Below, piece after piece: positions 1 through 64,000 of a stretch of 64,000 bases of DNA. The stretch spans positions 204,766-268,765 of the forward strand of contig JBAQTB010000003.1 in the NCBI GenBank assembly GCA_049296775.1, written 5' to 3'. Position 1 is the stretch's first letter; each line of letters opens with the position of its first letter. The notes below the pieces were generated by a model. It had not been told where the DNA came from and did no database searches. It was given only the letters and a program-made list of their open reading frames with translations. The position numbers were made by a program, and so were the translations under genes. This DNA is from Patescibacteria group bacterium. GTDB lineage: Bacteria > Patescibacteriota > Patescibacteriia > UBA9934.

Positions 1-249
1 GCCAAAGTACTTGGTGAAGACCGGAATGAAACAAGCTGACAGTGCGCCAATGACGATCAACTGAAAAATGAAATCCGGTACCCGAAACGCTGCGTAATAA
101 ATGTCGAGCTCATCCCCCGCTCCAAAGATACCGGCCAAAATACGATCACGAACAAAGCCCACCAACCGTGAAAGTAAAGAAAAACCAGCCACAATGACAG
201 CCGCACTCACGACTGAGCTAGACTGCACTGAGAAGAGTCGCTTGATCAT
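1..249 (-). CDS. murJ: Lipid II flippase MurJ/MviN, N-terminal part only (gene runs off left edge of window)
   Basis: Minus-strand translation from ATG at 249-247 gives MIKRLFSVQSSSVVSAAVIVAGFSLLSRLVGFVRDRILAGIFGAGDELDIYYAAFRVPDFIFQLIVIGALSACFIPVFTKYFG, matching the conserved MurJ N-terminal signature (LSR..GF.RD...A..FGAG...D.Y..AFR.P....L...GALSA.FIP.F); start overlaps stop of upstream gene (ATGA). Confidence 0.75.
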   Translation of the reverse strand, partial: MIKRLFSVQSSSVVSAAVIVAGFSLLSRLVGFVRDRILAGIFGAGDELDIYYAAFRVPDFIFQLIVIGALSACFIPVFTKYFG

Positions 250-1403
250 ACTTCTTCTCCCCTACGCAAACGCAAGATGAGTAACACCAAGCCGATCAGG
301 GTTAGAACGAGGACGCCGACTGTTAACAAGAGTAAAGGATTGCTCAAGTGAAAGAACGACACACTGATGACCTCTGAATCACTTGTCACCTGGCCACTGG
401 CGTCCACTGAGCCCAAAGTCACGGTGTAATCTCCAGAAGCAGAAAAGGTGTGGGTGATTGTGGTTTGCACGGAAGTGGAGCCGTCACCGAAGTCCCAAGC
501 AAACGTGTAAGCTTCCCCGCCGAGCGGTTGAATGGCCACGAACTCGTAAGTGCGCCAATTAATTTGGCGATACGTAAATCTAGCCGCGGGTGAATTAATT
601 GGCGCTCCCGCCCCTAAGCCCGACAAGTCAAGCGCCACCTCTTGCGGCTCAGCGATCGCCTCTTCTGCTACTTCGCCTAAAACTGCTGGCACCGGCTCTG
701 ACACTTTCACCGGCTCGACTGACTCTTCTTTGACGACTGGTTTAACTTCTGGGGGAGTCACGACCACAGGCTTCACTTCTGCCACGGGTGGCGGAGCTAC
801 CTCAACCACAGGCTCAACGACCACTTTGGATTTAGAGGCGTCCCTGGGAAAAGCATCATCGTCATTTAAGACGCCGTCATTGTCGATGTCGGCATCGCAT
901 TCGTCACCCTTGCCGTCCTGATCAAAATCGACCTGATCTGGATTGCTAGTTTGCTTACAATTATCTGTGGCGTTGTCTACCCCGTCCCGATCGTCATCGG
1001 AGATCGTCTTAAACAACGGCGTCACGGCCACGTCATTACCGGGGTTAGTATCGACTGGATTTGAGCCTTGAATAACAGCTCTAATGTTAAAAGCTCCGTC
1101 TGGCAAAATAAAATCGACAAACACGTCATCCTTACCGCCATCCGCCAACACGGAAATATGTTGCGAGACTCCAATCAATGTGTCGCTCTTATAAAAGAAA
1201 ACCTGAGCCGAAGCATCCACGTCACCCTGATTTTTAATCGTGGCGTAAATTCTTACGTTCTCACCTGAGTAAAGTTCGTCTTCAGAGAAACGAATAGAAC
1301 TGGCCGAGATCGACAAGTCTACAGTTTCGGCTTGAGCCGCAAACGGTAGGCCCAGGGCTACAAGGCTAGCTAAGATAAAACTCCCGGCAATAACATGGCG
1401 CAT
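246..1403 (-). CDS. Secreted/membrane-anchored surface protein with thrombospondin type-3-like Ca-binding repeats and C-terminal PKD-like domain plus C-terminal TM anchor
   Basis: N-terminal signal peptide (MRHVIAGSFILASLVALGLPFAAQA); repeated DxDxDGxxDxxDxC / DQDGKGDECD motifs; Pro/Val/Glu-rich linker; FAWDFGDGS PKD-like motif; C-terminal hydrophobic segment + RLRRGEE. Confidence 0.6.
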   Translation of the reverse strand: MRHVIAGSFILASLVALGLPFAAQAETVDLSISASSIRFSEDELYSGENVRIYATIKNQGDVDASAQVFFYKSDTLIGVSQHISVLADGGKDDVFVDFILPDGAFNIRAVIQGSNPVDTNPGNDVAVTPLFKTISDDDRDGVDNATDNCKQTSNPDQVDFDQDGKGDECDADIDNDGVLNDDDAFPRDASKSKVVVEPVVEVAPPPVAEVKPVVVTPPEVKPVVKEESVEPVKVSEPVPAVLGEVAEEAIAEPQEVALDLSGLGAGAPINSPAARFTYRQINWRTYEFVAIQPLGGEAYTFAWDFGDGSTSVQTTITHTFSASGDYTVTLGSVDASGQVTSDSEVISVSFFHLSNPLLLLTVGVLVLTLIGLVLLILRLRRGEEV

Positions 1404-1405
1404 AT

Positions 1406-1993
1406 TTATGAGTTCAATTCACGTAATCTAGCGTGCAGCACCCCGGTCAACCAGTAATCCCTGGCGTAATCCGCGTGCACCTGTAAGCGTAAACGATACG
1501 TAGGGTGCACTCTGACAATCACATCTTTCAGCGTGCGCGGAGCATCGCCTAAAATGTCCAAAGCGACGCGCTTACCATTCTCTAAACGCAAAGCATGAGC
1601 TTCCGTGTCTGACACATGCAAATGCGCCATCGGGACAATAACACTCGCCTTAGCCTTCACCTCACCCGCTGGCCCCACCAATCTACAATCCCCCGCTGCT
1701 GCCAGATCGCCGGATTTTGCTAGCGGCGCATTAATGCCGAGCAAGAGCGCCTCGGTGGGCGTAAGTTCTACCTGCGTAGCCCGGCGGTACGGACCAAGTA
1801 CCCGCAATTGCAAGCTCCGCTTTAGTTTACCAAAAATTTCGAGCGTTTCCGTATAGGCATATTGGCCGTGCTGGGATAATTCCACCGCAACTGTGCCAGC
1901 ATGACCGGTACCAAAAAGTGCAGCATGGTCCTCCGCTGACAGATGAATATGCGATGGGATAATCTCAACAGGAATGGGCCTAGCCATAATCAT
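1406..1993 (-). CDS. PduL-like phosphate acyltransferase (two PduL repeats)
   Basis: Two copies of the PduL motif: IPSHIHLSAEDHAALFG and IVPMAHLHVSDTEAHAL, size ~195 aa typical of PduL family. Confidence 0.6.
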   Translation of the reverse strand: MIMARPIPVEIIPSHIHLSAEDHAALFGTGHAGTVAVELSQHGQYAYTETLEIFGKLKRSLQLRVLGPYRRATQVELTPTEALLLGINAPLAKSGDLAAAGDCRLVGPAGEVKAKASVIVPMAHLHVSDTEAHALRLENGKRVALDILGDAPRTLKDVIVRVHPTYRLRLQVHADYARDYWLTGVLHARLRELNS

Positions 1994-2047
1994 GGCTATT
2001 GTAGCATGTCTCTCTACCTCCCCTTAGTCCCCGCCTGTTAAATTCTA

Positions 2048-2788
2048 TTATCTAAATTCTTTCTCGTTATGTACATCATCGTAGCCGAAGTCGTAATGAA
2101 AGAGATCGTGGCGGATGGGGCCTAGGAAAAGCATGTGCAATTCTGCCAGGGCGTATTTGATGCCGACGTTCAAAGAACCGTCACGTCTAAAGCGTCGGTC
2201 AGTCACGCCGATACTCACAGTATTCAAAAAACCGAATTTACCTAACTTGCTAGCTCTGCCAGCTAACTCATGATCTTCCCCCAATAACACTGAAGGATCG
2301 AAACCACCGACTGCCTCGAATAATTGTCGTTGAATAAAAATGCAGAAACCCGGAGCGTGTGGACGCACCGCGCCCCACAACCGCACGTAGCGATTGTAAA
2401 TACGATGCCCCAATTTATCGGCCCAAGACCCGTTCAGTAACTCGATATAGGTCGTGGCGACAGCTAAGTGCTTGGCCTGCATTTCAGCTAAGGCGTTTTC
2501 AATAAACTTGGGATCGTCAATCTTGACATCGGAATCTAAAAACAAAATCACGTCACCAGTAGCATGTTTAGCGCCGGCGTTTCTTCCCGGGCCCGGCATA
2601 CCGCCTTCTACCACTAAACAGCCACCGGCTAAAGCTAAGTCTCTAGTTTTATCTGTAGAGTGTGCGTCAGCCAAAATCACCTGGATAGGTTGATGCGTCT
2701 GGCGTTTTAACCCTTCTAACACCAACGGCAAATAACGTTCTTCATTTTTGGCAGGAATAACTACTGACACCGTAGGAGACATTGGCAT
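2048..2788 (-). CDS. Glycosyltransferase family 2
   Basis: VSVVIPAKNEE...LADAHSTDKT GT2 N-terminal signature, DSD motif. Confidence 0.7.
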   Translation of the reverse strand: MPMSPTVSVVIPAKNEERYLPLVLEGLKRQTHQPIQVILADAHSTDKTRDLALAGGCLVVEGGMPGPGRNAGAKHATGDVILFLDSDVKIDDPKFIENALAEMQAKHLAVATTYIELLNGSWADKLGHRIYNRYVRLWGAVRPHAPGFCIFIQRQLFEAVGGFDPSVLLGEDHELAGRASKLGKFGFLNTVSIGVTDRRFRRDGSLNVGIKYALAELHMLFLGPIRHDLFHYDFGYDDVHNEKEFR

Positions 2789-2793
2789 AAATT

Positions 2794-2870
2794 TGGTGTG
2801 CCCGGCGCGATTCGAACGTGCGATCTCTTCCTTCGGAGGGAAGCGCTTTATCCAGCTAAGCTACGGGCAC
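2794..2870 (-). tRNA. tRNA-Arg (anticodon CCG), CCA encoded
   Basis: Reverse complement folds as GUGCCCG/CGGGCAC acceptor, D arm GCUUAGCUGGAUAAAGC, anticodon stem CUUCC/GGAAG with loop CUCCGAA, T arm GCACG-UUCGAAU-CGCGC, ACCA 3 prime end; close to E. coli tRNA-Arg(CCG) layout. Confidence 0.85.
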
Positions 2871-2887
2871 ATGACACCAGTGCGGGG

Positions 2888-3322
2888 TTACTTCTGACTT
2901 AAAACGTACATGGCCACACCGCTAGCTACAGAAACATTCAATGACTGCTTCTTAACCATAGGGATTACGGTCTTGCCATCTACTAACGCCAAAGTGTCTT
3001 GATCTATACCTTCGACCTCGTTACCCAGAATGAGAGCGATCTTAGGTACGGCGACAGTTGCAAGGTCGATAGCGTCACTCCCGGTCTCAAGCGCGTATAC
3101 TTGGTAACCAGACTGTTTCACACTGGCGATTACAGTCTCAATCATACCAGCTTCCCACGGCACCAAGTCCTCAGCTCCAAGCGCTACCTTAGCGATCTCT
3201 TTTCTGGGGGGAGTGGCAGTGAAACCGGTCAAATATAATTTTTCGATGCCAAAAGCCGCGGCATTCCGGAAAATTGAGCCGATATTGTGGAGACTCCGGA
3301 TATTGTGAGCAATCACGATCAT
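2888..3322 (-). CDS. SpoU/TrmH-family RNA 2-prime-O-methyltransferase (TrmL-size)
   Basis: HNIRSLHNIGSIFRNAAAFG and LILGNEVEGI motifs of SPOUT methylases; 144 aa. Confidence 0.75.
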   Translation of the reverse strand: MIVIAHNIRSLHNIGSIFRNAAAFGIEKLYLTGFTATPPRKEIAKVALGAEDLVPWEAGMIETVIASVKQSGYQVYALETGSDAIDLATVAVPKIALILGNEVEGIDQDTLALVDGKTVIPMVKKQSLNVSVASGVAMYVLSQK

Positions 3323-3390
3323 GCGGCCGTAGCGTAATGCATGTAGCGGCTTTTTACAAACCTAGACAATTAAGGTAAGACTAGCAATAT

Positions 3391-4557
3391 ATGGAAATTT
3401 TATGTCCGAATCATGAGGTCTGTGGCTCTTGCGGCTGGTCACATATCCCCTACCCTAAACAACTCCAGCAAAAACTTTCTGACATTAACGGGTCACTCAA
3501 GATCAAGAATTTGGATTTGCGGGTGAATGAAATCCTGTCAGCGCCAATTACCGAACATTACCGGAATCGCATGGATTTTGTGATTGATTGGCAAGGGGCC
3601 ATGGGACTACGTGAAAAAGGTAAATGGTGGAAAGTTATTGATAATCACCCCTGCTTCTTGGCAGACGAACAGATCGAGAAACTCTTCTCGATCACGCGTG
3701 ATTGGGTGAAGACATCAGGCTTATCGTTTTATGATCGCAAGGCCAACGTCGGTTTGTTGCGTTACGCTGTGATTCGCTCCACCACACTTGGACAAACCAT
3801 GCTCAACATTGTCACCAGTGCACCCAAGGATGCCGATGAAGAAGCACAGACCAAACTCGCGCTAGAACGACTCATCGAACTCGCGGCGCCCACCACGTTG
3901 ATCTGGTCACTTAATCACACCGTCACCGATGTGTCTTTTGGTGACGAGGTGCGTGTCCTGCATGGCCCCGGCACGATTGAAGAACAGATTGGCGGTTACA
4001 AGTACCGGATTTCTCCTAACGCTTTTTTTCAGACGAATCCGCGTGGGGCTGAGTTACTGCTGGATACCGTGCGGGAATTTGCGCTCGGTGATCCGGATGC
4101 CAGAGCTGACCAAACGATCGTCTCTACCACGGGAAAGACGTTATTGGATCTGTATTGTGGATCTGGTTTTTTTGGAGTGGCGCTGGCTAATGATTTTGCT
4201 AAAACCGTCGGCGTTGAACTGGTTCAATCAGCCATCAACGACGCCCGCGTCAATGCTGAATTGAACGGCGTCAATATCGAATTCCATGACGCTAAAACCG
4301 AAGATTTCGATTGGATGAAAATTGGTGCCGACGTGGTTATTCTCGACCCTCCACGCGCCGGGATGCATGACAAAGCCCTCGCTGACGTTATCAGTGCCCT
4401 GCCCGCTAGGATAGTTTACGTCTCCTGTAATTACAAAAACTTTGCCAGAGAAATGGTAGAACTGACCAAATACTACGACGTCGAAGCTATCCGCGCCGTA
4501 GACATGTTCCCCCACACCCCACACGTAGAACTAGTCGCAGCTCTAATGCGGAAATAA
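3391..4557 (+). CDS. Class I SAM-dependent RNA m5U methyltransferase (RlmD/TrmA family) with N-terminal Cys cluster
   Basis: N-terminal CPNHEVCGSCGW Cys cluster, SAM motif DLYCGSGFFGVALA, C-terminal VYVSCN catalytic region. Confidence 0.75.
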   Translation: MEILCPNHEVCGSCGWSHIPYPKQLQQKLSDINGSLKIKNLDLRVNEILSAPITEHYRNRMDFVIDWQGAMGLREKGKWWKVIDNHPCFLADEQIEKLFSITRDWVKTSGLSFYDRKANVGLLRYAVIRSTTLGQTMLNIVTSAPKDADEEAQTKLALERLIELAAPTTLIWSLNHTVTDVSFGDEVRVLHGPGTIEEQIGGYKYRISPNAFFQTNPRGAELLLDTVREFALGDPDARADQTIVSTTGKTLLDLYCGSGFFGVALANDFAKTVGVELVQSAINDARVNAELNGVNIEFHDAKTEDFDWMKIGADVVILDPPRAGMHDKALADVISALPARIVYVSCNYKNFAREMVELTKYYDVEAIRAVDMFPHTPHVELVAALMRK

Positions 4558-4590
4558 AAAAAACGCCCCGCACGTTTAGACGTACGGGGC
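4553..4590 (-). terminator. Intrinsic terminator read on minus strand (11-bp stem, 1 mismatch, followed by U8)
   Basis: Plus-strand aaaaaaaacGCCCCGCACGTttagACGTACGGGGC; on minus strand the hairpin is followed by UUUUUUUU; on plus strand no U-run follows. Confidence 0.6.
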
Positions 4591-5020
4591 TCAGACAATG
4601 GGCATCACGATGATTCCCTACGGTGATATGGCCGCCTTCGGCGCGTGGCGGGCCAATGTGTTGAAATGATACCGTCTTGCTCGACTGAGCTCAACGGCGC
4701 TTGGTGTTTAAGGCTTACCCCCTGCACCGTTATAGCGTGCAGGGCTTAGACAGGCGTCATGAGTGACTCCAATAAGTCCGTTTGGCTACCGGTCGGCGCG
4801 TCGTTTTGCGAGCCCGGATGGTCGAAGCCAAGGGTTGATGTTTTGCCGGCGAAATTACCGACGGCGCGATTATTATCCCAACGCGTAATAACTTAGCGTT
4901 CAGCGGAAATTCCGCCGCGGGGGGAGTCGCATCCAAGCCAGGCCTGAACACGACTGCAGTAAGATAGCACAAATACTAGCTTTTGTCAAGCTAGTATGCT
5001 GAGTATTTAGCTAACTGTAG
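4591..5020 (-). ncRNA. Candidate structured non-coding RNA (identity unresolved) between uppS and the terminator
   Basis: ~430 bp without convincing ORF (only a 71-aa low-complexity ORF), several local hairpins (GGCCGCCUUCGGCG..., CCUGCACCGUUAUAGCGUGCAGG), ends at strong terminator on the minus strand; no RNase P / tmRNA / SRP consensus recognised by eye. Confidence 0.2.
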
Positions 5021-5809
5021 CTATTTTCCAAACCTACGATGTCTGGCCTGAAAGGAGCGTAAAGCTCTTAAAAAATCGACTCGTCTAAAGCCTGGCCAAT
5101 TGACATCCAAAAAATAATATTCACTAAAAGCCGCCTGCCACAGCAAAAAACCACTTAATCTGACTTCTCCGGAAGTTCTGATAATAAAGTCCGGATCGGG
5201 CACGTCGCCGTTGTACATGAATTTCGATAACGATTCTTCCGTCATGCGGGCGGCCGTATCTGTCACCGACAAACCTTCACGCTCACTAGCGAGCATGTAG
5301 CTCTTGCAAGCGTCCACAATCTCTTCCCTGCCGCCGTACGCCAACGCTAGCTGCACCAACATGCCCTTACGGTTAGCCGTGGTCGTTTCAAGGTCCTGCA
5401 AGGCGGCCTGCACGTCAGCCGGCAAATCATCTTTCCGGCCCAAGACCCTCACCCTGACATCATGTTTGATAAACTCCTCGTCTGTTTTCATAGCCTGGGC
5501 CTGATCGATGAAAAGTTGCATCAAAGCCTTGACCTCTTCTGGATCTCTAGAAAAATTCTGCGTACTAAACAGCCACAAAGTCACCACGGGAATTTTAAAT
5601 TCGCCGCACCAGGTCAACAAAGTGCGGACTTTTTTGGCCCCTAATCTATGCCCTTCACTGGTAGGCAATCCCAAAGCCTTAGCATGCCTGCGATTACCAT
5701 CCAAAATCACCCCCAAATGTTTTGGGAACGGCCCTGCCTCCAACCGTCGCATCAGACGGAAATCGTAAATTACGTATAACCAAGATTTTATCAGGGCTTT
5801 TAGTGGCAT
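5021..5809 (-). CDS. uppS: Undecaprenyl-diphosphate synthase (isoprenyl transferase)
   Basis: HLGVILDGNRRHAK, RTSGEVRLSGFLLWQ signature motifs. Confidence 0.9.
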   Translation of the reverse strand: MPLKALIKSWLYVIYDFRLMRRLEAGPFPKHLGVILDGNRRHAKALGLPTSEGHRLGAKKVRTLLTWCGEFKIPVVTLWLFSTQNFSRDPEEVKALMQLFIDQAQAMKTDEEFIKHDVRVRVLGRKDDLPADVQAALQDLETTTANRKGMLVQLALAYGGREEIVDACKSYMLASEREGLSVTDTAARMTEESLSKFMYNGDVPDPDFIIRTSGEVRLSGFLLWQAAFSEYYFLDVNWPGFRRVDFLRALRSFQARHRRFGK

Positions 5810-6114
5810 AAATCATTTATCGATCTAAACTTTATATACTCACCTTGCCACATAAAAGCAAAAATGTCTCATAGAGACATTTAAGCTAGACTTTAGAATT
5901 TAGTTGTATTTACCGTTTCGCTCGAAGGATTACGCGTAGTATCCTCATCGTTATGCGCTTACGAGGGCTTGGTTTACTTCCTGTAAATCTTGATTCTCGC
6001 TGATGAGCATGGCCAAGGCCGCGCAAGCAATAGCGAGTGTAAGAATTGTAACTGTCCAAATCGCCGTTTCAGAGACGCCTCTCTTTACCCCCTTCGATTT
6101 AGCCATATGTGTAA

Positions 6115-6891
6115 TTAAGTATTATGAGAGACTTTTAACGGTGTCTGTGCCCGCATCTTTTGGTACATGTACGCCTGAGCACTAAGCCCAACCATACTAG
6201 CGCCGAATACCACGACAAGCGCGTAAACGCCCACCAGGAACAGCGCGATTAAAACCAACCAAAATGGTAGCTGAGCAGCCATCATGGCACCTGCGATACC
6301 CATTGGCACTACCAACAAGGCAGCAACCATCAATCCGAGTCCTAAGCCGAATAAGAAAATCGTCATCTTATTGCCCTTGGTTAAGTGCATACTGTCCTCC
6401 AAAGCCTCAATAGCATTAGTCTGTTTGTCGACAATACTAAAAAGATTGAAAGAAAACATGATACTGGCAATAATGCCAGGCACGATCAATAGCACAAAAC
6501 CAACCATGATAATGAGATACATCAAAATCGTTGAGCCCAATGCCTGGAGAAACAATTTAGGATCGACCTTGATTAAGGTCGGAATATCTAAATCTTTATG
6601 CTTGGCGATTCTCAATATTCCAGCAATAGCGACTAAGCCAACATAAACATTTAAGGCGAAGGACAAGATTGAATCGATTAAATTAGGTATTGCTAATTTC
6701 GCATCGATAATCAAGTAAATAATGCCCGGCACGAAACTAATCGCGAAAATAAGGAGAAAAAGAATTAGATACTTCATCCAACTGGTCTTGGTCATTTCCC
6801 AACTAGCGGTGAAGACTTCCTGCACGCCGAACGCTGATGTAGTTTTATTCATAGTTACGCAGCATAATAGCACGAAAAACTTGCTTTTCAA
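6115..6891 (-). CDS. Polytopic integral membrane protein of unknown function
   Basis: 6-7 predicted hydrophobic helices, no catalytic motif recognised. Confidence 0.5.
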   Translation of the reverse strand: MKSKFFVLLCCVTMNKTTSAFGVQEVFTASWEMTKTSWMKYLILFLLIFAISFVPGIIYLIIDAKLAIPNLIDSILSFALNVYVGLVAIAGILRIAKHKDLDIPTLIKVDPKLFLQALGSTILMYLIIMVGFVLLIVPGIIASIMFSFNLFSIVDKQTNAIEALEDSMHLTKGNKMTIFLFGLGLGLMVAALLVVPMGIAGAMMAAQLPFWLVLIALFLVGVYALVVVFGASMVGLSAQAYMYQKMRAQTPLKVSHNT

Positions 6892-6956
6892 GAGCTTTCC
6901 TGCTAAACTGTGTACTTAATCTTTTTTTGCAGACTATCTGCACTGATCACCTCAAT

Positions 6957-7808
6957 ATGAAGTCTGGTCTCATTACGATTATTGGTCGCTCTAACGTTGG
7001 CAAATCAACCTTGTTAAACACCCTAATCGGCTCCAAAGTTGCCATTACCACGCCTAAACCGCAAACTACCCGTTTGCCCATTTCCGGCATTATCACCCGT
7101 CCAGACGGCCAGGCTGTCATTGTCGACACCCCGGGTATCATGCAAAAGGCCAAAGATCCGTTAACGCAACGTTTGCTGAGCTATGCCAAAGAGTCCCTAC
7201 ACGGGATTGATGCTTTGATTTATGTAGCTGACCCGACCCGTTCCATGGGTGACGAGGAAAAGCAGGCGCTTAAGCTGATCGAGGGTATCGACAAGCCCAA
7301 GTTGCTTGTTATCAACATGATCGACAACAAAGAGTCACGGAATTTTATCGATTACTACCGCGATTTGAAAGATCAATTCGATAATTACGTAGAAGTTTCG
7401 GCTTTAACCGCCAAAAATACCGACCTGGTTGAAAAATGGATTTTTGAACAATTACCAGAAGGCGAACCGATGTATCCAGAATTTCAGTTTACCAATCTCT
7501 CCAATGAGACTTGGTTAGCCGAGTTAATTCGTGAAAAACTTTTCTTGCGTTTACGTCAGGAAGTCCCCTACTCAACCCACGTTGAGGTGAATTCGGTTGA
7601 ACCAAGAAGTGATCAATTGATCTATATCAACGCGACTATTTACACCAACGCTGAACGGTACAAGCCGATGATCATCGGTAAAGGTGGCCAAGGAATTCGG
7701 GAGATCGGACAATCCGTCCGCAATGAACTCGAAGCCGTATCAGACAAGCAATATTACATCGAACTAAACGTCAAAACCGATCCGCATTGGCTTGCCAAGT
7801 TTGAGTAA
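6957..7808 (+). CDS. era: GTPase Era
   Basis: IIGRSNVGKSTLLN (G1), DTPG (G3), NMID (G4) and C-terminal KH domain; ORF-track start 6927 is a TTG, first in-frame ATG at 6957 gives canonical Era N-terminus MKSGLITIIGRSNVGKST. Confidence 0.85.
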   Translation: MKSGLITIIGRSNVGKSTLLNTLIGSKVAITTPKPQTTRLPISGIITRPDGQAVIVDTPGIMQKAKDPLTQRLLSYAKESLHGIDALIYVADPTRSMGDEEKQALKLIEGIDKPKLLVINMIDNKESRNFIDYYRDLKDQFDNYVEVSALTAKNTDLVEKWIFEQLPEGEPMYPEFQFTNLSNETWLAELIREKLFLRLRQEVPYSTHVEVNSVEPRSDQLIYINATIYTNAERYKPMIIGKGGQGIREIGQSVRNELEAVSDKQYYIELNVKTDPHWLAKFE

Positions 7809-7871
7809 AATGCAACGACCTCCCCTTAATCCCCTCCTTGATAAGGAGGGGAAGTGCATCGCGCCAGAAAT

Positions 7872-8792
7872 CTATCTTGTGTAATTAGTAACTTGATAGC
7901 CGGTGATTTCGAATTCGTCTGTGACGAAGCCGAGGGCTTCGGTGCCGTAGGCCCAGGCTTTGAGTTCGACTTTTAAAATGAGAGGATTTTCCGGATCAGC
8001 CAGAATCGTGAAGGTGGCTAATTTGTTTTCCGCTTGAATAGTGGTCACACGGACTTTTTTGCCATTCACTTGCAGCGTGTATTTACCCCAGGCGGCGTCA
8101 GCCTCAATTTCTGTAATATCGACCTCTTCTGCCGATACCTCCACAGGACTACCGGATTGTAATTTCGAGAGTAAATCTTTAAACGCATCGGCCGCCTTGG
8201 CGAGTCCAGCGAGATTGGCATCAAACGAGCTCAGCGCTAAATTAGTATGTCGAGTAGCTGCCAATTCGTCATAGCGCGTTTTAGACAGCCAAAGCACGGA
8301 GTTTTCTTCGCCAACGTTGGCGACCTCTCCCTCTGGCCATTCACTTGGCAAATACAAACGTCCGCCGCTCGCCAATCCGCTACTCGTTACCGAGCCTGTT
8401 AACGCGATAGTTTCATACACCGCCGCTGGTACAACCGACTCTTCCCCAACTCCGCTAGCACGTTCCGCCGCTTCACGAGCCGTCAATGAGGCCGGCGTTT
8501 CTTGTTCAAAAGTTTCTGACCAACTAAACGCCACCCGCTCGTTCGGCACAAACTCAGTAAAGGCGACGACGCGGTCGTGTTGCTTATTAAACTTGCTCAG
8601 CGGACTGATCTCCAATTTTTGCAACGTTAACGTCGACCCTGCAGCAGGTCGCAGATCTGCAACGGCTACTTCAGCCGCGCCAAACGGCATCACCAACCAC
8701 TCGGGTCGCTGACAACCGGCGCCCATCAGCAAGAATAGCGCCATCACTCCCAAGGGTCGTAAAAGTTGCATATTACGGTTTCTTACCCTCAA
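7872..8792 (-). CDS. Putative lipoprotein, function unknown
   Basis: Signal peptide ending LLMGAGC (lipobox-like), no known domain recognised. Confidence 0.5.
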   Translation of the reverse strand: MRVRNRNMQLLRPLGVMALFLLMGAGCQRPEWLVMPFGAAEVAVADLRPAAGSTLTLQKLEISPLSKFNKQHDRVVAFTEFVPNERVAFSWSETFEQETPASLTAREAAERASGVGEESVVPAAVYETIALTGSVTSSGLASGGRLYLPSEWPEGEVANVGEENSVLWLSKTRYDELAATRHTNLALSSFDANLAGLAKAADAFKDLLSKLQSGSPVEVSAEEVDITEIEADAAWGKYTLQVNGKKVRVTTIQAENKLATFTILADPENPLILKVELKAWAYGTEALGFVTDEFEITGYQVTNYTR

Positions 8793-9039
8793 CCAATGCT
8801 TTCAAAACCACCTCATCACACGATCCGCAAATGTAATGTTTAGACTCGGTGTTATAGAAAAATGGCACTCCACCGCACAAACCCTTGTCGATCTCTGACA
8901 AGCGCTTTGCATTCGCCTCATCATTCCAGACTTCGAGCTTTTCAAAAGTTACTCCCAACTTTTTCTCGATCTTAGCCACCACCGGCTTCATGGTTATGCA
9001 ATGCGGACATTTATCTCCAAAAAACTCAAGTAAGGCCAT
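8773..9039 (-). CDS. Small thioredoxin-fold redox protein with CPHC active site
   Basis: 88 aa, FGDKCPHCITMKP near N-terminus typical of Trx/Grx-like CxxC, second CGSC pair. Confidence 0.65.
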   Translation of the reverse strand: MALLEFFGDKCPHCITMKPVVAKIEKKLGVTFEKLEVWNDEANAKRLSEIDKGLCGGVPFFYNTESKHYICGSCDEVVLKALVEGKKP

Positions 9040-9159
9040 ACAGAAAAGACATTATTTTTTGATAGCGTACCATTTTTCACGCTGTAATTCGATTCCCCGC
9101 CGCTTACCAGAATAGATAGCTATTTTTTTGTGAGTTTCAAGAGGAAAAAAAGGTGCCGT

Positions 9160-9178
9160 AACCTTGCGTCGTAAAACG
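9160..9178. repeat. 19-bp direct repeat copy 1 (AACCTTGCGTCGTAAAACG) flanking structured element A
   Basis: Second copy AACCTTGCGTCGCAAAACA at 9492-9510 (17/19 identical), 332 bp apart, bracketing element A. Confidence 0.5.
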
Positions 9179-9196
9179 TTTTATTTTACGTATAAA

Positions 9197-9453
9197 CCCC
9201 TCGGGAGGATACTTTCTTTACCAGAAAAGAAAGTATCCAAAGAAACCGCCCCGGCTTTAAGTCTGTCAGGGTTGAAGTTCGGCGTCACTCCGGGCAAACC
9301 TGGAGTTGGTCGAATTATTCCTAAGATTTCAACTTGTCTAGTGGAACCGACCAACACGGGATTTGCTATTCCTACGTTTCCGCCGAACTTCCTGACGAGG
9401 TCATCCCTAACAGACTCCGCCGGGGATCTGCAAACCACCGCTTACCGCCGTGA
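9197..9453 (-). ncRNA. Conserved structured element A (paralog of element B at 26567-26856); candidate novel ncRNA or cis-regulatory leader
   Basis: Shares with B identical blocks (GGATACTTTCTTT-loop-AAAGAAAGTATCC 13-bp hairpin, CAAAGAAA, CTGTCAG/CTGTCGAG, GGGCAAA, GCTATTCCT, CCGAA-TTCCTGA, CCACCGCTTACCGCCGTGA) and helices with compensatory changes; one G-U vs A-C difference weakly favours minus strand. Confidence 0.45.
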
Positions 9454-9491
9454 GTATCGCTCGGCAGCAAATCAGGAACACTTCTGATCTG

Positions 9492-9510
9492 AACCTTGCG
9501 TCGCAAAACA
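9492..9510. repeat. 19-bp direct repeat copy 2 (AACCTTGCGTCGCAAAACA)
   Basis: See copy 1 at 9160-9178. Confidence 0.5.
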
Positions 9511-9599
9511 TTTCTTCTCACCGTTCCTGCCGACAACCTAATCCCTCCTAACGTCGGGATAACACATAAGACGTCGATACCATTAAAACTACGCCATCA

Positions 9600-9628
9600 T
9601 TGACAAATAGTCGATTTTAGATTATAAA
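9600..9628 (+). promoter_or_regulatory. Sigma70-type promoter TTGACA-17-TATAAA for cassette gene 9726-10610
   Basis: TTGACAaatagtcgattttagatTATAAA; shares extended motif TTGACAAAWAGTCGATTTT with promoter at 62756. Confidence 0.5.
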
Positions 9629-9725
9629 GACCCCTGTTCTTTTCATTTTATTAGACTTCGTCTACCAATGAGTCCTGACGTGTAATCCGAACAGATCGAA
9701 CAAAAGCAAAACAGAGAGGTGGACA

Positions 9726-10610
9726 GTGGCACAAGACATCACGCCCGAACAGAGAGATCTCATCGTCAATCGCATCACAACTTCAGCGCGCGAGGCTATT
9801 GATAGCCTCAAGCTCAACGCCGACCAGGCGCGGCTCGTCATCGACAATCCAGACGGCCTCGCCAGGATTGTCGGCGATGTAATACGTAATCTTATCGCCT
9901 TATTTGTGGGCGTTGAGGAGCGCGTCAACAACGAGGCCTGCCTGATGTTAAGTGCAGACGAGGTGGCCAAACTGTCCGCCTGGTACCCCGACTACATCCC
10001 GGAAGGCATCAAGTCCGCGCGCGAGATCCTCGGCAACGACTTCATCTCGCCGGGCGAGATCGAGGCCAGCCGCCCCGGGCTCGTGTATAGCCTCTTGCAG
10101 TGGCAGGAACTCAGTAACAGCGTACCCTCAAAGGAGGTACTCGAATGGTGCCGCGATAACGGCTTCATGCTGGTAGCTGGCCCACCCCGTCCAATGTCGC
10201 TCCTCGAGATCCACGAACTCGACCGCGGCCACCTGCACTCGAAAGAGGCTAACTGGTACGCGGCTGAGAGCGAGGCCTTCGCCAGCTATGACAAGGCGGC
10301 CTGCCGCTGGCTCATGCTGCGCAAGGAGCCCGTGCCTGACTCCATAGAAAAGACCTGGGATGAGCAGCAACAGCTCCTCTCCAGCCTCGAGGTGACGCCC
10401 AACGTCGCCGAGCAGGTCTGGGGCTTGGCCATCTACAAGGCGGTCCGGGGCGTGGGTTTGTTACGGTTCGTATACGTCCGTACGTCGAGTACGGACTCGG
10501 ACGGTAACCGTGTGAGCGTCGGTTGCTTCGACCGGGACGGCACCATTCTCGTCCCCCACTACAATCATTGTCGGTACGACCGCATCGGAATCTCCTCCTC
10601 TCGGAAGTAG
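9726..10610 (+). CDS. Hypothetical protein (higher-GC, C-ending codon cassette gene), GTG start
   Basis: 294-aa ORF, RBS AGAGAGG upstream of GTG; codon third positions strongly C/G biased unlike neighbouring core genes; no known domain recognised. Confidence 0.6.
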   Translation: MAQDITPEQRDLIVNRITTSAREAIDSLKLNADQARLVIDNPDGLARIVGDVIRNLIALFVGVEERVNNEACLMLSADEVAKLSAWYPDYIPEGIKSAREILGNDFISPGEIEASRPGLVYSLLQWQELSNSVPSKEVLEWCRDNGFMLVAGPPRPMSLLEIHELDRGHLHSKEANWYAAESEAFASYDKAACRWLMLRKEPVPDSIEKTWDEQQQLLSSLEVTPNVAEQVWGLAIYKAVRGVGLLRFVYVRTSSTDSDGNRVSVGCFDRDGTILVPHYNHCRYDRIGISSSRK

Positions 10611-10659
10611 CAGCCCTCGTTCCTCGAGCCCTGTCCGTCGTTCACGGACATCGGGCCTT

Positions 10660-10700
10660 GATCCCCGCAAACCTAGGTTTGCGGGGATCTTTCTTTTTTT
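10660..10700 (+). terminator. Intrinsic terminator (perfect 14-bp palindrome GATCCCCGCAAACC-TAG-GGTTTGCGGGGATC + T-run)
   Basis: gatccccgcaaacctaggtttgcggggatctttcttttttt. Confidence 0.7.
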
Positions 10701-10818
10701 GGCCAAAAAAATCCTGGTGCTTGAGTCGTGAAATACTGATATCGAGAAGGGACGGGTCTGTGACCCGTCCCTACAGCCATCTTTGCCCTTTTGTGAACTT
10801 CAGGCATACTCGCAATAA

Positions 10819-11433
10819 TTGGTTATGAAGACATTTTTGACTTACGGTCTGGCTGCCGCGTTTGTGACCTTGGTCACAGTGCTCTTAGTGAGTCAAACTT
10901 TTGATACTAAGTGGCTAGGTGGTCTTGGTCCGGTACCAGTATGTGCCGCGACTGACATGACCGACCCCGCCAAAACTTTTGAGCGCGGCGCTATTCTACA
11001 AACTGGTACCGATGGATACGCTAAGTATCGCCTGTGTGACGGTACGATCGTGTATTTTGACCATGATACTCAGGTCAAACTTACACAGTATCGCCAGCCG
11101 GAGGCACAAACTGAAACTCAGCTCACCCTCATTCAAGGCCGGATCATTGTGGACGGTGTCGCTGACATCCAAACCCGAAATACCCGTGTCAGCACACGGG
11201 GCGCCGGTTGTGAATTAGTCCATTACAGTTGGCTAGATCAAGTAGACGTCACGCCCCTCTCCCCGCTCGGCTGCCAGCTGGCTAGCTCCAATCAAGCCTT
11301 ACAAACCCTCACCACCACTCGCCTGAACACGTTTACGGATGAAATTTTGCAAACACAAAAATTTACGCCTGCGACTTCGGCAGCCTTCGAGTTCTATCAA
11401 TACACCGGCTTACAATTCGAAACTTTGGAATAA
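10819..11433 (+). CDS. Exported/membrane-anchored hypothetical protein
   Basis: N-terminal hydrophobic segment MKTFLTYGLAAAFVTLVTVLLV, no domain recognised. Confidence 0.5.
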   Translation: MVMKTFLTYGLAAAFVTLVTVLLVSQTFDTKWLGGLGPVPVCAATDMTDPAKTFERGAILQTGTDGYAKYRLCDGTIVYFDHDTQVKLTQYRQPEAQTETQLTLIQGRIIVDGVADIQTRNTRVSTRGAGCELVHYSWLDQVDVTPLSPLGCQLASSNQALQTLTTTRLNTFTDEILQTQKFTPATSAAFEFYQYTGLQFETLE

Positions 11434-12810
11434 ACTTGGAATCACAATCTCCGCCGACAAATTCTTGCCTAAAAATTCGGCAAAATCTTGTTTAACCGGG
11501 TCATCACCGTGAACGAGAAAAATTTTCTGCACGCTGCCATTAAGCGGATGCAACCAACGTAACAATTTTTCCTTGTCGCCGTGTGCTGAAAAAGCTTTAA
11601 TGTCCATCAACTCCGCCCGTACCTGAAAATCGCGCTTGTGAATGCGGACGGTTTTTTCACGGTCCAAAATGCGTCGGCCAAGCGTGCCACGCGCCTGATA
11701 ACCGACCACCAAAATGCCACTCAAAGGATCGCTAATCAAATGTTTGAGGTGATGCATGACTCGCCCACCGGTCATCATGCCGTTACCCGCAATAATGATC
11801 TTGGCGCGTTTATCTTCATTAATCAGCTTAGAGGCTTCAGTCGACATGGTTTCCTTCAAATTCGGAAATGAGAAAAAATCCTTGTCTGGACCCAAGACCT
11901 TACTATCGAACTTTAAATACTGTTCAAAGTGCCTGTAGACAGCCGTAGCCCGAATGGCCATCGGACTATCTAAATAAATCGGCACGCTTGGGATTTTTTT
12001 AGCCATCAACAACTGATCCAGTTCATACAGTAACTCTTGCGTCCGCTCAATAGAAAAAGCCGGAATGATCAGACTCCCCCCGCGCCCCAAAACCTTGTGA
12101 GCAAACTCGACTAACATCTTGCCACGCATCGCCGCCGGTTCATGGACGCTGTTCCCGTAAGTAGATTCACACACCACCACGTCCGCGTGGTTGATCGGCT
12201 CGGTCTCAGACAAAATCGGAATGTTGTCATTACCAATATCGCCGCTAAAGATTAGCCGAAAAGGTTTCCCATCAGCCCCTTGACGCTCCTCAACGTCAAT
12301 AGACACGTAAGCGGATCCCAAGATGTGTCCAGCGTCATGAAACATCACCCTCACCCCAGGAGCGGCCTCAATCTCCGTGTGATAACCAATCCCTCTAATC
12401 TGCGCTATGGCCGCGGCTTTATCTTCTGGTCCAAATGGCACCGGGTCACCACAGCGTTCAGCGTTCTCCGTCATGATCTTCAAGGAATCCTCCAGGATGA
12501 TGTCTGTCAAAGCTTTAGTGGGAGCCGTCATGTAAATCGGTCCCGTGTAACCAAGCTTGATCAACTCTGGTAATCTACCCGTATGATCAAAATGAGCGTG
12601 CGTAACCACAACGGCGTCTAAACTCTTAACGTCAAACTGAAAAGGTTCCAAACTCTTCAGCATACACATGCGCTCCCCCTGCTTCATGCCTGCATCCACC
12701 AAAATCTTAGCCTTACTGGTTTCTAACAAAAAACAGGATCCCGTCACCTCCTCTACTGCTCCATGGAATGATAGTTGCATATTGGTTCGATTATACATGG
12801 CAAAGTGCAA
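11410..12810 (-). CDS. Metallo-beta-lactamase/beta-CASP ribonuclease (RNase J-like)
   Basis: HAHFDHTG motif, beta-CASP region, size 466 aa; start codon uncertain (possible start at internal MQLSFHG). Confidence 0.75.
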   Translation of the reverse strand: MHFAMYNRTNMQLSFHGAVEEVTGSCFLLETSKAKILVDAGMKQGERMCMLKSLEPFQFDVKSLDAVVVTHAHFDHTGRLPELIKLGYTGPIYMTAPTKALTDIILEDSLKIMTENAERCGDPVPFGPEDKAAAIAQIRGIGYHTEIEAAPGVRVMFHDAGHILGSAYVSIDVEERQGADGKPFRLIFSGDIGNDNIPILSETEPINHADVVVCESTYGNSVHEPAAMRGKMLVEFAHKVLGRGGSLIIPAFSIERTQELLYELDQLLMAKKIPSVPIYLDSPMAIRATAVYRHFEQYLKFDSKVLGPDKDFFSFPNLKETMSTEASKLINEDKRAKIIIAGNGMMTGGRVMHHLKHLISDPLSGILVVGYQARGTLGRRILDREKTVRIHKRDFQVRAELMDIKAFSAHGDKEKLLRWLHPLNGSVQKIFLVHGDDPVKQDFAEFLGKNLSAEIVIPSLFQSFEL

Positions 12811-12949
12811 ACTGACCTCCCCTAACCCCCTCCTTACATTTCCTAAATCACTCGCGTCACACCCTTAATAACCTCACAGATCCTTCGCCTACGCTCAGGA
12901 TGGGCTAGGGCAACTAAATTCTAACAGCTAATATCTTTGCCCCGATCGC

Positions 12950-13993
12950 TTGTCATCTTGCAACGCCTCCTGTAAACTCCCCCTTTCTATGAAACTTGAC
13001 TGGAAAGCCCTCCCACGCCCCATCATCGCCCTCTCCCCCATGGCCGACATGACGGACTCGGCTTTTTGTCGTGTGGTAAAAGAGGTCTCAGGGGAGGACT
13101 GCAATCGTGACGGCAAGGGTAATTTTCCGATTGTGTTCCGGGAGATGGTCTCGGCGGAAGCGGTAGTCCGGGGCAATAACAAGACTTTGGACATGACCGA
13201 CGTCTATCCGGATGAACGTCCGCTAGTGCAGCAGATCTTTGGCAGTGACCCCGCTACCATGGCGGAGGCGGCTAGGATTATCGCTGAACAACACCAACCC
13301 GAAGGTTTCGATATCAACATGGGTTGTCCGGTCTACAAAATCGTCCATAACTTTAACGGCGCCGCTCTCATGCAAGAGCCCGTCCTCGCCAGCAAGATCG
13401 TGAAGGCTATGAAGGCAGTGATCGACGTGCCTTTGTCCGTCAAGATTCGTTTGGGTTGGAGTGATCCCACCGAGTGTCTGACCTTTGCTAAGGTGCTAGA
13501 AGAGGCCGGAGCGGATTTGATCACTATCCACGGCCGTACCAAAATGCAGGGGTATTCTGGAGTAGCGGATTGGGAGATGATTCGTCGGGCCAAAGCTGAG
13601 GTCAGTATTCCCGTCCTAGCCAACGGCGACATTCACAAATCCGAACTCATGCCCAAAGCCCTGGGCGTCACCGCCTGCGACGGGCTCCTCATAGCTAGAG
13701 GTGCACTGGGTAATCCCTGGATCTTTACAGAGTATTTGGACTTAGCCGCCGGCCGCACCCCCTCCCCCGTGACGCTCACTGAACGCCTCCGAGTGGTAAA
13801 TCGGCATCTAGACTTACACGTAGAGCAATACGGCCCCCGTTCGGTCAATACCTTCCGCAAGCACTTATCCTGGTATTTCAAAGGCTTACCTGGCTTTAAG
13901 AAATATAAGGAACCCATGATGAAAGCGCTCACACCTGAAGACTTGAAAACCGTGTTTCGTGCTATGCTTGAAACTCCGGAAGTTCTCGTGTAG
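12950..13993 (+). CDS. tRNA-dihydrouridine synthase (Dus family)
   Basis: LSPMADMTDSAFCRV, NMGCPV, TIHGRT motifs of Dus; true start probably the internal ATG (MKLDWKAL, ~12989). Confidence 0.85.
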   Translation: MSSCNASCKLPLSMKLDWKALPRPIIALSPMADMTDSAFCRVVKEVSGEDCNRDGKGNFPIVFREMVSAEAVVRGNNKTLDMTDVYPDERPLVQQIFGSDPATMAEAARIIAEQHQPEGFDINMGCPVYKIVHNFNGAALMQEPVLASKIVKAMKAVIDVPLSVKIRLGWSDPTECLTFAKVLEEAGADLITIHGRTKMQGYSGVADWEMIRRAKAEVSIPVLANGDIHKSELMPKALGVTACDGLLIARGALGNPWIFTEYLDLAAGRTPSPVTLTERLRVVNRHLDLHVEQYGPRSVNTFRKHLSWYFKGLPGFKKYKEPMMKALTPEDLKTVFRAMLETPEVLV

Positions 13994-14022
13994 CCTGCCG
14001 TTATTCTGATATTTGAGAAGTT

Positions 14023-14967
14023 ATGAAATTGGGTATTTTAACCTTCGTGGAGTCAAAGCGAGGGATTGCGGTAGGCACCGAAGGGATTGTCGCGGAAGCC
14101 AAGTCCCGTGGTCATGAGGTCACTATCCTGTACGCCAAGTACGTCGGGCTAGTTTTTGGTAACGGCAAAACCTTGACCTACAAAGGTCAGCTTTTGTCTG
14201 CTGAAGATTTTGATCTAATTTTAGTTAGGCCAGGCTTTACTAAAGACCCCAGCGCTCCGTCTTCAATTATCAAACAGTTCCAGCTAGCGGGCTTCTCTGT
14301 CATTAACGGTTACATTGGCGTTTTCAGAACCAAGAACAAAATTCGTACGTTGCAGATGCTCAACCACTTTGGTATTCCTGTCCCTAAAACTCACGTGGTC
14401 GCTGAACCGGAATTTTTGGCAGATGTTACCAAGGACTTTACGTTCCCGGTCATCATCAAGACGATTTTTGGCACTCATGGTACTGGCGTGTTCATCGCCG
14501 AGTCCATGCGTTCCCTCTCCCCCATTGTGGAGTACTTAACCAAACGTGAACACGGTCCGGTTAAAGTGCAGGAATATATTGCCGAGGCTCAAGGCAAAGA
14601 TATTCGCATTTTTGTGTGTGGCAAACGGATCGTAGCCGCCATGGAGCGCAGCGCCAAAGACGGCGAGTTCCGTGCCAACTTTCACAAAGGCGGTTCTGTG
14701 CTAAATGCCATCCTGTCTAAAGCCGAACAAGAGCTAGCTATCAAGGCGACCGTTACCCTTGGCTTAGATATTGCCGGCGTCGACATTTTAAGAACAAAAA
14801 CTGGTCCTAAGATTATCGAGGTTAACTCCAACCCAGGCCTAGAAGGTATCTCTAAAGCTAGCGGGATTAACGTGGCTGCCAAACTGGTTGATTTCCTAGA
14901 ACGCCGCTTAACCCGATTATCAAAAACTAAAAAAACGCCTCTCACTAAACGGAAGATGACCGAGTAG
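14023..14967 (+). CDS. RimK-family ATP-grasp ligase
   Basis: ATP-grasp architecture, RimK-like motifs (FPVIIK, DIRIFV, GGS..N); 314 aa. Confidence 0.7.
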   Translation: MKLGILTFVESKRGIAVGTEGIVAEAKSRGHEVTILYAKYVGLVFGNGKTLTYKGQLLSAEDFDLILVRPGFTKDPSAPSSIIKQFQLAGFSVINGYIGVFRTKNKIRTLQMLNHFGIPVPKTHVVAEPEFLADVTKDFTFPVIIKTIFGTHGTGVFIAESMRSLSPIVEYLTKREHGPVKVQEYIAEAQGKDIRIFVCGKRIVAAMERSAKDGEFRANFHKGGSVLNAILSKAEQELAIKATVTLGLDIAGVDILRTKTGPKIIEVNSNPGLEGISKASGINVAAKLVDFLERRLTRLSKTKKTPLTKRKMTE

Positions 14968-15310
14968 CAAAGTAATCCTTAGCCAAAGCCACATCAGCGG
15001 CCACCTTAGCTTTCATCTGCTGTTCACTCACCCACGGCACGTGAGCACTAATCAACTCCAAAATTTCGACCTCTAACTGCTGCCCGTACAAGTCACCGGA
15101 AAAATCAAACAGGTGAACTTCAAATTTATCACTCCCCACCACGCCGGCGTACATCACGGCGTCGTATTTTGTTTTGTTGACACTCGCTATGCCAACGTAA
15201 GCCCCAGGCTCCAGGTCAATATACTCTTCGACCTCTAAATTCGCGGTTGGCAAACCAAAAGCCAGTGTAGCAAAACCTTGGCCTTTAACCACCTTGCCAA
15301 CTAATTTCAT
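14945..15310 (-). CDS. Riboflavin kinase (RibF C-terminal-type flavokinase)
   Basis: GKVVKGQGFATLAFGLPTANLEV matches flavokinase G.V..G.GRG..LGFPTAN motif; 121 aa. Confidence 0.6.
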   Translation of the reverse strand: MKLVGKVVKGQGFATLAFGLPTANLEVEEYIDLEPGAYVGIASVNKTKYDAVMYAGVVGSDKFEVHLFDFSGDLYGQQLEVEILELISAHVPWVSEQQMKAKVAADVALAKDYFATRSSSV

Positions 15311-15358
15311 ATCCTCACCACCTTACCGGCAATGACCAGCCTGGTCAATTTGGCACTC

Positions 15359-15387
15359 TTGACCTACAGCCAAAACATGGCTATCTT
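15359..15387 (+). promoter_or_regulatory. Sigma70-type promoter TTGACC-17-TATCTT for cassette gene 15449-16315
   Basis: cTTGACCtacagccaaaacatggcTATCTT, divergent from riboflavin kinase gene. Confidence 0.4.
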
Positions 15388-15448
15388 ACTCTGTTGTTAA
15401 AATTACCCTTCTGGCGATTCAAGCAACAACCAACACGTGGGAGATACC

Positions 15449-16315
15449 ATGTCCAATGTCGAGATTCCTCCTCTCAGCAAAGATCAGATCATGGACCTGT
15501 TGCTCATCAGTGGGCAGCAGGCAGCGCTGATCCGTGCTAAGCTCATCGATTTTCTCACCCTGCACGGCATCCCCAACCTAGCGGCACGGACCACCGGCGA
15601 GCTGGTGGGTGAAGTGATTTTGCTAGAGAAGACCATCGGGCCGCTTGGTACCGTCATGCAGAGCGTGGTTGCACCAAGTTCGATCCACCTCGAGCCCGAG
15701 CATCACTCAGCTGCCCGCCGTATCATGGGCGACAACTTCATGGGCATACCTGAAGTCACGAAAAGCTTCGGGTTCATCGATCTCAAGACACAGGCGTCGC
15801 TCTCTGTCATCCCGTTCGACGAAGCCACGCTCCGCGACTGTCGCCACACACACATGCTCGTGGCCGACACCGGCCTCAGCATCAAAGGAGTACGTCAACG
15901 CATAAAATATGCTCTGACGTGGGATCATCCTGAAGTCGAGGAACTCGCTAAACTTAACGAGTCGCCTGCGTGGCGACTAATCCAAACGCGCGAAGTGACT
16001 CACTCTGGGTGCAAAGAGTGGAATAAACAGTGCCGTCTGCTTGGTCAGGATGAGTACGTACCGACAGCCCGCCAACTGGTACACGCGATCATGCAGACCT
16101 TAGCCAAGCCAACTCTGACAGCAGCGATCATCATCCGAACAAATGATGTAACCTCAACCAAGAAACGTGTAACTCTACGCTTCACCCACTTCAGAGAACT
16201 CCGAATCGAGCAAGGGGATGACTCCAGTCTGGACTCCAACCTCAGAATAATGTGCGCGAAGAAGCCCCCGATCGAAGTTCCTCAGGAGTCGTCAACAAAT
16301 AGCTCGGCTGGCTGA
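15449..16315 (+). CDS. Hypothetical protein (higher-GC cassette gene)
   Basis: ORF track start 15437 is GTG; ATG at 15449 has RBS GGGAGA 5 nt upstream; C-ending codon bias; no domain recognised. Confidence 0.55.
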   Translation: MSNVEIPPLSKDQIMDLLLISGQQAALIRAKLIDFLTLHGIPNLAARTTGELVGEVILLEKTIGPLGTVMQSVVAPSSIHLEPEHHSAARRIMGDNFMGIPEVTKSFGFIDLKTQASLSVIPFDEATLRDCRHTHMLVADTGLSIKGVRQRIKYALTWDHPEVEELAKLNESPAWRLIQTREVTHSGCKEWNKQCRLLGQDEYVPTARQLVHAIMQTLAKPTLTAAIIIRTNDVTSTKKRVTLRFTHFRELRIEQGDDSSLDSNLRIMCAKKPPIEVPQESSTNSSAG

Positions 16316-16338
16316 AGCAAATCGGCCGTACGCCTCTG

Positions 16339-16372
16339 GGGCCGTCCATCACTGGACGGCCCTGTTTTTTTT
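16339..16372 (+). terminator. Intrinsic terminator (GGCCGUCCA-UCAC-UGGACGGCC + U9)
   Basis: ggccgtccatcactggacggccctgttttttttt. Confidence 0.7.
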
Positions 16373-16395
16373 ACTGCACAGCTATACCCAGACCA

Positions 16396-16424
16396 TTGAC
16401 ATTTGGATGATTTTCTGCTAATCT
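16396..16424 (+). promoter_or_regulatory. Sigma70-type promoter TTGACA-17-TAATCT (with TGn) for cassette gene 16528-17253
   Basis: TTGACAtttggatgattttctgcTAATCT. Confidence 0.45.
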
Positions 16425-16527
16425 ATGCCGTTGTTGAACCTGGCATTTTGTTCCGAGTCCTTGGACCAAAGTGCCGTGTTTAACCAAGAATTGGTAGAAC
16501 ATAGCGAGACAACACAGGAGAGTCACC

Positions 16528-17253
16528 ATGCTTCAGAATTCCGAGCTCATCCACGACCTGTTCACCCCGCTCACCGACAAGCTGGCAATGGTGAGGAACT
16601 GGCCGGGCATCAATCCCAAAGAGGTTGACGAGGCCCTTAAAACGGCCGTTTACAATGGCACGATCATTGGTTACGAAGCTGAGGTACCCAAGAACAGGCA
16701 CCTCGACATCGTGATCACGCCCTACCGCGAGTCCGTCGCCGCCACGGCCTGCTACCTGCGTGACCGGATGGAGGAAGTCCACGGCGACCGCTACTGGCAA
16801 TGGCCCGAGGCCTACAACGAAAACATCGATGAGAACCGCATCAAGCTCATCGACGGTGCCGCGCCGTTCACCCCGAACCGGATCGTCATCGAGGTCGTAG
16901 ACTTCGGTACGAACTGGGATCGACAGATCGGTCTCATCGCCCAGGAAGTCCAGAAGGTCCAGGCCGACACGCTCGCTGGTTTCGCGGTCATCGCGAACGC
17001 CAGCCAGAGCCCGCGCTGGGTCGAACAGATGGACGGCCACACCGTGCCCTACGCCCTGGCCGCTCTCCTGCTTCTCAACGTGCCGCGGTGCGGCTCGTGG
17101 TCGTTCATGCCGAAGGTCTGTGACGGGGGCGGCAAGGCGGAGCTGGACGGCTACCACGTCGAGGACCGGTGCTGCCACGCTCTGCCCGTCCTCCGGAAGT
17201 ACCCTGACATCGTCGGCGAGATCGGCGACATGTTGCTCAAAGACTTACGCTGA
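16528..17253 (+). CDS. Hypothetical protein (higher-GC cassette gene)
   Basis: RBS AGGAGAG 6 nt upstream of ATG; strong C-ending codon bias; no domain recognised. Confidence 0.55.
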   Translation: MLQNSELIHDLFTPLTDKLAMVRNWPGINPKEVDEALKTAVYNGTIIGYEAEVPKNRHLDIVITPYRESVAATACYLRDRMEEVHGDRYWQWPEAYNENIDENRIKLIDGAAPFTPNRIVIEVVDFGTNWDRQIGLIAQEVQKVQADTLAGFAVIANASQSPRWVEQMDGHTVPYALAALLLLNVPRCGSWSFMPKVCDGGGKAELDGYHVEDRCCHALPVLRKYPDIVGEIGDMLLKDLR

Positions 17254-17272
17254 AGCTCACTCAGCCACCTCA

Positions 17273-17308
17273 CGACACCTGGAAAATCCTCACCAGGTGT
17301 CGTTTTTA
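17273..17308 (+). terminator. Intrinsic terminator (CGACACCUGG...CCAGGUGUCG + U5)
   Basis: cgacacctggaaaatcctcaccaggtgtcgttttt. Confidence 0.7.
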
Positions 17309-17371
17309 ATTACCTCGACTTGCACCTGTATTTTTGATAGATTTTGGTAAAATCGATCAATCTAAAAAACT

Positions 17372-17836
17372 ATGCACAATCACGCCCCGGAAAATTATTG
17401 TTGTCCGATCTGTATTGCTATCAGCGGTATCGAGAATGATGACACATGGATAAAACAAGCTGATATTTTTTATCTAGATGATCTAGTGATGGGGTTGATT
17501 AGTTCCAAAGCTATCAAAGGCAACGATGGCCACCCGCTCATTGTGCCCCTCAAACATTTTGAGAATTTATACGACTTGCCCGATGCATACTCTCATCGGA
17601 TCATCGCGGTTGCTCGTAAAGTAGCCATAGCTATGAAAGTAGTACGGCAATGCGATGGAGTAACGGTCCTGCAGAATAATGAACCCGCCGGCGACCAACA
17701 CGCTTTTCATTATCACATGCACCTGGTACCTCGCTTTACCGACGATCATTTTCCTGAAGAACTGTGGAAGGCACAAAAATCAAACCCAAAAGATCGAATC
17801 GAATATGCTCAGACCTTAAAGAAGCAGTTGGCATAA
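17372..17836 (+). CDS. HIT-family (histidine triad) protein
   Basis: HAFHYHMHLVPR histidine-triad motif near C-terminus. Confidence 0.8.
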   Translation: MHNHAPENYCCPICIAISGIENDDTWIKQADIFYLDDLVMGLISSKAIKGNDGHPLIVPLKHFENLYDLPDAYSHRIIAVARKVAIAMKVVRQCDGVTVLQNNEPAGDQHAFHYHMHLVPRFTDDHFPEELWKAQKSNPKDRIEYAQTLKKQLA

Positions 17837-17884
17837 AAGGTTTGGACTTGCTACTATGCTGGCGTCCAAATGCGGAGGATAACC

Positions 17885-18289
17885 ATGACCTGGTCAGACA
17901 GAGGAGAGGAGTATCAAGAACCACGAAACGCACCAAGATATGATGTGCTACTCAGTCAACTCTTGCACCATCATCAAGACCAAAAGTTGTTGGCGACCTG
18001 TAGCCGCGCCGGCTTTGTACTAGTCCGCGACGCTGCCAAACTCACCGGCGATGAGCTAGTCGCCAAACACGGCTTCACGAAACGCGAGGTTGAAGCCTTA
18101 CATCGTGCTTTTGCCGGTGAACCCAAGTACGAGTCCCCAATTGAACACGGCCCCGCCTTCGCTCACCTGATAGAGCTCTATATGCGAGACCTCAGTGGCA
18201 GCGAGAGCAACCCCGTTCGCGCCTGGGAAAAACTCGGCGAGCTCGGTGCCCAGCCCAAACAACGTCCGCCACACCGACCTCACGTCTGA
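17885..18289 (+). CDS. Hypothetical protein
   Basis: RBS GGAGG 6 nt upstream of ATG at 17885 (ORF-track start 17870 less likely); moderately elevated GC; no domain recognised. Confidence 0.45.
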   Translation: MTWSDRGEEYQEPRNAPRYDVLLSQLLHHHQDQKLLATCSRAGFVLVRDAAKLTGDELVAKHGFTKREVEALHRAFAGEPKYESPIEHGPAFAHLIELYMRDLSGSESNPVRAWEKLGELGAQPKQRPPHRPHV

Positions 18290-18304
18290 ACACCCGTCCC
18301 CATC

Positions 18305-18334
18305 CCACGGAGCCCAGCTCCGTGGCTTTTTTTA
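18305..18334 (+). terminator. Intrinsic terminator (CCACGGAGC-CCA-GCUCCGUGG + U7), convergent with lipoprotein gene
   Basis: ccacggagcccagctccgtggcttttttt. Confidence 0.65.
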
Positions 18335-18338
18335 TTGT

Positions 18339-18743
18339 TTAATCAACCAACTGCCAAGATATGATTTTGCCAAAATGGTTATAAGTCACACGCAGTGAGT
18401 CGGAAGACTGTACAAGATCGGTGTAGCCGAATAAGCCACGATCTCCACAAAATTGGGAGCTTTGCCAGGTTTCGACATTCTTAGCAGCAGAGTCATACAC
18501 CGGCATATCTGCCCCTAGAAAGACAGAGGGAAAGCGTAAAGTAAATGAGCGTCCGTTCGATTGATTTGTTAAATCCACGGTGGCCGGATGAAGCAATTCC
18601 GTAAAACTACCGATCTCCGAGATATCACCGCAGTCGGCAGCAACAACTCGGACTTCGGCTGTCTTCGTGCCGAATTGCATCCAAATACAACCAGCAATCA
18701 ATACGCTTAAAATCCCGATAAGATATAAGTTCTTTCTTTTCAT
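18339..18743 (-). CDS. Putative lipoprotein, function unknown
   Basis: MKRKNLYLIGILSVLIAGC lipobox. Confidence 0.5.
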   Translation of the reverse strand: MKRKNLYLIGILSVLIAGCIWMQFGTKTAEVRVVAADCGDISEIGSFTELLHPATVDLTNQSNGRSFTLRFPSVFLGADMPVYDSAAKNVETWQSSQFCGDRGLFGYTDLVQSSDSLRVTYNHFGKIISWQLVD

Positions 18744-18926
18744 AGATAATGGGAAATCCTAATCAATAAGTAAACCTTAGCACGAACTTGTATTTAATTC
18801 AATCAAAAATCGCCTGCTTTTAACACAAAACAGAAATCGTTATGAAAAGAGCATGTACCGACATTGTAAATTGTCACGTTCTCCCGAAGTAGACACTCAC
18901 TACGTTCGTGTCACTTCAGGGTTCAC

Positions 18927-18981
18927 CATGAAGTGAAGTCCAAAAACAAATAGAAGCCCTGTTTTGGACTTCTACTTCATG
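18927..18981. repeat. Long interrupted hairpin (8 + 1 + 10 bp stem, one bulged U, 16-nt loop) abutting and overlapping by 2 nt the 3-prime end of tRNA-Gln
   Basis: CATGAAGT-G-AAGTCCAAAA ... TTTTGGACTT-CT-ACTTCATG; alternative smaller hairpin CACTTCA...TGAAGTG at 18912-18935; no U-run on either strand. Confidence 0.4.
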
Positions 18982-19053
18982 GTTCCGGGACTTGGATTCG
19001 AACCAAGATTAAGGGATTCAGAGTCCCTCGTCCTGCCTTTAGACGATCCCGGA
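18980..19053 (-). tRNA. tRNA-Gln (anticodon CUG), CCA encoded
   Basis: UCCGGGA/UCCCGGA acceptor with U1-A72, 3-bp D stem GUC/GAC, anticodon stem AGGGA/UCCCU loop CUCUGAA, T arm CUUGG-UUCGAAU-CCAAG, ACCA end. Confidence 0.8.
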
Positions 19054-19117
19054 TTAAATTGACTGACTAGGCTGCGACAGGATAACTGAAAAGGACGTTT
19101 TGGGCAAGTCTGTAGAC

Positions 19118-20728
19118 TTAGACCACAGACCCACCAAAAGCGTTCATGAGCTCCGTCACAGCCTCACTTTCTTTGGGCTTATTATGCACAAACACGACAC
19201 CGATATTGCGCAAAATAATCGCAGCGACCGCCTCCTCGACTAGCCGTAAATTCTTGGCCTCAGTCATTTTAGCCACGTGCATGGCATAGGCAAAACCTAC
19301 CACGATCTTGCCACCTTCTACCCGCAAGACCTCGGCGCTATTCAACATGAGCGGCAACGAGATATTCTTTTCTGCAATAAAACTCACACACCTCCCCCAC
19401 TTGTCCTTTACTTCGACTAAATCAGCCTCGGTGGCCTGATAATCACCAGCGTTAGCAGCGTTCACCATGACTGGTGCAATATCAACCGGAGCATCTGGGA
19501 GCGGTGGCAACTCAACCTTAACGCGTGCCTCAGTGGGCGCAGAAACGGCTGGAGCAACTGCTGGAGCTACCACCGGAGCGACCACGCTCGGCTTTGGCGC
19601 GAGTACTGGCGACGTTGGCACAGCGGCAATGACGTTGGTCTGCTGGCCCAAACAAAATTCGACTAAAGCAATCTCTAGGGGCAATTGCGGGTACTGAGAT
19701 GGCGCTGACCGGCCTCTGGCTGTCAAAATGGCATCCAAGAGCTGCTGCAACTCACTCGCGGTCATACGCGCCGCAAAGGTCTGGAGCTTGGTCAACATGT
19801 TTTCATCATAAGCCTCAAAACGTTTCTCCCCCAAAGCCGCAAACATCATGCATCTAGCAAACTCCATCAGCTCATCCAACACGTGCCGCACTGATCCCCC
19901 CTCCTCTACAAAACTATTAATCACAACTAACACTTGCTTAGCATCACGCGTGGTCAGGGCATCGGCTAGATTAGCTACGGTTTCAGCGTAGGTCGCAGGA
20001 ATGATCAAAGTTGCTAGGTCGAGAGTAATATGTACTTCCCCGAGTGACAATAACTGACCGAGCAAACTCTCAGCATCGCGCAAACAACCTTCTGAGAGTC
20101 TAGCGATCGCCGCCATCACGTCCGCATCCACCGTCACTTGCTCGGCCGCCGCAATCGTCTGCAATCTAATGACCATCTCCTTGGCCGGGATCCTATGAAA
20201 ATCAAAACGCTGACACCTGGAAATAATCGTGGCTGGAATTTTGTGCAATTCGGTGGTCGCTAGAATGAACACTACATGTGACGGCGGCTCCTCAAGTGTC
20301 TTCAATAACGCATTGAAGGACGAGGTCGATAGCATGTGGACTTCATCGATAATAAAAACTTTGTACTTGCCCCGACTTGGCGCGAAACGGACGTTCTCGA
20401 TGATATTCTCACGGGTCTCTTCAACTTTAGTTTGCGAGGCAGCATCAATCTCGACCGTATCCAAAAACCTGCCGCCGTTGGCATCAAGACAAATTGAACA
20501 TTGATTACACGGCTCAGCCGAACCCGCGGCTCGCTGTTCACAGTTCAGAGCCTTGGCGAGCAAACGAGCAATGGTAGTTTTACCTACCCCACGCGGACCA
20601 GCAAACAGATAAGCATGAGCCACCTTGCCTGTGGCTAATTGATTAGAAATAGTCCTAACCACGTGATTCTGCTCGGCTACCTCCGCAAAGGTTGAGGGTC
20701 GATATTTTCGGTACAAAGCTTCGGCCAT
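19118..20728 (-). CDS. dnaX: DNA polymerase III subunit gamma/tau
   Basis: AHAYLFAGPRGVGKTTIARLLAKALNC Walker A + Zn-module cysteines, SRC motif. Confidence 0.9.
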   Translation of the reverse strand: MAEALYRKYRPSTFAEVAEQNHVVRTISNQLATGKVAHAYLFAGPRGVGKTTIARLLAKALNCEQRAAGSAEPCNQCSICLDANGGRFLDTVEIDAASQTKVEETRENIIENVRFAPSRGKYKVFIIDEVHMLSTSSFNALLKTLEEPPSHVVFILATTELHKIPATIISRCQRFDFHRIPAKEMVIRLQTIAAAEQVTVDADVMAAIARLSEGCLRDAESLLGQLLSLGEVHITLDLATLIIPATYAETVANLADALTTRDAKQVLVVINSFVEEGGSVRHVLDELMEFARCMMFAALGEKRFEAYDENMLTKLQTFAARMTASELQQLLDAILTARGRSAPSQYPQLPLEIALVEFCLGQQTNVIAAVPTSPVLAPKPSVVAPVVAPAVAPAVSAPTEARVKVELPPLPDAPVDIAPVMVNAANAGDYQATEADLVEVKDKWGRCVSFIAEKNISLPLMLNSAEVLRVEGGKIVVGFAYAMHVAKMTEAKNLRLVEEAVAAIILRNIGVVFVHNKPKESEAVTELMNAFGGSVV

Positions 20729-20791
20729 ACGCCGCCGATTTTACCCCGATTGACAGCACTTAACAAGAGTGACTATCCGCACAGAAATAGC

Positions 20792-23293
20792 TTACAAACT
20801 TGGGGGTGGAGGCGGTGGGAGTGGCGGGACGGCGGCCGCAGCCTTGGCGGAATAACCGGCCCTGTCCAGAATATCCTTAGCCACCGTGTCTTTATCTTGG
20901 CCGTATTGCAATCTAGAGATCTGCTTTAAGGCTTCAGCCACTTTCCGGCTACCCTCAGCCGGTGGATAGGCCTTCATGGTAAACGGCTTGGCCTGCGCGT
21001 TATCAATAATCATCTTCACGTTCCAGGTGTACATGTCCGTGTTCATCAAGTCCTGACCAGAGAAAGTTGGCTCAAAAACTTTACCCAGAGTTTCAATATC
21101 TTCAGGACCAACCCGCGCTACCATCATGGTACCCACGTTACCCAAAACCGCGTCTCTGATCTCGGTCTTACCATCTCTCACCAACTGGCCCATGTACTGG
21201 TGAGCTAACACCAAGTTTAAGCGATACTTTCTAGCCTCAGACAAAATTGTCGCAATGGACGGTGTAACAAAGTTTTGGAATTCGTCGATATACAAATAAA
21301 AATCTTTACGTTCACTCTCTGGAATATCAGCCCGAGTAAACGCCGCCATCTGCAACTTAGCCACCAAAATCAAACCAAGCAGTGAAGCGTTAACCTCTCC
21401 CGTTTTACCCTTAGACAAGTTCACCAACAAAATCTTCTGGTTATCCATGATGTCCCGGAAATTGAAAGCAGATTTGGATTGACCAATGATATTCCGCATC
21501 ATTTCATTCTCCACAAACCTACCCACCTTAGACACCAAGTACCCCATCATTTCACTCTTGTGATAATCAGAAGTTTTAGCCATTTCATCTTCCCAGAAAG
21601 ATCTAACTAGTGGATCCTTAACCTTAGCGACCCAAGCTTTTTGGAAAGCATCATCAGAAATCATGCGGGGAATCTCCACAATCGTACCGGGATTATTCAC
21701 GTCCGCCATCAAGGTCAACATGTAGTTACGCATTTGGTGCTCAAACATGGGGCCGATCATCTCGGGCGGAAACAGCATGTAAAAAATACTGATCATTTCC
21801 TGAACCGCAAAATCGCGCATGCTTTCATCTGGCGCTTCCAACATGTTCAAGCCCATGGGACGCTCCAAATCTGACGGATTGAAATACACCACGTCATCTA
21901 AACGCTCTTTGGGAATCAAACCCATTAAGTCATCCGCCAAATCGCCGTGAGGATCAATGACAGCCACGCCTTTACCGTTTCTGATATCCTGAATGGCCAT
22001 GTTCTTAATGAACTCGGTCTTACCGGAACCAGTTTTACCAATGATGTACAAGTGACGACGCCGGTCTGAATCTGTCATGTGAATCTCCGTTTTGCGACCT
22101 CTGTAAACGTTAAAGCCAACATGCAAACCGCTGCTAGGAATGTTAATGGGCGCTGGAGCTGTTCTGGCACTCATCCAGCGGATATTCGGCGTTTCGGAAG
22201 TTGGCAAAGGTAAGTGCCACAAACCCGCTAATTCTTCAGTGTTGAGCAAAACCTTATAGCTCGGATTGAAAGTTCTAAAAATAAAACCTTCCATAATGCC
22301 TTTTCTGGAAGATGGGATGCTCTTTTCTAGCGCATTACCGTACTCATAAATGCTGTACTGACCAAACGCCTGTAAGACGTTGGTTAAGTACATTTGCGCC
22401 TCTTCCGTGCTCGCGGCTGAGGCCACGACTCTAATAGTGGTTTCTAGTCCGGCCTTGCTCAGCTTATTCTCAATGCCTTCTAGCATTTTGGTTTCAGCGG
22501 CTGACAATTTACGTTCCCGCAACTTCTCTTTGGCTTTGTCTGCCTGCTCTTTAGAGGCAAATAAACCTGTGGCCGGCTTGCCAGACTTAGCTTGAGCAAA
22601 ACTCATGCCTTGCTGCATATTCCGCACAATCTTGGTACCCAAAGCTCGCCATCCGTTGGCAGCCGGACGAATGACATACTGAATTGCTACGCCGTCACTC
22701 TCTCCAACTTTTGATAAGGCGTTGGTCAAGGCGTTCAGCGGGTCGCCGTCCATCTCCTTGTAAGTCTTGATCGGCAAGATATGCTCGCGTTTAAACTTAA
22801 TGTAACCAGCCACCACCGTACCAAGCGGTGAAAAAATGTTAAAATCTTCAACTGGCTCTACAAAGGCGTCACTCCACTGCGCATGAATCTGCTGCTCCAC
22901 AAATTCCTGATAACGGCGCGGTACAGTCACGTAAAAAGTCACCAATTTTTCATGCGCCACAATCTCTAGCGCAAAGCTATCCGTTCTCCCCACTAACCAA
23001 GCCCATAAACCGCTATCTGGCTTGAGGCCACCAATGGCTGCAAACAAAGTTTCTGCAATCGCAATCTTCTCTTTCACTCCGGCCGCGTTATCATTCTGAC
23101 GGGTATCTTCTTCATTTTTAAACCGTGGAATAGTAATCCGCAAAGTCGTCAAAACGTCTTCACCGCCGCGGGTATGCGCACGCTTAATCAACACGTTCCG
23201 CAAATACCAAAAAGCAAACAAACAACTGAAGCCAATCAGACCAAACGCAATAACCCAGGGTAACAATTCAGCTAACAAAGCTTGGAACGTCAT
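20792..23293 (-). CDS. VirD4/TraG/TraD-like type IV coupling protein (T4CP) family ATPase with N-terminal TM segment
   Basis: Walker A IIGKTGSGKT, DPHGDL, Walker B LYIDEFQNF, C-terminal RKYRLNLVLAHQYMGQL resembling TraG-D_C domain; 833 aa, proline-rich tail. Confidence 0.6.
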   Translation of the reverse strand: MTFQALLAELLPWVIAFGLIGFSCLFAFWYLRNVLIKRAHTRGGEDVLTTLRITIPRFKNEEDTRQNDNAAGVKEKIAIAETLFAAIGGLKPDSGLWAWLVGRTDSFALEIVAHEKLVTFYVTVPRRYQEFVEQQIHAQWSDAFVEPVEDFNIFSPLGTVVAGYIKFKREHILPIKTYKEMDGDPLNALTNALSKVGESDGVAIQYVIRPAANGWRALGTKIVRNMQQGMSFAQAKSGKPATGLFASKEQADKAKEKLRERKLSAAETKMLEGIENKLSKAGLETTIRVVASAASTEEAQMYLTNVLQAFGQYSIYEYGNALEKSIPSSRKGIMEGFIFRTFNPSYKVLLNTEELAGLWHLPLPTSETPNIRWMSARTAPAPINIPSSGLHVGFNVYRGRKTEIHMTDSDRRRHLYIIGKTGSGKTEFIKNMAIQDIRNGKGVAVIDPHGDLADDLMGLIPKERLDDVVYFNPSDLERPMGLNMLEAPDESMRDFAVQEMISIFYMLFPPEMIGPMFEHQMRNYMLTLMADVNNPGTIVEIPRMISDDAFQKAWVAKVKDPLVRSFWEDEMAKTSDYHKSEMMGYLVSKVGRFVENEMMRNIIGQSKSAFNFRDIMDNQKILLVNLSKGKTGEVNASLLGLILVAKLQMAAFTRADIPESERKDFYLYIDEFQNFVTPSIATILSEARKYRLNLVLAHQYMGQLVRDGKTEIRDAVLGNVGTMMVARVGPEDIETLGKVFEPTFSGQDLMNTDMYTWNVKMIIDNAQAKPFTMKAYPPAEGSRKVAEALKQISRLQYGQDKDTVAKDILDRAGYSAKAAAAVPPLPPPPPPSL

Positions 23294-23301
23294 AAGACTG
23301 A

Positions 23302-23808
23302 TTACAGGTCGTTGGATGAAAGTTTAGCCTGCTCCGCCTGATAATCCAGCAGCTTATCTAGCTTAATCTTAGCTTCTTGCCGCAAAAAATATAAATTCAC
23401 GCCCGGGATCATACCTAACCAGGAGCTGACTAACTGCAAAATTTTGTGGGTCTTCACCTTGGCGCCCTGCAACATGGTCTGGACGGTTTTAGCGATCTCC
23501 TCCCCCTTCACCCTGAAGGCCTCACGTTTTGACTCCGGTAACTGCGAATAAATATCCCCCAAATTTTCTGACAAAATATTTTCGATCTCCGTCAAACTCG
23601 GATCTTTAGCGATTTCCGTGGGCTGCGGATCTGAGGCAGAGATGGTGGATTTTACGTTGGCTAAATGCTGTTGATCAACCCTGGGAGTCTCGGTAACTGT
23701 AGCCGCAAACTCTGGTGACTCACCAGATAACTCTAACCCCTGCTCAGGAGAATGAGCAGGGGTTTCAGGATTCAACAAATTAACGCCTTCTTTTCGTTCA
23801 GTAGACAT
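23302..23808 (-). CDS. Hypothetical acidic protein
   Basis: 168-aa ORF tightly packed upstream of T4CP-like gene; no domain recognised. Confidence 0.45.
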   Translation of the reverse strand: MSTERKEGVNLLNPETPAHSPEQGLELSGESPEFAATVTETPRVDQQHLANVKSTISASDPQPTEIAKDPSLTEIENILSENLGDIYSQLPESKREAFRVKGEEIAKTVQTMLQGAKVKTHKILQLVSSWLGMIPGVNLYFLRQEAKIKLDKLLDYQAEQAKLSSNDL

Positions 23809-23845
23809 GCCGATATTTTAGCACAATTTGTGCCAAGATTTCGGC

Positions 23846-25012
23846 TTAGGTAGCTGGAGTCGCCGCTGGCTTTTTAGCGCCCTGCTTTTTCTTCCACATA
23901 ACTCCCCCACCAATGGCGGCAGCTAACAAGAGAACACACACTACAATCACCGCAATTAAGCTGTGAAGAATCGCGGAAATCACAATCGTCACACAGCTCA
24001 GCACAAACGCTACCGCAAAGGTCACCATACCAATCACGCTGCGGCTAATGGTGCCAAAGATCGGCAAGAAGTCTAGAATGATACTAATTGGTCCAAACAA
24101 GGCACTCAAGCCCATCCACATCATGAGGAAACCAACTAAACGCAAGCCCCAAAGTGAAGCGGTGTACTCAGAATGCAGTTTAGCTACGGCTTGATCATGG
24201 CCACCCAAGAAAGCGCGGTACAAAGTGTCGCCCTTAGGAGTCACGTAAGCGTCAATCGAGCTGCCGTTCAACTTACCAAACAATGTACCTTCAAATGGTA
24301 CGGCTAGGGTGCTGTAACTAACGCGGACATCACCTAACTCAGGTGCTGAGTAAGTGCCCGTGGTGCTGTTGCGTACAAAGATAAAAGTCGTCCCATCCAC
24401 CAAACTAGCGTTAGAGGTGAGTGACAAATTTGCCGCCTGCAAACTCAACTGAGTTGGGGCGGGCGCCTTAGCGGCCTGTGGCGAAAAGTTGTACTGCTCT
24501 AGCATAGCGGTTGGTACCGTCTTGCTGGCATCACTAATATCTGCCATGACGTTAGTGTGGCCTTCTGGTACGTGGAACTTGCTGGAATCAGCAGGAGAAT
24601 TAGTCCACTCTTTCTTGTATGAGTAAGTGGTCTCCGTGGTTGATGATCCACCAGTGTTATTTTTGGTAGTTGACGTTGAAGTTTCTACCCAGGCAAAAAC
24701 CTCGACGTTTCTACTCACGCTATAAAATGGACCTGGCTTCAGAAACAGATCATCACCAATCAAGGTGTCAGCTGTCACCGTACCCGTGGCCGATACCAAA
24801 GTACCGTCAGCACCGGTGTTAGCCGCCACGTTGCTAGCCTCAATCACTACCGCTTTCTTAGCTACGTCTGACATGTCAGCCCGACCTTCATTCCAGTACA
24901 AAACTCCAAACGAGGCTAGGAACATTACGATCCCGAACAAAACTCCTTTAATGGAGTTCATGATGCGTTGACCGTAACTGGTTCTGGTGGTCGTGGTATA
25001 GGTGTCTGCCAT
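23846..25012 (-). CDS. Membrane protein with N-terminal TM, Ser/Thr-rich extracytoplasmic region and C-terminal polytopic region
   Basis: Hydrophobic N-terminal helix, TTKNNTGGSSTTETT low-complexity, 3 C-terminal helices; no domain recognised. Confidence 0.5.
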   Translation of the reverse strand: MADTYTTTTRTSYGQRIMNSIKGVLFGIVMFLASFGVLYWNEGRADMSDVAKKAVVIEASNVAANTGADGTLVSATGTVTADTLIGDDLFLKPGPFYSVSRNVEVFAWVETSTSTTKNNTGGSSTTETTYSYKKEWTNSPADSSKFHVPEGHTNVMADISDASKTVPTAMLEQYNFSPQAAKAPAPTQLSLQAANLSLTSNASLVDGTTFIFVRNSTTGTYSAPELGDVRVSYSTLAVPFEGTLFGKLNGSSIDAYVTPKGDTLYRAFLGGHDQAVAKLHSEYTASLWGLRLVGFLMMWMGLSALFGPISIILDFLPIFGTISRSVIGMVTFAVAFVLSCVTIVISAILHSLIAVIVVCVLLLAAAIGGGVMWKKKQGAKKPAATPAT

Positions 25013-25038
25013 AGTGTACGTACAAAGAATTAGTCGGG

Positions 25039-26454
25039 TTAACGTGATTCGCGTACCCGTTGACCGTCTGCCGTGTCCTCTACCAGCAGCCCAAGTTCAG
25101 CGAGAGTATCCCGTAAACTATCTGATTTGGCAAAGTCTTTGTCCAGACGCGCCTGTTGACGCTCCGCCAAAAGCGCCTCCGCTTCAGCCGAGATTTTCAC
25201 CGGTCTCGCCACAACATCTTCCAGGGCTAGGCCGAGAATCTCATCAAACTTTAGCAAAGTTGCGGCTTTGACTGCACTACTTAACGATTCATTGCCAACT
25301 AATTTCCAGACTAAAGCTAGACCGGTGGTGGTATCCAGATCCTGACTCAAGTGCTCCAAAAATTCGTCCCAACTAGCTTGATCTAGCTCAGTTGGCTGGT
25401 CCCAGCCCCTAACAGTATCGACAAGCTTATCAAGCGCATTCTGCGCCCCCTGAACCGCCTCCCAAGTGAAATTGAGTTTAGATTTGTAATTAGCGCCTAA
25501 GACAAAGTAACGGAAGGCTAAAGCAGAAATACCTTTCGCGGCCAGATCATCCAAACTGTAAGTATTGTTCAACGACTTACTCATCTTGCCACCGTCAATA
25601 AGTAAAAATTCGTTGTGCAACCAGTAATTAGCTTCAAGCACTCCTCTAGCCGCTTCTGCTTGAGCGATTTCATTTTCATGGTGTACCGCAATATGGTCGA
25701 TACCGCCGGTATGCACATCAAACGGTAAACCTAAATATTTTTCCGCCATGGCTGAACATTCAATATGCCAGCCCGGGAAGCCCTTGCCCCAAGGAGAGTT
25801 CCACTCCATGTGGCGTCGTGCAACGACGCCATCCTGAGCGCCGTCGAAGGGTCTCTCACTTGGCGAAAACTTCCACAAGGCAAAATCGCTCGCCTGACGT
25901 TTATCGCCAATCTCTACTCTGGCTCCAGCTGCCTTCTCCGCCATACTCTGACCGGACAGGCGGCCGTAACCCGGCTGCTTGGACGTATCAAAATAAACTC
26001 CGTCGGCAATTTGATAGGTCAAACCCTGATCCTCAATAGCTTTAATCATCGCGATCTGTTCGGCGATATGATCCGTGGCTTTAGGCATGACGGTAGGAGT
26101 CAAAGCGTTTAAGCGCTTTAAATCCGCCATAAATAACTGCGTGTAAGTCTCAGCCACTTCCCAAGCGGTCTTACCTTCACGCTCCGCACCCTTCTCAAGT
26201 TTATCTTGACCTTCATCAGCGTCGCTCACTAAGTGACCGACATCGGTGATGTTCATCACCTGAGTAACTTGATAACCCGATTGCTCAAACACTCTCCGCA
26301 ACGTGTCTGAAAACACGTAAGCTCTAAGATTGCCAATTGAAGCGCGGTCATACACAGTTGGCCCGCAAGTATACAAACCCACGTGCCCAGGCTTGATGGC
26401 CTTAAATTCCTGCTCCTGCCTGCCTAAAGTATTGAAAAGTTTAATTGATGACAT
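25039..26454 (-). CDS. cysS: Cysteine--tRNA ligase
   Basis: HIGH-type CGPTVYDRASIGNLRAYV, KMSKSLNN motif, Zn-binding Cys residues. Confidence 0.92.
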   Translation of the reverse strand: MSSIKLFNTLGRQEQEFKAIKPGHVGLYTCGPTVYDRASIGNLRAYVFSDTLRRVFEQSGYQVTQVMNITDVGHLVSDADEGQDKLEKGAEREGKTAWEVAETYTQLFMADLKRLNALTPTVMPKATDHIAEQIAMIKAIEDQGLTYQIADGVYFDTSKQPGYGRLSGQSMAEKAAGARVEIGDKRQASDFALWKFSPSERPFDGAQDGVVARRHMEWNSPWGKGFPGWHIECSAMAEKYLGLPFDVHTGGIDHIAVHHENEIAQAEAARGVLEANYWLHNEFLLIDGGKMSKSLNNTYSLDDLAAKGISALAFRYFVLGANYKSKLNFTWEAVQGAQNALDKLVDTVRGWDQPTELDQASWDEFLEHLSQDLDTTTGLALVWKLVGNESLSSAVKAATLLKFDEILGLALEDVVARPVKISAEAEALLAERQQARLDKDFAKSDSLRDTLAELGLLVEDTADGQRVRESR

Positions 26455-26566
26455 AGTTACCCCTAGGGTACTAGCAACTGGCGAAGTTGCAAAGAGCCAA
26501 TTGCATGGCCAGTCAAACCCTCAACTTCCCTTCGACATTAAAGCTAATTATCGGCCTACGGCCGCA

Positions 26567-26856
26567 TCCCCTTCCGGGGGAGATACTTTCTTTGTAGGAC
26601 AAAGAAAGTATCCAAAGAAAACCTTTCAAGCTCCCACCTTTAGGTCTGTCGAGACTGAAATTCGTCGTCGCTACGGGCAAAACAAATCCCAACCGATTCT
26701 TTATCGTTCAACTGTACGGACAGATAGACGACCCGTCCGTACAGTTATAGTATCGGCTGGAGTTGTTTTGCTATTCCTTCGCTCTCGCCGAATTTCCTGA
26801 AAACTGTCAGCCTCAACAGACCGCGGTGGGATGCGCTCCACCGCTTACCGCCGTGA
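26567..26856 (-). ncRNA. Conserved structured element B (paralog of element A); lies directly upstream of cysS in minus-strand sense
   Basis: See element A; additional B-specific perfect hairpin ACTGTACGGAC...GTCCGTACAGT; G-U wobble (minus) vs A-C mismatch (plus) in inner helix. Confidence 0.45.
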
Positions 26857-26865
26857 ATAGAGCCG

Positions 26866-26905
26866 ACAACAAAACAGCCGCGCCTTATAAATTAAGGTGC
26901 GGCTG
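26866..26905 (-). terminator. Hairpin + U-run (minus strand) overlapping the stop codon of the anti-sigma-like gene
   Basis: plus strand aacaaaaCAGCCGCgccttataaattaaggtGCGGCTG; 7-bp stem, 17-nt loop. Confidence 0.45.
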
Positions 26906-27524
26906 TGGGGGTGTCTTGGAGTCTATCTAGGCGTAAGTTCATGGCGCGTAAGTATTCGCTCTTGTCAGGCTCTGGCAGGTCTGAAGCTGCAATCCGGTTT
27001 CTCACCGACTCCAGAGCAAGTAAGATCTGATGTTTGAGTCTGGTCTTGATGAGAGTCTTGCCAACTTCATCATTTTTCAAAGCTTTGAATTCAGTCACAG
27101 CGATGTTTAAACTCTCGGTCAAAGCTACGACCATCTCCGGCGTTAAAGTCTGCTCACGCTTGAGCTGATGATTTAATTCCTTCACGCGGCGTTCTAATTG
27201 TTTGGCACGGAATTTAGCGTGTGACTCTGGCGTGTGTTTAAAGTCACCCTGGACTTCCTCAAGGGCCCGCTTCACAGGGTACAGAACATTACCCTCACTC
27301 ACGGCTGGGGCGCTATACGCATACGTACTCAAACCCACAAAACTTCCGACCACCAAAACCAATGACGCAAAAGCAAACCTCAAACTAGGCGCATAGGTCC
27401 GGGTCTGAACTGGACGTAGCTCGGCCTCAAGCACCGCCAAACGCTCTAATAAAGCCTGTTTAAACACAGGATCAGGGCGACTAGCCTTCCGCCAACGAGC
27501 TAATTTTGCTTTTAAGAAAATCAT
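26892..27524 (-). CDS. Putative membrane-anchored anti-sigma factor (by position, co-transcribed with ECF sigma)
   Basis: Start overlaps sigma gene stop (ATGA), single TM helix, coiled-coil C-terminal part; assignment by context only. Confidence 0.45.
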   Translation of the reverse strand: MIFLKAKLARWRKASRPDPVFKQALLERLAVLEAELRPVQTRTYAPSLRFAFASLVLVVGSFVGLSTYAYSAPAVSEGNVLYPVKRALEEVQGDFKHTPESHAKFRAKQLERRVKELNHQLKREQTLTPEMVVALTESLNIAVTEFKALKNDEVGKTLIKTRLKHQILLALESVRNRIAASDLPEPDKSEYLRAMNLRLDRLQDTPTAAP

Positions 27525-28012
27525 ACGTGTTTCTTCATTAGCGCCTTTAACTTCTGCATGGCTCTATGTGTTTCTACCCGGACTGACCCAGTTTGTTTCT
27601 CTAGACTATCGGCGATTTCCTTATATCTGTAGCCCAGCAAGTACTTTTTCTCGATTAACGTGCGTTCATTCGGCTTAAGTTCTGCCATGGCGGCCCGCAA
27701 ATGCTCTAGGTCATCGGCAACCTCAACCGTATGTTTGCCGTCCTCTCCCACCAGGGTGAAAGCCACGTCGTCAACATCGACCGCCTCCTTCTTGTCCCGC
27801 CAGTAGTTAATCACTTTGTTTCTAGCAATGGTCATGATCCAAGCCTTCTCTCCGCGTGTTGGATCAAAATCAGCAAAGGCCTTAAAGGCTGAAACAAAGA
27901 TATCTGCCGTTAGATCTTCAGCAACCGCCTTATTTTGGGATACTCTAAAATATACGAAGCGATAAATCGCATCAAAATGTTTGGTATAGAAAGACGAAAA
28001 GTCACTAGCCAT
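27521..28012 (-). CDS. RNA polymerase ECF-type sigma-70 family factor
   Basis: Region 2 (FDAIYRFVYFRV...) and region 4 helix-turn-helix (YKEIADSLEKQTGSVRVETHRAMQKLK). Confidence 0.85.
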   Translation of the reverse strand: MASDFSSFYTKHFDAIYRFVYFRVSQNKAVAEDLTADIFVSAFKAFADFDPTRGEKAWIMTIARNKVINYWRDKKEAVDVDDVAFTLVGEDGKHTVEVADDLEHLRAAMAELKPNERTLIEKKYLLGYRYKEIADSLEKQTGSVRVETHRAMQKLKALMKKHV

Positions 28013-28103
28013 ACTTATCTAGTATTAACCATTCAAACGCATAACGTTACAAAATGTAGGGAAACCCGCCTCAGTTGCTTAACTAAGGCGGGCTTACGTG
28101 CCG

Positions 28104-28784
28104 TCACCGAGCTGGGTTGCTCACCGCGGCAATGACAGGCGTCATGTAGTAGTCGTGATATGGCACCGTCCACTGATTTTTGGTGGTGCTGACATGCCGC
28201 GTGATTGCGGCAACGTCGGCGTGTCCGGCGAAGGCGTGTCCACGCGCGAACTGAAAGGTCAACATGCCGCTTTCAATCCGTACGCCAACCACGACTAACT
28301 GAACGGCGGCATGACCCGGAGCTGTCAGTCGAATCGACTGCCCCAGTGCCGGAAAAGGTTGCGACCAAGTGCTCGCCAACGCAGAGATGTGCCGGAACTC
28401 AGTTGGTGGCGTCTGTAGCAACTCACGATCTTGAGGTTGAAGTTTGCTCAGAAACTCTTGCCAGATGACCTGACGGTAATTCTCTACCCGCACAACATCA
28501 AACCACTCTGTTACCAAGGATCTGACATCAGGCTTACGCTTGCTATGAGCCGGTGGCCTAGTGGTCAACCCGACCACGACAGGCTGTAGTGCTGACGAGT
28601 CCACCTCTCGCCGCCAGAAATGCGTCATGTGCGCCTCCCCAAACCAAGTTCCGAGCGGAACTGGACGATCCTCGTCCATCAGCACACTCCCAAAGGCAGC
28701 AGAACCCTCCTTGGTTACAAAAGCGAACCGCTCGCCGGTGTTCAAGTTTCGCAGATCACCCTCGTAGCCCAAAACTCCTGACAT
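28104..28784 (-). CDS. Hypothetical protein (moderately elevated GC)
   Basis: 226-aa ORF, no domain recognised; hairpin terminator-like structure at 28055-28090. Confidence 0.45.
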   Translation of the reverse strand: MSGVLGYEGDLRNLNTGERFAFVTKEGSAAFGSVLMDEDRPVPLGTWFGEAHMTHFWRREVDSSALQPVVVGLTTRPPAHSKRKPDVRSLVTEWFDVVRVENYRQVIWQEFLSKLQPQDRELLQTPPTEFRHISALASTWSQPFPALGQSIRLTAPGHAAVQLVVVGVRIESGMLTFQFARGHAFAGHADVAAITRHVSTTKNQWTVPYHDYYMTPVIAAVSNPAR

Positions 28785-28851
28785 TTAAACCTCCTCTCGG
28801 CGTGAATACCGAGAGGAGAAAACTACACTAATTTGCTAATTTTGGCAAATT

Positions 28852-29352
28852 TTAGGCGTTGTCACCTCTAAAGATCGCCATCATGATGACGGGGGCTAAT
28901 AGCCAGGCTAAGCGGGCTAATGGACTGACGAATAACTGTCTGACGTAAATGCTTAAAGTCTCGGGATCTACAAAAGAACCAATGATTACAATGATCAATC
29001 CGGCCAAGACTGCGGCAAACACAAAACGTTCTAAACCGGTGGGAATAATGTACGGCTCAAAAAAGCGGTTTCGCCTAAAGACTAAACCGAAAATGATCGT
29101 GGCCACCCCAAAGACTAAAATCTTAAAGTGTTCAGCTGACAAACTAGCTAGAAAACTCAAACTCCCGACATCCGGAAATAAATGAGCAACCAGACCAGCC
29201 AAGACCACCGCCACGAATGACACGATGATCGAATTCCGTCCCAAGGTAAACGCAAAAGCAACACTCGCAATAAAAATACTCGCGGCCACCAAGGCATCCC
29301 AAACCACTAAAGCTTGCGCCGCTACCAACCACGCCATCACTGACTGAAGCAT
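28852..29352 (-). CDS. Small polytopic membrane protein
   Basis: 4-5 hydrophobic helices, 166 aa. Confidence 0.5.
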   Translation of the reverse strand: MLQSVMAWLVAAQALVVWDALVAASIFIASVAFAFTLGRNSIIVSFVAVVLAGLVAHLFPDVGSLSFLASLSAEHFKILVFGVATIIFGLVFRRNRFFEPYIIPTGLERFVFAAVLAGLIIVIIGSFVDPETLSIYVRQLFVSPLARLAWLLAPVIMMAIFRGDNA

Positions 29353-29369
29353 ACTCCTCCCAGTATACG

Positions 29370-30395
29370 CTAATCTTCACGTAGTTTTAAATCTTCTAAT
29401 AGTTGCTTAGTGTGCTTATCTAGCTTGGTAGGTGTCACGACTTGAATGCTGACAATTTGATCGCCGCGGCCGCGGTTACTTGGTACGCCTTTGCCGCGCA
29501 AACGTAATTCATCCCCACTTTGCGTGCCAGGTGGGATCTTCATACTGACTAGGCCGTCAACAGTATCCACTTGCACAGTGTCACCCAAGGCCGCCTGCGT
29601 AAAGCCGATTTTCTTCTTGAAATAAATTGTGGTGCCATCACGAACAAAACGCTGATCCGGTGAAACTCTAAGACGCAAATACAAATCACCCGGCTCGCCC
29701 TGCGTGCCGATGCTTTCACCTTCACCCCGCACGCGCATTTGCATGCCGTCTTCAACACCGGCTGGAATGTCGACGCGTAAGGTTTTGCGTCCGCGGGCAA
29801 TACCCTGACCCTGACATTCATGACATTTAGTCTCAGGAATTTCACCGCGACCATCACACGGCTGACAAGCGACCCGCATTTGCACCGCGCCTAAAATGGT
29901 GCGCTGTGTCGCCATGGTAAAGCCTTTTCCTTTGCAAGTATCGCAAGTTTTTAGCTTGGTACCTGGCTCTGCACCCTGACCACCGCAACGGGCACAAGTA
30001 TTTGTCTTGTTCAAATTAACTTCCTTAGCCACGCCAAACACGGACTCCTTGAAACTTAAATACATCTCCATCTCCACATCTTGACCCTTAGGCGTTCTGG
30101 TCCGGCCACCACCACCAAAAAAACTTCCAAAAATGTCACCCAAGTCACCAAAAGCGTTAGGATCAAAACCACCCGGGAAACCCTGGGGACCCTCCGCTGA
30201 ACCAAACTGATCGTAACGGGCACGCTTGTCAGTATCTGACAAAGCTTGGTAAGCCTCATTAATCTCTTTAAATTTGCTCTCCTCTCCCCCTTTATCCGGG
30301 TGATGCTCATGCGCTAATTTACGAAACGCAGCCTTAATCTCAGCTTGCGAAGCTGTCTTAGACACGCCTAAAGTTTGATAAAAATCCCTTGCCAC
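29370..30395 (-). CDS. dnaJ: Chaperone DnaJ
   Basis: J domain with HPD motif, Gly/Phe-rich linker, four CxxCxGxG zinc-finger repeats. Confidence 0.9.
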   Translation of the reverse strand: MARDFYQTLGVSKTASQAEIKAAFRKLAHEHHPDKGGEESKFKEINEAYQALSDTDKRARYDQFGSAEGPQGFPGGFDPNAFGDLGDIFGSFFGGGGRTRTPKGQDVEMEMYLSFKESVFGVAKEVNLNKTNTCARCGGQGAEPGTKLKTCDTCKGKGFTMATQRTILGAVQMRVACQPCDGRGEIPETKCHECQGQGIARGRKTLRVDIPAGVEDGMQMRVRGEGESIGTQGEPGDLYLRLRVSPDQRFVRDGTTIYFKKKIGFTQAALGDTVQVDTVDGLVSMKIPPGTQSGDELRLRGKGVPSNRGRGDQIVSIQVVTPTKLDKHTKQLLEDLKLRED

Positions 30396-30406
30396 AAAAA
30401 TACAGA

Positions 30407-30613
30407 TTATCCCTTGATCTCCTCCGCGTCGATATCGATCACCTCTTTGTCAGTGGCTGATTTAGACTTTGAGTTTCTGCCTTTACGTCCGAAGATAAGT
30501 CGCCCCAATGGCAAGACGATGAGCGTAAAAAATCCCGTTAAGGCGGCCCACCGTAATTTCCACTGGAGCAACTTACTAAAAACAGACATAAACTTTAAGT
30601 TTACTTGCAACAC
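30407..30613 (-). CDS. Small single-pass membrane protein (hypothetical)
   Basis: 68 aa, one hydrophobic helix, basic then acidic tail; packed between dnaJ and Cys-rich ORF. Confidence 0.35.
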   Translation of the reverse strand: MLQVNLKFMSVFSKLLQWKLRWAALTGFFTLIVLPLGRLIFGRKGRNSKSKSATDKEVIDIDAEEIKG

Positions 30614-30624
30614 CCGTCTTCATC

Positions 30625-30813
30625 TCAACCCTCTGTTGAACAGGTCTTACCTTCTGCACCCGGCTTGCAACAAGCTCCGGAACCGTCCGCGCAACACTCC
30701 TCCTTGTGAGCATCTGAACCAGCCTGGTCATGATCGCAACAAGCGTCAGCAGCTGGAGTGGCAGTTTTTGACTTGGCGCTGAACATGGCTTTGAGGGAGT
30801 CGATAAATGACAT
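30625..30813 (-). CDS. Small Cys-rich peptide (three CC pairs + one Cys), putative metal-binding
   Basis: 62 aa: ...ACCDHDQAGSDAHKEECCADGSGACCKPGAEGKTC...; 10-nt gaps to flanking ORFs, same strand as dnaK/dnaJ. Confidence 0.4.
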   Translation of the reverse strand: MSFIDSLKAMFSAKSKTATPAADACCDHDQAGSDAHKEECCADGSGACCKPGAEGKTCSTEG

Positions 30814-30822
30814 AATCGTTAG

Positions 30823-31212
30823 TTAAGCGGCCTTAGTTGCGGCCTTTTCCTCTACGGTCCAAGTACACAGTTTAATCGGCTCTCCCCCGTCTACTCGGCC
30901 CCAAACACTATACTCCCCCGCCCCAGGAACTTGCACGCCCCCAATCCGGATAACAATATTGGAACCTGGACCTTTGACGGTGTTCTTAAACAGCTGACCT
31001 TTGTCAATCAAAGTATTCGAGCTATCCGTTAAGTAGATCTCCATGTTGCCCTCTGGTGGCAAACCGACAATGCGCGTGGCAAAGAAGCCTCGCAACACAA
31101 TCGGAGAGCCAGCTGGATACGCTGTACGATCAAAAACGTGCATGTAACTCTGCATGCCATTCACTGACATCGTCGCGAACTCACAAAACAATGCGTATTC
31201 TTTGGTGATCAT
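30823..31212 (-). CDS. Hypothetical protein
   Basis: 129 aa, between dnaK and dnaJ; no domain recognised. Confidence 0.5.
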   Translation of the reverse strand: MITKEYALFCEFATMSVNGMQSYMHVFDRTAYPAGSPIVLRGFFATRIVGLPPEGNMEIYLTDSSNTLIDKGQLFKNTVKGPGSNIVIRIGGVQVPGAGEYSVWGRVDGGEPIKLCTWTVEEKAATKAA

Positions 31213-31250
31213 ACCGACTGAAGATTAAAGAGGAAAGAATAAAGATTAAA

Positions 31251-33155
<1,905 letters not shown>

Positions 33156-33713
33156 TTATTTAGTAATAATTTTCTCATTCACGATCACCTTAGCGGGGCG
33201 AAGGACGACATCACCGAGTTTCCAGCCTTTAATGACTTCATCGAGCACTTCGCCGTCTGGCTTGGACTCGTCTTGCTTTGAGCCACCAGATTCGTGGAGG
33301 TTTGGATCAAACTTCTGACCGACAGTGGCAATGGGCTCAACGCCCATGCCCTTCAAGGCCTCGGCAAATTGGCGGTCAATGTGACCAATGCCTTGCACCC
33401 AGGTGTCAAAAGTTTTTTTGAACTCGTCTGAGCAGCCTTCCAAACTAGGCACATGCTTCATGACGTAGCCAAAGTTATCGATCACCGGCAACAGCTCTTC
33501 AGCGAGTGATGAACGCACACGACGGCGATCAGTATCGCGAGTTTGTGCATTCATCTTTTGCAAATTCTCGTAATCAGCTAGCGCACGTTTCCAACCTGCG
33601 AGGTACTCGGCGCACTGAGCCTGAAGATCTGATGGGACAGATTCGACGGATGGGTCAGGTGGGACGGATGCCTGAGTAGAGTCTTCAGTCTTGAGTTTTT
33701 CATCTTCTGTCAT
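33156..33713 (-). CDS. grpE: Nucleotide exchange factor GrpE
   Basis: Position between hrcA and dnaK, size 185 aa, GrpE C-terminal beta-domain-like region. Confidence 0.8.
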   Translation of the reverse strand: MTEDEKLKTEDSTQASVPPDPSVESVPSDLQAQCAEYLAGWKRALADYENLQKMNAQTRDTDRRRVRSSLAEELLPVIDNFGYVMKHVPSLEGCSDEFKKTFDTWVQGIGHIDRQFAEALKGMGVEPIATVGQKFDPNLHESGGSKQDESKPDGEVLDEVIKGWKLGDVVLRPAKVIVNEKIITK

Positions 33714-34450
33714 AGCGAGAGTAAAGGTTGTTCAAGAACTTTTTTAGCTTGGGTCAATAAGGCGATGTTGCGGTTGTAATCCATTCTGAGTGGCCCCACA
33801 ATTCCGAGCACACCTTCCACGCCCTGACCGAGATCGCTTTTAACGACTACCGAGGCCATTTCATTGCCGAGCGGATTGTCATCACCCAGCAGGACTGTGA
33901 CTTCATGCGTAGCTGTGCCGAGGATGTCCCTAAAGGCAGCATCGAATCTTTCCAAACTTTCTGCCAAGAGCAGAATGGCACTGCCGGACTGGAACTCCGG
34001 CTTACGCAAGAGATTTGCCAAACCAAGGGTGGTACTCCAAGGTCGATTAGTCGCTAGCATGACCGCCTCTCCAGATTCTCTAGCCACCGCCTGACCCATC
34101 TGCGCCAAGCGCTCTTCTGGTGTGGGTGCCCGAGGTGCCCGTCTGACCGTAATATTGATACGAATGTTTTTGGCCGCCGGCCGAGCCGCCTTCTGTGCCT
34201 GACCTTCTTTAATGTACAGACGATAAGCCTTTTCTGTAGGCACACGTCCGGCCGAAGTATATGGTTGAGCAATGAGCTGTAACTCTTCCAGCACTGCCAT
34301 GTCATTACGCACAGTCGCCGACGAACAGGTTAAGTTATACCGCTCACACAGCTGCTTAGAGCTAACTGGCTCAGCGGTACGGATATACTCATCCACGATG
34401 AGTTTTAAGATTTGTGCCTGACGGGTATTCATAAACGTAATGGAAACCAC
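33710..34450 (-). CDS. hrcA: Heat-inducible transcription repressor HrcA (short form)
   Basis: N-terminal winged-helix region RQAQILKLIVDEYIRTAEPVSSKQL; CIRCE operator 18 bp upstream. Confidence 0.8.
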   Translation of the reverse strand: MVSITFMNTRQAQILKLIVDEYIRTAEPVSSKQLCERYNLTCSSATVRNDMAVLEELQLIAQPYTSAGRVPTEKAYRLYIKEGQAQKAARPAAKNIRINITVRRAPRAPTPEERLAQMGQAVARESGEAVMLATNRPWSTTLGLANLLRKPEFQSGSAILLLAESLERFDAAFRDILGTATHEVTVLLGDDNPLGNEMASVVVKSDLGQGVEGVLGIVGPLRMDYNRNIALLTQAKKVLEQPLLSL

Positions 34451-34467
34451 GTTCCCCCAGAAAACAA

Positions 34468-34494
34468 ATTAGCAGTCTGTATTATAGACTGCTA
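34468..34494 (-). promoter_or_regulatory. CIRCE operator (TTAGCAGTC-N9-GACTGCTAA) with -10 TATAAT in its spacer; -35 TTGACA at 34502-34507
   Basis: Matches CIRCE consensus TTAGCACTC-N9-GAGTGCTAA in 16/18 arm positions; minus-strand reading gives TTGACA-16-TATAAT. Confidence 0.8.
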
Positions 34495-34515
34495 ATTCTA
34501 GGTGTCAAGAGGTTA

Positions 34516-35361
34516 TTAAGCGACCTCTCGCCCGCTCTCTTCGCCAGCACCGAAAACCTCAGTATCGGCTTGTTCGTAGGCTTTCACTTTGGCATCCTCC
34601 TCAGCAAGCTGTTTAGCCTCTAATTCTTCGGGACTAGCATCTGGCTCAACGATATCAGGTCCCGCAGTCAATTCAGCTACCCCTGACATAAACTTCTCGG
34701 CTAGTTGTACAACCTCTTGCTGAATATTAGCATCGAACGTATTACGCTCGGCTCGGTCGCTGAACTCAGGCTCCAGAGACCTCTCATATTGTTTCCTATC
34801 TTTTTTGGCCTGTATTTTTTTTATTGTTTCAAAGTGTTCAAAAAGCTCCCGTCGTAACTCATCACCCTTGGCCATGTCCTTAGTTGTCTTGAGTTGATTG
34901 AGTAAATCATTCGCCGTATCCAGCTGAACACGAAATGCAGCATTTTCAAGACCATGCTCGAACTCACCGCGCTCCATTCTCTTCTGAAGACCGGGAACTT
35001 TCTCATGAGTGGAAGGCTGAGCAGGATTCACGCCACGTGTTTCTGCTTTCTCAGCCGCCTTAGTAAGTAAAGTATCGAGCTTGCCGGACATAGCAGAACC
35101 GGTGGTTTCACCATCTGTATCATCTAACAAAGCTTTAAGTTCAGCTCTTAGCTGATCAGCCTTGGCGACATCCTGCTCTTTCACGATCGCAGCATTTAGA
35201 GCCTTAGCTTGTTCCATTTGTGCCTTAGAATCAAAGCCGAGTTCTTCATATTCGTTGTCCTCAACGGTGGAAACCACAACTTCAGCGTCCTCGCTGGCCG
35301 AATCTTCGGCTAACTCTGGGACGTCGGAATCTGGCATACCTCGACGTTGTTCAATATTCAT
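34516..35361 (-). CDS. Hypothetical acidic coiled-coil protein
   Basis: 281 aa, E/D/K/A rich, no domain recognised. Confidence 0.5.
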   Translation of the reverse strand: MNIEQRRGMPDSDVPELAEDSASEDAEVVVSTVEDNEYEELGFDSKAQMEQAKALNAAIVKEQDVAKADQLRAELKALLDDTDGETTGSAMSGKLDTLLTKAAEKAETRGVNPAQPSTHEKVPGLQKRMERGEFEHGLENAAFRVQLDTANDLLNQLKTTKDMAKGDELRRELFEHFETIKKIQAKKDRKQYERSLEPEFSDRAERNTFDANIQQEVVQLAEKFMSGVAELTAGPDIVEPDASPEELEAKQLAEEDAKVKAYEQADTEVFGAGEESGREVA

Positions 35362-35386
35362 AGCAGCGAGATTTATTAAACCGCGA

Positions 35387-37063
35387 TTAGAATTCAGAGT
35401 GAGTTAGGTTTTGTAAATCCTTCTTGCCAAGATTACCCCACTGTGGCCGGAGTGTCTTCTTCTTTTTCAACAGCTGCGCAAAATGTTCGCCGCCCAGGAT
35501 CGAGGGAACAATGACAAAGGTGGCACCGAGCGCATACGCTTTAACAGCATCTTCAGAAGATTTGACGGTGAGAATGAATGAGCCTTTAGCCTTACGATTA
35601 CGGGCAAAGTCCATAATGTCTTCATTCACCGCCATGTCAGGAATGGCGGAAATGACCATTTTGGCTTTATCAGCTTTAATGAACTTGAGCAGATCTTCAT
35701 TACCGACATCGCCATAAATGGCTCTGACGCCGTTATGTTCCAGGGCTTCAATAGCAGCCGGATTATAATCGACTACCAAATAGTTATCTGTGATTTCTTG
35801 GATCATGGGTAGCACTTTCTTGCCCATTCTGTCGTAGCCTAACATGACGATTTCTGGAGCCACATCCGGTGCATCATCGGCGTCATTTTTCTGATGCTGC
35901 AAAAATGGTAACAACTTGGTCAGTAAATCGAAAATCTTTTCGTTGTAAGAGATCAGGTAAGAGGAACCAGCAATGGTCACCAAGCCCACTACAGTAGTTA
36001 GAGCCAAATTTGATGCGGGAATAACACCCATAGTCACACCACCCGCAATTACAATAAACGAAAATTCGCTGATCTGAGCCACGGTGGTACCCACCAAAAA
36101 ACCAGTTCTGGGGTGATAACCAAGGACACGCATGAGCACCAGCACAATCAACGGGTTGCCGATCAGGATAAATAAACTAAAGACTAAACTTGGTAACCAG
36201 AGTTGGGAAAGATCTCCAGCAGTCAGATGCGTGCCAAGGACGATAAAGAAAATAACCAGGAAAAAGTCACGTAAAACTCTGACCTTGGCTTCAATTTCAT
36301 GCTGGAAACCACTACCGGCCAAACTAATACCCGCCAACAAGGCACCAATTTCGATGCCAAAACCTAGCATGTGCAAGGCGGACGCAATGGCAAAGCACCA
36401 GGCTAGGGCTAAAACAAAGAGTAACTCCGTCGACTTGGCAGCGTACCGGAACAGATGCGGGATGAGGAACTTGGCAACTAAGAATAGGACTCCGATCACG
36501 AGCGCGACCTTGCCAAGAGACACGGTCAAAATCGCTGACCAGCTCCCGCCGTCCTGCCAAGCGGCCAAGAAAATCAAAATGAGCATGGCGATCAGGTCTT
36601 GGACAATCAACATGCCGATAGCAATACGTCCGTACAATCTCTCCAAATCTTCTTTGTCGGTCAATAGCTTGACGATGATGATGGTGGAAGAGAAGGCAAA
36701 GGCCACTGACAAAAAACCGGCTGTAATGTAATCGAAACCTAAAGCCACACCAATCAGCCAACCGATAATGGAAGTAAACAGCACCTGACCAAAACCAATC
36801 ACGAGCGCCACCTTGCCGACCTCCGCGATGTTGCGCCAGTTAAGATTCAAGCCCACGATAAACAACAGCAAAGCAATGCCAATTGAGGACAATGTCTCAA
36901 ACAGATCCACCGATTGCACCAGACCCAACAAGCCAGGACCGGCGATAATACCCGTCAGAATGTAAGCAATAATCAGCGGCTGACGTAAGCGGTGCGCCAA
37001 CAATGACAACAAACTAGCTGTCAAAATTACAATAGAAATCTCTAAAAAAAGTTCATTCAGCAT
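35387..37063 (-). CDS. CPA2-family cation:proton antiporter (Kef-like) with C-terminal RCK/TrkA-N domain
   Basis: 12 TM helices followed by Rossmann-type MLGYDRMGKKVLPMI RCK domain. Confidence 0.8.
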   Translation of the reverse strand: MLNELFLEISIVILTASLLSLLAHRLRQPLIIAYILTGIIAGPGLLGLVQSVDLFETLSSIGIALLLFIVGLNLNWRNIAEVGKVALVIGFGQVLFTSIIGWLIGVALGFDYITAGFLSVAFAFSSTIIIVKLLTDKEDLERLYGRIAIGMLIVQDLIAMLILIFLAAWQDGGSWSAILTVSLGKVALVIGVLFLVAKFLIPHLFRYAAKSTELLFVLALAWCFAIASALHMLGFGIEIGALLAGISLAGSGFQHEIEAKVRVLRDFFLVIFFIVLGTHLTAGDLSQLWLPSLVFSLFILIGNPLIVLVLMRVLGYHPRTGFLVGTTVAQISEFSFIVIAGGVTMGVIPASNLALTTVVGLVTIAGSSYLISYNEKIFDLLTKLLPFLQHQKNDADDAPDVAPEIVMLGYDRMGKKVLPMIQEITDNYLVVDYNPAAIEALEHNGVRAIYGDVGNEDLLKFIKADKAKMVISAIPDMAVNEDIMDFARNRKAKGSFILTVKSSEDAVKAYALGATFVIVPSILGGEHFAQLLKKKKTLRPQWGNLGKKDLQNLTHSEF

Positions 37064-37121
37064 AATCCTCCAATTTGCAGGAATTATAGCATGAATATTT
37101 GGCCGTTAAACGCCTGGTCAT

Positions 37122-37150
37122 TTGACCAAAACTTGCAATCAAGCTAAGCT
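37122..37150 (+). promoter_or_regulatory. Sigma70-type promoter TTGACC-17-TAAGCT for cassette gene 37186-38295
   Basis: TTGACCaaaacttgcaatcaagcTAAGCT, RBS AGGAGG before ATG. Confidence 0.4.
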
Positions 37151-37185
37151 CCAGTGTCGGTTTTCCGACCTAGGAGGTAACGAAC

Positions 37186-38295
37186 ATGGCCGAGTCTGTC
37201 AACCGCAAATACAGTGTCATCCCAAGTGAAGAACACCTGGGTGGCAAGATCCGCATCCCCCGCTATACGACGGTCAGTCTGACTGACAAACCAGAGAGCT
37301 GGACCGTGCCTGACCCGGCGCCCTTCATGGCGCAGGTGCAGGCGGCCGTGGCTCAATACTACATGCGATTCGTATCCGCTGCCGGCGAACAGAAACTACC
37401 ATTCGAACTGACGTCCGACGTCATGGGGAGCGACGTCAGCGCCTACCTCCAGAAAAGGGCACCAGCCTATGGCATTCCGGCAGCGGCGCTGACCTACGCC
37501 CAGCATCGCCTGAATCTCGCAGGCCTGACATACGATGAGTCGGTGGCTGGCCTGTGCGACTTGGCCCACACGGCAAGCAGCGTTGCCGTCACCCTGACCA
37601 AAGACAAGTGGTCGGATGCCAGAATGAGCATGGACGCTGGTAATGTGATCATCGAGTCACGGCCCGACGACCCCGAAGACGTGCAAGCGGCGTTAGCCGA
37701 GCTCCAGCAAACCGGCTGCAAGCGCATCCGTGATCTGGACGGCTACACCGGCCGCTGTCCAGACTTCAGCAGTCCGCTCGTGCGCTACAGACTGGGAGTC
37801 TGCAGTGTGATCTGGCTGGAGGATAGAGGGCAATTCATGATCACGCGGCGGGGCCGCGCCGTGAACGGCCTCAACACTGGCCGAGTCTGCGCTGCTTCCG
37901 GCGCCGTGAACTGGCGCCACGTGGAGGCGCAGACTCCGGACAAATACGGACGCGTCCAACTACAGGCCGTGCTACACGCAGCCATGGAGGAAGAGGCACG
38001 AGAAGAAATTGCCGACATTGATTGGGAGATTACTCCCATTGGCGCAGCGCGTGAACTGACGCGCCGCGGCTCACCCGAGTTCTTCTACATCCTGCAGCCG
38101 AAAAGACTCAGGCTCGAAGCATTGCTGGAAGCCATGAGCGCCAATACTCACCCAGGAGCGCAGGAGGTAGATGACATTCTCTATCTCCTTACCCCGCAAT
38201 TAGTGAGGGAGCTCATGAAACCAGAGGCAGCGGGGATCATTCACCCCAAAGGCTTGATGAATCTCGGATTGGCACGCGGCATGATCGTCGGCTAA
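37186..38295 (+). CDS. Hypothetical protein (higher-GC cassette gene)
   Basis: 369 aa, strong RBS AGGAGGT, C-ending codon bias, no domain recognised. Confidence 0.55.
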   Translation: MAESVNRKYSVIPSEEHLGGKIRIPRYTTVSLTDKPESWTVPDPAPFMAQVQAAVAQYYMRFVSAAGEQKLPFELTSDVMGSDVSAYLQKRAPAYGIPAAALTYAQHRLNLAGLTYDESVAGLCDLAHTASSVAVTLTKDKWSDARMSMDAGNVIIESRPDDPEDVQAALAELQQTGCKRIRDLDGYTGRCPDFSSPLVRYRLGVCSVIWLEDRGQFMITRRGRAVNGLNTGRVCAASGAVNWRHVEAQTPDKYGRVQLQAVLHAAMEEEAREEIADIDWEITPIGAARELTRRGSPEFFYILQPKRLRLEALLEAMSANTHPGAQEVDDILYLLTPQLVRELMKPEAAGIIHPKGLMNLGLARGMIVG

Positions 38296-38310
38296 AGGCC
38301 GCAAACACTG

Positions 38311-38347
38311 CGGCCGGCATCAACATGATGCCGGCCGCGTTTTCTTT
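38311..38347 (+). terminator. Intrinsic terminator (11-bp stem CGGCCGGCAUC/GAUGCCGGCCG + U-rich), convergent with next gene
   Basis: cggccggcatcaacatgatgccggccgcgttttcttt; preceded by second hairpin GGCCGCaaacactGCGGCC. Confidence 0.65.
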
Positions 38348-39350
38348 ATACTTGGTAAGCTCCGTTGGCGTACACTAGGGTATCGTCTAGATAAACTTGA
38401 TCTGTGACGGCGAAGACGTCCACGTGATACTGACCTTCACGGCGTTTCATGCCGGGCTTGGCGTAGATGGAGTGCTTGGCGCCAAGGGATAAGTGAATGC
38501 CGCACATGCGTTCATACGTGCCGATATCCGCCACGTGCTGCTCCCGGCTAAAAGCTCGGTTCATGCCGAAACCTAATTCACGAACCCAAACCTCTTCATC
38601 AGCTTTGATTTGCGCAATGACCAGATCGAAATCTGGCGTACTGTTCTTAACTGCTACCACTTTTGAGGCTTCAATAACTAGAGTAATTGGCTCAGCGGGC
38701 AAATTAACCTTGAAATTCGTATCGCCAAAAGCAAAAATCCTGACCTCTCCGTTTACGCCACTCAAATCCTGAGCCTCCGTAAACACCTCCCCAATCGGAA
38801 ACTGGCCACCCACATTTTTCATGCCGGAATAATCGCCAATATTCAATTTAGCATCTTCAAATTTAGTGGTGTAATCCAAAGTTGCTCCCCCACTCTCCAC
38901 CCTAGCCGAACCCGCGGCATCAATCAGGTGTTTGAGCTTATTCCCAACTACGCGGTAATAGCTAGAATCATAAGCTAAAGAGTTGATATACACCTCCATG
39001 TCCTGACCTTGCATGCGGAACAGATGCGGATGTTCAATCACTTTCAAACCTTGTTTGAAGAGCTCAACGCGTAACCGAAACTCGTTTAATCGGAAACTGA
39101 GTGACTGCACTAACACCACCAAATCACCGGGCTGCAGCTCCGCCAACACAGCTAAAATTTGCTCGGCCGAAGTACTTTCAAAATCTAAAAAAGTCGCTTC
39201 TGGCAAAGCCTGCCGGTAACCGGCAGCCACCAAGGTCGACAACTGACTGTACTCATCAAAAACCACCACGGCCCGATGTTCCGGGGTATACAAAATCGCC
39301 TGGGCTAAAACAGCTTGTAAATTTTGTGTGGCAGTTTCAAGTAAAGTCAT
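38346..39350 (-). CDS. Putative aminopeptidase (M29/AmpS-like), low-confidence family call
   Basis: 334 aa; weak resemblance to aminopeptidase T family; no motif confirmed. Confidence 0.3.
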   Translation of the reverse strand: MTLLETATQNLQAVLAQAILYTPEHRAVVVFDEYSQLSTLVAAGYRQALPEATFLDFESTSAEQILAVLAELQPGDLVVLVQSLSFRLNEFRLRVELFKQGLKVIEHPHLFRMQGQDMEVYINSLAYDSSYYRVVGNKLKHLIDAAGSARVESGGATLDYTTKFEDAKLNIGDYSGMKNVGGQFPIGEVFTEAQDLSGVNGEVRIFAFGDTNFKVNLPAEPITLVIEASKVVAVKNSTPDFDLVIAQIKADEEVWVRELGFGMNRAFSREQHVADIGTYERMCGIHLSLGAKHSIYAKPGMKRREGQYHVDVFAVTDQVYLDDTLVYANGAYQV

Positions 39351-39441
39351 AATTTGGCCAATAGCCTAGCACTTTTTCAGCCCCGTGTACAGATTTTGCC
39401 AAACATAAAACTCCGCTCAGGCGGAGTTTTAGGTTAAATGA

Positions 39442-39903
39442 CTAGAAAGTGATAGGAATCACTAAAGAATTGTCATGAATTGGCAAACCGGATGGATTGT
39501 CCTTTTCTAACACGAGGGTGCCAGTGGCAGTAGTCGAGGGTGTGAAGGTGATACTCGCGGTAAAAGGCACGAAGTTGACCGTCATCCAATCTCCTTGGGC
39601 CGTGGCGATCCCGGTACCAAGCAAAACCTGGTTAGAATCGTAAACTTTAATCGGAAAGGACGCTTCAAAATACCAGTTACCCCTGGCTTCACCTTCAACA
39701 GTCACAGGGCTATTGATCTCGGCATTGATGAACGGAGTAGAAACTGTGATCAAATCTTCGATCTCAGCCGTTTCATCCTCATCCACAGGCTCTGGCTCAA
39801 TAACGGGATTATCGATAGACGGCTCAGGATTGATCACTGTCACGTTAGTACAACCCGCTCCCACGGCTAGGAGCAAAGCAGCGATGAGAAAATATTTTGA
39901 CAT
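39442..39903 (-). CDS. Putative lipoprotein, function unknown
   Basis: MSKYFLIAALLLAVGAGC lipobox. Confidence 0.5.
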   Translation of the reverse strand: MSKYFLIAALLLAVGAGCTNVTVINPEPSIDNPVIEPEPVDEDETAEIEDLITVSTPFINAEINSPVTVEGEARGNWYFEASFPIKVYDSNQVLLGTGIATAQGDWMTVNFVPFTASITFTPSTTATGTLVLEKDNPSGLPIHDNSLVIPITF

Positions 39904-39904
39904 A

Positions 39905-40282
39905 TTAGTTTTTAGGTTTAAAATCGAGGGCTAATGAATTGATGCAATAGCGTAAGCCTGTTGGAGCTGGTCCATCTTCAAACACATGACCTAGGTGAGC
40001 GTCACAATTGGCACATTTTACCTCAGTTCTGCGTGTTCCCATGCTCTCGTCTAGCTCCGTGGCTACCTTACCCTGACTCACGACATCTGCAAAGCTTGGC
40101 CAACCTGTGCCAGAATCAAACTTGGCATCTGAGGCGAATAATGACTGGCCACAATTAACGCAAATATACTCACCTTCCTCATGATGATCGTAATATTTGC
40201 CACTAAAAGGCGGCTCGGTGCCCTTCATAAAACAGATATTCTGCTGTTCCGGGGTTAGTTTAGAGTTGGTGTTTGGGTCCAT
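39905..40282 (-). CDS. msrB: Peptide-methionine (R)-S-oxide reductase
   Basis: Two CxxC pairs (CVNCGQ..., CANCDAHLGHVF), GWPSF and RTEV(K)C catalytic motif. Confidence 0.9.
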   Translation of the reverse strand: MDPNTNSKLTPEQQNICFMKGTEPPFSGKYYDHHEEGEYICVNCGQSLFASDAKFDSGTGWPSFADVVSQGKVATELDESMGTRRTEVKCANCDAHLGHVFEDGPAPTGLRYCINSLALDFKPKN

Positions 40283-40811
40283 AATTTAGTTCATGTTTTA
40301 AACTACGATACTCCGGCAGGGCCCGAGCGACAAGTTGCCAAAAACGTGATGAATGGTTCATCTCCCCCAAGTGACACAGTTCATGCACAATAATGTAGTC
40401 AGCAAGATGAGGGGGTAACAGCGCAATTTTGTAGGTAAAACTCAAACTCCCCGTGCTTGAACAGCTCCCCCAACGCGTCCGCTGGTTACGAATACTAAGT
40501 CTGGTGAATTTAAATTGGTAAAGCAGGTTAAAATGAGCTAATCGGTCTTTAGCTAGACGAAGAGCAGAAGATTTGAAAGTTTTCAGCTCAGCCGGTGTGC
40601 CCCGCCAAGAATACGGACTCGCCCGACGTTTAAGTTTTTCACGGGCCGCCTCAATCCAAGTGATTTTACTCAACACGGCCTGACGAATAACCGCCTCAGA
40701 AGCTCGTTTAGGTGCTGTCACCGCACAACTCCCATCTGCCAAAATCCGAATTCTGACGTGCTTAGACCGCACGTATCGTTTAAGCGTAAAAGTGGGCAAC
40801 ACGGATGACAT
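40260..40811 (-). CDS. YgjP/DUF45-family HExxH metal-dependent hydrolase
   Basis: HELCHLGEMNHSSRFW motif. Confidence 0.7.
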   Translation of the reverse strand: MSSVLPTFTLKRYVRSKHVRIRILADGSCAVTAPKRASEAVIRQAVLSKITWIEAAREKLKRRASPYSWRGTPAELKTFKSSALRLAKDRLAHFNLLYQFKFTRLSIRNQRTRWGSCSSTGSLSFTYKIALLPPHLADYIIVHELCHLGEMNHSSRFWQLVARALPEYRSLKHELNYGPKHQL

Positions 40812-40888
40812 GAAGAAAGATCTAATCTCTAAAATCTTTACCTATATACTTTAGGGGCGTATACTCGTTTGGTTGCATCTTAGCATCT

Positions 40889-42655
40889 ATGCCTAAATTC
40901 TTCTTCCCCACCCTAAGACTCCTCTTGGTTTTGGCGCTCGTGGCCTTTGTAAGTACCTATTCGACCCTCATCATTGGGCTGTTTCAACATAGCGGAGAGC
41001 CGGAGTTACTCATGACATTTTTCTCAATTGCCTTGATTTTCTCCTTATCTTTTGGGATTTTCTACCTGGCACGCGGCACCCCCCTACCTAGCTTTGTGAT
41101 TGCGGTGTTCTTTGGTATGGCCGCCCAGCCGCTCCTGGAACCGGTCACCCAAAACCAGGCTGTCCTAGGTGCCTTGGTCGGTTTTGGTGCGACCTTAATT
41201 CTCTTTGGCGGTGGTCTGGAGACACCCTTTGAAAACTTCAAAAAGCTCTTTGGGAAGATCATGATGCTATCTTTTGTAGGCCTAGGTTTTACCGCCATCG
41301 CCTTTGCTTTTGGCGTCCACGCCCTGGGTGCCTGGACCGGTTTTGCCATCAGCTTCACAACCGCCATCCTACTTGGCGCCCTTCTCTCATCAACTGACCC
41401 GGCCGCAATTATCCCTGTCCTCAAACGCCTCCGCTTCAATAACCCTTCCACCAAAGACATTATCGTGTCTGAAAGTGCGGTCACGGATGTCACCGGTACC
41501 TTGCTCACAGTAGCTTTCTTGGCCCTAGCGGCGAGCGGACTCTTGGAAAGCGGGATTCTGAATGGTTACCAACAAATTTTCACGCTGGACTCTGCCAAAC
41601 TCCTCTTCAAGCAACTTGTGTTTGGCACAGCCTTTGGTATCGTCGGCTACGCGCTATTGCACGTACTGACACGCTTTAAAGGCACCCACGAAAGAGAATA
41701 TGAGGCTGACTCAGCCTTCTTTTTATTTATCCCGATCATTATCTTCACATTAGCTCTGGCGTTTGGGGGTAGCGGCTACTTGGCGGCGTTTGTGGCTGGA
41801 CTCATGTTTAAGCTGAATGAGTGCCTCCACGAAACCGAAAGATTCTTCAATCACACCATTGATGGCTTTTTCAAACCCACGATCTTCTTGATGCTCGGTG
41901 CCTTGATCGACTTAAAAGGCTTGTTCGAATATGCACCAGTCGGACTGCTAATCGCACTCGTCTTCATGTTTATCATTCGTCCGCTAGCTGTCTTTTTAAG
42001 CTTGGCACCGTTTACCGTGATCGGCAAAGATCGCACCACTTGGAGAGAGATCGCATTCATCTCTTTTGTACGTGAAACTGGAGCTATTCCGGCCGTACTG
42101 TTGGTGACGATCGCTTCACTCAAGATTGCGAATATCGAAGGGTTACTGCCGATTGGCTTGTGGGTGATTTTATCGACCTTAACCATTGAACCGCTCCTGA
42201 CGCCTTGGGTAGCAGAAAAACTCAAAGTCGCCACAATCATCCCTGACGTCGACACTGACATTTCTGCACATGCTGACTCGGTTGTCGTCCTCGGTTCACG
42301 TGGTAACTCCTGGAAGCGCCGCTTGCCCCTCGTCGCTGACTGGGCCTCACGTCACCAAGTACCAAACGTGACTCTGCTGATGTGCTATGAATATCAGCAT
42401 ACTCCGGAAAAAGCTGCCAAAGCCCAGTTGGAGTTTGCCGAACTCATGAAACACATCAACCTCAAACTCGTCCGCAATGGTTACAAACCCCTCCGCGGCG
42501 AACTCATGGTCAGTGAAGGTTTGCTCCAAGAAAACATTGATCGCATGTCCAAAGTGCAAAATAATATCCTCGCCTTTTTTGTAGGTCGCAAAATGTTGGA
42601 TTACAAACTAGACGAAATCAAACGCCTATCTATCCCGCTATTTTTCATGAGTTAG
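40889..42655 (+). CDS. Cation:proton (Na+/H+) antiporter, CPA1/NhaP-like, with cytoplasmic C-terminal domain
   Basis: ~12 TM helices, 588 aa. Confidence 0.65.
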   Translation: MPKFFFPTLRLLLVLALVAFVSTYSTLIIGLFQHSGEPELLMTFFSIALIFSLSFGIFYLARGTPLPSFVIAVFFGMAAQPLLEPVTQNQAVLGALVGFGATLILFGGGLETPFENFKKLFGKIMMLSFVGLGFTAIAFAFGVHALGAWTGFAISFTTAILLGALLSSTDPAAIIPVLKRLRFNNPSTKDIIVSESAVTDVTGTLLTVAFLALAASGLLESGILNGYQQIFTLDSAKLLFKQLVFGTAFGIVGYALLHVLTRFKGTHEREYEADSAFFLFIPIIIFTLALAFGGSGYLAAFVAGLMFKLNECLHETERFFNHTIDGFFKPTIFLMLGALIDLKGLFEYAPVGLLIALVFMFIIRPLAVFLSLAPFTVIGKDRTTWREIAFISFVRETGAIPAVLLVTIASLKIANIEGLLPIGLWVILSTLTIEPLLTPWVAEKLKVATIIPDVDTDISAHADSVVVLGSRGNSWKRRLPLVADWASRHQVPNVTLLMCYEYQHTPEKAAKAQLEFAELMKHINLKLVRNGYKPLRGELMVSEGLLQENIDRMSKVQNNILAFFVGRKMLDYKLDEIKRLSIPLFFMS

Positions 42656-42665
42656 CGCCCAGACA

Positions 42666-42694
42666 TTTACAAAATGTACCAAAGCATGTATACT
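42666..42694 (+). promoter_or_regulatory. Sigma70-type promoter TTTACA-17-TATACT
   Basis: TTTACAaaatgtaccaaagcatgTATACT; ORF-track start 42674 lies inside this promoter. Confidence 0.45.
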
Positions 42695-42715
42695 CCTCCA
42701 GCTTCAGAGGAGCTC

Positions 42716-43132
42716 ATGCCAATATTTCCCTTCCCCGTTGCTAACCCCCTGGTCAAGTCCGCGTTCGATCAAGTGGAATTCGCACTGTGTTGTGCGGCAC
42801 TACTTGAGCACCCCCCACTGGAAATAAGTGGCAGAAGCTTCAGGTACAGAGCTCATAGACGCCTCAGTGTCGGCATCTCCATCACCCTGACCTGGGGAGG
42901 AGAATACACCGAGACCAAGACAGATACCGCGGCCAAGGTCAGGTCCCAGACTGTCATCTTCGTGCGGCTGTGCCAAAACGAAGATCTGGTGATCGGAGTC
43001 GAATGCTTGGTCGAGCCCGACAGGCATATCTGGCTACTCAGACATGCAGGTGAGGTGGAAGAAATCAGCTACCTCGAGGCACTCAAGATCATTGATGATA
43101 CCAGCCAAGGCTGGCGTCTATCGCACCCCTAA
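42716..43132 (+). CDS. Hypothetical protein (cassette gene)
   Basis: ATG at 42716 preceded by RBS GAGGAG; 138 aa; no domain recognised. Confidence 0.45.
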   Translation: MPIFPFPVANPLVKSAFDQVEFALCCAALLEHPPLEISGRSFRYRAHRRLSVGISITLTWGGEYTETKTDTAAKVRSQTVIFVRLCQNEDLVIGVECLVEPDRHIWLLRHAGEVEEISYLEALKIIDDTSQGWRLSHP

Positions 43133-43158
43133 TCGTGATCGTCACTAGGTGATCACCT

Positions 43159-43198
43159 GCAGCCGCCCTACGCTTAGGACGGCTGCTTTCTTTTTCTT
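43159..43198 (+). terminator. Intrinsic terminator (GCAGCCG...CGGCUGC + U-rich), convergent with murF
   Basis: gcagccgccctacgcttaggacggctgctttctttttctt. Confidence 0.6.
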
Positions 43199-44480
43199 AC
43201 AACCATTCCGGTTCTTGACGGACTAAGAGCTCGCTAGCACGCAATGGTTCAGCCAGAATATCTTTGATCGCTCTTTCCATACGTTGTGACTGTGAACCTT
43301 TCACTAAAATCACGTCACCGGTAGCAACAATTCTATCCAAATATCTACCGGCTTCCACGGAGTCCTTAAACCACTGGAGCTTATCTGCATCAAGACCTGC
43401 CTGTTCAGCCGCTGCCATAGCCAACTTCATCTGTGGGCCAACAGCGACAAACAGATCAGCAACACGCGCCACCTGCTGACCAATGGCTTGGTGCTCCGCA
43501 TCAGAACCAGCACCCAACTCCGCCATGTCACCTAAAACGGCAATCCTGCGGTCATACTCTTCACCTGGGGTAAATTGACCTAACGCTTCCAAACCAGCCG
43601 CTACAGAGGCGGGAGCGGCATTGTAAGAATCGTCCAGGATTAACGAACCCTTAACACCCGCCAAAGGTCGCAACCGGCCGTTGACCGGAGTTAGCTCACG
43701 TGACAAGGCTGCAGCCGCATCACTTAACGGCACTCCACATTTCACCGCGACCATAGCCGCTGCCAACGCAGCTGACACCATGGCCGGCGCGGCGCAGTTC
43801 TTTAACTCGATCTCAGCCGACTGATCATTCACATGCAACACGGCCCGCATGATCACAAAGACTTCGCCGACATCGAAACTATCTTCTTTTAAGAAACTCA
43901 GACGGACATCAGTCGCGTAAGCATCGCCGTGGCTCAAACTGTACGTGGATACAGCCGCTGTAAATCTGGAACGCATCTCCGCCACTTTCACATCGTCACC
44001 GTTCAAGATTACAGTGCCGGAGCTCTTGACCGCTTCACCCAAGCTTGCCTTTTCCGCAATCAACGCCTCTAAATCTGGGTAATTAGCCACATGAACCGGA
44101 GAGATCGCCGTAATCACCGCTACGTCCGGTGGTGCAATGCGCACTAATTTAGCCATATCACCCGGGCCATCAACGCCGTACTCCAAAACTAAGTATTCCG
44201 GCAAGTCAGACAAACGCTGCGCTCTAAATAACAACTTGAGCCATTCCCAAGCATCTTTCCCTGGACTTTTCTCCCCCAAAATCGCTAAAGGCAAGCCGAT
44301 CTCATTATTGTAATTCTTGTAAGGTGTCCGCACGCGATACTTAGCTCCAAGTGCAATCGCAATGGCCTGCCGGGTAGAAGTTTTGCCGACTGATCCGGTC
44401 ACTGCCACCACGGTTGGCTGATAGCGTTTCACTTTAGCGGTCGCAATTCTGGCCAGCGTACGGAAAATAAGCTTTTTCAT
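43197..44480 (-). CDS. murF: UDP-N-acetylmuramoyl-tripeptide--D-alanyl-D-alanine ligase
   Basis: VTGSVGKTSTRQ P-loop, Mur ligase middle/C-terminal domains. Confidence 0.85.
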   Translation of the reverse strand: MKKLIFRTLARIATAKVKRYQPTVVAVTGSVGKTSTRQAIAIALGAKYRVRTPYKNYNNEIGLPLAILGEKSPGKDAWEWLKLLFRAQRLSDLPEYLVLEYGVDGPGDMAKLVRIAPPDVAVITAISPVHVANYPDLEALIAEKASLGEAVKSSGTVILNGDDVKVAEMRSRFTAAVSTYSLSHGDAYATDVRLSFLKEDSFDVGEVFVIMRAVLHVNDQSAEIELKNCAAPAMVSAALAAAMVAVKCGVPLSDAAAALSRELTPVNGRLRPLAGVKGSLILDDSYNAAPASVAAGLEALGQFTPGEEYDRRIAVLGDMAELGAGSDAEHQAIGQQVARVADLFVAVGPQMKLAMAAAEQAGLDADKLQWFKDSVEAGRYLDRIVATGDVILVKGSQSQRMERAIKDILAEPLRASELLVRQEPEWL

Positions 44481-44492
44481 ATTGACTATAGA

Positions 44493-46487
44493 TTACTCAA
44501 TTGGTCTGTCTGGAGCAATGCCGTAATACTCCAGTAAAAACTCAGCAATTTCTCCAAACACTGGAGCGGCCGTTGATTCAGCATAAATGACCCCCTCTTT
44601 TGGATTCTCGATCTTAACGACCATGGCGAATTTTGGATCATGGATCGGACCGTAGCCAGCAAAGGAACCGTTAAATTCTGTCTTGGAGTAAACACCGTTC
44701 CGGGCGATCTGCGCCGTACCAGTTTTGCCACCAATGTAATATCCAGGCACACTAGCTCGCTGACCGTGCCCGTATTCCACCACTGACACCAACATCGCTC
44801 CAATGGTGGTTGCCGTAGACGGCGAGATCACCTGCCGTAGAGCTTGTGGCTGTATGTGCTCAACGGTGCCATCAGCGTAACGTAATTCATCCACGATATA
44901 CGGCTTCATGAGCAAACCTTGGTTGGCAAGAGCGGCATACGCTGCAACGATCTGCAACGGGGTAGTCGTGATACCTTGTCCGAAGGATGCTGTAGCTGGA
45001 TACACCTCAGCGCGCTCGTCCAAAGACGCGATGGTGCCGGCTACTTCAGACTTAAGTTCAATGCCCGTCTGCTGTCCAAAGCCAAAGTCGCGGATATATT
45101 GTTTAAGCGTCTCTGGACCCATCTGCCGCATAACCCACACCATACCAGTATTCACCGAATCCTCCAGCACCTCAATCATGGAAACATTCCCGAAAATCTT
45201 CTCACCAGCATTGCGAATCGTAAATTCATCAATCGTGACTGAACCGGTATCTGTAAACCGCGACTCTGGGGTTACGGCCTCGACATCAATGGCGGCCGCC
45301 ATGGTAATAGGCTTAAAAATAGAACCAGGCTCATACGCGCTGAAAATCGCCGTGTTGTTGTAAACGAAGGCGTCCTCAACATTGCCGTAATCAGCGGGAT
45401 AAAAATCCGGTGCGCCACACATCGCTAAAACCTTGCCAGTAGCCGGCTCCAAAATCACAACCGTTCCAGAATCAGCATTATGGGACTCCACACCTCTGGC
45501 TAAAATCTCACACACTTCAACTTGCAAAGTTCTATCTACGGTCAACAAAATATCGCCACCATCTATGGCTGGCTTAAAATCCCTACTCCCCACCCCAATG
45601 AATCTACCGGACACGTCTACTTGAGAAGACAGCTGACCAATCTGACCCGCTAAAAAATCATCAAAGAAACCTTCCAGGCCGTACAAACCAACCGGCTGAC
45701 CATCCTGTTTACGCCCTAAAAAACCTAAAATTTGCCCACCAAAGCCTGGCTCTGGATACGCTCTAGAATCTTCAAGAATATAATCCAGCGCCTCTGACTC
45801 CAAAGTCTTGAGTAAATCTAGCTGTTCATCCGTGACGTTTCTAGCCACGGGCTCATACGGATCATCCGCCTTACTCAATCTAGCGATCAAGGCTGCGACT
45901 TGATTATCCTCCAACGTAAAAGGTTCAAGTATGATGGGCTCTTCAATAGCTACACCCGCCACTTCCGGAGCTGGCACATCAGCAGCAACCGGAACCGGCG
46001 GCGTAGTCTCGGCTTCTTCCGCCGCGAGCAGTCGCTCTTTCTCTAGCCTGACCTGTCGCATCAAGTTCTCCAACTCCTGAGCCTCAGTCATACGCCCAAT
46101 AGAACGTAATTGCTCCATCATGGCAAATCGTTCGTACTCTTCTAGGCCATCTAACTTAAGAATTTTCGCGATCTCCTTACCCAAGGCGACTGGATCCGTC
46201 ACTTTACGTGGATCCGCGAACACAAAAGCTTTGGGAGCCGCTGTAGCTACCGGATATTCAGTTACGTCGTTATGGTCCCGAACAAAAATTCGACCACGTT
46301 GCGGAACTAACTGCTCATACAACGAGTGCTGACCCTTGGCGACTTCTTGATAGCGATCTCCGTCGACAATTTGCAAATAATACAATCTGCCCATCATCAC
46401 AAGCAGCAACCCCACAAAAAAGAAACGGAGAGCGCGTAAGCGCCATCCGTTTTCTAGGGCTCTGTGTTTTCGCTCCATGCTAGCCAT
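44493..46487 (-). CDS. Class B penicillin-binding protein (FtsI/PBP2-type transpeptidase)
   Basis: N-terminal TM, SIFK (SxxK), SVN (SxN), KTGT motifs. Confidence 0.85.
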   Translation of the reverse strand: MASMERKHRALENGWRLRALRFFFVGLLLVMMGRLYYLQIVDGDRYQEVAKGQHSLYEQLVPQRGRIFVRDHNDVTEYPVATAAPKAFVFADPRKVTDPVALGKEIAKILKLDGLEEYERFAMMEQLRSIGRMTEAQELENLMRQVRLEKERLLAAEEAETTPPVPVAADVPAPEVAGVAIEEPIILEPFTLEDNQVAALIARLSKADDPYEPVARNVTDEQLDLLKTLESEALDYILEDSRAYPEPGFGGQILGFLGRKQDGQPVGLYGLEGFFDDFLAGQIGQLSSQVDVSGRFIGVGSRDFKPAIDGGDILLTVDRTLQVEVCEILARGVESHNADSGTVVILEPATGKVLAMCGAPDFYPADYGNVEDAFVYNNTAIFSAYEPGSIFKPITMAAAIDVEAVTPESRFTDTGSVTIDEFTIRNAGEKIFGNVSMIEVLEDSVNTGMVWVMRQMGPETLKQYIRDFGFGQQTGIELKSEVAGTIASLDERAEVYPATASFGQGITTTPLQIVAAYAALANQGLLMKPYIVDELRYADGTVEHIQPQALRQVISPSTATTIGAMLVSVVEYGHGQRASVPGYYIGGKTGTAQIARNGVYSKTEFNGSFAGYGPIHDPKFAMVVKIENPKEGVIYAESTAAPVFGEIAEFLLEYYGIAPDRPIE

Positions 46488-46506
46488 AGGCGCCCTCCCT
46501 TTTCAC

Positions 46507-46935
46507 CTAAGCTTCTTGTAAATCTTCTTCTGTAATTTTGACACCAAAGGCGTATGATAGATCACCCGTGGATTCGTCTTCCATGATTCTGATCACGTCA
46601 CCGTCCGCATTTTGATACTCCTTAAAGTTAGTCGTTGTGCCGCCATCGGCGTCATCCACCTTCGCAACGCCCTCATATGAGAACTCATAGTCCTCACCGC
46701 CATACACCACGGTGTCATCTTCTGGCTCTAGCTCCTCGTTAATATCTTCAAATAAGAGAATCTCTTCACCATCTGGGTCAAAAGACAACCACATGCCATC
46801 TTTAGTATAAACCCAGTAAACATGTTCTCCAGTCTCCAAGGTTGCCTCATCAACACCGCGGGGTGAAAAGGTTTTATCTCTAACCACGATCGGCAAATCA
46901 TTCTGAACCAACTCTAAAGCTGCTGACAATTTCAT
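46507..46935 (-). CDS. Hypothetical acidic protein
   Basis: 142 aa, no domain recognised. Confidence 0.45.
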   Translation of the reverse strand: MKLSAALELVQNDLPIVVRDKTFSPRGVDEATLETGEHVYWVYTKDGMWLSFDPDGEEILLFEDINEELEPEDDTVVYGGEDYEFSYEGVAKVDDADGGTTTNFKEYQNADGDVIRIMEDESTGDLSYAFGVKITEEDLQEA

Positions 46936-47105
46936 AGCAAATTACAAGACTAACAATCTGGCCTCAGTATACTCATAGCACACTATCATAAAAGAGTCAT
47001 TGTCCACAGGAGAGACGACACGCAAAAAGACGACCCTCAGGGTCGTCTTTACGCAGCATGTGGATGGTATGTCGAGTGGGCAAAATAACGAGACCATCCA
47101 GCACC

Positions 47106-49007
47106 CTACTGGCAAACGGCGCATTCTTCATTGGCGACGTCACGCTTAGTGGTATCAATTGAGATACTGTCAGCTTGAATAGGTGCGGCAGAGCGTAAGT
47201 AGTACAAGGACTTGAGGCCAGACTTCCAGGCCTGCAAATGCACCTCATTAAGATACTTACCGCTCACTGGAGTTGAGAAGAATAAGTTCAGTGACTGAGC
47301 TTGATCAATAAACGGTTGACGATCAGCGGCTTGCTGAATGATTTCCCGCATGTTCATCTCATAAGCAGTCCTGAAGACCGCTTTCTCTTCCTCCGAGAGT
47401 TCAGTCACATTCATGACGCTACCCTTGTCTGCGATAATCCGCTTCCAAACATCTGGCGTGTTCAAGCCCTTAGTCTCAAGGAAACGCACTAGGAACTTAT
47501 TCTTAACCAAGAAGCTACCGGATAAGGTTTTCTGCAAGTAAGCGTTACCAGAGATCGGCTCAATGCATGGAGAGGCCTCACCACAGATAAATGCAGTTGA
47601 GGCAGTTGGCTGAATGCTGGTCACGTAACTGTTACGCTGGACGCCACCGTCTAGTGGCAAACCACGCTCCTGTCCAAGCTTTACACTCGCAGCCGTAGCC
47701 GCTTTATGAATTGCCCCAAACACCTCCTTGTTCATAGCTCTGGCGGTCACACTCTCAAAGGGCACCTGCTTAGACATTAAGTAACCGTGGTAACCCATGG
47801 CACCCAAACCAATTGAACGCTCACTTCTAACTGAGAAAATCGCCTTCTTAAATTCAACTGGATCAGCCAAATCGCAGAAAGTCTCAAGATTATTGTCTAG
47901 ACCCTTAACGCAGGCATAGGCGATGTCATCAATCTGATCCTTCCATTCATCCCACTTCTCTAGGTTTAAGCTGCCCAAGCAACACACGGCAGTTCTGGTG
48001 TCGCTAGTTGGAAGTACGATTTCAGTACACAAGTTACTCTGCCTCACTTCCAAGCCAAGATCTTTGTGATGCTGTGGACGCATCTTGTTAACGGTATCGA
48101 TAAAAATCATGTATGGCTCGCCAGTTTCTGCCCGCATGGACAAAATCTTACGCCACATGGTTAACGCATCCAATTCGCCAGTCACCGTCTTATAGTGTGG
48201 GTCGATCAGCTGATACGGCTTACCGGCCTCCACGGCCTCCATGAAAGCGTCAGTCAACACCAAACCGTTGTTGATATTCAAACAGCGGCGATCCTGATCT
48301 CCGCCTGGTTTACGCAGCTCCAAAAAATCTTCGATATCCGGGTGATCAATGCGCAAATAGGCTGCGGCCGCCCCACGACGAGTTGAGTTTCTGGAAATCG
48401 CAATAGTCTCAGAATCCATGATCTTTAAGAACGGAATGACACCGGAAGACTTTAAGCCACTGGCCTTGAGCGGAGCGTTTTGTCCGCGTAATTGCGACCA
48501 GTCAGTGCCAATACCACCACCGTACTTAGACAAGAAAGCGTTCTCTCTGAAAATATCGAAGATGCCTTCCAAAGTATCCGGTACCGTGTTCAAGAAACAA
48601 GAAATGGGTAAACCTTTGCCAGTTCCAATGTTCATGAGCGTTGGCGTGGCGGCAATAAACCAACCTTTGCTCAAAATTTCATACAACTTTTGCGCATGGG
48701 CTAGATCATTTCTAGCCATACCCGTGGCCACACGTGCGTAAAATGTTTGCGGGTTTTCTACAATATTGCCATTAGTGTCCTTCAAGAAATAACGATCTCG
48801 CAAGTTCTCCAGGCCAAAGTAAGTAAACCATTCGTTGCGGCTATGATCTAACTCAATCGCTTGCTGGACAGTTTTATCAGCGGTGTAATGTGGACAATCC
48901 CAACTATTCTTATCTTTGGTGGTCTCAATAATCTCCGCTAGTAATAATTTACCCGCGGCATCTAAATCGTTAGCAGACAAAGCATCAACTACGCTTGAAT
49001 AGGTCAT
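47106..49007 (-). CDS. nrdA: Ribonucleoside-diphosphate reductase alpha subunit (class I), apparently without N-terminal ATP-cone
   Basis: Catalytic-site Cys residues, C-terminal CAVC thiol pair; 633 aa; N-terminus lacks VxKRDG ATP-cone motif. Confidence 0.85.
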   Translation of the reverse strand: MTYSSVVDALSANDLDAAGKLLLAEIIETTKDKNSWDCPHYTADKTVQQAIELDHSRNEWFTYFGLENLRDRYFLKDTNGNIVENPQTFYARVATGMARNDLAHAQKLYEILSKGWFIAATPTLMNIGTGKGLPISCFLNTVPDTLEGIFDIFRENAFLSKYGGGIGTDWSQLRGQNAPLKASGLKSSGVIPFLKIMDSETIAISRNSTRRGAAAAYLRIDHPDIEDFLELRKPGGDQDRRCLNINNGLVLTDAFMEAVEAGKPYQLIDPHYKTVTGELDALTMWRKILSMRAETGEPYMIFIDTVNKMRPQHHKDLGLEVRQSNLCTEIVLPTSDTRTAVCCLGSLNLEKWDEWKDQIDDIAYACVKGLDNNLETFCDLADPVEFKKAIFSVRSERSIGLGAMGYHGYLMSKQVPFESVTARAMNKEVFGAIHKAATAASVKLGQERGLPLDGGVQRNSYVTSIQPTASTAFICGEASPCIEPISGNAYLQKTLSGSFLVKNKFLVRFLETKGLNTPDVWKRIIADKGSVMNVTELSEEEKAVFRTAYEMNMREIIQQAADRQPFIDQAQSLNLFFSTPVSGKYLNEVHLQAWKSGLKSLYYLRSAAPIQADSISIDTTKRDVANEECAVCQ

Positions 49008-49031
49008 AATAGGGGTAATGGTTTTGTGAGA

Positions 49032-50027
49032 TTAGGTCCAGTCCTCAAGCACAGTGCCCTTTGAGTATTCCGTGGCGCGATTTTCGAAGAAGTTGGTGTG
49101 TTCCTTAGCGTTCACCATGATGTCTAGCCATTCGAGCGGATTAGACACGTTGTATTTGGCGTCTAGCCCGATATCGTGCAGCCGGCGATCAGCGATGTAA
49201 CGAATGTACTGTTTAACCTGCTCCGCTTTGAGTCCAGTGACATCCCCCATGGAGAAACAGGAATCAATGAAAGCATCTTCCAGAAGAATCATCTCGTCAC
49301 AACGCGTGTACAACTTGGCTTTGAAATCATCTGTCCACAAATAGCGATTTTCTGAAATGAGATCACGGAACAGATGACAGACACCTTTACTGTGCAAAGA
49401 CTCGTCTCTGATACTCCAGGACACAATCTGACCTATGCCCTTCATCTTGCCCATGCGCGGGAAGTTCATGAGAATGGCAAAGGAAGAAAACAGACTCACG
49501 CCTTCCATAAACGCTCCAAAGATCGCCAAGTTCATGGCCAGCTCTTCCACGTTATGCACGTTAAACTGCTGTAGATATTCGTACTTATCCCGCATGGCTT
49601 GGTACTCCAGAAAAGCGGAATACTCTTTCTCTGGTAGGCCCAAGGAATCGTTCAAGTAAGAATAAGCCCAGACATGCACACCCTCCATAGCCGCAAAGGC
49701 CGACAACATCATCTTGATCTCTGGCTTGGGAAAGGCGGGAATTAAATGCTGGTTGTAATTATTGTTAACCTCTAAATCTCCTTGGGTGAAAAAACGGAGA
49801 ATTTGGATGATGAGATTCTTTTCTGAATCCGTCATGCGGAAACGATAATCTGCGATATCGCTCTCCATGGGCACTTCCGTTGGCAACCAATGAGCCTGGT
49901 TCTGTTTCTGGAAATATTCGTAATAATGTGGGTACTCAAAAGGGCGATACACCTTGCGCGGCGTCAGAATAGCCTGCGTCTTACCCGTAGCTGGAGCGAC
50001 GAACGTTTGGAGGGTCGTTTGATACAT
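49032..50027 (-). CDS. nrdB: Ribonucleoside-diphosphate reductase beta subunit (di-iron/tyrosyl radical)
   Basis: Ferritin-like EXXH motifs, immediately downstream of alpha subunit. Confidence 0.88.
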   Translation of the reverse strand: MYQTTLQTFVAPATGKTQAILTPRKVYRPFEYPHYYEYFQKQNQAHWLPTEVPMESDIADYRFRMTDSEKNLIIQILRFFTQGDLEVNNNYNQHLIPAFPKPEIKMMLSAFAAMEGVHVWAYSYLNDSLGLPEKEYSAFLEYQAMRDKYEYLQQFNVHNVEELAMNLAIFGAFMEGVSLFSSFAILMNFPRMGKMKGIGQIVSWSIRDESLHSKGVCHLFRDLISENRYLWTDDFKAKLYTRCDEMILLEDAFIDSCFSMGDVTGLKAEQVKQYIRYIADRRLHDIGLDAKYNVSNPLEWLDIMVNAKEHTNFFENRATEYSKGTVLEDWT

Positions 50028-50302
50028 AGCGCAGAGAGAAAACTACAGCTTAAAGGGGTATTTTGGCAGAAAAAAATATCCACACAGAAACGTCTTGAGG
50101 ACATCAAAGTGAGGATGGGTGTGGCACCTCCTACACCGACGGATAAACACAACCTATTGTGTTCAACAAAAGTAGTATACCACTACCAGTAGTGTTGAGG
50201 AAACTTATGTGGATAACGATTCGCGCCCCGCGAAGGTCAGCCAAGATGTTAAAGTTCACGTCACGAGAAAGGTCTCAGTTGGGACAGTATACACTCCCCC
50301 AA

Positions 50303-50878
50303 CTAGAACCCCAGGGTGAAATTTACTTTGGCTGTGGGTAGCTTGGCCGTGAAGTCAATTGGTACAGCCTGACGCTCACCGCTCCGGTTATCAAACAGGA
50401 TACAACCGTTCTGCAAACCGTACTCATAAACCTCTTTAGTCACTTTAACGTCCTGCAAACAATACTCCCGAATAGCTTCAATATTCCCCTCTTTCCACCA
50501 GGCCACCGCCTGCAAACCGTGCGCCGTTTTCTTAGCGCCTACTGTACTCTGAGCCACGGCATCAAGCTTGATTCTATAACCGAGCGACTTCTGAATTTCA
50601 GCTAAAATATCGAGTTGCGGCAAATTCAATAAATCGCCAGCGTAATAGTTATTCAGCACTGGCATGTCAAAGCCGATGGAGTTGTAACCGATGATCCTAC
50701 CAGAACGTTCGAGCCGAGAAAACAACTGCGGTAGCTCAGCTTCTAAATAAGATTCGTAAGTGTCAGTCTCATAGTAATAAACCCCGACCAGCGAGACTTT
50801 TAACTTGTCTGTGAAATAGCCACCCACTTCATCAAAGGTATTTTGCGTTTCAATGTCCAGGACAACTTCATTGGTCAT
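50303..50878 (-). CDS. DEDD-family 3-prime-5-prime exonuclease
   Basis: N-terminal VVLDIETQNT (DxE) exo I motif, 191 aa. Confidence 0.7.
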   Translation of the reverse strand: MTNEVVLDIETQNTFDEVGGYFTDKLKVSLVGVYYYETDTYESYLEAELPQLFSRLERSGRIIGYNSIGFDMPVLNNYYAGDLLNLPQLDILAEIQKSLGYRIKLDAVAQSTVGAKKTAHGLQAVAWWKEGNIEAIREYCLQDVKVTKEVYEYGLQNGCILFDNRSGERQAVPIDFTAKLPTAKVNFTLGF

Positions 50879-50956
50879 ATTGCGCGAAAGTGTAAGGGAT
50901 TAACCAGCTAAAGTCTAGGCATTTTCTGCGTAACTCTGGACAAGTCCAAGGGCCGG

Positions 50957-50985
50957 TTGACAAATGACGATAATTGGGCTAATCT
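50957..50985 (+). promoter_or_regulatory. Sigma70-type promoter TTGACA-17-TAATCT
   Basis: TTGACAaatgacgataattgggcTAATCT; the TTG of the -35 box is the ORF-track start of the 166-aa ORF. Confidence 0.45.
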
Positions 50986-51067
50986 GAGACGTTGCTTTTT
51001 GCTGTGCAGCATCATGCTGCTCACGGGCAACACTCCACGTGATGAGAACGAGATGCGAGGCTACGTC

Positions 51068-51457
51068 ATGAAACATTTGTTTGGAGAAGGAAACGATTGC
51101 TCGGAAGAGGATCAGCACGAAACCGACGAAGGGTTCGTCGCGAGGCCCCACCACAGCGTCTGCTCGCCCCGGGCGGACGTGAACGAGATCGCTGACGATG
51201 AGTGCGTCCCACTCGACGAAATCGATGACGAACAAACCGTTCCACCAGACTGCGACGACGCGGACGATCTTCCACGTCAACGGCCCGACCGCTTCGCGCT
51301 CAGTCAGGAAGGGGAAGAAGTCGATGACTACGAGTACGACGACGACACCACTGACGCCGAAGACGACGTCATGATGTCGGACGTGGCACGACACGACCGC
51401 GCACCGATGCGCAGTCGACGCCCCCTGCCCGCAAGACGCGTGGCTATCAGTCGCTGA
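51068..51457 (+). CDS. Highly acidic hypothetical protein (cassette gene); start uncertain
   Basis: ATG at 51068 with GAGG 7 nt upstream lies downstream of promoter; D/E-rich product; plus strand preferred over overlapping 182-aa minus ORF because promoter and terminator flank it. Confidence 0.35.
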   Translation: MKHLFGEGNDCSEEDQHETDEGFVARPHHSVCSPRADVNEIADDECVPLDEIDDEQTVPPDCDDADDLPRQRPDRFALSQEGEEVDDYEYDDDTTDAEDDVMMSDVARHDRAPMRSRRPLPARRVAISR

Positions 51458-51484
51458 GACCATCGCCTAGATCGATTGTCTTCT

Positions 51485-51518
51485 AGTCCTACCCCTTAAA
51501 GGTAGGACTTTTCTTTTG
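51485..51518 (+). terminator. Intrinsic terminator (AGUCCUACC...GGUAGGACU + U-rich), convergent with next gene
   Basis: agtcctaccccttaaaggtaggacttttctttt. Confidence 0.65.
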
Positions 51519-51525
51519 GTAAATT

Positions 51526-52941
51526 TTACTGTGCGGCTGGGATGACCTCACTCCAGCTAGGATACGCGTGTAACATGGCTTGAATGGTAGAAAATGGGAG
51601 GCCGGCATGCATCGCCAGAGCTAGTTCATGCATAATCTCCCCCGCCCGTTCGCCGGTCACGTGAGCGCCAAGAATCAAACCACTCTTAGGGTCGAGAATA
51701 ATCTTAAGCAAGCCATCACGATTACCGTCAATGGCAGCTCTGCCGAGTGCAGAAAATGGCAGACGGACAATTTTAATCTTCTTCTTAGCCTTGGCAGCCT
51801 CAGCTACGGTCAGACCGACTGACGCCACTTCTGGATCGGTAAAAGTAATCCGCGGCACAACTTTATCTTCCGCAATGAGCTGCTTGCCTTTCGATTTCAC
51901 CTGCGCGGCATTCCAACCGGCAATATAACCTTCATACGCAGCCATGTGAGTAAACTGAAAACGCGAACCAACATCGCCGGCTGCAAAAATATGTGGCTTA
52001 TCTGTCTGCAAACTCTTAGTCAGGTCTAAACGACCAAATTCATTCACTGCAAGATGCGCTTTCTCCAAAGTTAATCCAGCTAGGTTAGGTGCGCGTCCTA
52101 CAGCTACAATCACTTTAGCAACTTTCAGCGTGCGTCTCGGCTTGCGACCTTCTTGAAAAGTCACCACGGTCAATGCGCCGTCACGCTTCAAACCTAAAAC
52201 CTTAGTTTTGGTAATAACTTTCACTCCCAAATGATGCAAACTCGCCTCGGCGAGAGTCGCAATTTCAACATCTTCCCGCGGCATAATGTGTTCACCGTAC
52301 TCAAGTACGGTCGTCTTAATCCCCAATAACCCAAACAACGTCGCAAACTCACTCCCAATCGGGCCAGCGCCAATGATTGCAACTGAGACAGGTAAGCGCT
52401 TCATAAGGACCACGTCACGCGAGTACCACGCGTCTACTGTATCCAGACCATCAACAACTGGCTGTTTTTCCTTGCTCCCCGTGGCAATCACAAACGCTTT
52501 GGCCCGGAGGCGTTCGCCCTTCACGTCAATCATGTTGTCACTAATGAAATGAGCTGACCCGTGCTTAACGGTAATTTTGAGACTTTTAGCGTAAGCGAGT
52601 AAGCGTTTACCATCACCTGTCAGCGCCCCCACCACTGCCTGGCGGCGCTTCAAGATTGCAGCAAAATCATACTTCACCTGACCCACGTGAATGCCATACT
52701 TACCTAAGCCATACTTAGCCAGGTGATACAGTTTAGCGGCTTTCAACATCGCTTTAGTCGGCACACACGCCCAGTAAGCACACTCTCCCCCCAACCTAGC
52801 CTCTGACTCCACCAAACACACCGATTTTGCACCGGCGGCCTTAGCGCCTTCCATAGCCGCCACACCCGCAGAGCCACCACCAATGATAATGACATCAAAA
52901 TTGGGAATAGCTTTGGAAGTTGGTCGTTTATTTACCGGCAT
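51526..52941 (-). CDS. FAD-dependent pyridine nucleotide-disulfide oxidoreductase (dihydrolipoyl dehydrogenase-like)
   Basis: DVIIIGGGSAGV FAD motif, redox-active GGECAYWACVPTK (CxxxxC), NAD-binding GxGxxG, C-terminal dimerisation domain. Confidence 0.8.
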   Translation of the reverse strand: MPVNKRPTSKAIPNFDVIIIGGGSAGVAAMEGAKAAGAKSVCLVESEARLGGECAYWACVPTKAMLKAAKLYHLAKYGLGKYGIHVGQVKYDFAAILKRRQAVVGALTGDGKRLLAYAKSLKITVKHGSAHFISDNMIDVKGERLRAKAFVIATGSKEKQPVVDGLDTVDAWYSRDVVLMKRLPVSVAIIGAGPIGSEFATLFGLLGIKTTVLEYGEHIMPREDVEIATLAEASLHHLGVKVITKTKVLGLKRDGALTVVTFQEGRKPRRTLKVAKVIVAVGRAPNLAGLTLEKAHLAVNEFGRLDLTKSLQTDKPHIFAAGDVGSRFQFTHMAAYEGYIAGWNAAQVKSKGKQLIAEDKVVPRITFTDPEVASVGLTVAEAAKAKKKIKIVRLPFSALGRAAIDGNRDGLLKIILDPKSGLILGAHVTGERAGEIMHELALAMHAGLPFSTIQAMLHAYPSWSEVIPAAQ

Positions 52942-52967
52942 ACAACGTGTTGAAGGGTGGTTGAAAA

Positions 52968-53969
52968 CTAACGTGAGCGTGACTCAGCCGTTAACAGCTC
53001 CTGTCCGGCCTGCCACAGTTCTGGATAACCATTTTGCTTCAGATAATACCACCATTCAATCCCCCAAAGTGAGACTTCATTCAATCCCGTACTCCCAGCA
53101 TAACCTAAATAAGCGTTCAGATGTTGGGGCGTAAATAAGTTCGCTGCCTCTGCCGGAGTATATTCGCGATAATCTTTGGTCAACCACGGTTCAGCCTGTA
53201 ATTCTGAAATCACCACCTTGTCTACGAATGGCAAAATACTAATCGCCTGTAAGCTGTACCAACGTGGCGGAATTGGGAAAGTAACTTGCCAGCCGTTCGG
53301 TAAAGCGACTTTACGATACATGCTAGTCCCAATGACGTCTGCCTCCAAAGCTTCAGACGCCCACAACTGTTGCTCGCCACTGACGGTGAGCTGAACGAGG
53401 TGCTGGCTATCTAAAGCTTTAACATGAGCGATTTCACGCTTCACCAAAGCGTAATCACGTGCCGGACATTCACCAAACACAAACAGGGCTTCATTCTCAA
53501 CCTGCCAGCGCTCTAAAGCTGAATGAGTTCTATAGCGCAAAACCACGGTATCGATATATGCCAACAATGCCTGCTCATAAGCTGTTTGGTCCAAATCAAA
53601 TGCCCAGTCAGGCGTATGACACTCCGGCCAACGTGGCACTTTGTTCCCAACCGCTAACACAACCTTGACGTTGTGCTGGGCAGCTTCGGTCATGATCCAA
53701 TCCAGTTCAGTAAAATTATACGCATCTTCCTCAGGCTGAATATCACTCCAATGAATAGGGATACGCACATGACGCAGTGGCAGCTCCTCCAGCATAATCG
53801 GGAAGACCTGGCGTGGGTCTAGGCCCAGGAACCTGGCGTAATCCGGGGAAAAAGTCGCGCCGTAACTAGGCTGACCAACAGTCCGCTTAAATTCCAAAGC
53901 CAGCACCAGGCTCAAACCCGTACACAGCAAGATGGCTAACAAAATTGTCACGCGCAATCCCCCACTCAT
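52968..53969 (-). CDS. Putative GH-A clan (TIM-barrel) glycoside hydrolase with N-terminal membrane anchor
   Basis: Signal-anchor, WQVENEA (NE catalytic acid/base-like) motif; family not resolved. Confidence 0.4.
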   Translation of the reverse strand: MSGGLRVTILLAILLCTGLSLVLALEFKRTVGQPSYGATFSPDYARFLGLDPRQVFPIMLEELPLRHVRIPIHWSDIQPEEDAYNFTELDWIMTEAAQHNVKVVLAVGNKVPRWPECHTPDWAFDLDQTAYEQALLAYIDTVVLRYRTHSALERWQVENEALFVFGECPARDYALVKREIAHVKALDSQHLVQLTVSGEQQLWASEALEADVIGTSMYRKVALPNGWQVTFPIPPRWYSLQAISILPFVDKVVISELQAEPWLTKDYREYTPAEAANLFTPQHLNAYLGYAGSTGLNEVSLWGIEWWYYLKQNGYPELWQAGQELLTAESRSR

Positions 53970-53977
53970 GAGCCAAA

Positions 53978-55558
53978 TTAAATTTCATCTTTCTTGTCTC
54001 TCACAAACGCCAACCAGCTTTCAATGAACTCAATCGCAACTTTCAGTGGGGCCTCGATGATAAAATCGAAGAAGTAAATAAACACGTTGATCTTGGAAAC
54101 TTTGTTGCTGAGCCAAGAACCGGCTCGCACAATTGGCAGGAGCAAAATATCAAAGAACGTCCCAATCAAACCACTTCTCGCATCTGAAGCAATAATCTCC
54201 CGTGTCGATGATCTAATGCGAATACCAAAGAACGTCACCAGTGACAGGAAGAATAAGAACAAAGAGATGGACAACCAATGAAAACTAAAGCTGTGCAAAC
54301 CGATCCCGATCGCTCCGTAAACGGCAATAAAGAGTAAAGCGTAAAAAACGTCATAAATACTCTGCCACGGACCACGAACCTCATGCTTAACCCGCAAATG
54401 CAGGACCGGATGATCGGCTCCCACTGACAAGGCCCTGATGGCTGCAAGGTAATCTTCTCGATTTTGCTTGGTTGGCAAGACTACCGTCAAACCGATCACT
54501 GCCAAGAAAGCGGGGTGGAAAAGAATGTTTACAAATAATGGATAGAGTGGCACCTCATGCTTAGCCAAGAACAGGTCATACGGCAATTCAAGCAGCAAAG
54601 CCAAAAACATTTTCGTGATAAACAGGAAGATCACGGCACGTAACACTGTACGTCGTAACCTAACCTTAAAACTTTGAGTTCTAATCGCTAAAGCCTTAGC
54701 AGCAGCCTCGTCTAAGGCCTCAGGATCATCGAGCATTTTGTTAAGATCAACGTCCTGACCTGGATCTAACAATAAATCACCCAGAACACGGAAGATCCCG
54801 GCCCGTCTAGCGACTAAACGCGACAATCTGTCTGTGAGGCGGTTATGCAATTCCCCTTCCACCGTGTTGACGATCGTCAATAAACTGCCAGCGATTTCTT
54901 GGATCAATTGGTCGCTAGCTGCGCCTACCCAAGCTGGATAGTACAAAGTAAAAACTCTGTACCGCAACATGCCCGGATTAGATTTCAACAACGTCTTGTG
55001 AACGGCAATGTACAAACGCAGATCCCGTTCCTCTGGCGTAGCTGGCAATTTTGGATCCCACTCAATGCGCTTACGCATCTCATCATACATGTAGGCCACC
55101 AGCGCCTCCTCTGACTCCGCTGGAGCTACTAACGTTTCGATCTCGGTAGCTAATACGTCCAATAACCACGGAAACACCGTTTCGCGATCACGCCCTAATT
55201 GATCAGCGACCCTAAACAACGGCTCATACTTTGCAATCACTGGCGACAACTCATTCTGCAAAGCGATCGGAACGGTTTTATTAGGTAAATACTTAGCCCA
55301 AACTAATTCCTTGAGTAAATCACCGGCTAGAGATGATAAAGGAGCATCAGCACCTAGATAGCGTTTTAAAATACGCAAAATGGCATTACGTCTCAACAAA
55401 TGCTCCTCTTGGTAATCCAAAGTGTTACGCACTCTCTCATATAAAAAAGCTGCCGTACTTACCGGAGCACTGACCTCGATCATTTCTTCACCCCCATCTT
55501 GCGCTTCAAGCACTTTAGGCTGCAAACGGAGGGCTAAATTTTTGAGATGTTCAGGCAT
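53978..55558 (-). CDS. Hypothetical protein with C-terminal polytopic membrane region
   Basis: 526 aa, soluble N-terminal half + 4-6 TM helices. Confidence 0.45.
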   Translation of the reverse strand: MPEHLKNLALRLQPKVLEAQDGGEEMIEVSAPVSTAAFLYERVRNTLDYQEEHLLRRNAILRILKRYLGADAPLSSLAGDLLKELVWAKYLPNKTVPIALQNELSPVIAKYEPLFRVADQLGRDRETVFPWLLDVLATEIETLVAPAESEEALVAYMYDEMRKRIEWDPKLPATPEERDLRLYIAVHKTLLKSNPGMLRYRVFTLYYPAWVGAASDQLIQEIAGSLLTIVNTVEGELHNRLTDRLSRLVARRAGIFRVLGDLLLDPGQDVDLNKMLDDPEALDEAAAKALAIRTQSFKVRLRRTVLRAVIFLFITKMFLALLLELPYDLFLAKHEVPLYPLFVNILFHPAFLAVIGLTVVLPTKQNREDYLAAIRALSVGADHPVLHLRVKHEVRGPWQSIYDVFYALLFIAVYGAIGIGLHSFSFHWLSISLFLFFLSLVTFFGIRIRSSTREIIASDARSGLIGTFFDILLLPIVRAGSWLSNKVSKINVFIYFFDFIIEAPLKVAIEFIESWLAFVRDKKDEI

Positions 55559-55564
55559 ACTTAC

Positions 55565-56323
55565 TTAGAATAGTGACCGCTCGTCTGACTTGGCGACAAT
55601 CTCAAAGGCTTCCTTGGCAGTATCAACCACGTGAAAAATCTCTAGGTCTTCACGGTTGATAGTATCAAAATCACCGTACAAACTTTCATCCAGCCATTTC
55701 ACTAAGCCGCCCCAATAATCTTTACCCACCAACACCACCGGTACCGCTTCAGACTTAGCCGTCTGAATCAAGGTCAAAATCTCAAAGAGCTCGTCTAACG
55801 TACCATAGCCACCCGGAAAATACACGTAAGCCTGCGCGCTGGCGGCCAGCATGACTTTACGCGTAAAAAAGTAATGAAAAGCCTGTGATCTGGTCACGTA
55901 AGGGTTGATCCGCTGTTCTTTAGGTAATTGAATGTTTAGACCAATAGACGGCGCACCAACTTCAAAAGCACCTTTATTCGCGGCCTCCATAATGCCCGGC
56001 CCCCCACCTGTCACTACCGTAAAACCGTCCTCTCCAAGTAATCTGCCCAAATCTGTGGCGACCTCATACCAATGTGTGCCCGGCTGCAAACGCGCCGAGC
56101 CAAAGATAGATACCTCGCGTGAAGTGGTAGATAAAAACTGAAAACCTTCCACGAACTCTGACATGATCCGGAAAATTCTCCAGGTCAGATCTGACATGCG
56201 TGGTGGTCGGTGACCAGCTACACACATCTCACGCTCCTCAGCTGTCAGTGGAATTCTAACTCTATCTTCAGTCGCGGGCTGACTCTTTTTACGCGCACCT
56301 GGATTGGCTCTGAAGATGTCCAT
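55565..56323 (-). CDS. LOG-family (TIGR00730) Rossmann-fold nucleotide-binding protein
   Basis: GGGPGIMEAANKGA and PGGYGTLDEL motifs. Confidence 0.8.
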   Translation of the reverse strand: MDIFRANPGARKKSQPATEDRVRIPLTAEEREMCVAGHRPPRMSDLTWRIFRIMSEFVEGFQFLSTTSREVSIFGSARLQPGTHWYEVATDLGRLLGEDGFTVVTGGGPGIMEAANKGAFEVGAPSIGLNIQLPKEQRINPYVTRSQAFHYFFTRKVMLAASAQAYVYFPGGYGTLDELFEILTLIQTAKSEAVPVVLVGKDYWGGLVKWLDESLYGDFDTINREDLEIFHVVDTAKEAFEIVAKSDERSLF

Positions 56324-56381
56324 AGTCAGACTTTACAGCTGCTATTTTATCACACCTGGAGACCGATCTGTGAGATGAAAA

Positions 56382-57671
56382 TTAAGCCAAATACGTAAAC
56401 CCCGCTTGAACAGCCGCAGACTTAGACCAAACATATCTGCCGTCCGCCAAAACATTACCGCGCATGACGTTTTTTAACGCTACTAAATCAAGCTGTTTGA
56501 ACTCCTCCCACTCACACATGCACACTAAAGCATCAACATGCTCGGCAGCGTCCATGGCCGTGTCTGCAAAAATTAAATCCGGAAATTCTCTAACACTTCC
56601 CGATTTTACAACTGGATCATAAACCACCACTTCAGCCCCCGCACTCCGCAACTGACCGATCAGCGTTAAAGCCGGTGCATCACGCGTGTCATCAGTTTTG
56701 GGCTTAAACGCTAAACCTAAAATGGCGATCTTCTTGCCGCTCAAGTCCCCCAGAGCCGCCGATAATTTGCCAAAAAATAACTCCCGTTGTTGATAATTCG
56801 CGGCGTTAGTAGCCGCTAAAACGCTCAATGACACGCCAGCTAGTTCGCCTTCATGGAGTAACGCCTTCACATCCTTAGGAAAACAACCGCCGCCATAACC
56901 GACTCCTGGACGCAAAGCGCCAATTCTAGGATCAAAACCTAAACCAATCGCGACCGCCATCGGGTCAGCGCCAACAACCTGACAATAATTGGCGATTTCG
57001 TTAATAAAACTAATGCGAGTAGCTAAATAACTATTCGCGGCCGTCTTAATCACTTCAGCCGTAGCACAATCACACGTAAAAACTGGCGCGCCATTAGCGA
57101 CGATTGGTGCATAAACTTCAGACACAATCTGCAACGTCTCTGGTTCACTCGCTCCAATCACGATTCTGCTAGGCGTTAGGGTATCGCGGATGGCTGTGCT
57201 CTCAGCCAAAAACTCTGGATTGGAAGCCACGGTAAACGAGCGTTCTGCGATATCGGGCGTCAGCTCTGTAATCAAATTTCTGACTTGTGCCGCTGTACCC
57301 GCTGGTACAGTCGACTTGATCACAAAAACCGCACCCGAAAGATGATAGCGAGCAAAATCTTCGGCCACAGTCATGACCGCCTGTAAATCCGTAGCTCCGT
57401 CTGCACCTGTAGGCGTATTCACGCAACAAAAAACCACTTGTGCCCGCCCCATGGCCTCCGCGTTATCGCCCGTAAATCGTAATCTACCCGAGCTCAACGC
57501 TCGAGTGAGTAATTCCTCCAAACCAGGCTCAACAAACGGCGCCACGCCTGCACTCAATTGAGCGATCCGGTCAGGATTAACGTCAGTGCACACTACGTCA
57601 TGTCCCAAATCTGCCAACACGGTCGCCGTTACCACACCTACCCAACCTGCACCAATAATCGCTAACCGCAT
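56382..57671 (-). CDS. UDP-glucose/GDP-mannose dehydrogenase family (UDP-glucose 6-dehydrogenase-like)
   Basis: N-terminal IIGAGWVG, catalytic GGGCFPKD motif. Confidence 0.85.
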   Translation of the reverse strand: MRLAIIGAGWVGVVTATVLADLGHDVVCTDVNPDRIAQLSAGVAPFVEPGLEELLTRALSSGRLRFTGDNAEAMGRAQVVFCCVNTPTGADGATDLQAVMTVAEDFARYHLSGAVFVIKSTVPAGTAAQVRNLITELTPDIAERSFTVASNPEFLAESTAIRDTLTPSRIVIGASEPETLQIVSEVYAPIVANGAPVFTCDCATAEVIKTAANSYLATRISFINEIANYCQVVGADPMAVAIGLGFDPRIGALRPGVGYGGGCFPKDVKALLHEGELAGVSLSVLAATNAANYQQRELFFGKLSAALGDLSGKKIAILGLAFKPKTDDTRDAPALTLIGQLRSAGAEVVVYDPVVKSGSVREFPDLIFADTAMDAAEHVDALVCMCEWEEFKQLDLVALKNVMRGNVLADGRYVWSKSAAVQAGFTYLA

Positions 57672-57691
57672 ACTCGCAGGACCAACAGTGA

Positions 57692-58285
57692 TTAAAACTT
57701 GGCCTCAGCAATAGTTTGTCCGGAAGGCGCAGGATTGCCATCTTTTGGCTCCTGCATAATCACCACCGTTTCATAAAGTCTTGGGTCCACAATGCCGGTA
57801 CTTGGGCCAGCTGTGAAATTCAGAATCCAACTCCCATCTGCCCTTGGAGCTAATTCACCCATGTCTTTAACATCTGCTAGGCCGTCTTTTAGAAGCCAAA
57901 CTTGATACGAATTCGCGGCCATGTCAAGAGCTGGCAAATAAGCCAAAACCACCATCTCTGCAGAATTTTTCGTTAAAAATCGCTGTATCCTGCCAGTGTT
58001 CTGTCCATCAAAAGCCGAAACTAGCGGCGCGGACTGCTCTTCAGTTTTTAAATTCAGCTGACTCTGGTCGATCTCAGTCGTCGAGATCACGGCGTTCTCT
58101 GCATCTGCCGTAGCCTCAACCACGGTTTGCGCTAACGCCGGCGCCTCATCGGCATCGCCTCTAAACCACTGCATCGCTAGATAAAAACCGCCACTCCCGA
58201 CGAGTACGAGCGCGATGCTCGGGAAAAGCTTGCCCAGACTGCGGGACAAGCGACTACGTCGGGACTTGCGGTAATATCTCGTCAT
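57692..58285 (-). CDS. Hypothetical membrane-anchored protein
   Basis: Basic N-terminus, one TM helix, 197 aa. Confidence 0.4.
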   Translation of the reverse strand: MTRYYRKSRRSRLSRSLGKLFPSIALVLVGSGGFYLAMQWFRGDADEAPALAQTVVEATADAENAVISTTEIDQSQLNLKTEEQSAPLVSAFDGQNTGRIQRFLTKNSAEMVVLAYLPALDMAANSYQVWLLKDGLADVKDMGELAPRADGSWILNFTAGPSTGIVDPRLYETVVIMQEPKDGNPAPSGQTIAEAKF

Positions 58286-59430
58286 AGATTACGAAGGCTT
58301 TGAGCAATGCGATCAGCGGGATTATACTCAATGATCGAAGGTAAAATTTTATCTGCAGTCGGCGTCTCCACCACGCTAGCCAAAGCTTGCGCAGCTGCAA
58401 TTTTCATCTGTGGCGTCAAACGACTCGCACGGGCATCGAGTAAACCGCGGAATAAGCCTGGGTAGACTAAAACGTTGTTAACTTGATTCGGAAAATCTGA
58501 TCTACCCGTAGCAATAACCGCTGCACCCGCCGCTTTAGCCTCATCTGGCATGATCTCTGGAGTAGGATTAGCAAGAGCGAAAATAATCGCTTGCGGCGCC
58601 ATGGCACGTACCATGTCTCCAGTTACCAAACCTGGCTTACTGACTCCAATAAACACATCAACACCACGCAAGGCCTCGGCTAAATTGCCAGTTACGCCTT
58701 CCGGGTTGATTCGACGGGCCAGAGAGTCCTTTTCAGGGTTCATTCCCTCACGACCAACAGCAATGATACCACGAGAATCCAGCATCTTGATTTTTGTCGC
58801 CCCAGCATCTAACAATAATAAGGCAATAGCTATGCCAGCAGCACCGGCGCCGTTAATTGTGATGGCAACTTCTGAGAGCTGTTTACCTACAACTTTAAGA
58901 GCATTCAATAAACCAGCTAATGCGACAATGGCGGTGGCGTGCTGGTCATCATGCATGACCGGAATATCCAGTTCAGCGATCAAACGACGTTCAACTTCAA
59001 AACAGACCGGTGCAGCAATATCCTCTAAATGAATCCCTCCAAAAGTTGGAGCAATCATCTTAACGGCCTGCACAATATCATCAGCATTTTGAGAAGCTAA
59101 GACAATCGGCACAGCGTCGATATCAGCATATTTCTTGTACAGCACCGCTTTGCCCTCCATCACCGGCAAGCCCGCCATAGGGCCAATGTTACCCAAGCCA
59201 AGCACAGATGAACCGTCGCTCACCACGGCCACCGTGTTCCCCTTCATAGTCAACCGATAAGCCTCTTCAGGGTTAGCGGCGATCAACTTACACGGCTCAG
59301 CTACTCCAGGCGTATACGCAATAGATAAATCATCAATGGTTTCCAGTGACATTTTTGAAGCGATCATGAACTTGCCCTTGTGTTTAGCATGAGCCTCAAC
59401 GGATAACGCGGCGTAATCAGGTTTGATCAT
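58282..59430 (-). CDS. NAD(P)-dependent malic enzyme (short form)
   Basis: Malic enzyme NAD-binding and catalytic motifs (GAGAAG, VxDxxG), 382 aa. Confidence 0.85.
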
Positions 59431-59443
59431 AGATATCTGTAGT

Positions 59444-60274
59444 TTACTCGTTTACCTCAGCTTCTGCCAAATGACTTGGAGCGCCATGATAAATTTTCTT
59501 AGCTTTCTTCAAATTATTCAAGTCGATGTCCGCCACAAACATCTTCTCGTGGTGATGTCTGAGCTCAGCCACAACGCCAAGTACCGGCATGGCGATCTGT
59601 GAATGACCGATCAGAGTATCAACCGAACCGTTGTCGTACTTAGCCGTACCAGCGGCATTACAGTAAATCAGCGCCGCGTTGGCCTCGACCGCTCGAGTTA
59701 AACATAAGGCGTCGAGTAATTGCTCTTCAGAACGCTCATTCAAAGCGCCCATCGCACCGGCGATTTCTCGGTACCAGTAACTAGGGCAATAAATGATCTG
59801 CACACCTTGATCTTTGAGGCGTTGGAAAATCTCTGGAAACAGCATGTCCCAGCAAATAACGATCGCTGCTTTACCAAACTGAGTCTCAAAGACTGGTGCC
59901 TCAGTGCCGGGCGTCAAGAAAGTTTCTGAATGATACAAGTGATTCTTGCGATACTGCCCTAACACCTCCCCCTTAAAATCGATGTAATAACTGGTGTTAA
60001 AATTTCCCTCTGGAGTCCCCTCCATCACTGAACCGGTCACGAGGTCAATACGGTGTTTAGCGGCTAGCTCCTGCCAGCGCCGCATGACAGACTGCGTTTT
60101 ATCTAGCTTTGATTCATCTCCAAAAATCGACCCGGTAATGCAATCCTCAGGAAACACAACCACTTCGGCCTCTTGCGCAATCGAATGCAGAATGAATTTC
60201 TCAATCCGCTCCCAATTCTTCTCAGGATCATTCAGTGCAATCTCAAATTGTATCACCGCGACAGAGAGTTTCAT
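59444..60274 (-). CDS. Carbon-nitrogen hydrolase (nitrilase superfamily)
   Basis: E-K-C triad context (VFPE, catalytic VICWD). Confidence 0.75.
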   Translation of the reverse strand: MKLSVAVIQFEIALNDPEKNWERIEKFILHSIAQEAEVVVFPEDCITGSIFGDESKLDKTQSVMRRWQELAAKHRIDLVTGSVMEGTPEGNFNTSYYIDFKGEVLGQYRKNHLYHSETFLTPGTEAPVFETQFGKAAIVICWDMLFPEIFQRLKDQGVQIIYCPSYWYREIAGAMGALNERSEEQLLDALCLTRAVEANAALIYCNAAGTAKYDNGSVDTLIGHSQIAMPVLGVVAELRHHHEKMFVADIDLNNLKKAKKIYHGAPSHLAEAEVNE

Positions 60275-60301
60275 AATAAGAGGAGATAAAGAGGGGTCGA
60301 G

Positions 60302-62473
60302 CTATAGTTCATCAACATCGCGTAAGAAGCTGCTGGGCATGGGCTTGGCGAGACGTTCGCCGTTAGCGTCTAGCACGATGGTGGGTTCGTCGTCATTGCC
60401 CCAATTCTCACGGACGGTCTTGGAGGGATAACGATTTGAGCCGGAACCATAGTTGGGTTGGGCCCAGCTTGGCAAGGCGGCGCGTAATCGGATAGTTTCA
60501 ATAGCGGCCTTGGGGATCTCATCCAAAAAGGTCGACGGCTGCCTGATCTCGACATTTTCGTAACCACTCGTAATCGGGTAAGTGAAAAATAACTTCTTCC
60601 GAGCCCGAGTCGAAGCTACATAAAACAAGCGGCGCTCCTCCGCCATTTCAGCACTTGAGCCGTATGAACGCGTGTGCGGAAAGGCACCTTCAGCCAAGTT
60701 GATGATAAACACGTTATCCCATTCCAAACCTTTAGCTTGGTGAATAGTCGACAATACCATTTTGTCCTCTGCGGCGCTTGGCATTTGCTGCTGCTCCGTA
60801 TCCATCAACTTCACCCCAAAATCCCCAGTCAAGGTCACGGCGTCCAAAAACATACCAATGTCTTCATACTGTTCCGCGAATAAACCAAACTGTTCCAGAT
60901 CGTCTAATCTATCTCTAAAGTTAGGGTACTCGGCTTCTAGATATTCTTTGTAACTTTCTGAGCCGGCAAAATTACGCAAAGCCGCGGCTGGCCCGTCTGC
61001 TGACAACATGGCTGACAAAATCTTGGTACACCGTTGCCAACCAAGCAGTGCCTTAGCCCCTAGTCTAGGACTTGAATCAACGGCGGCACGGGCAGATTCA
61101 AAAATCGCGGCATGCCCAGCAATCTTGGCAGCCGTGGCCAAACCAACACCCGGGTGAATTTGCAGCGCCCTAATCCACGCCATGCTATCCTTCACGTTTC
61201 TTAAAATTCGCAGATGAGCAATGGAGTCTTTAACGTGGGCACGTTCAAAAAACTTGAGACCACCACGGTAATCATAAGGAATATTCCGTTTCATGAGCTC
61301 AAATTCCACGGCTTGAGAATGAAACGCTGCCCTAAACAAAACCGCAATCTCCGGCAACGGCGTGCCCGTGTTAATCAGTTCCACCACCTGCTCAGCCACA
61401 TATTGCGCTTCTTGCCGCTGATCTGCCGCCGGCACCACCACCGGCAACTCCCCCGCCTTTGACACGGCTACTAGTTCCTTGGAAAATTGCTCTTCGTTAT
61501 TCTTAATCACCTCATTCGCGACATGCAAAATTTCCGGGGTTGAACGATAATTCGTAACCAACCTAAACACCTTGGCACCTGAGTATTGATCTGGAAAATT
61601 TAAAATGTTCTTGATTTCAGCCGCTCTAAACGAATATATACTCTGCGCGTCATCCCCAACAACTAGCAAATTTTTATGCTTACCGGACAATAATTTAACG
61701 ATCTCAGCTTGGATTAAATTAGTGTCTTGGAACTCATCCACAATTACGTACGCAAATTTACTCGACAACTGCTCGCGGACATCCGGTTGTTCCTGGAGTA
61801 ATTTCAACAATACCAATAAAAGATCGTCAAAATCCATGGAACGCTGCTCAATCTTATTCCGCTCATAGCGCTTAAGAATTTCTGTGATCTCAAACGTAAA
61901 ACTAGAAAAGTCAGAATTTTTACGCTCAATCGCTTCATCAAGCGGGATCCTGGCGTTAGCAGCGTAAGACGAGATCGACTTCAAGACCGCTGAACTAGGA
62001 AAACGCTTGCCCATGTCACTGACTTTTTGTTCTTTGATACAGAGCTTCATCAAATCCGTGGCGTCATCTTCATCTAAAATAGAAAAGCCCGAACCAAATT
62101 CAGTCCGGTTGCCGTATTGTCGCAAAAGTCGGTTAGCGACGGAGTGAAACGTACCGGACCACAAACCTTGCGGATAAGTTTTTAACAACCTCTCAACCCG
62201 CATGATCATCTCCTTGGCGGCTTTGTTCGTGAAGGTCAATAACAAAATCTGCTCCGGCGGCACGCCATGCTCCAGCAACCACGCCACACGGTAAGTCACC
62301 GTACGCGTCTTGCCACTCCCCGCTCCAGCCAACACTAAACACGGCCCATCACCGTCCATCACTACCGGCAATTGTTCAGCGTTCAGCTCAGCCTCATAGT
62401 TGATATTTAACTTAGGAGCCTGCGGCGCCGATAAGACGAATTCTTTCATAGTCGAGAGCAGTTTATCATCCAC
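60302..62473 (-). CDS. uvrD: UvrD/PcrA-family ATP-dependent DNA helicase
   Basis: LVLAGAGSGKTRT Walker A, helicase motifs II-VI. Confidence 0.9.
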   Translation of the reverse strand: MDDKLLSTMKEFVLSAPQAPKLNINYEAELNAEQLPVVMDGDGPCLVLAGAGSGKTRTVTYRVAWLLEHGVPPEQILLLTFTNKAAKEMIMRVERLLKTYPQGLWSGTFHSVANRLLRQYGNRTEFGSGFSILDEDDATDLMKLCIKEQKVSDMGKRFPSSAVLKSISSYAANARIPLDEAIERKNSDFSSFTFEITEILKRYERNKIEQRSMDFDDLLLVLLKLLQEQPDVREQLSSKFAYVIVDEFQDTNLIQAEIVKLLSGKHKNLLVVGDDAQSIYSFRAAEIKNILNFPDQYSGAKVFRLVTNYRSTPEILHVANEVIKNNEEQFSKELVAVSKAGELPVVVPAADQRQEAQYVAEQVVELINTGTPLPEIAVLFRAAFHSQAVEFELMKRNIPYDYRGGLKFFERAHVKDSIAHLRILRNVKDSMAWIRALQIHPGVGLATAAKIAGHAAIFESARAAVDSSPRLGAKALLGWQRCTKILSAMLSADGPAAALRNFAGSESYKEYLEAEYPNFRDRLDDLEQFGLFAEQYEDIGMFLDAVTLTGDFGVKLMDTEQQQMPSAAEDKMVLSTIHQAKGLEWDNVFIINLAEGAFPHTRSYGSSAEMAEERRLFYVASTRARKKLFFTYPITSGYENVEIRQPSTFLDEIPKAAIETIRLRAALPSWAQPNYGSGSNRYPSKTVRENWGNDDEPTIVLDANGERLAKPMPSSFLRDVDEL

Positions 62474-62550
62474 ATCTATTCTTGACCAAGTTTACTGGCC
62501 ATGATGAACTATAGCTACGGGTGACAGGCCCAATGGTAACCATTACTTAA

Positions 62551-62589
62551 TACAAACTCCCCAAATTTGGCGGAGTTTGTATTTTTTTA
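62551..62589 (+). terminator. Orphan plus-strand intrinsic terminator (10-bp stem TACAAACTCC/GGAGTTTGTA, palindromic loop, T7) with no annotated upstream plus-strand gene
   Basis: tacaaactccccaaatttggcggagtttgtattttttt. Confidence 0.5.
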
Positions 62590-62605
62590 GACCGGAAGTC
62601 TAATC

Positions 62606-62676
62606 GGACTCGCGGTAAAGGTTTGCCTCATCTGGCCTGTCACCCGATGATGCGGGTTCGAATCCCGCCGAGTCCA
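62606..62676 (+). other. tRNA-like element (perfect acceptor stem and T arm, non-canonical anticodon arm, no encoded CCA) enclosed by an outer 9-bp stem (62592-62600 / 62691-62699)
   Basis: GGACTCG...GCGGG-TTCGAAT-CCCGC-CGAGTCC-A; D arm only 3 bp; no 5-bp anticodon stem with U33/R37 loop could be drawn; outer repeat CCGGAAGTC ... GACTTCCGG. Confidence 0.3.
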
Positions 62677-62755
62677 TAAGGTTAAAAACCGACTTCCGGC
62701 ACCAAACATAACAACGCCATTATGGGTGTTTTTGCGTTTAAAAACCTTATTTTTA

Positions 62756-62784
62756 TTGACAAAAGTCGATTTTTATGCTATTAT
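62756..62784 (+). promoter_or_regulatory. Sigma70-type promoter TTGACA-17-TATTAT (TGn extended -10)
   Basis: TTGACAaaagtcgatttttatgcTATTAT; near-identical upstream half to promoter at 9600. Confidence 0.5.
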
Positions 62785-62825
62785 TCTACGTCGTAGTTCT
62801 TTTCACCTTACCTGCGAGGAAACCC

Positions 62826-63065
62826 ATGGAAATGGAAAACGAAGACCTCATGCCCTTGAGAAAACAGGTGCGAAAAGGGCGTATCACAGCGTGCGCGGCG
62901 CGTCGATTCGGCCGACTGGACCTCGAGAACGTCGCCGTAACCTTCCGGCAAGAAGACGGCTGTGCACGTGACATTATCCGTTGTGACGACGGCCAGGCAA
63001 TTGGCTTCGTCATTATCTACGGAATGGATGGAGTAACCGAACAGCCCCTCGAAGAAATCGGATAA
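62826..63065 (+). CDS. Small hypothetical protein (79 aa; higher-GC cassette gene)
   Basis: ATG at 62826 with RBS GAGGA; ORF-track start 62775 falls inside the promoter; flanked by own promoter and terminator. Confidence 0.5.
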   Translation: MEMENEDLMPLRKQVRKGRITACAARRFGRLDLENVAVTFRQEDGCARDIIRCDDGQAIGFVIIYGMDGVTEQPLEEIG

Positions 63066-63092
63066 TACCGTCTCCGCTACAAAGCAGAACGC

Positions 63093-63126
63093 AACGCCCC
63101 AAGCAACTGCTAGGGGCGTTTTTGAT
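63093..63126 (+). terminator. Intrinsic terminator (AACGCCCC...GGGGCGUU + U-run), convergent with mltG
   Basis: aacgccccaagcaactgctaggggcgtttttg. Confidence 0.65.
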
Positions 63127-64000
63127 TATCGCAGGTATCTAGCCTTGTTACTGACGTGCTCATCGTGGGATTCAGCGTAGTAAATCTCACCGTTATCTGT
63201 GGTCAAGAAATAGAAATACTCATTGTGAATGGGATCTAGCACCGCTTCAATAGCATTAGCACTCGGGGCACTGATCGGGCCGGGCGGCAAACCTGGATAC
63301 TTGTAAGTGTTATACGGTGAATCAGTATTGTCACGCTCATCAAGAGTAATCGAAGGGCTGTCACCACCAGTCACATAATTAACTGTTGAATCAGCCTGCA
63401 ACGCCATGCCAATATCTAGACGCTTCAAGAAAATATCGGCCACATTTTTCATGGTACTCGGCTGACGCACTTCTCGCTCCACAATCGAGGCCAAGGTAAG
63501 GACCTCATGCAAGTTCAAATTGGCAGCATCACCACGCGGCTGCCCCACAGCATTCACGCGCCTAGCCATGGTATCCAACATTACCGTCGCAATGTCCTCA
63601 GCGGTGGCATCAAGTGCAAACCTGTAAGTGTCCGGGAAGAGATAGCCTTCAAGATCAACATCATCCGGCTTGCCAGCAGCTACCACAAACTCATGACTCT
63701 CTAAAGGTGAAAATTGTCCAGTCACCGTAACCCAGTCTTCTGTGGTCACCAAACCTTTAGCAACTAAAACTTCCGCCATTTGCTTTAGGGTATAGCCCTC
63801 TGGAATAGTGACCTTAATATCTGCCTCAGTGGTACCGGCGGTCAATTTGGCTAAAATCTTTTTGTAACTCTCACCCGGCAACAAAGTGTAACTACCAACT
63901 TGTAAATTATCTGTTAGTCCAGAAAATTCAGCCATCACCCTAAAACCAGCCGCTGAACCAATCAAATTCTGCTCCGATAATGACTCAGCGACAGCTGCAA
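63126..64000 (-). CDS. mltG: Endolytic murein transglycosylase MltG (YceG-like), N-terminus beyond right edge of window
   Basis: YceG-like domain motifs (TIPEGYTLKQMAEVL, LASIVEREV, PYNTYKYPGLPPGPI). Confidence 0.8.
   Translation of the reverse strand, partial: AAVAESLSEQNLIGSAAGFRVMAEFSGLTDNLQVGSYTLLPGESYKKILAKLTAGTTEADIKVTIPEGYTLKQMAEVLVAKGLVTTEDWVTVTGQFSPLESHEFVVAAGKPDDVDLEGYLFPDTYRFALDATAEDIATVMLDTMARRVNAVGQPRGDAANLNLHEVLTLASIVEREVRQPSTMKNVADIFLKRLDIGMALQADSTVNYVTGGDSPSITLDERDNTDSPYNTYKYPGLPPGPISAPSANAIEAVLDPIHNEYFYFLTTDNGEIYYAESHDEHVSNKARYLR

What the first reader, a model, noticed from the sequence alone, without database searches (positions are those of the whole stretch)
30407..31212. 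Three small ORFs inserted between dnaK and dnaJ
The usual hrcA-grpE-dnaK-dnaJ arrangement is interrupted here. ORFs of 129 aa, 62 aa and 68 aa sit on the same strand with ~10-nt gaps, between the dnaK stop (31251) and the dnaJ start (30395). They would be co-transcribed under CIRCE/HrcA control. The 129-aa protein has no recognisable domain. The 68-aa protein has one TM helix.
Basis: seen in the sequence. Interest (0 to 1): 0.55.

Follow-up and report, generated by a model that had tools for sequence, protein, structure and literature searches.

The report
Conserved extra genes inside dnaK operon
Three small genes between the heat-shock chaperone genes dnaK and dnaJ of an uncultured Patescibacteria (Uhrbacteria) genome are real and conserved, and the largest belongs to an unstudied protein family (DUF6941) that sits next to chaperone genes in several lineages, which makes it a candidate new helper of the Hsp70 machine.

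Summary
On the minus strand the order is CIRCE/promoter, hrcA, grpE, dnaK, ORF129, ORF62, ORF68, dnaJ, ORF166, with gaps of 9-38 nt and no internal terminator. All three ORFs are real genes. They recur in the same order in 24 other Uhrbacteria-type loci: dnaK lies upstream in 22 of 22 and dnaJ downstream in 23 of 23. dN/dS is 0.03-0.13 for ORF129, 0.10-0.17 for ORF62 and 0.00-0.12 for ORF68, against 0.03-0.04 for dnaJ.

ORF129 is a divergent member of DUF6941 (hhalign probability 98%, E 2.9e-13), with a predicted all-beta sandwich fold. Canonical DUF6941 genes from other lineages also lie between dnaK and dnaJ (7 of 13 loci) or directly after groEL (1 of 13). No paper in the library mentions the family.

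ORF62 is a Cys/His/acidic-rich peptide. ORF68 is really 60 aa, starting at ATG 30589. It is a small membrane protein with a conserved acidic C-terminal motif. That motif resembles the conserved DnaK C-terminal motif strongly in one subclade but only marginally in the window's own subclade.

Best reading: a lineage-specific accessory cassette of the HrcA-controlled DnaK system, with DUF6941 as a candidate holdase or co-chaperone. Function is inferred, not shown.

The parts
34469..34508 (-). Sigma-70-type promoter (TTGACA-16-TATAAT, 34508-34481) overlapping a CIRCE operator (34469-34495) upstream of hrcA
   Evidence: CIRCE matches with 2 mismatches, against 0.01 expected by chance. The promoter matches 12 of 12 positions. 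An equivalent CIRCE is present in 20 related loci.
33710..34450 (-). hrcA (heat-shock repressor)
   Evidence: ORF. Homologous genes in related loci carry Pfam HrcA.
33156..33713 (-). grpE
   Evidence: ORF. Related loci carry Pfam GrpE at this position.
31251..33152 (-). dnaK (633 aa). Its C-terminal tail carries [10 protein letters not shown].
   Evidence: It is 79-92% identical to DnaK in related loci.
30823..31212 (-). ORF129: a divergent DUF6941 protein, soluble, with a predicted 8-strand beta sandwich
   Evidence: Pfam DUF6941 scores 21.1 bits, below the cut-off of 27. hhalign against canonical DUF6941 gives 98% probability, E 2.9e-13. The AF2 model has pLDDT 80.8. There are 35 homologues at 54-100% identity. 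dN/dS is 0.03-0.13.
30625..30813 (-). ORF62: a Cys/His/Asp/Glu-rich small protein (7 Cys in 62 aa) with an amphipathic N-terminus (MSFIDSLKAMF)
   Evidence: A positional homologue is present in 22 of 23 loci, with 5-11 Cys each. dN/dS is 0.10-0.17. No Pfam, NCBIfam, PHROGs or PADLOC hit.
30407..30589 (-). ORF68, corrected to 60 aa (the mechanical GTG start is at 30613). A small membrane protein: amphipathic N-terminus, hydrophobic segment with invariant Pro, basic linker, acidic C-terminal motif VIDIDAEEIKG.
   Evidence: The family alignment covers 21 sequences, with an invariant Pro and (V/I)(I/V)D motif. Maximum Kyte-Doolittle mean is 1.89. dN/dS is 0.00-0.12, and one pair is 55/55 aa identical at dS 0.92.
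29370..30395 (-). dnaJ (class A: J domain, CXXCXGXG zinc finger, C-terminal domains)
28852..29352 (-). ORF166: a multi-pass membrane protein of unknown family, 17 nt after dnaJ, conserved at this position in many relatives
   Evidence: It is 31-62% identical at the same position in 12 of the 24 related loci; in two of these (L019, L020) it lies about 3 kb beyond dnaJ.

Best explanation
The three ORFs are genuine protein-coding genes. Together they form a lineage-specific accessory cassette inside the HrcA/CIRCE-controlled operon hrcA-grpE-dnaK-ORF129-ORF62-ORF68-dnaJ(-ORF166) of a Candidatus Uhrbacteria (Patescibacteria) genome.

Shown: HrcA's operator overlaps the only strong promoter. The genes are packed 9-38 nt apart with no internal terminator. 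All three genes are conserved in order and under purifying selection across the clade.

Inferred: heat or proteotoxic stress releases HrcA, and one polycistronic mRNA then yields the three proteins together with DnaK and DnaJ.

ORF129 is a divergent member of DUF6941, an uncharacterised soluble beta-sandwich family. Members are wedged between dnaK and dnaJ, often with overlapping or abutting reading frames, in several other small-genome lineages, and one lies directly after groEL. I therefore take ORF129 to be a heat-shock-regulon accessory chaperone factor. The most likely form is an ATP-independent binder (holdase or adaptor) of hydrophobic or non-native segments that works with DnaK and DnaJ.

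ORF62 is read as a metal- or redox-buffering Cys-rich peptide with an amphipathic N-terminus that may bind the membrane. ORF68 is read as a tiny membrane anchor that exposes a conserved acidic tail to the cytoplasm. These two are Uhrbacteria-specific additions and may place part of the system at the membrane. All functional statements about the three proteins are inference from context, composition and predicted fold.
For: - Gene reality: the cassette is present in 24 further distinct loci. dnaK lies upstream in 22 of 22 and dnaJ downstream in 23 of 23. The Cys-rich ORF is present in 22 of 23 and the TM ORF in 22 of 23.
- Selection: dN/dS is 0.03-0.13, 0.10-0.17 and 0.00-0.12 for the three ORFs, against 0.03-0.04 for dnaJ. 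ORF129 diverges about as slowly as DnaJ, 52-83% against 59-81% identity.
- Regulation: CIRCE plus a perfect promoter in the window, and CIRCE in 20 loci.
- Family: ORF129 against canonical DUF6941 gives hhalign 98%, E 2.9e-13. The reciprocal profile search finds canonical members.
- Link to chaperone genes beyond this clade: canonical DUF6941 lies between dnaK and dnaJ in L028, L029-31, L034, L035/36, L037, L038 and L039, with hrcA-grpE upstream where that flank is visible. It lies directly after groEL in L040/41.
- Fold: all-beta sandwich, with pLDDT 80.8 for ORF129 and 89.6 for P0041. The best Foldseek E-values are to hydrophobic-pocket 'solubilising factors' UNC119 and PDE6delta, and RhoGDI appears among the ORF129 hits.
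- Precedent: small operon-encoded Hsp70-system partners exist, namely Thermus DafA (PMC3727329) and CbpM (PMC8215388).
Against: - There is no expression, interaction or activity data. Everything comes from metagenome assemblies.
- Five of 13 canonical DUF6941 loci are not next to chaperone genes. Their neighbours are ATP synthase, Ni-SOD, a DNA methylase, a PIN protein and an M23 peptidase. The family is therefore not strictly tied to DnaK.
- The fold matches are weak and generic. TM-scores are 0.4-0.57, and carbohydrate-binding and FnIII-like domains score as well as the lipid binders.
- No similarity to HSP20 or any known co-chaperone was detected.
- The dnaK-dnaJ interval in this clade also accepts clearly unrelated passenger genes: FG-GAP, NYN, HAD, tRNA_edit and GIY-YIG. 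Position alone is therefore not proof of function.
Confidence: 0.5

Rival explanations
1. Passenger stress genes. The three proteins have functions independent of DnaK and DnaJ, for example metal or redox buffering by ORF62, membrane protection by ORF68, and an unrelated binding role for ORF129. They sit in the operon only because it provides a strong stress-inducible promoter.
For: The same interval hosts obviously unrelated inserts in relatives: FG-GAP, NYN, HAD hydrolase, tRNA_edit and GIY-YIG. Five of 13 canonical DUF6941 loci are away from chaperone genes, and one of those is next to Ni-SOD, another stress gene. No homology to known co-chaperones was found.
Against: The variable inserts come and go, whereas ORF129 is kept in every locus. 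DUF6941 proteins only 20-30% identical to ORF129 occupy the same dnaK-dnaJ slot in other lineages, with overlapping or abutting frames. In L028, dnaK and DUF6941 overlap by 14 nt and the gap from DUF6941 to dnaJ is 2 nt. That is hard to explain without selection for coupled expression.
Confidence: 0.3
2. DnaK-tail reader and decoy model. DUF6941 recognises the acidic C-terminal tail of DnaK, as TPR co-chaperones read EEVD in eukaryotes. ORF68 is a membrane-anchored mimic of the canonical DnaK tail that recruits, or competes for, whatever binds that tail.
For: A PSSM built only from ORF68-family tails picks out E. coli DnaK residues 626-634 (VVDAEFEEV) at 19 bits. The next best window in DnaK scores 6.5 bits. 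None of 119,593 background windows reach 19 bits, and only 2-4 of 20,000 composition-preserving shuffles do. The L011 tail PVVDADFSEVKEEKK compares with E. coli DVVDAEFEEVKDKK. The clade's own DnaK tail has lost the aliphatic positions ([10 protein letters not shown]; 0.5-3.4 bits). DUF6941 is encoded right after dnaK. The function of the conserved DnaK tail is still debated (PMC7918210, PMC8215388).
Against: The signal depends on three loci. Without L011, L012 and L018 the score falls to 9.1 bits, which 5.5% of shuffles reach. For the window's own ORF68 (VIDIDAEEIKG) the resemblance is therefore marginal. I noticed the similarity by eye before testing it. Canonical DUF6941 lineages have a different DnaK tail (EGEVVD/E) and no ORF68.
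Confidence: 0.12
3. The small ORFs (62 and 68 aa) are chance reading frames in a long dnaK-dnaJ spacer, or the region is a recent mobile insertion.
For: They are short. There is no Shine-Dalgarno sequence and no database family hit.
Against: dnaK itself also lacks a Shine-Dalgarno sequence, so its absence says nothing. The frames, lengths and motifs are conserved in 22 of 23 loci while synonymous sites are near saturation. dN/dS is 0.00-0.17. Independent gene callers call these ORFs in other assemblies. There are no repeats, integrase genes, or phage or defence hits. ORF129 identity tracks DnaK and DnaJ identity, which indicates vertical descent.
Confidence: 0.03

Closest known systems
Pfam DUF6941 (PF22091), family of unknown function
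   Same: ORF129 aligns over 113 columns with canonical members (hhalign 98%, E 2.9e-13). It has the same length (about 125-140 aa), the same conserved N-terminal L-C-(D/E)-(F/Y)-A...S...G...S...F-D-R pattern and the G-E-Y motif, and the same all-beta prediction.
   Different: The window protein scores below Pfam's gathering cut-off (21.1 against 27 bits). The Uhrbacteria branch lacks four residues near the C-terminus and has its own invariant residues. Nothing is published on the family; no paper mentions DUF6941 or PF22091.
Thermus thermophilus DafA (DnaK-DnaJ assembly factor)
   Same: It is a small protein encoded in the dnaK operon that works with DnaK and DnaJ, forming a DnaK3-DnaJ3-DafA3 complex from which substrate displaces DafA (PMC3727329). 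It is the closest precedent for a lineage-specific, operon-encoded Hsp70-system partner.
   Different: From memory, DafA is about 78 aa and lies downstream of dnaJ. No sequence was available to compare. ORF129 is a 129-aa beta sandwich located between dnaK and dnaJ. No evidence of complex formation exists here.
CbpM, inhibitor of the J-protein CbpA
   Same: A small protein encoded in the same operon as a J-domain protein, which modulates that protein's interaction with DnaK (PMC8215388).
   Different: CbpM is restricted to gamma-proteobacteria and binds the J domain of CbpA. None of the three ORFs shows a family match to it.
Small heat-shock proteins (HSP20/alpha-crystallin), which feed clients to DnaK
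   Same: A beta-sandwich protein of similar size under heat-shock control. From memory, Thermotoga maritima encodes a small HSP next to dnaK.
   Different: There is no HSP20 Pfam hit even at E<=1. No sHSP or p23 structure appears among the top 50 fold matches of either model.
GDI-like solubilising factors (UNC119, PDE6delta, RhoGDI)
   Same: These give the best Foldseek E-values for the canonical DUF6941 model (5e-5 to 4e-4), and RhoGDI appears among the ORF129 hits. They are Ig-like sandwiches that shield hydrophobic groups in a pocket.
   Different: TM-scores are only 0.42-0.52 and sequence identity 7-12%. They are eukaryotic lipid-cargo carriers. Carbohydrate-binding and FnIII-like domains match equally well, so this is fold resemblance only.
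Conserved C-terminal motif of bacterial DnaK (E. coli ...DVVDAEFEEVKDKK)
   Same: The ORF68-family tails share the pattern V-(I/V)-D-(A/V)-x-(A/F)-x-E-(I/V)-K at the extreme C-terminus, followed by Lys. The match is statistically strong for the family PSSM.
   Different: ORF68 is a 60-aa membrane protein, not an Hsp70. The similarity is carried mainly by three relatives and is marginal for the window's own subclade.
Bacterial metallothioneins (SmtA/BmtA type)
   Same: ORF62 and its homologues are about 50-80 aa with 5-11 Cys plus His, in CC, CxC and CDCGHDH clusters.
   Different: There is no Pfam or NCBIfam metallothionein hit. The sequence is poorly conserved outside the Cys clusters. It has an amphipathic N-terminal segment that metallothioneins lack. 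Metal binding is untested.

Membership tests
DUF6941 (PF22091) | Pfam HMM score at or above the gathering cut-off (27 bits) | tested here: not met
   ORF129 scores 21.1 bits, E 4e-4. Clade relatives score 23.9-25.3 bits in this Pfam copy, although several carry a precomputed PF22091.3 label.
DUF6941 (PF22091) | Homology to canonical members at profile level | tested here: met
   hhalign of A1 against A4 (17 canonical members) gives 98% probability, E 2.9e-13, over 113 columns. The A1 profile retrieves canonical members scoring 56-82 bits to Pfam.
DUF6941 (PF22091) | Single-domain, all-beta protein of about 125-140 aa | tested here: met
   AF2 models: ORF129 has 8 strands and pLDDT 80.8. P0041 has 11 strands and pLDDT 89.6.
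HrcA/CIRCE regulon | CIRCE inverted repeat (TTAGCACTC-N9-GAGTGCTAA) at the operon promoter | tested here: met
   Located at 34469-34495 with 2 mismatches, against 0.01 expected by chance. It overlaps a 12-of-12 sigma-70 promoter and is conserved in 20 loci.
HrcA/CIRCE regulon | Heat-inducible co-transcription of the three ORFs with dnaK and dnaJ | not testable with these tools
   Only sequence is available: gaps of 9-38 nt and no convincing internal terminator or promoter.
Small heat-shock proteins (HSP20) | Alpha-crystallin domain detectable by Pfam HSP20 or by fold | tested here: not met
   No HSP20 hit at E<=1. No sHSP among the top 50 Foldseek PDB matches of either model.
DafA-like DnaK-DnaJ assembly factor | Forms a stoichiometric complex with DnaK and DnaJ | not testable with these tools
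No DafA sequence was available for comparison.
Bacterial metallothionein | Match to a metallothionein family model | tested here: not met
   ORF62 has no Pfam or NCBIfam hit at E<=1.
Bacterial metallothionein | High Cys (and His) content in clustered CC/CxC motifs | tested here: met
   ORF62 has 7 Cys and 2 His in 62 aa. The 21 homologues have 5-11 Cys and 0-8 His.
DnaK C-terminal tail motif (as a motif, not a family) | Significant match of the ORF68 tail to the canonical VVDAEFEEV motif | tested here: inconclusive
   With all tails the score is 19-19.6 bits, which 2-4 of 20,000 shuffles reach. Without L011, L012 and L018 it is 9.1 bits, which 1092 of 20,000 shuffles reach.
Phage or defence-system protein | Match to PHROGs or PADLOC models | tested here: not met
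   No hits for any of the three ORFs.

The most novel reading that the evidence does not exclude
DUF6941 is a previously unrecognised co-chaperone or holdase of the bacterial Hsp70 system, concentrated in Patescibacteria. In Uhrbacteria it works with a membrane-anchored peptide (ORF68) whose cytoplasmic tail mimics the conserved C-terminal motif of DnaK. That would tether or compete for the still-unknown partner of the DnaK tail. The Cys-rich ORF62 would supply or buffer metal or redox equivalents for the zinc-finger DnaJ encoded immediately downstream.
Probability: 0.15. Interest if true: 0.8.

Novelty: new variant of a known kind. Interest (0 to 1): 0.62.

Why it matters
The DnaK/DnaJ/GrpE machine is among the best-studied protein systems, and its bacterial partner list is thought to be nearly complete. 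This finding shows a conserved, unstudied protein family kept in the slot between dnaK and dnaJ, or after groEL, across deeply diverged small-genome bacteria. Its reading frames are coupled to theirs, and it is as strongly constrained as DnaJ. That makes it a concrete candidate for a new accessory factor.

Patescibacteria have minimal proteomes and many are thought to live attached to host cells (my own knowledge, not tested here), so genes they keep in a core operon are likely to matter. The ORF68 tail also offers a natural handle on an open question, namely what the conserved C-terminal motif of bacterial DnaK actually binds (PMC7918210, PMC8215388).

All the proteins are small and soluble or easily synthesised. 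The hypotheses can therefore be tested directly in vitro with E. coli or cognate DnaK and DnaJ.

Tried and rejected
- Chance ORFs or a non-coding spacer: rejected by conservation and dN/dS.
- Shine-Dalgarno support: uninformative, because no gene of the operon, including dnaK, has one.
- sHSP/HSP20 identity for ORF129: no sequence or fold support.
- Phage or defence origin: no PHROGs or PADLOC hits.
- NCBIfam: no hits.
- PDB sequence-profile search with the DUF6941 alignment: nothing below E 0.06.
- ORF62 as a RiPP precursor, or as a Cys-sensing leader peptide for the downstream cysS: considered and rejected by inspection, without a formal test. No modifying enzyme is seen nearby. dnaJ and up to four other genes separate ORF62 from cysS. 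The ORF is under protein-level selection.
- ORF68 as TatA-like: rejected by inspection. The family lacks a TM helix at the extreme N-terminus and the FGxxKLP hinge (TatA features are from memory).
- Giant proteins hit by the ORF129 profile (P0038 with PATR repeats, P0040 with fn3): repeat-domain noise, not relatives.
- One protein-database search (P0039) yielded only 3 hits and little information.
- Literature searches for DUF6941, PF22091, or dnaK/dnaJ operons in Patescibacteria returned nothing. The 'between dnaK and dnaJ' search returned only unrelated uses of the phrase.
Full report
**Observation.** The region reads exactly as described. On the minus strand lie dnaK (33152-31251, 633 aa), ORF129 (31212-30823), ORF62 (30813-30625), ORF68 (30613-30407) and dnaJ (30395-29370, GTG start, 341 aa). 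dnaJ carries J, CXXCXGXG and C-terminal domains. Upstream are grpE (33713-33156) and hrcA (34450-33710). The gaps are 38, 9, 11 and 11 nt. A further membrane-protein gene, ORF166 (29352-28852), follows dnaJ after 17 nt.

**Source organism.** The exact ORF129 sequence is on record as a hypothetical protein of a 'Patescibacteria group bacterium' MAG, on a 383-kb contig. Related loci are mostly labelled Candidatus Uhrbacteria.

**Regulation.** One CIRCE-type inverted repeat occurs in the 64-kb window (TTAGCAGTC-N9-GACTGCTAA, 2 mismatches, 0.01 expected by chance). It lies at 34469-34495, 19 nt upstream of hrcA. It overlaps a perfect TTGACA-16-TATAAT promoter at 34508-34481.

The scan found no convincing promoter or terminator between dnaK and dnaJ. 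Counts did not exceed those in shuffled sequence. A single CIRCE, with the -10 box inside its spacer, occupies the same place in 20 related loci. Four of these come from outside the Uhrbacteria clade. HrcA control of the operon is therefore well supported by sequence. Co-transcription of the inserted ORFs is inferred.

**Are the three ORFs genes?** ORF129 has 35 database homologues at 54-100% identity. A scan of species-representative genomes with the family alignment returned 22 loci, and look-ups by exact protein added more. After removing duplicates there are 24 loci besides the window.
- Wherever the flank is present, dnaK lies upstream (22 of 22) and dnaJ downstream (23 of 23), on the same strand.
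- Between the ORF129 homologue and dnaJ, 22 of 23 loci have a Cys-rich ORF of 52-82 aa.
- Likewise, 22 of 23 have a 49-62-aa ORF with one hydrophobic segment.
- L009 lacks the Cys-rich ORF and L005/L025 lacks the hydrophobic one.

In pairs where synonymous sites are not saturated, Nei-Gojobori dN/dS is 0.03-0.13 for ORF129, 0.10-0.17 for the Cys-rich ORF, 0.00-0.12 for the membrane ORF and 0.03-0.04 for dnaJ. In one pair the membrane protein is 55/55 aa identical at dS 0.92. All three are therefore real, constrained genes.

Homologues show that ORF68 begins at the ATG at 30589, giving 60 aa. No gene of the operon, dnaK included, has a Shine-Dalgarno sequence, so its absence says nothing.

**ORF129 identity.** Pfam gives a sub-threshold DUF6941 match (21.1 bits, cut-off 27). 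A profile of the clade, searched against 1.84 billion representative proteins, found only three strong clusters plus a few canonical DUF6941 proteins. Profile-profile comparison with 17 canonical members gives 98% probability, E 2.9e-13, over 113 columns. ORF129 is thus a divergent DUF6941 protein.

AlphaFold2 predicts an eight-strand beta sandwich (pLDDT 80.8, pTM 0.74). The highly conserved N-terminal 20 residues are the least confident part. A canonical member gives a better model (pLDDT 89.6, pTM 0.81).

Foldseek against the PDB finds only Ig-like sandwiches. For the canonical model, the best E-values (5e-5 to 4e-4, TM 0.42-0.52) are to UNC119 and PDE6delta. RhoGDI appears among the ORF129 hits. 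Wzt carbohydrate-binding and GH3 FnIII-like domains match as well or better by TM-score. I treat the 'hydrophobic-pocket solubilising factor' resemblance as a lead only.

Other searches were negative:
- No PDB sequence relative.
- No NCBIfam, PHROGs or PADLOC hit.
- No paper mentioning DUF6941 or PF22091.

**The key contextual result.** Canonical DUF6941 genes, only 20-30% identical to ORF129, were located in 13 distinct loci outside the Uhrbacteria clade.
- Seven lie between dnaK and a class-B dnaJ. Where the flank is visible, the order is hrcA-grpE-dnaK-DUF6941-dnaJ. Frames often overlap or abut: in L028, dnaK and DUF6941 overlap by 14 nt and DUF6941 ends 2 nt before dnaJ.
- One lies directly after groEL (Cpn60, 178 bits).
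- Five lie elsewhere: after ATP synthase epsilon, beside Ni-SOD, or near a DNA methylase, a PIN protein or an M23 peptidase.

None of these loci has the Cys-rich or membrane ORFs, so those two are Uhrbacteria-specific additions. The recurring, deeply conserved placement of DUF6941 inside chaperone operons is the main reason to propose a role in the heat-shock chaperone system. It is also the most interesting outcome of this check.

**ORF62 and ORF68.** ORF62 homologues share three features:
- an amphipathic N-terminus (MSFIDSLKAMF or MKILDRIKLMF);
- in one subclade, a conserved PDEKRPDDMTSKK segment;
- C-terminal clusters of Cys, with or without His (CC, CDC, CDCGHDH), totalling 5-11 Cys.

This composition suggests metal or redox chemistry, but no metallothionein model matches.

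ORF68 homologues share a basic amphipathic N-terminus, a hydrophobic stretch with an invariant Pro followed by Arg, a Lys/Arg-rich linker, and a C-terminal V-(I/V)-D-(V/A)-x-(A/F/V)-x-(E/K)-(I/V/K) motif.

This motif resembles the conserved C-terminal motif of DnaK. E. coli DnaK ends ...DDDVVDAEFEEVKDKK, and L011 ORF68 ends PVVDADFSEVKEEKK.
- A PSSM built only from ORF68-family tails scores E. coli VVDAEFEEV at 19 bits.
- The next best window in DnaK scores 6.5 bits.
- None of 119,593 background windows reach 19 bits, and only 2-4 of 20,000 composition-preserving shuffles do.
- However, when the three most DnaK-like relatives are left out, the score drops to 9.1 bits, which 5.5% of shuffles reach.

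For the window's own protein (VIDIDAEEIKG) the resemblance is therefore marginal. The clade's own DnaK tails carry an invariant AKDAEFTE(K)K and score only 0.5-3.4 bits. Reviews state that the conserved DnaK tail enhances chaperone function, perhaps as an auxiliary client-binding site, and that a parallel to eukaryotic EEVD is unresolved (PMC7918210; PMC8215388). I keep the tail-mimic idea as a low-probability, high-interest reading.

**Explanation and rivals.**
- Best supported (confidence 0.5): a lineage-specific accessory cassette of the HrcA-controlled DnaK operon. DUF6941 acts as a heat-shock accessory factor (holdase or adaptor) made together with DnaK and DnaJ. Two tiny proteins, one membrane-embedded (ORF68) and one possibly membrane-associated (ORF62), add metal or redox buffering and a membrane anchor.
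- Main rival (0.3): the proteins are independent stress proteins borrowing a strong promoter. The interval does accept unrelated inserts in relatives: FG-GAP, NYN, HAD, tRNA_edit and GIY-YIG. However, those inserts vary between loci while ORF129 is kept in every one.
- The tail reader/decoy model is given 0.12.
- Chance ORFs or a mobile insertion are given 0.03.

Known precedents for small operon-encoded modulators of Hsp70 systems are Thermus DafA (PMC3727329) and CbpM (PMC8215388). Neither is related by any test I could run.

**Limits.**
- All data come from metagenome assemblies, with no expression or interaction evidence.

**Verdict.** The case is more interesting than first stated. ORF129 belongs to a family whose association with dnaK-dnaJ and groEL recurs across lineages and has not been described in the literature searched.

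Noticed in passing
window 28852-29352 (-): ORF166 is a multi-pass membrane protein with no Pfam or PADLOC hit. It follows dnaJ by 17 nt and is 31-62% identical at the same position in 12 of the 24 related loci (in L019 and L020 it lies about 3 kb beyond dnaJ). It may be a fourth lineage-specific member of the operon.
   Followed up: partly
L006:2951-5269; L014:6739-7245; L019:7059-7604; L022:7214-7858; L010:5366-5869; L048:4564-4947; L047:1450-2136: The dnaK operon of this clade is an insertion hot spot. Different species carry different extra genes within it: a 772-aa FG-GAP protein, NYN-domain proteins, HAD hydrolases, a YbaK-like tRNA_edit protein, a GIY-YIG protein, or a Trypsin_2 protease (between grpE and dnaK).
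   Followed up: partly
L001-L027, L047: DnaK C-termini; L028-L039: DnaK C-termini: Uhrbacteria DnaK tails carry a nearly invariant KDAEFTE core (usually AKDAEFTE(K)K; L017 reads KDAEFQD) in place of the canonical VVDAEFEEV. DnaK in the other DUF6941-carrying lineages ends in (V)EGEVV(D/E), which is reminiscent of eukaryotic EEVD.
   Followed up: partly
window 30625-30813 and 30407-30589; L006:2555-2743 and 2746-2916: In the window's subclade, the N-termini of the Cys-rich and the membrane small proteins resemble each other (MSF/L..SLKAMF against MSV/LFS..KWKLRW; both start MSLLSS in L006). This could mean a shared amphipathic targeting helix or an old duplication.
   Followed up: no
L016-L019, L022, L024, L026: Several third-party-annotated MAGs titled 'uncultured Gammaproteobacteria bacterium' carry this Uhrbacteria-type locus, with DnaK 79-84% identical to the window's in the six loci where it is visible (L024 lacks that flank). 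Their taxonomic labels are probably wrong.
   Followed up: no
window 27521-28012 and 26892-27524 (-): An ECF-type sigma factor (Sigma70_r2/r4_2) overlaps by 4 nt a downstream DUF5667 protein, probably its anti-sigma factor. The pair lies between the chaperone operon and cysS (25039-26454). The same pair follows the operon in L001/L002.
   Followed up: partly
window 20792-23293 and 23846-25012 (-): An 833-aa TrwB/TraG-like type IV coupling-protein homologue and a TMEM43-family protein lie next to the clamp-loader gene dnaX (19118-20728). A similar coupling-protein gene lies near the operon in L003/L004.
   Followed up: no
window 34516-35361 (-): A 281-aa, very acidic protein with no Pfam domain lies between the Na+/H+ exchanger-TrkA_N gene (35387-37063) and the hrcA promoter. 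This slot holds different unannotated ORFs in related loci.
   Followed up: no
P0028 (158 aa, ENA contig of 3.6 kb): One ORF129 homologue is called as a longer protein with a Toprim_C_rpt match in its C-terminal part. This may be a gene-calling or assembly artefact, or a fusion.
   Followed up: no
L022:5583-5847: Downstream of the conserved part of dnaK this locus has a masked run (N) followed by a GFGWRASI-type tandem peptide repeat in frame. This is likely assembly noise or a repeat insertion in the DnaK tail region.
   Followed up: no
window 30375-30782 (+): A 135-aa antisense ORF overlaps ORF68 and ORF62. The selection pattern supports the minus-strand frames, so this ORF is most likely spurious.
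   Followed up: partly
L045:2353-2799 and 2820-3239: In one unrelated contig a DUF6941 gene directly follows a nickel superoxide dismutase gene. This is another stress-protein neighbourhood for the family.
   Followed up: partly
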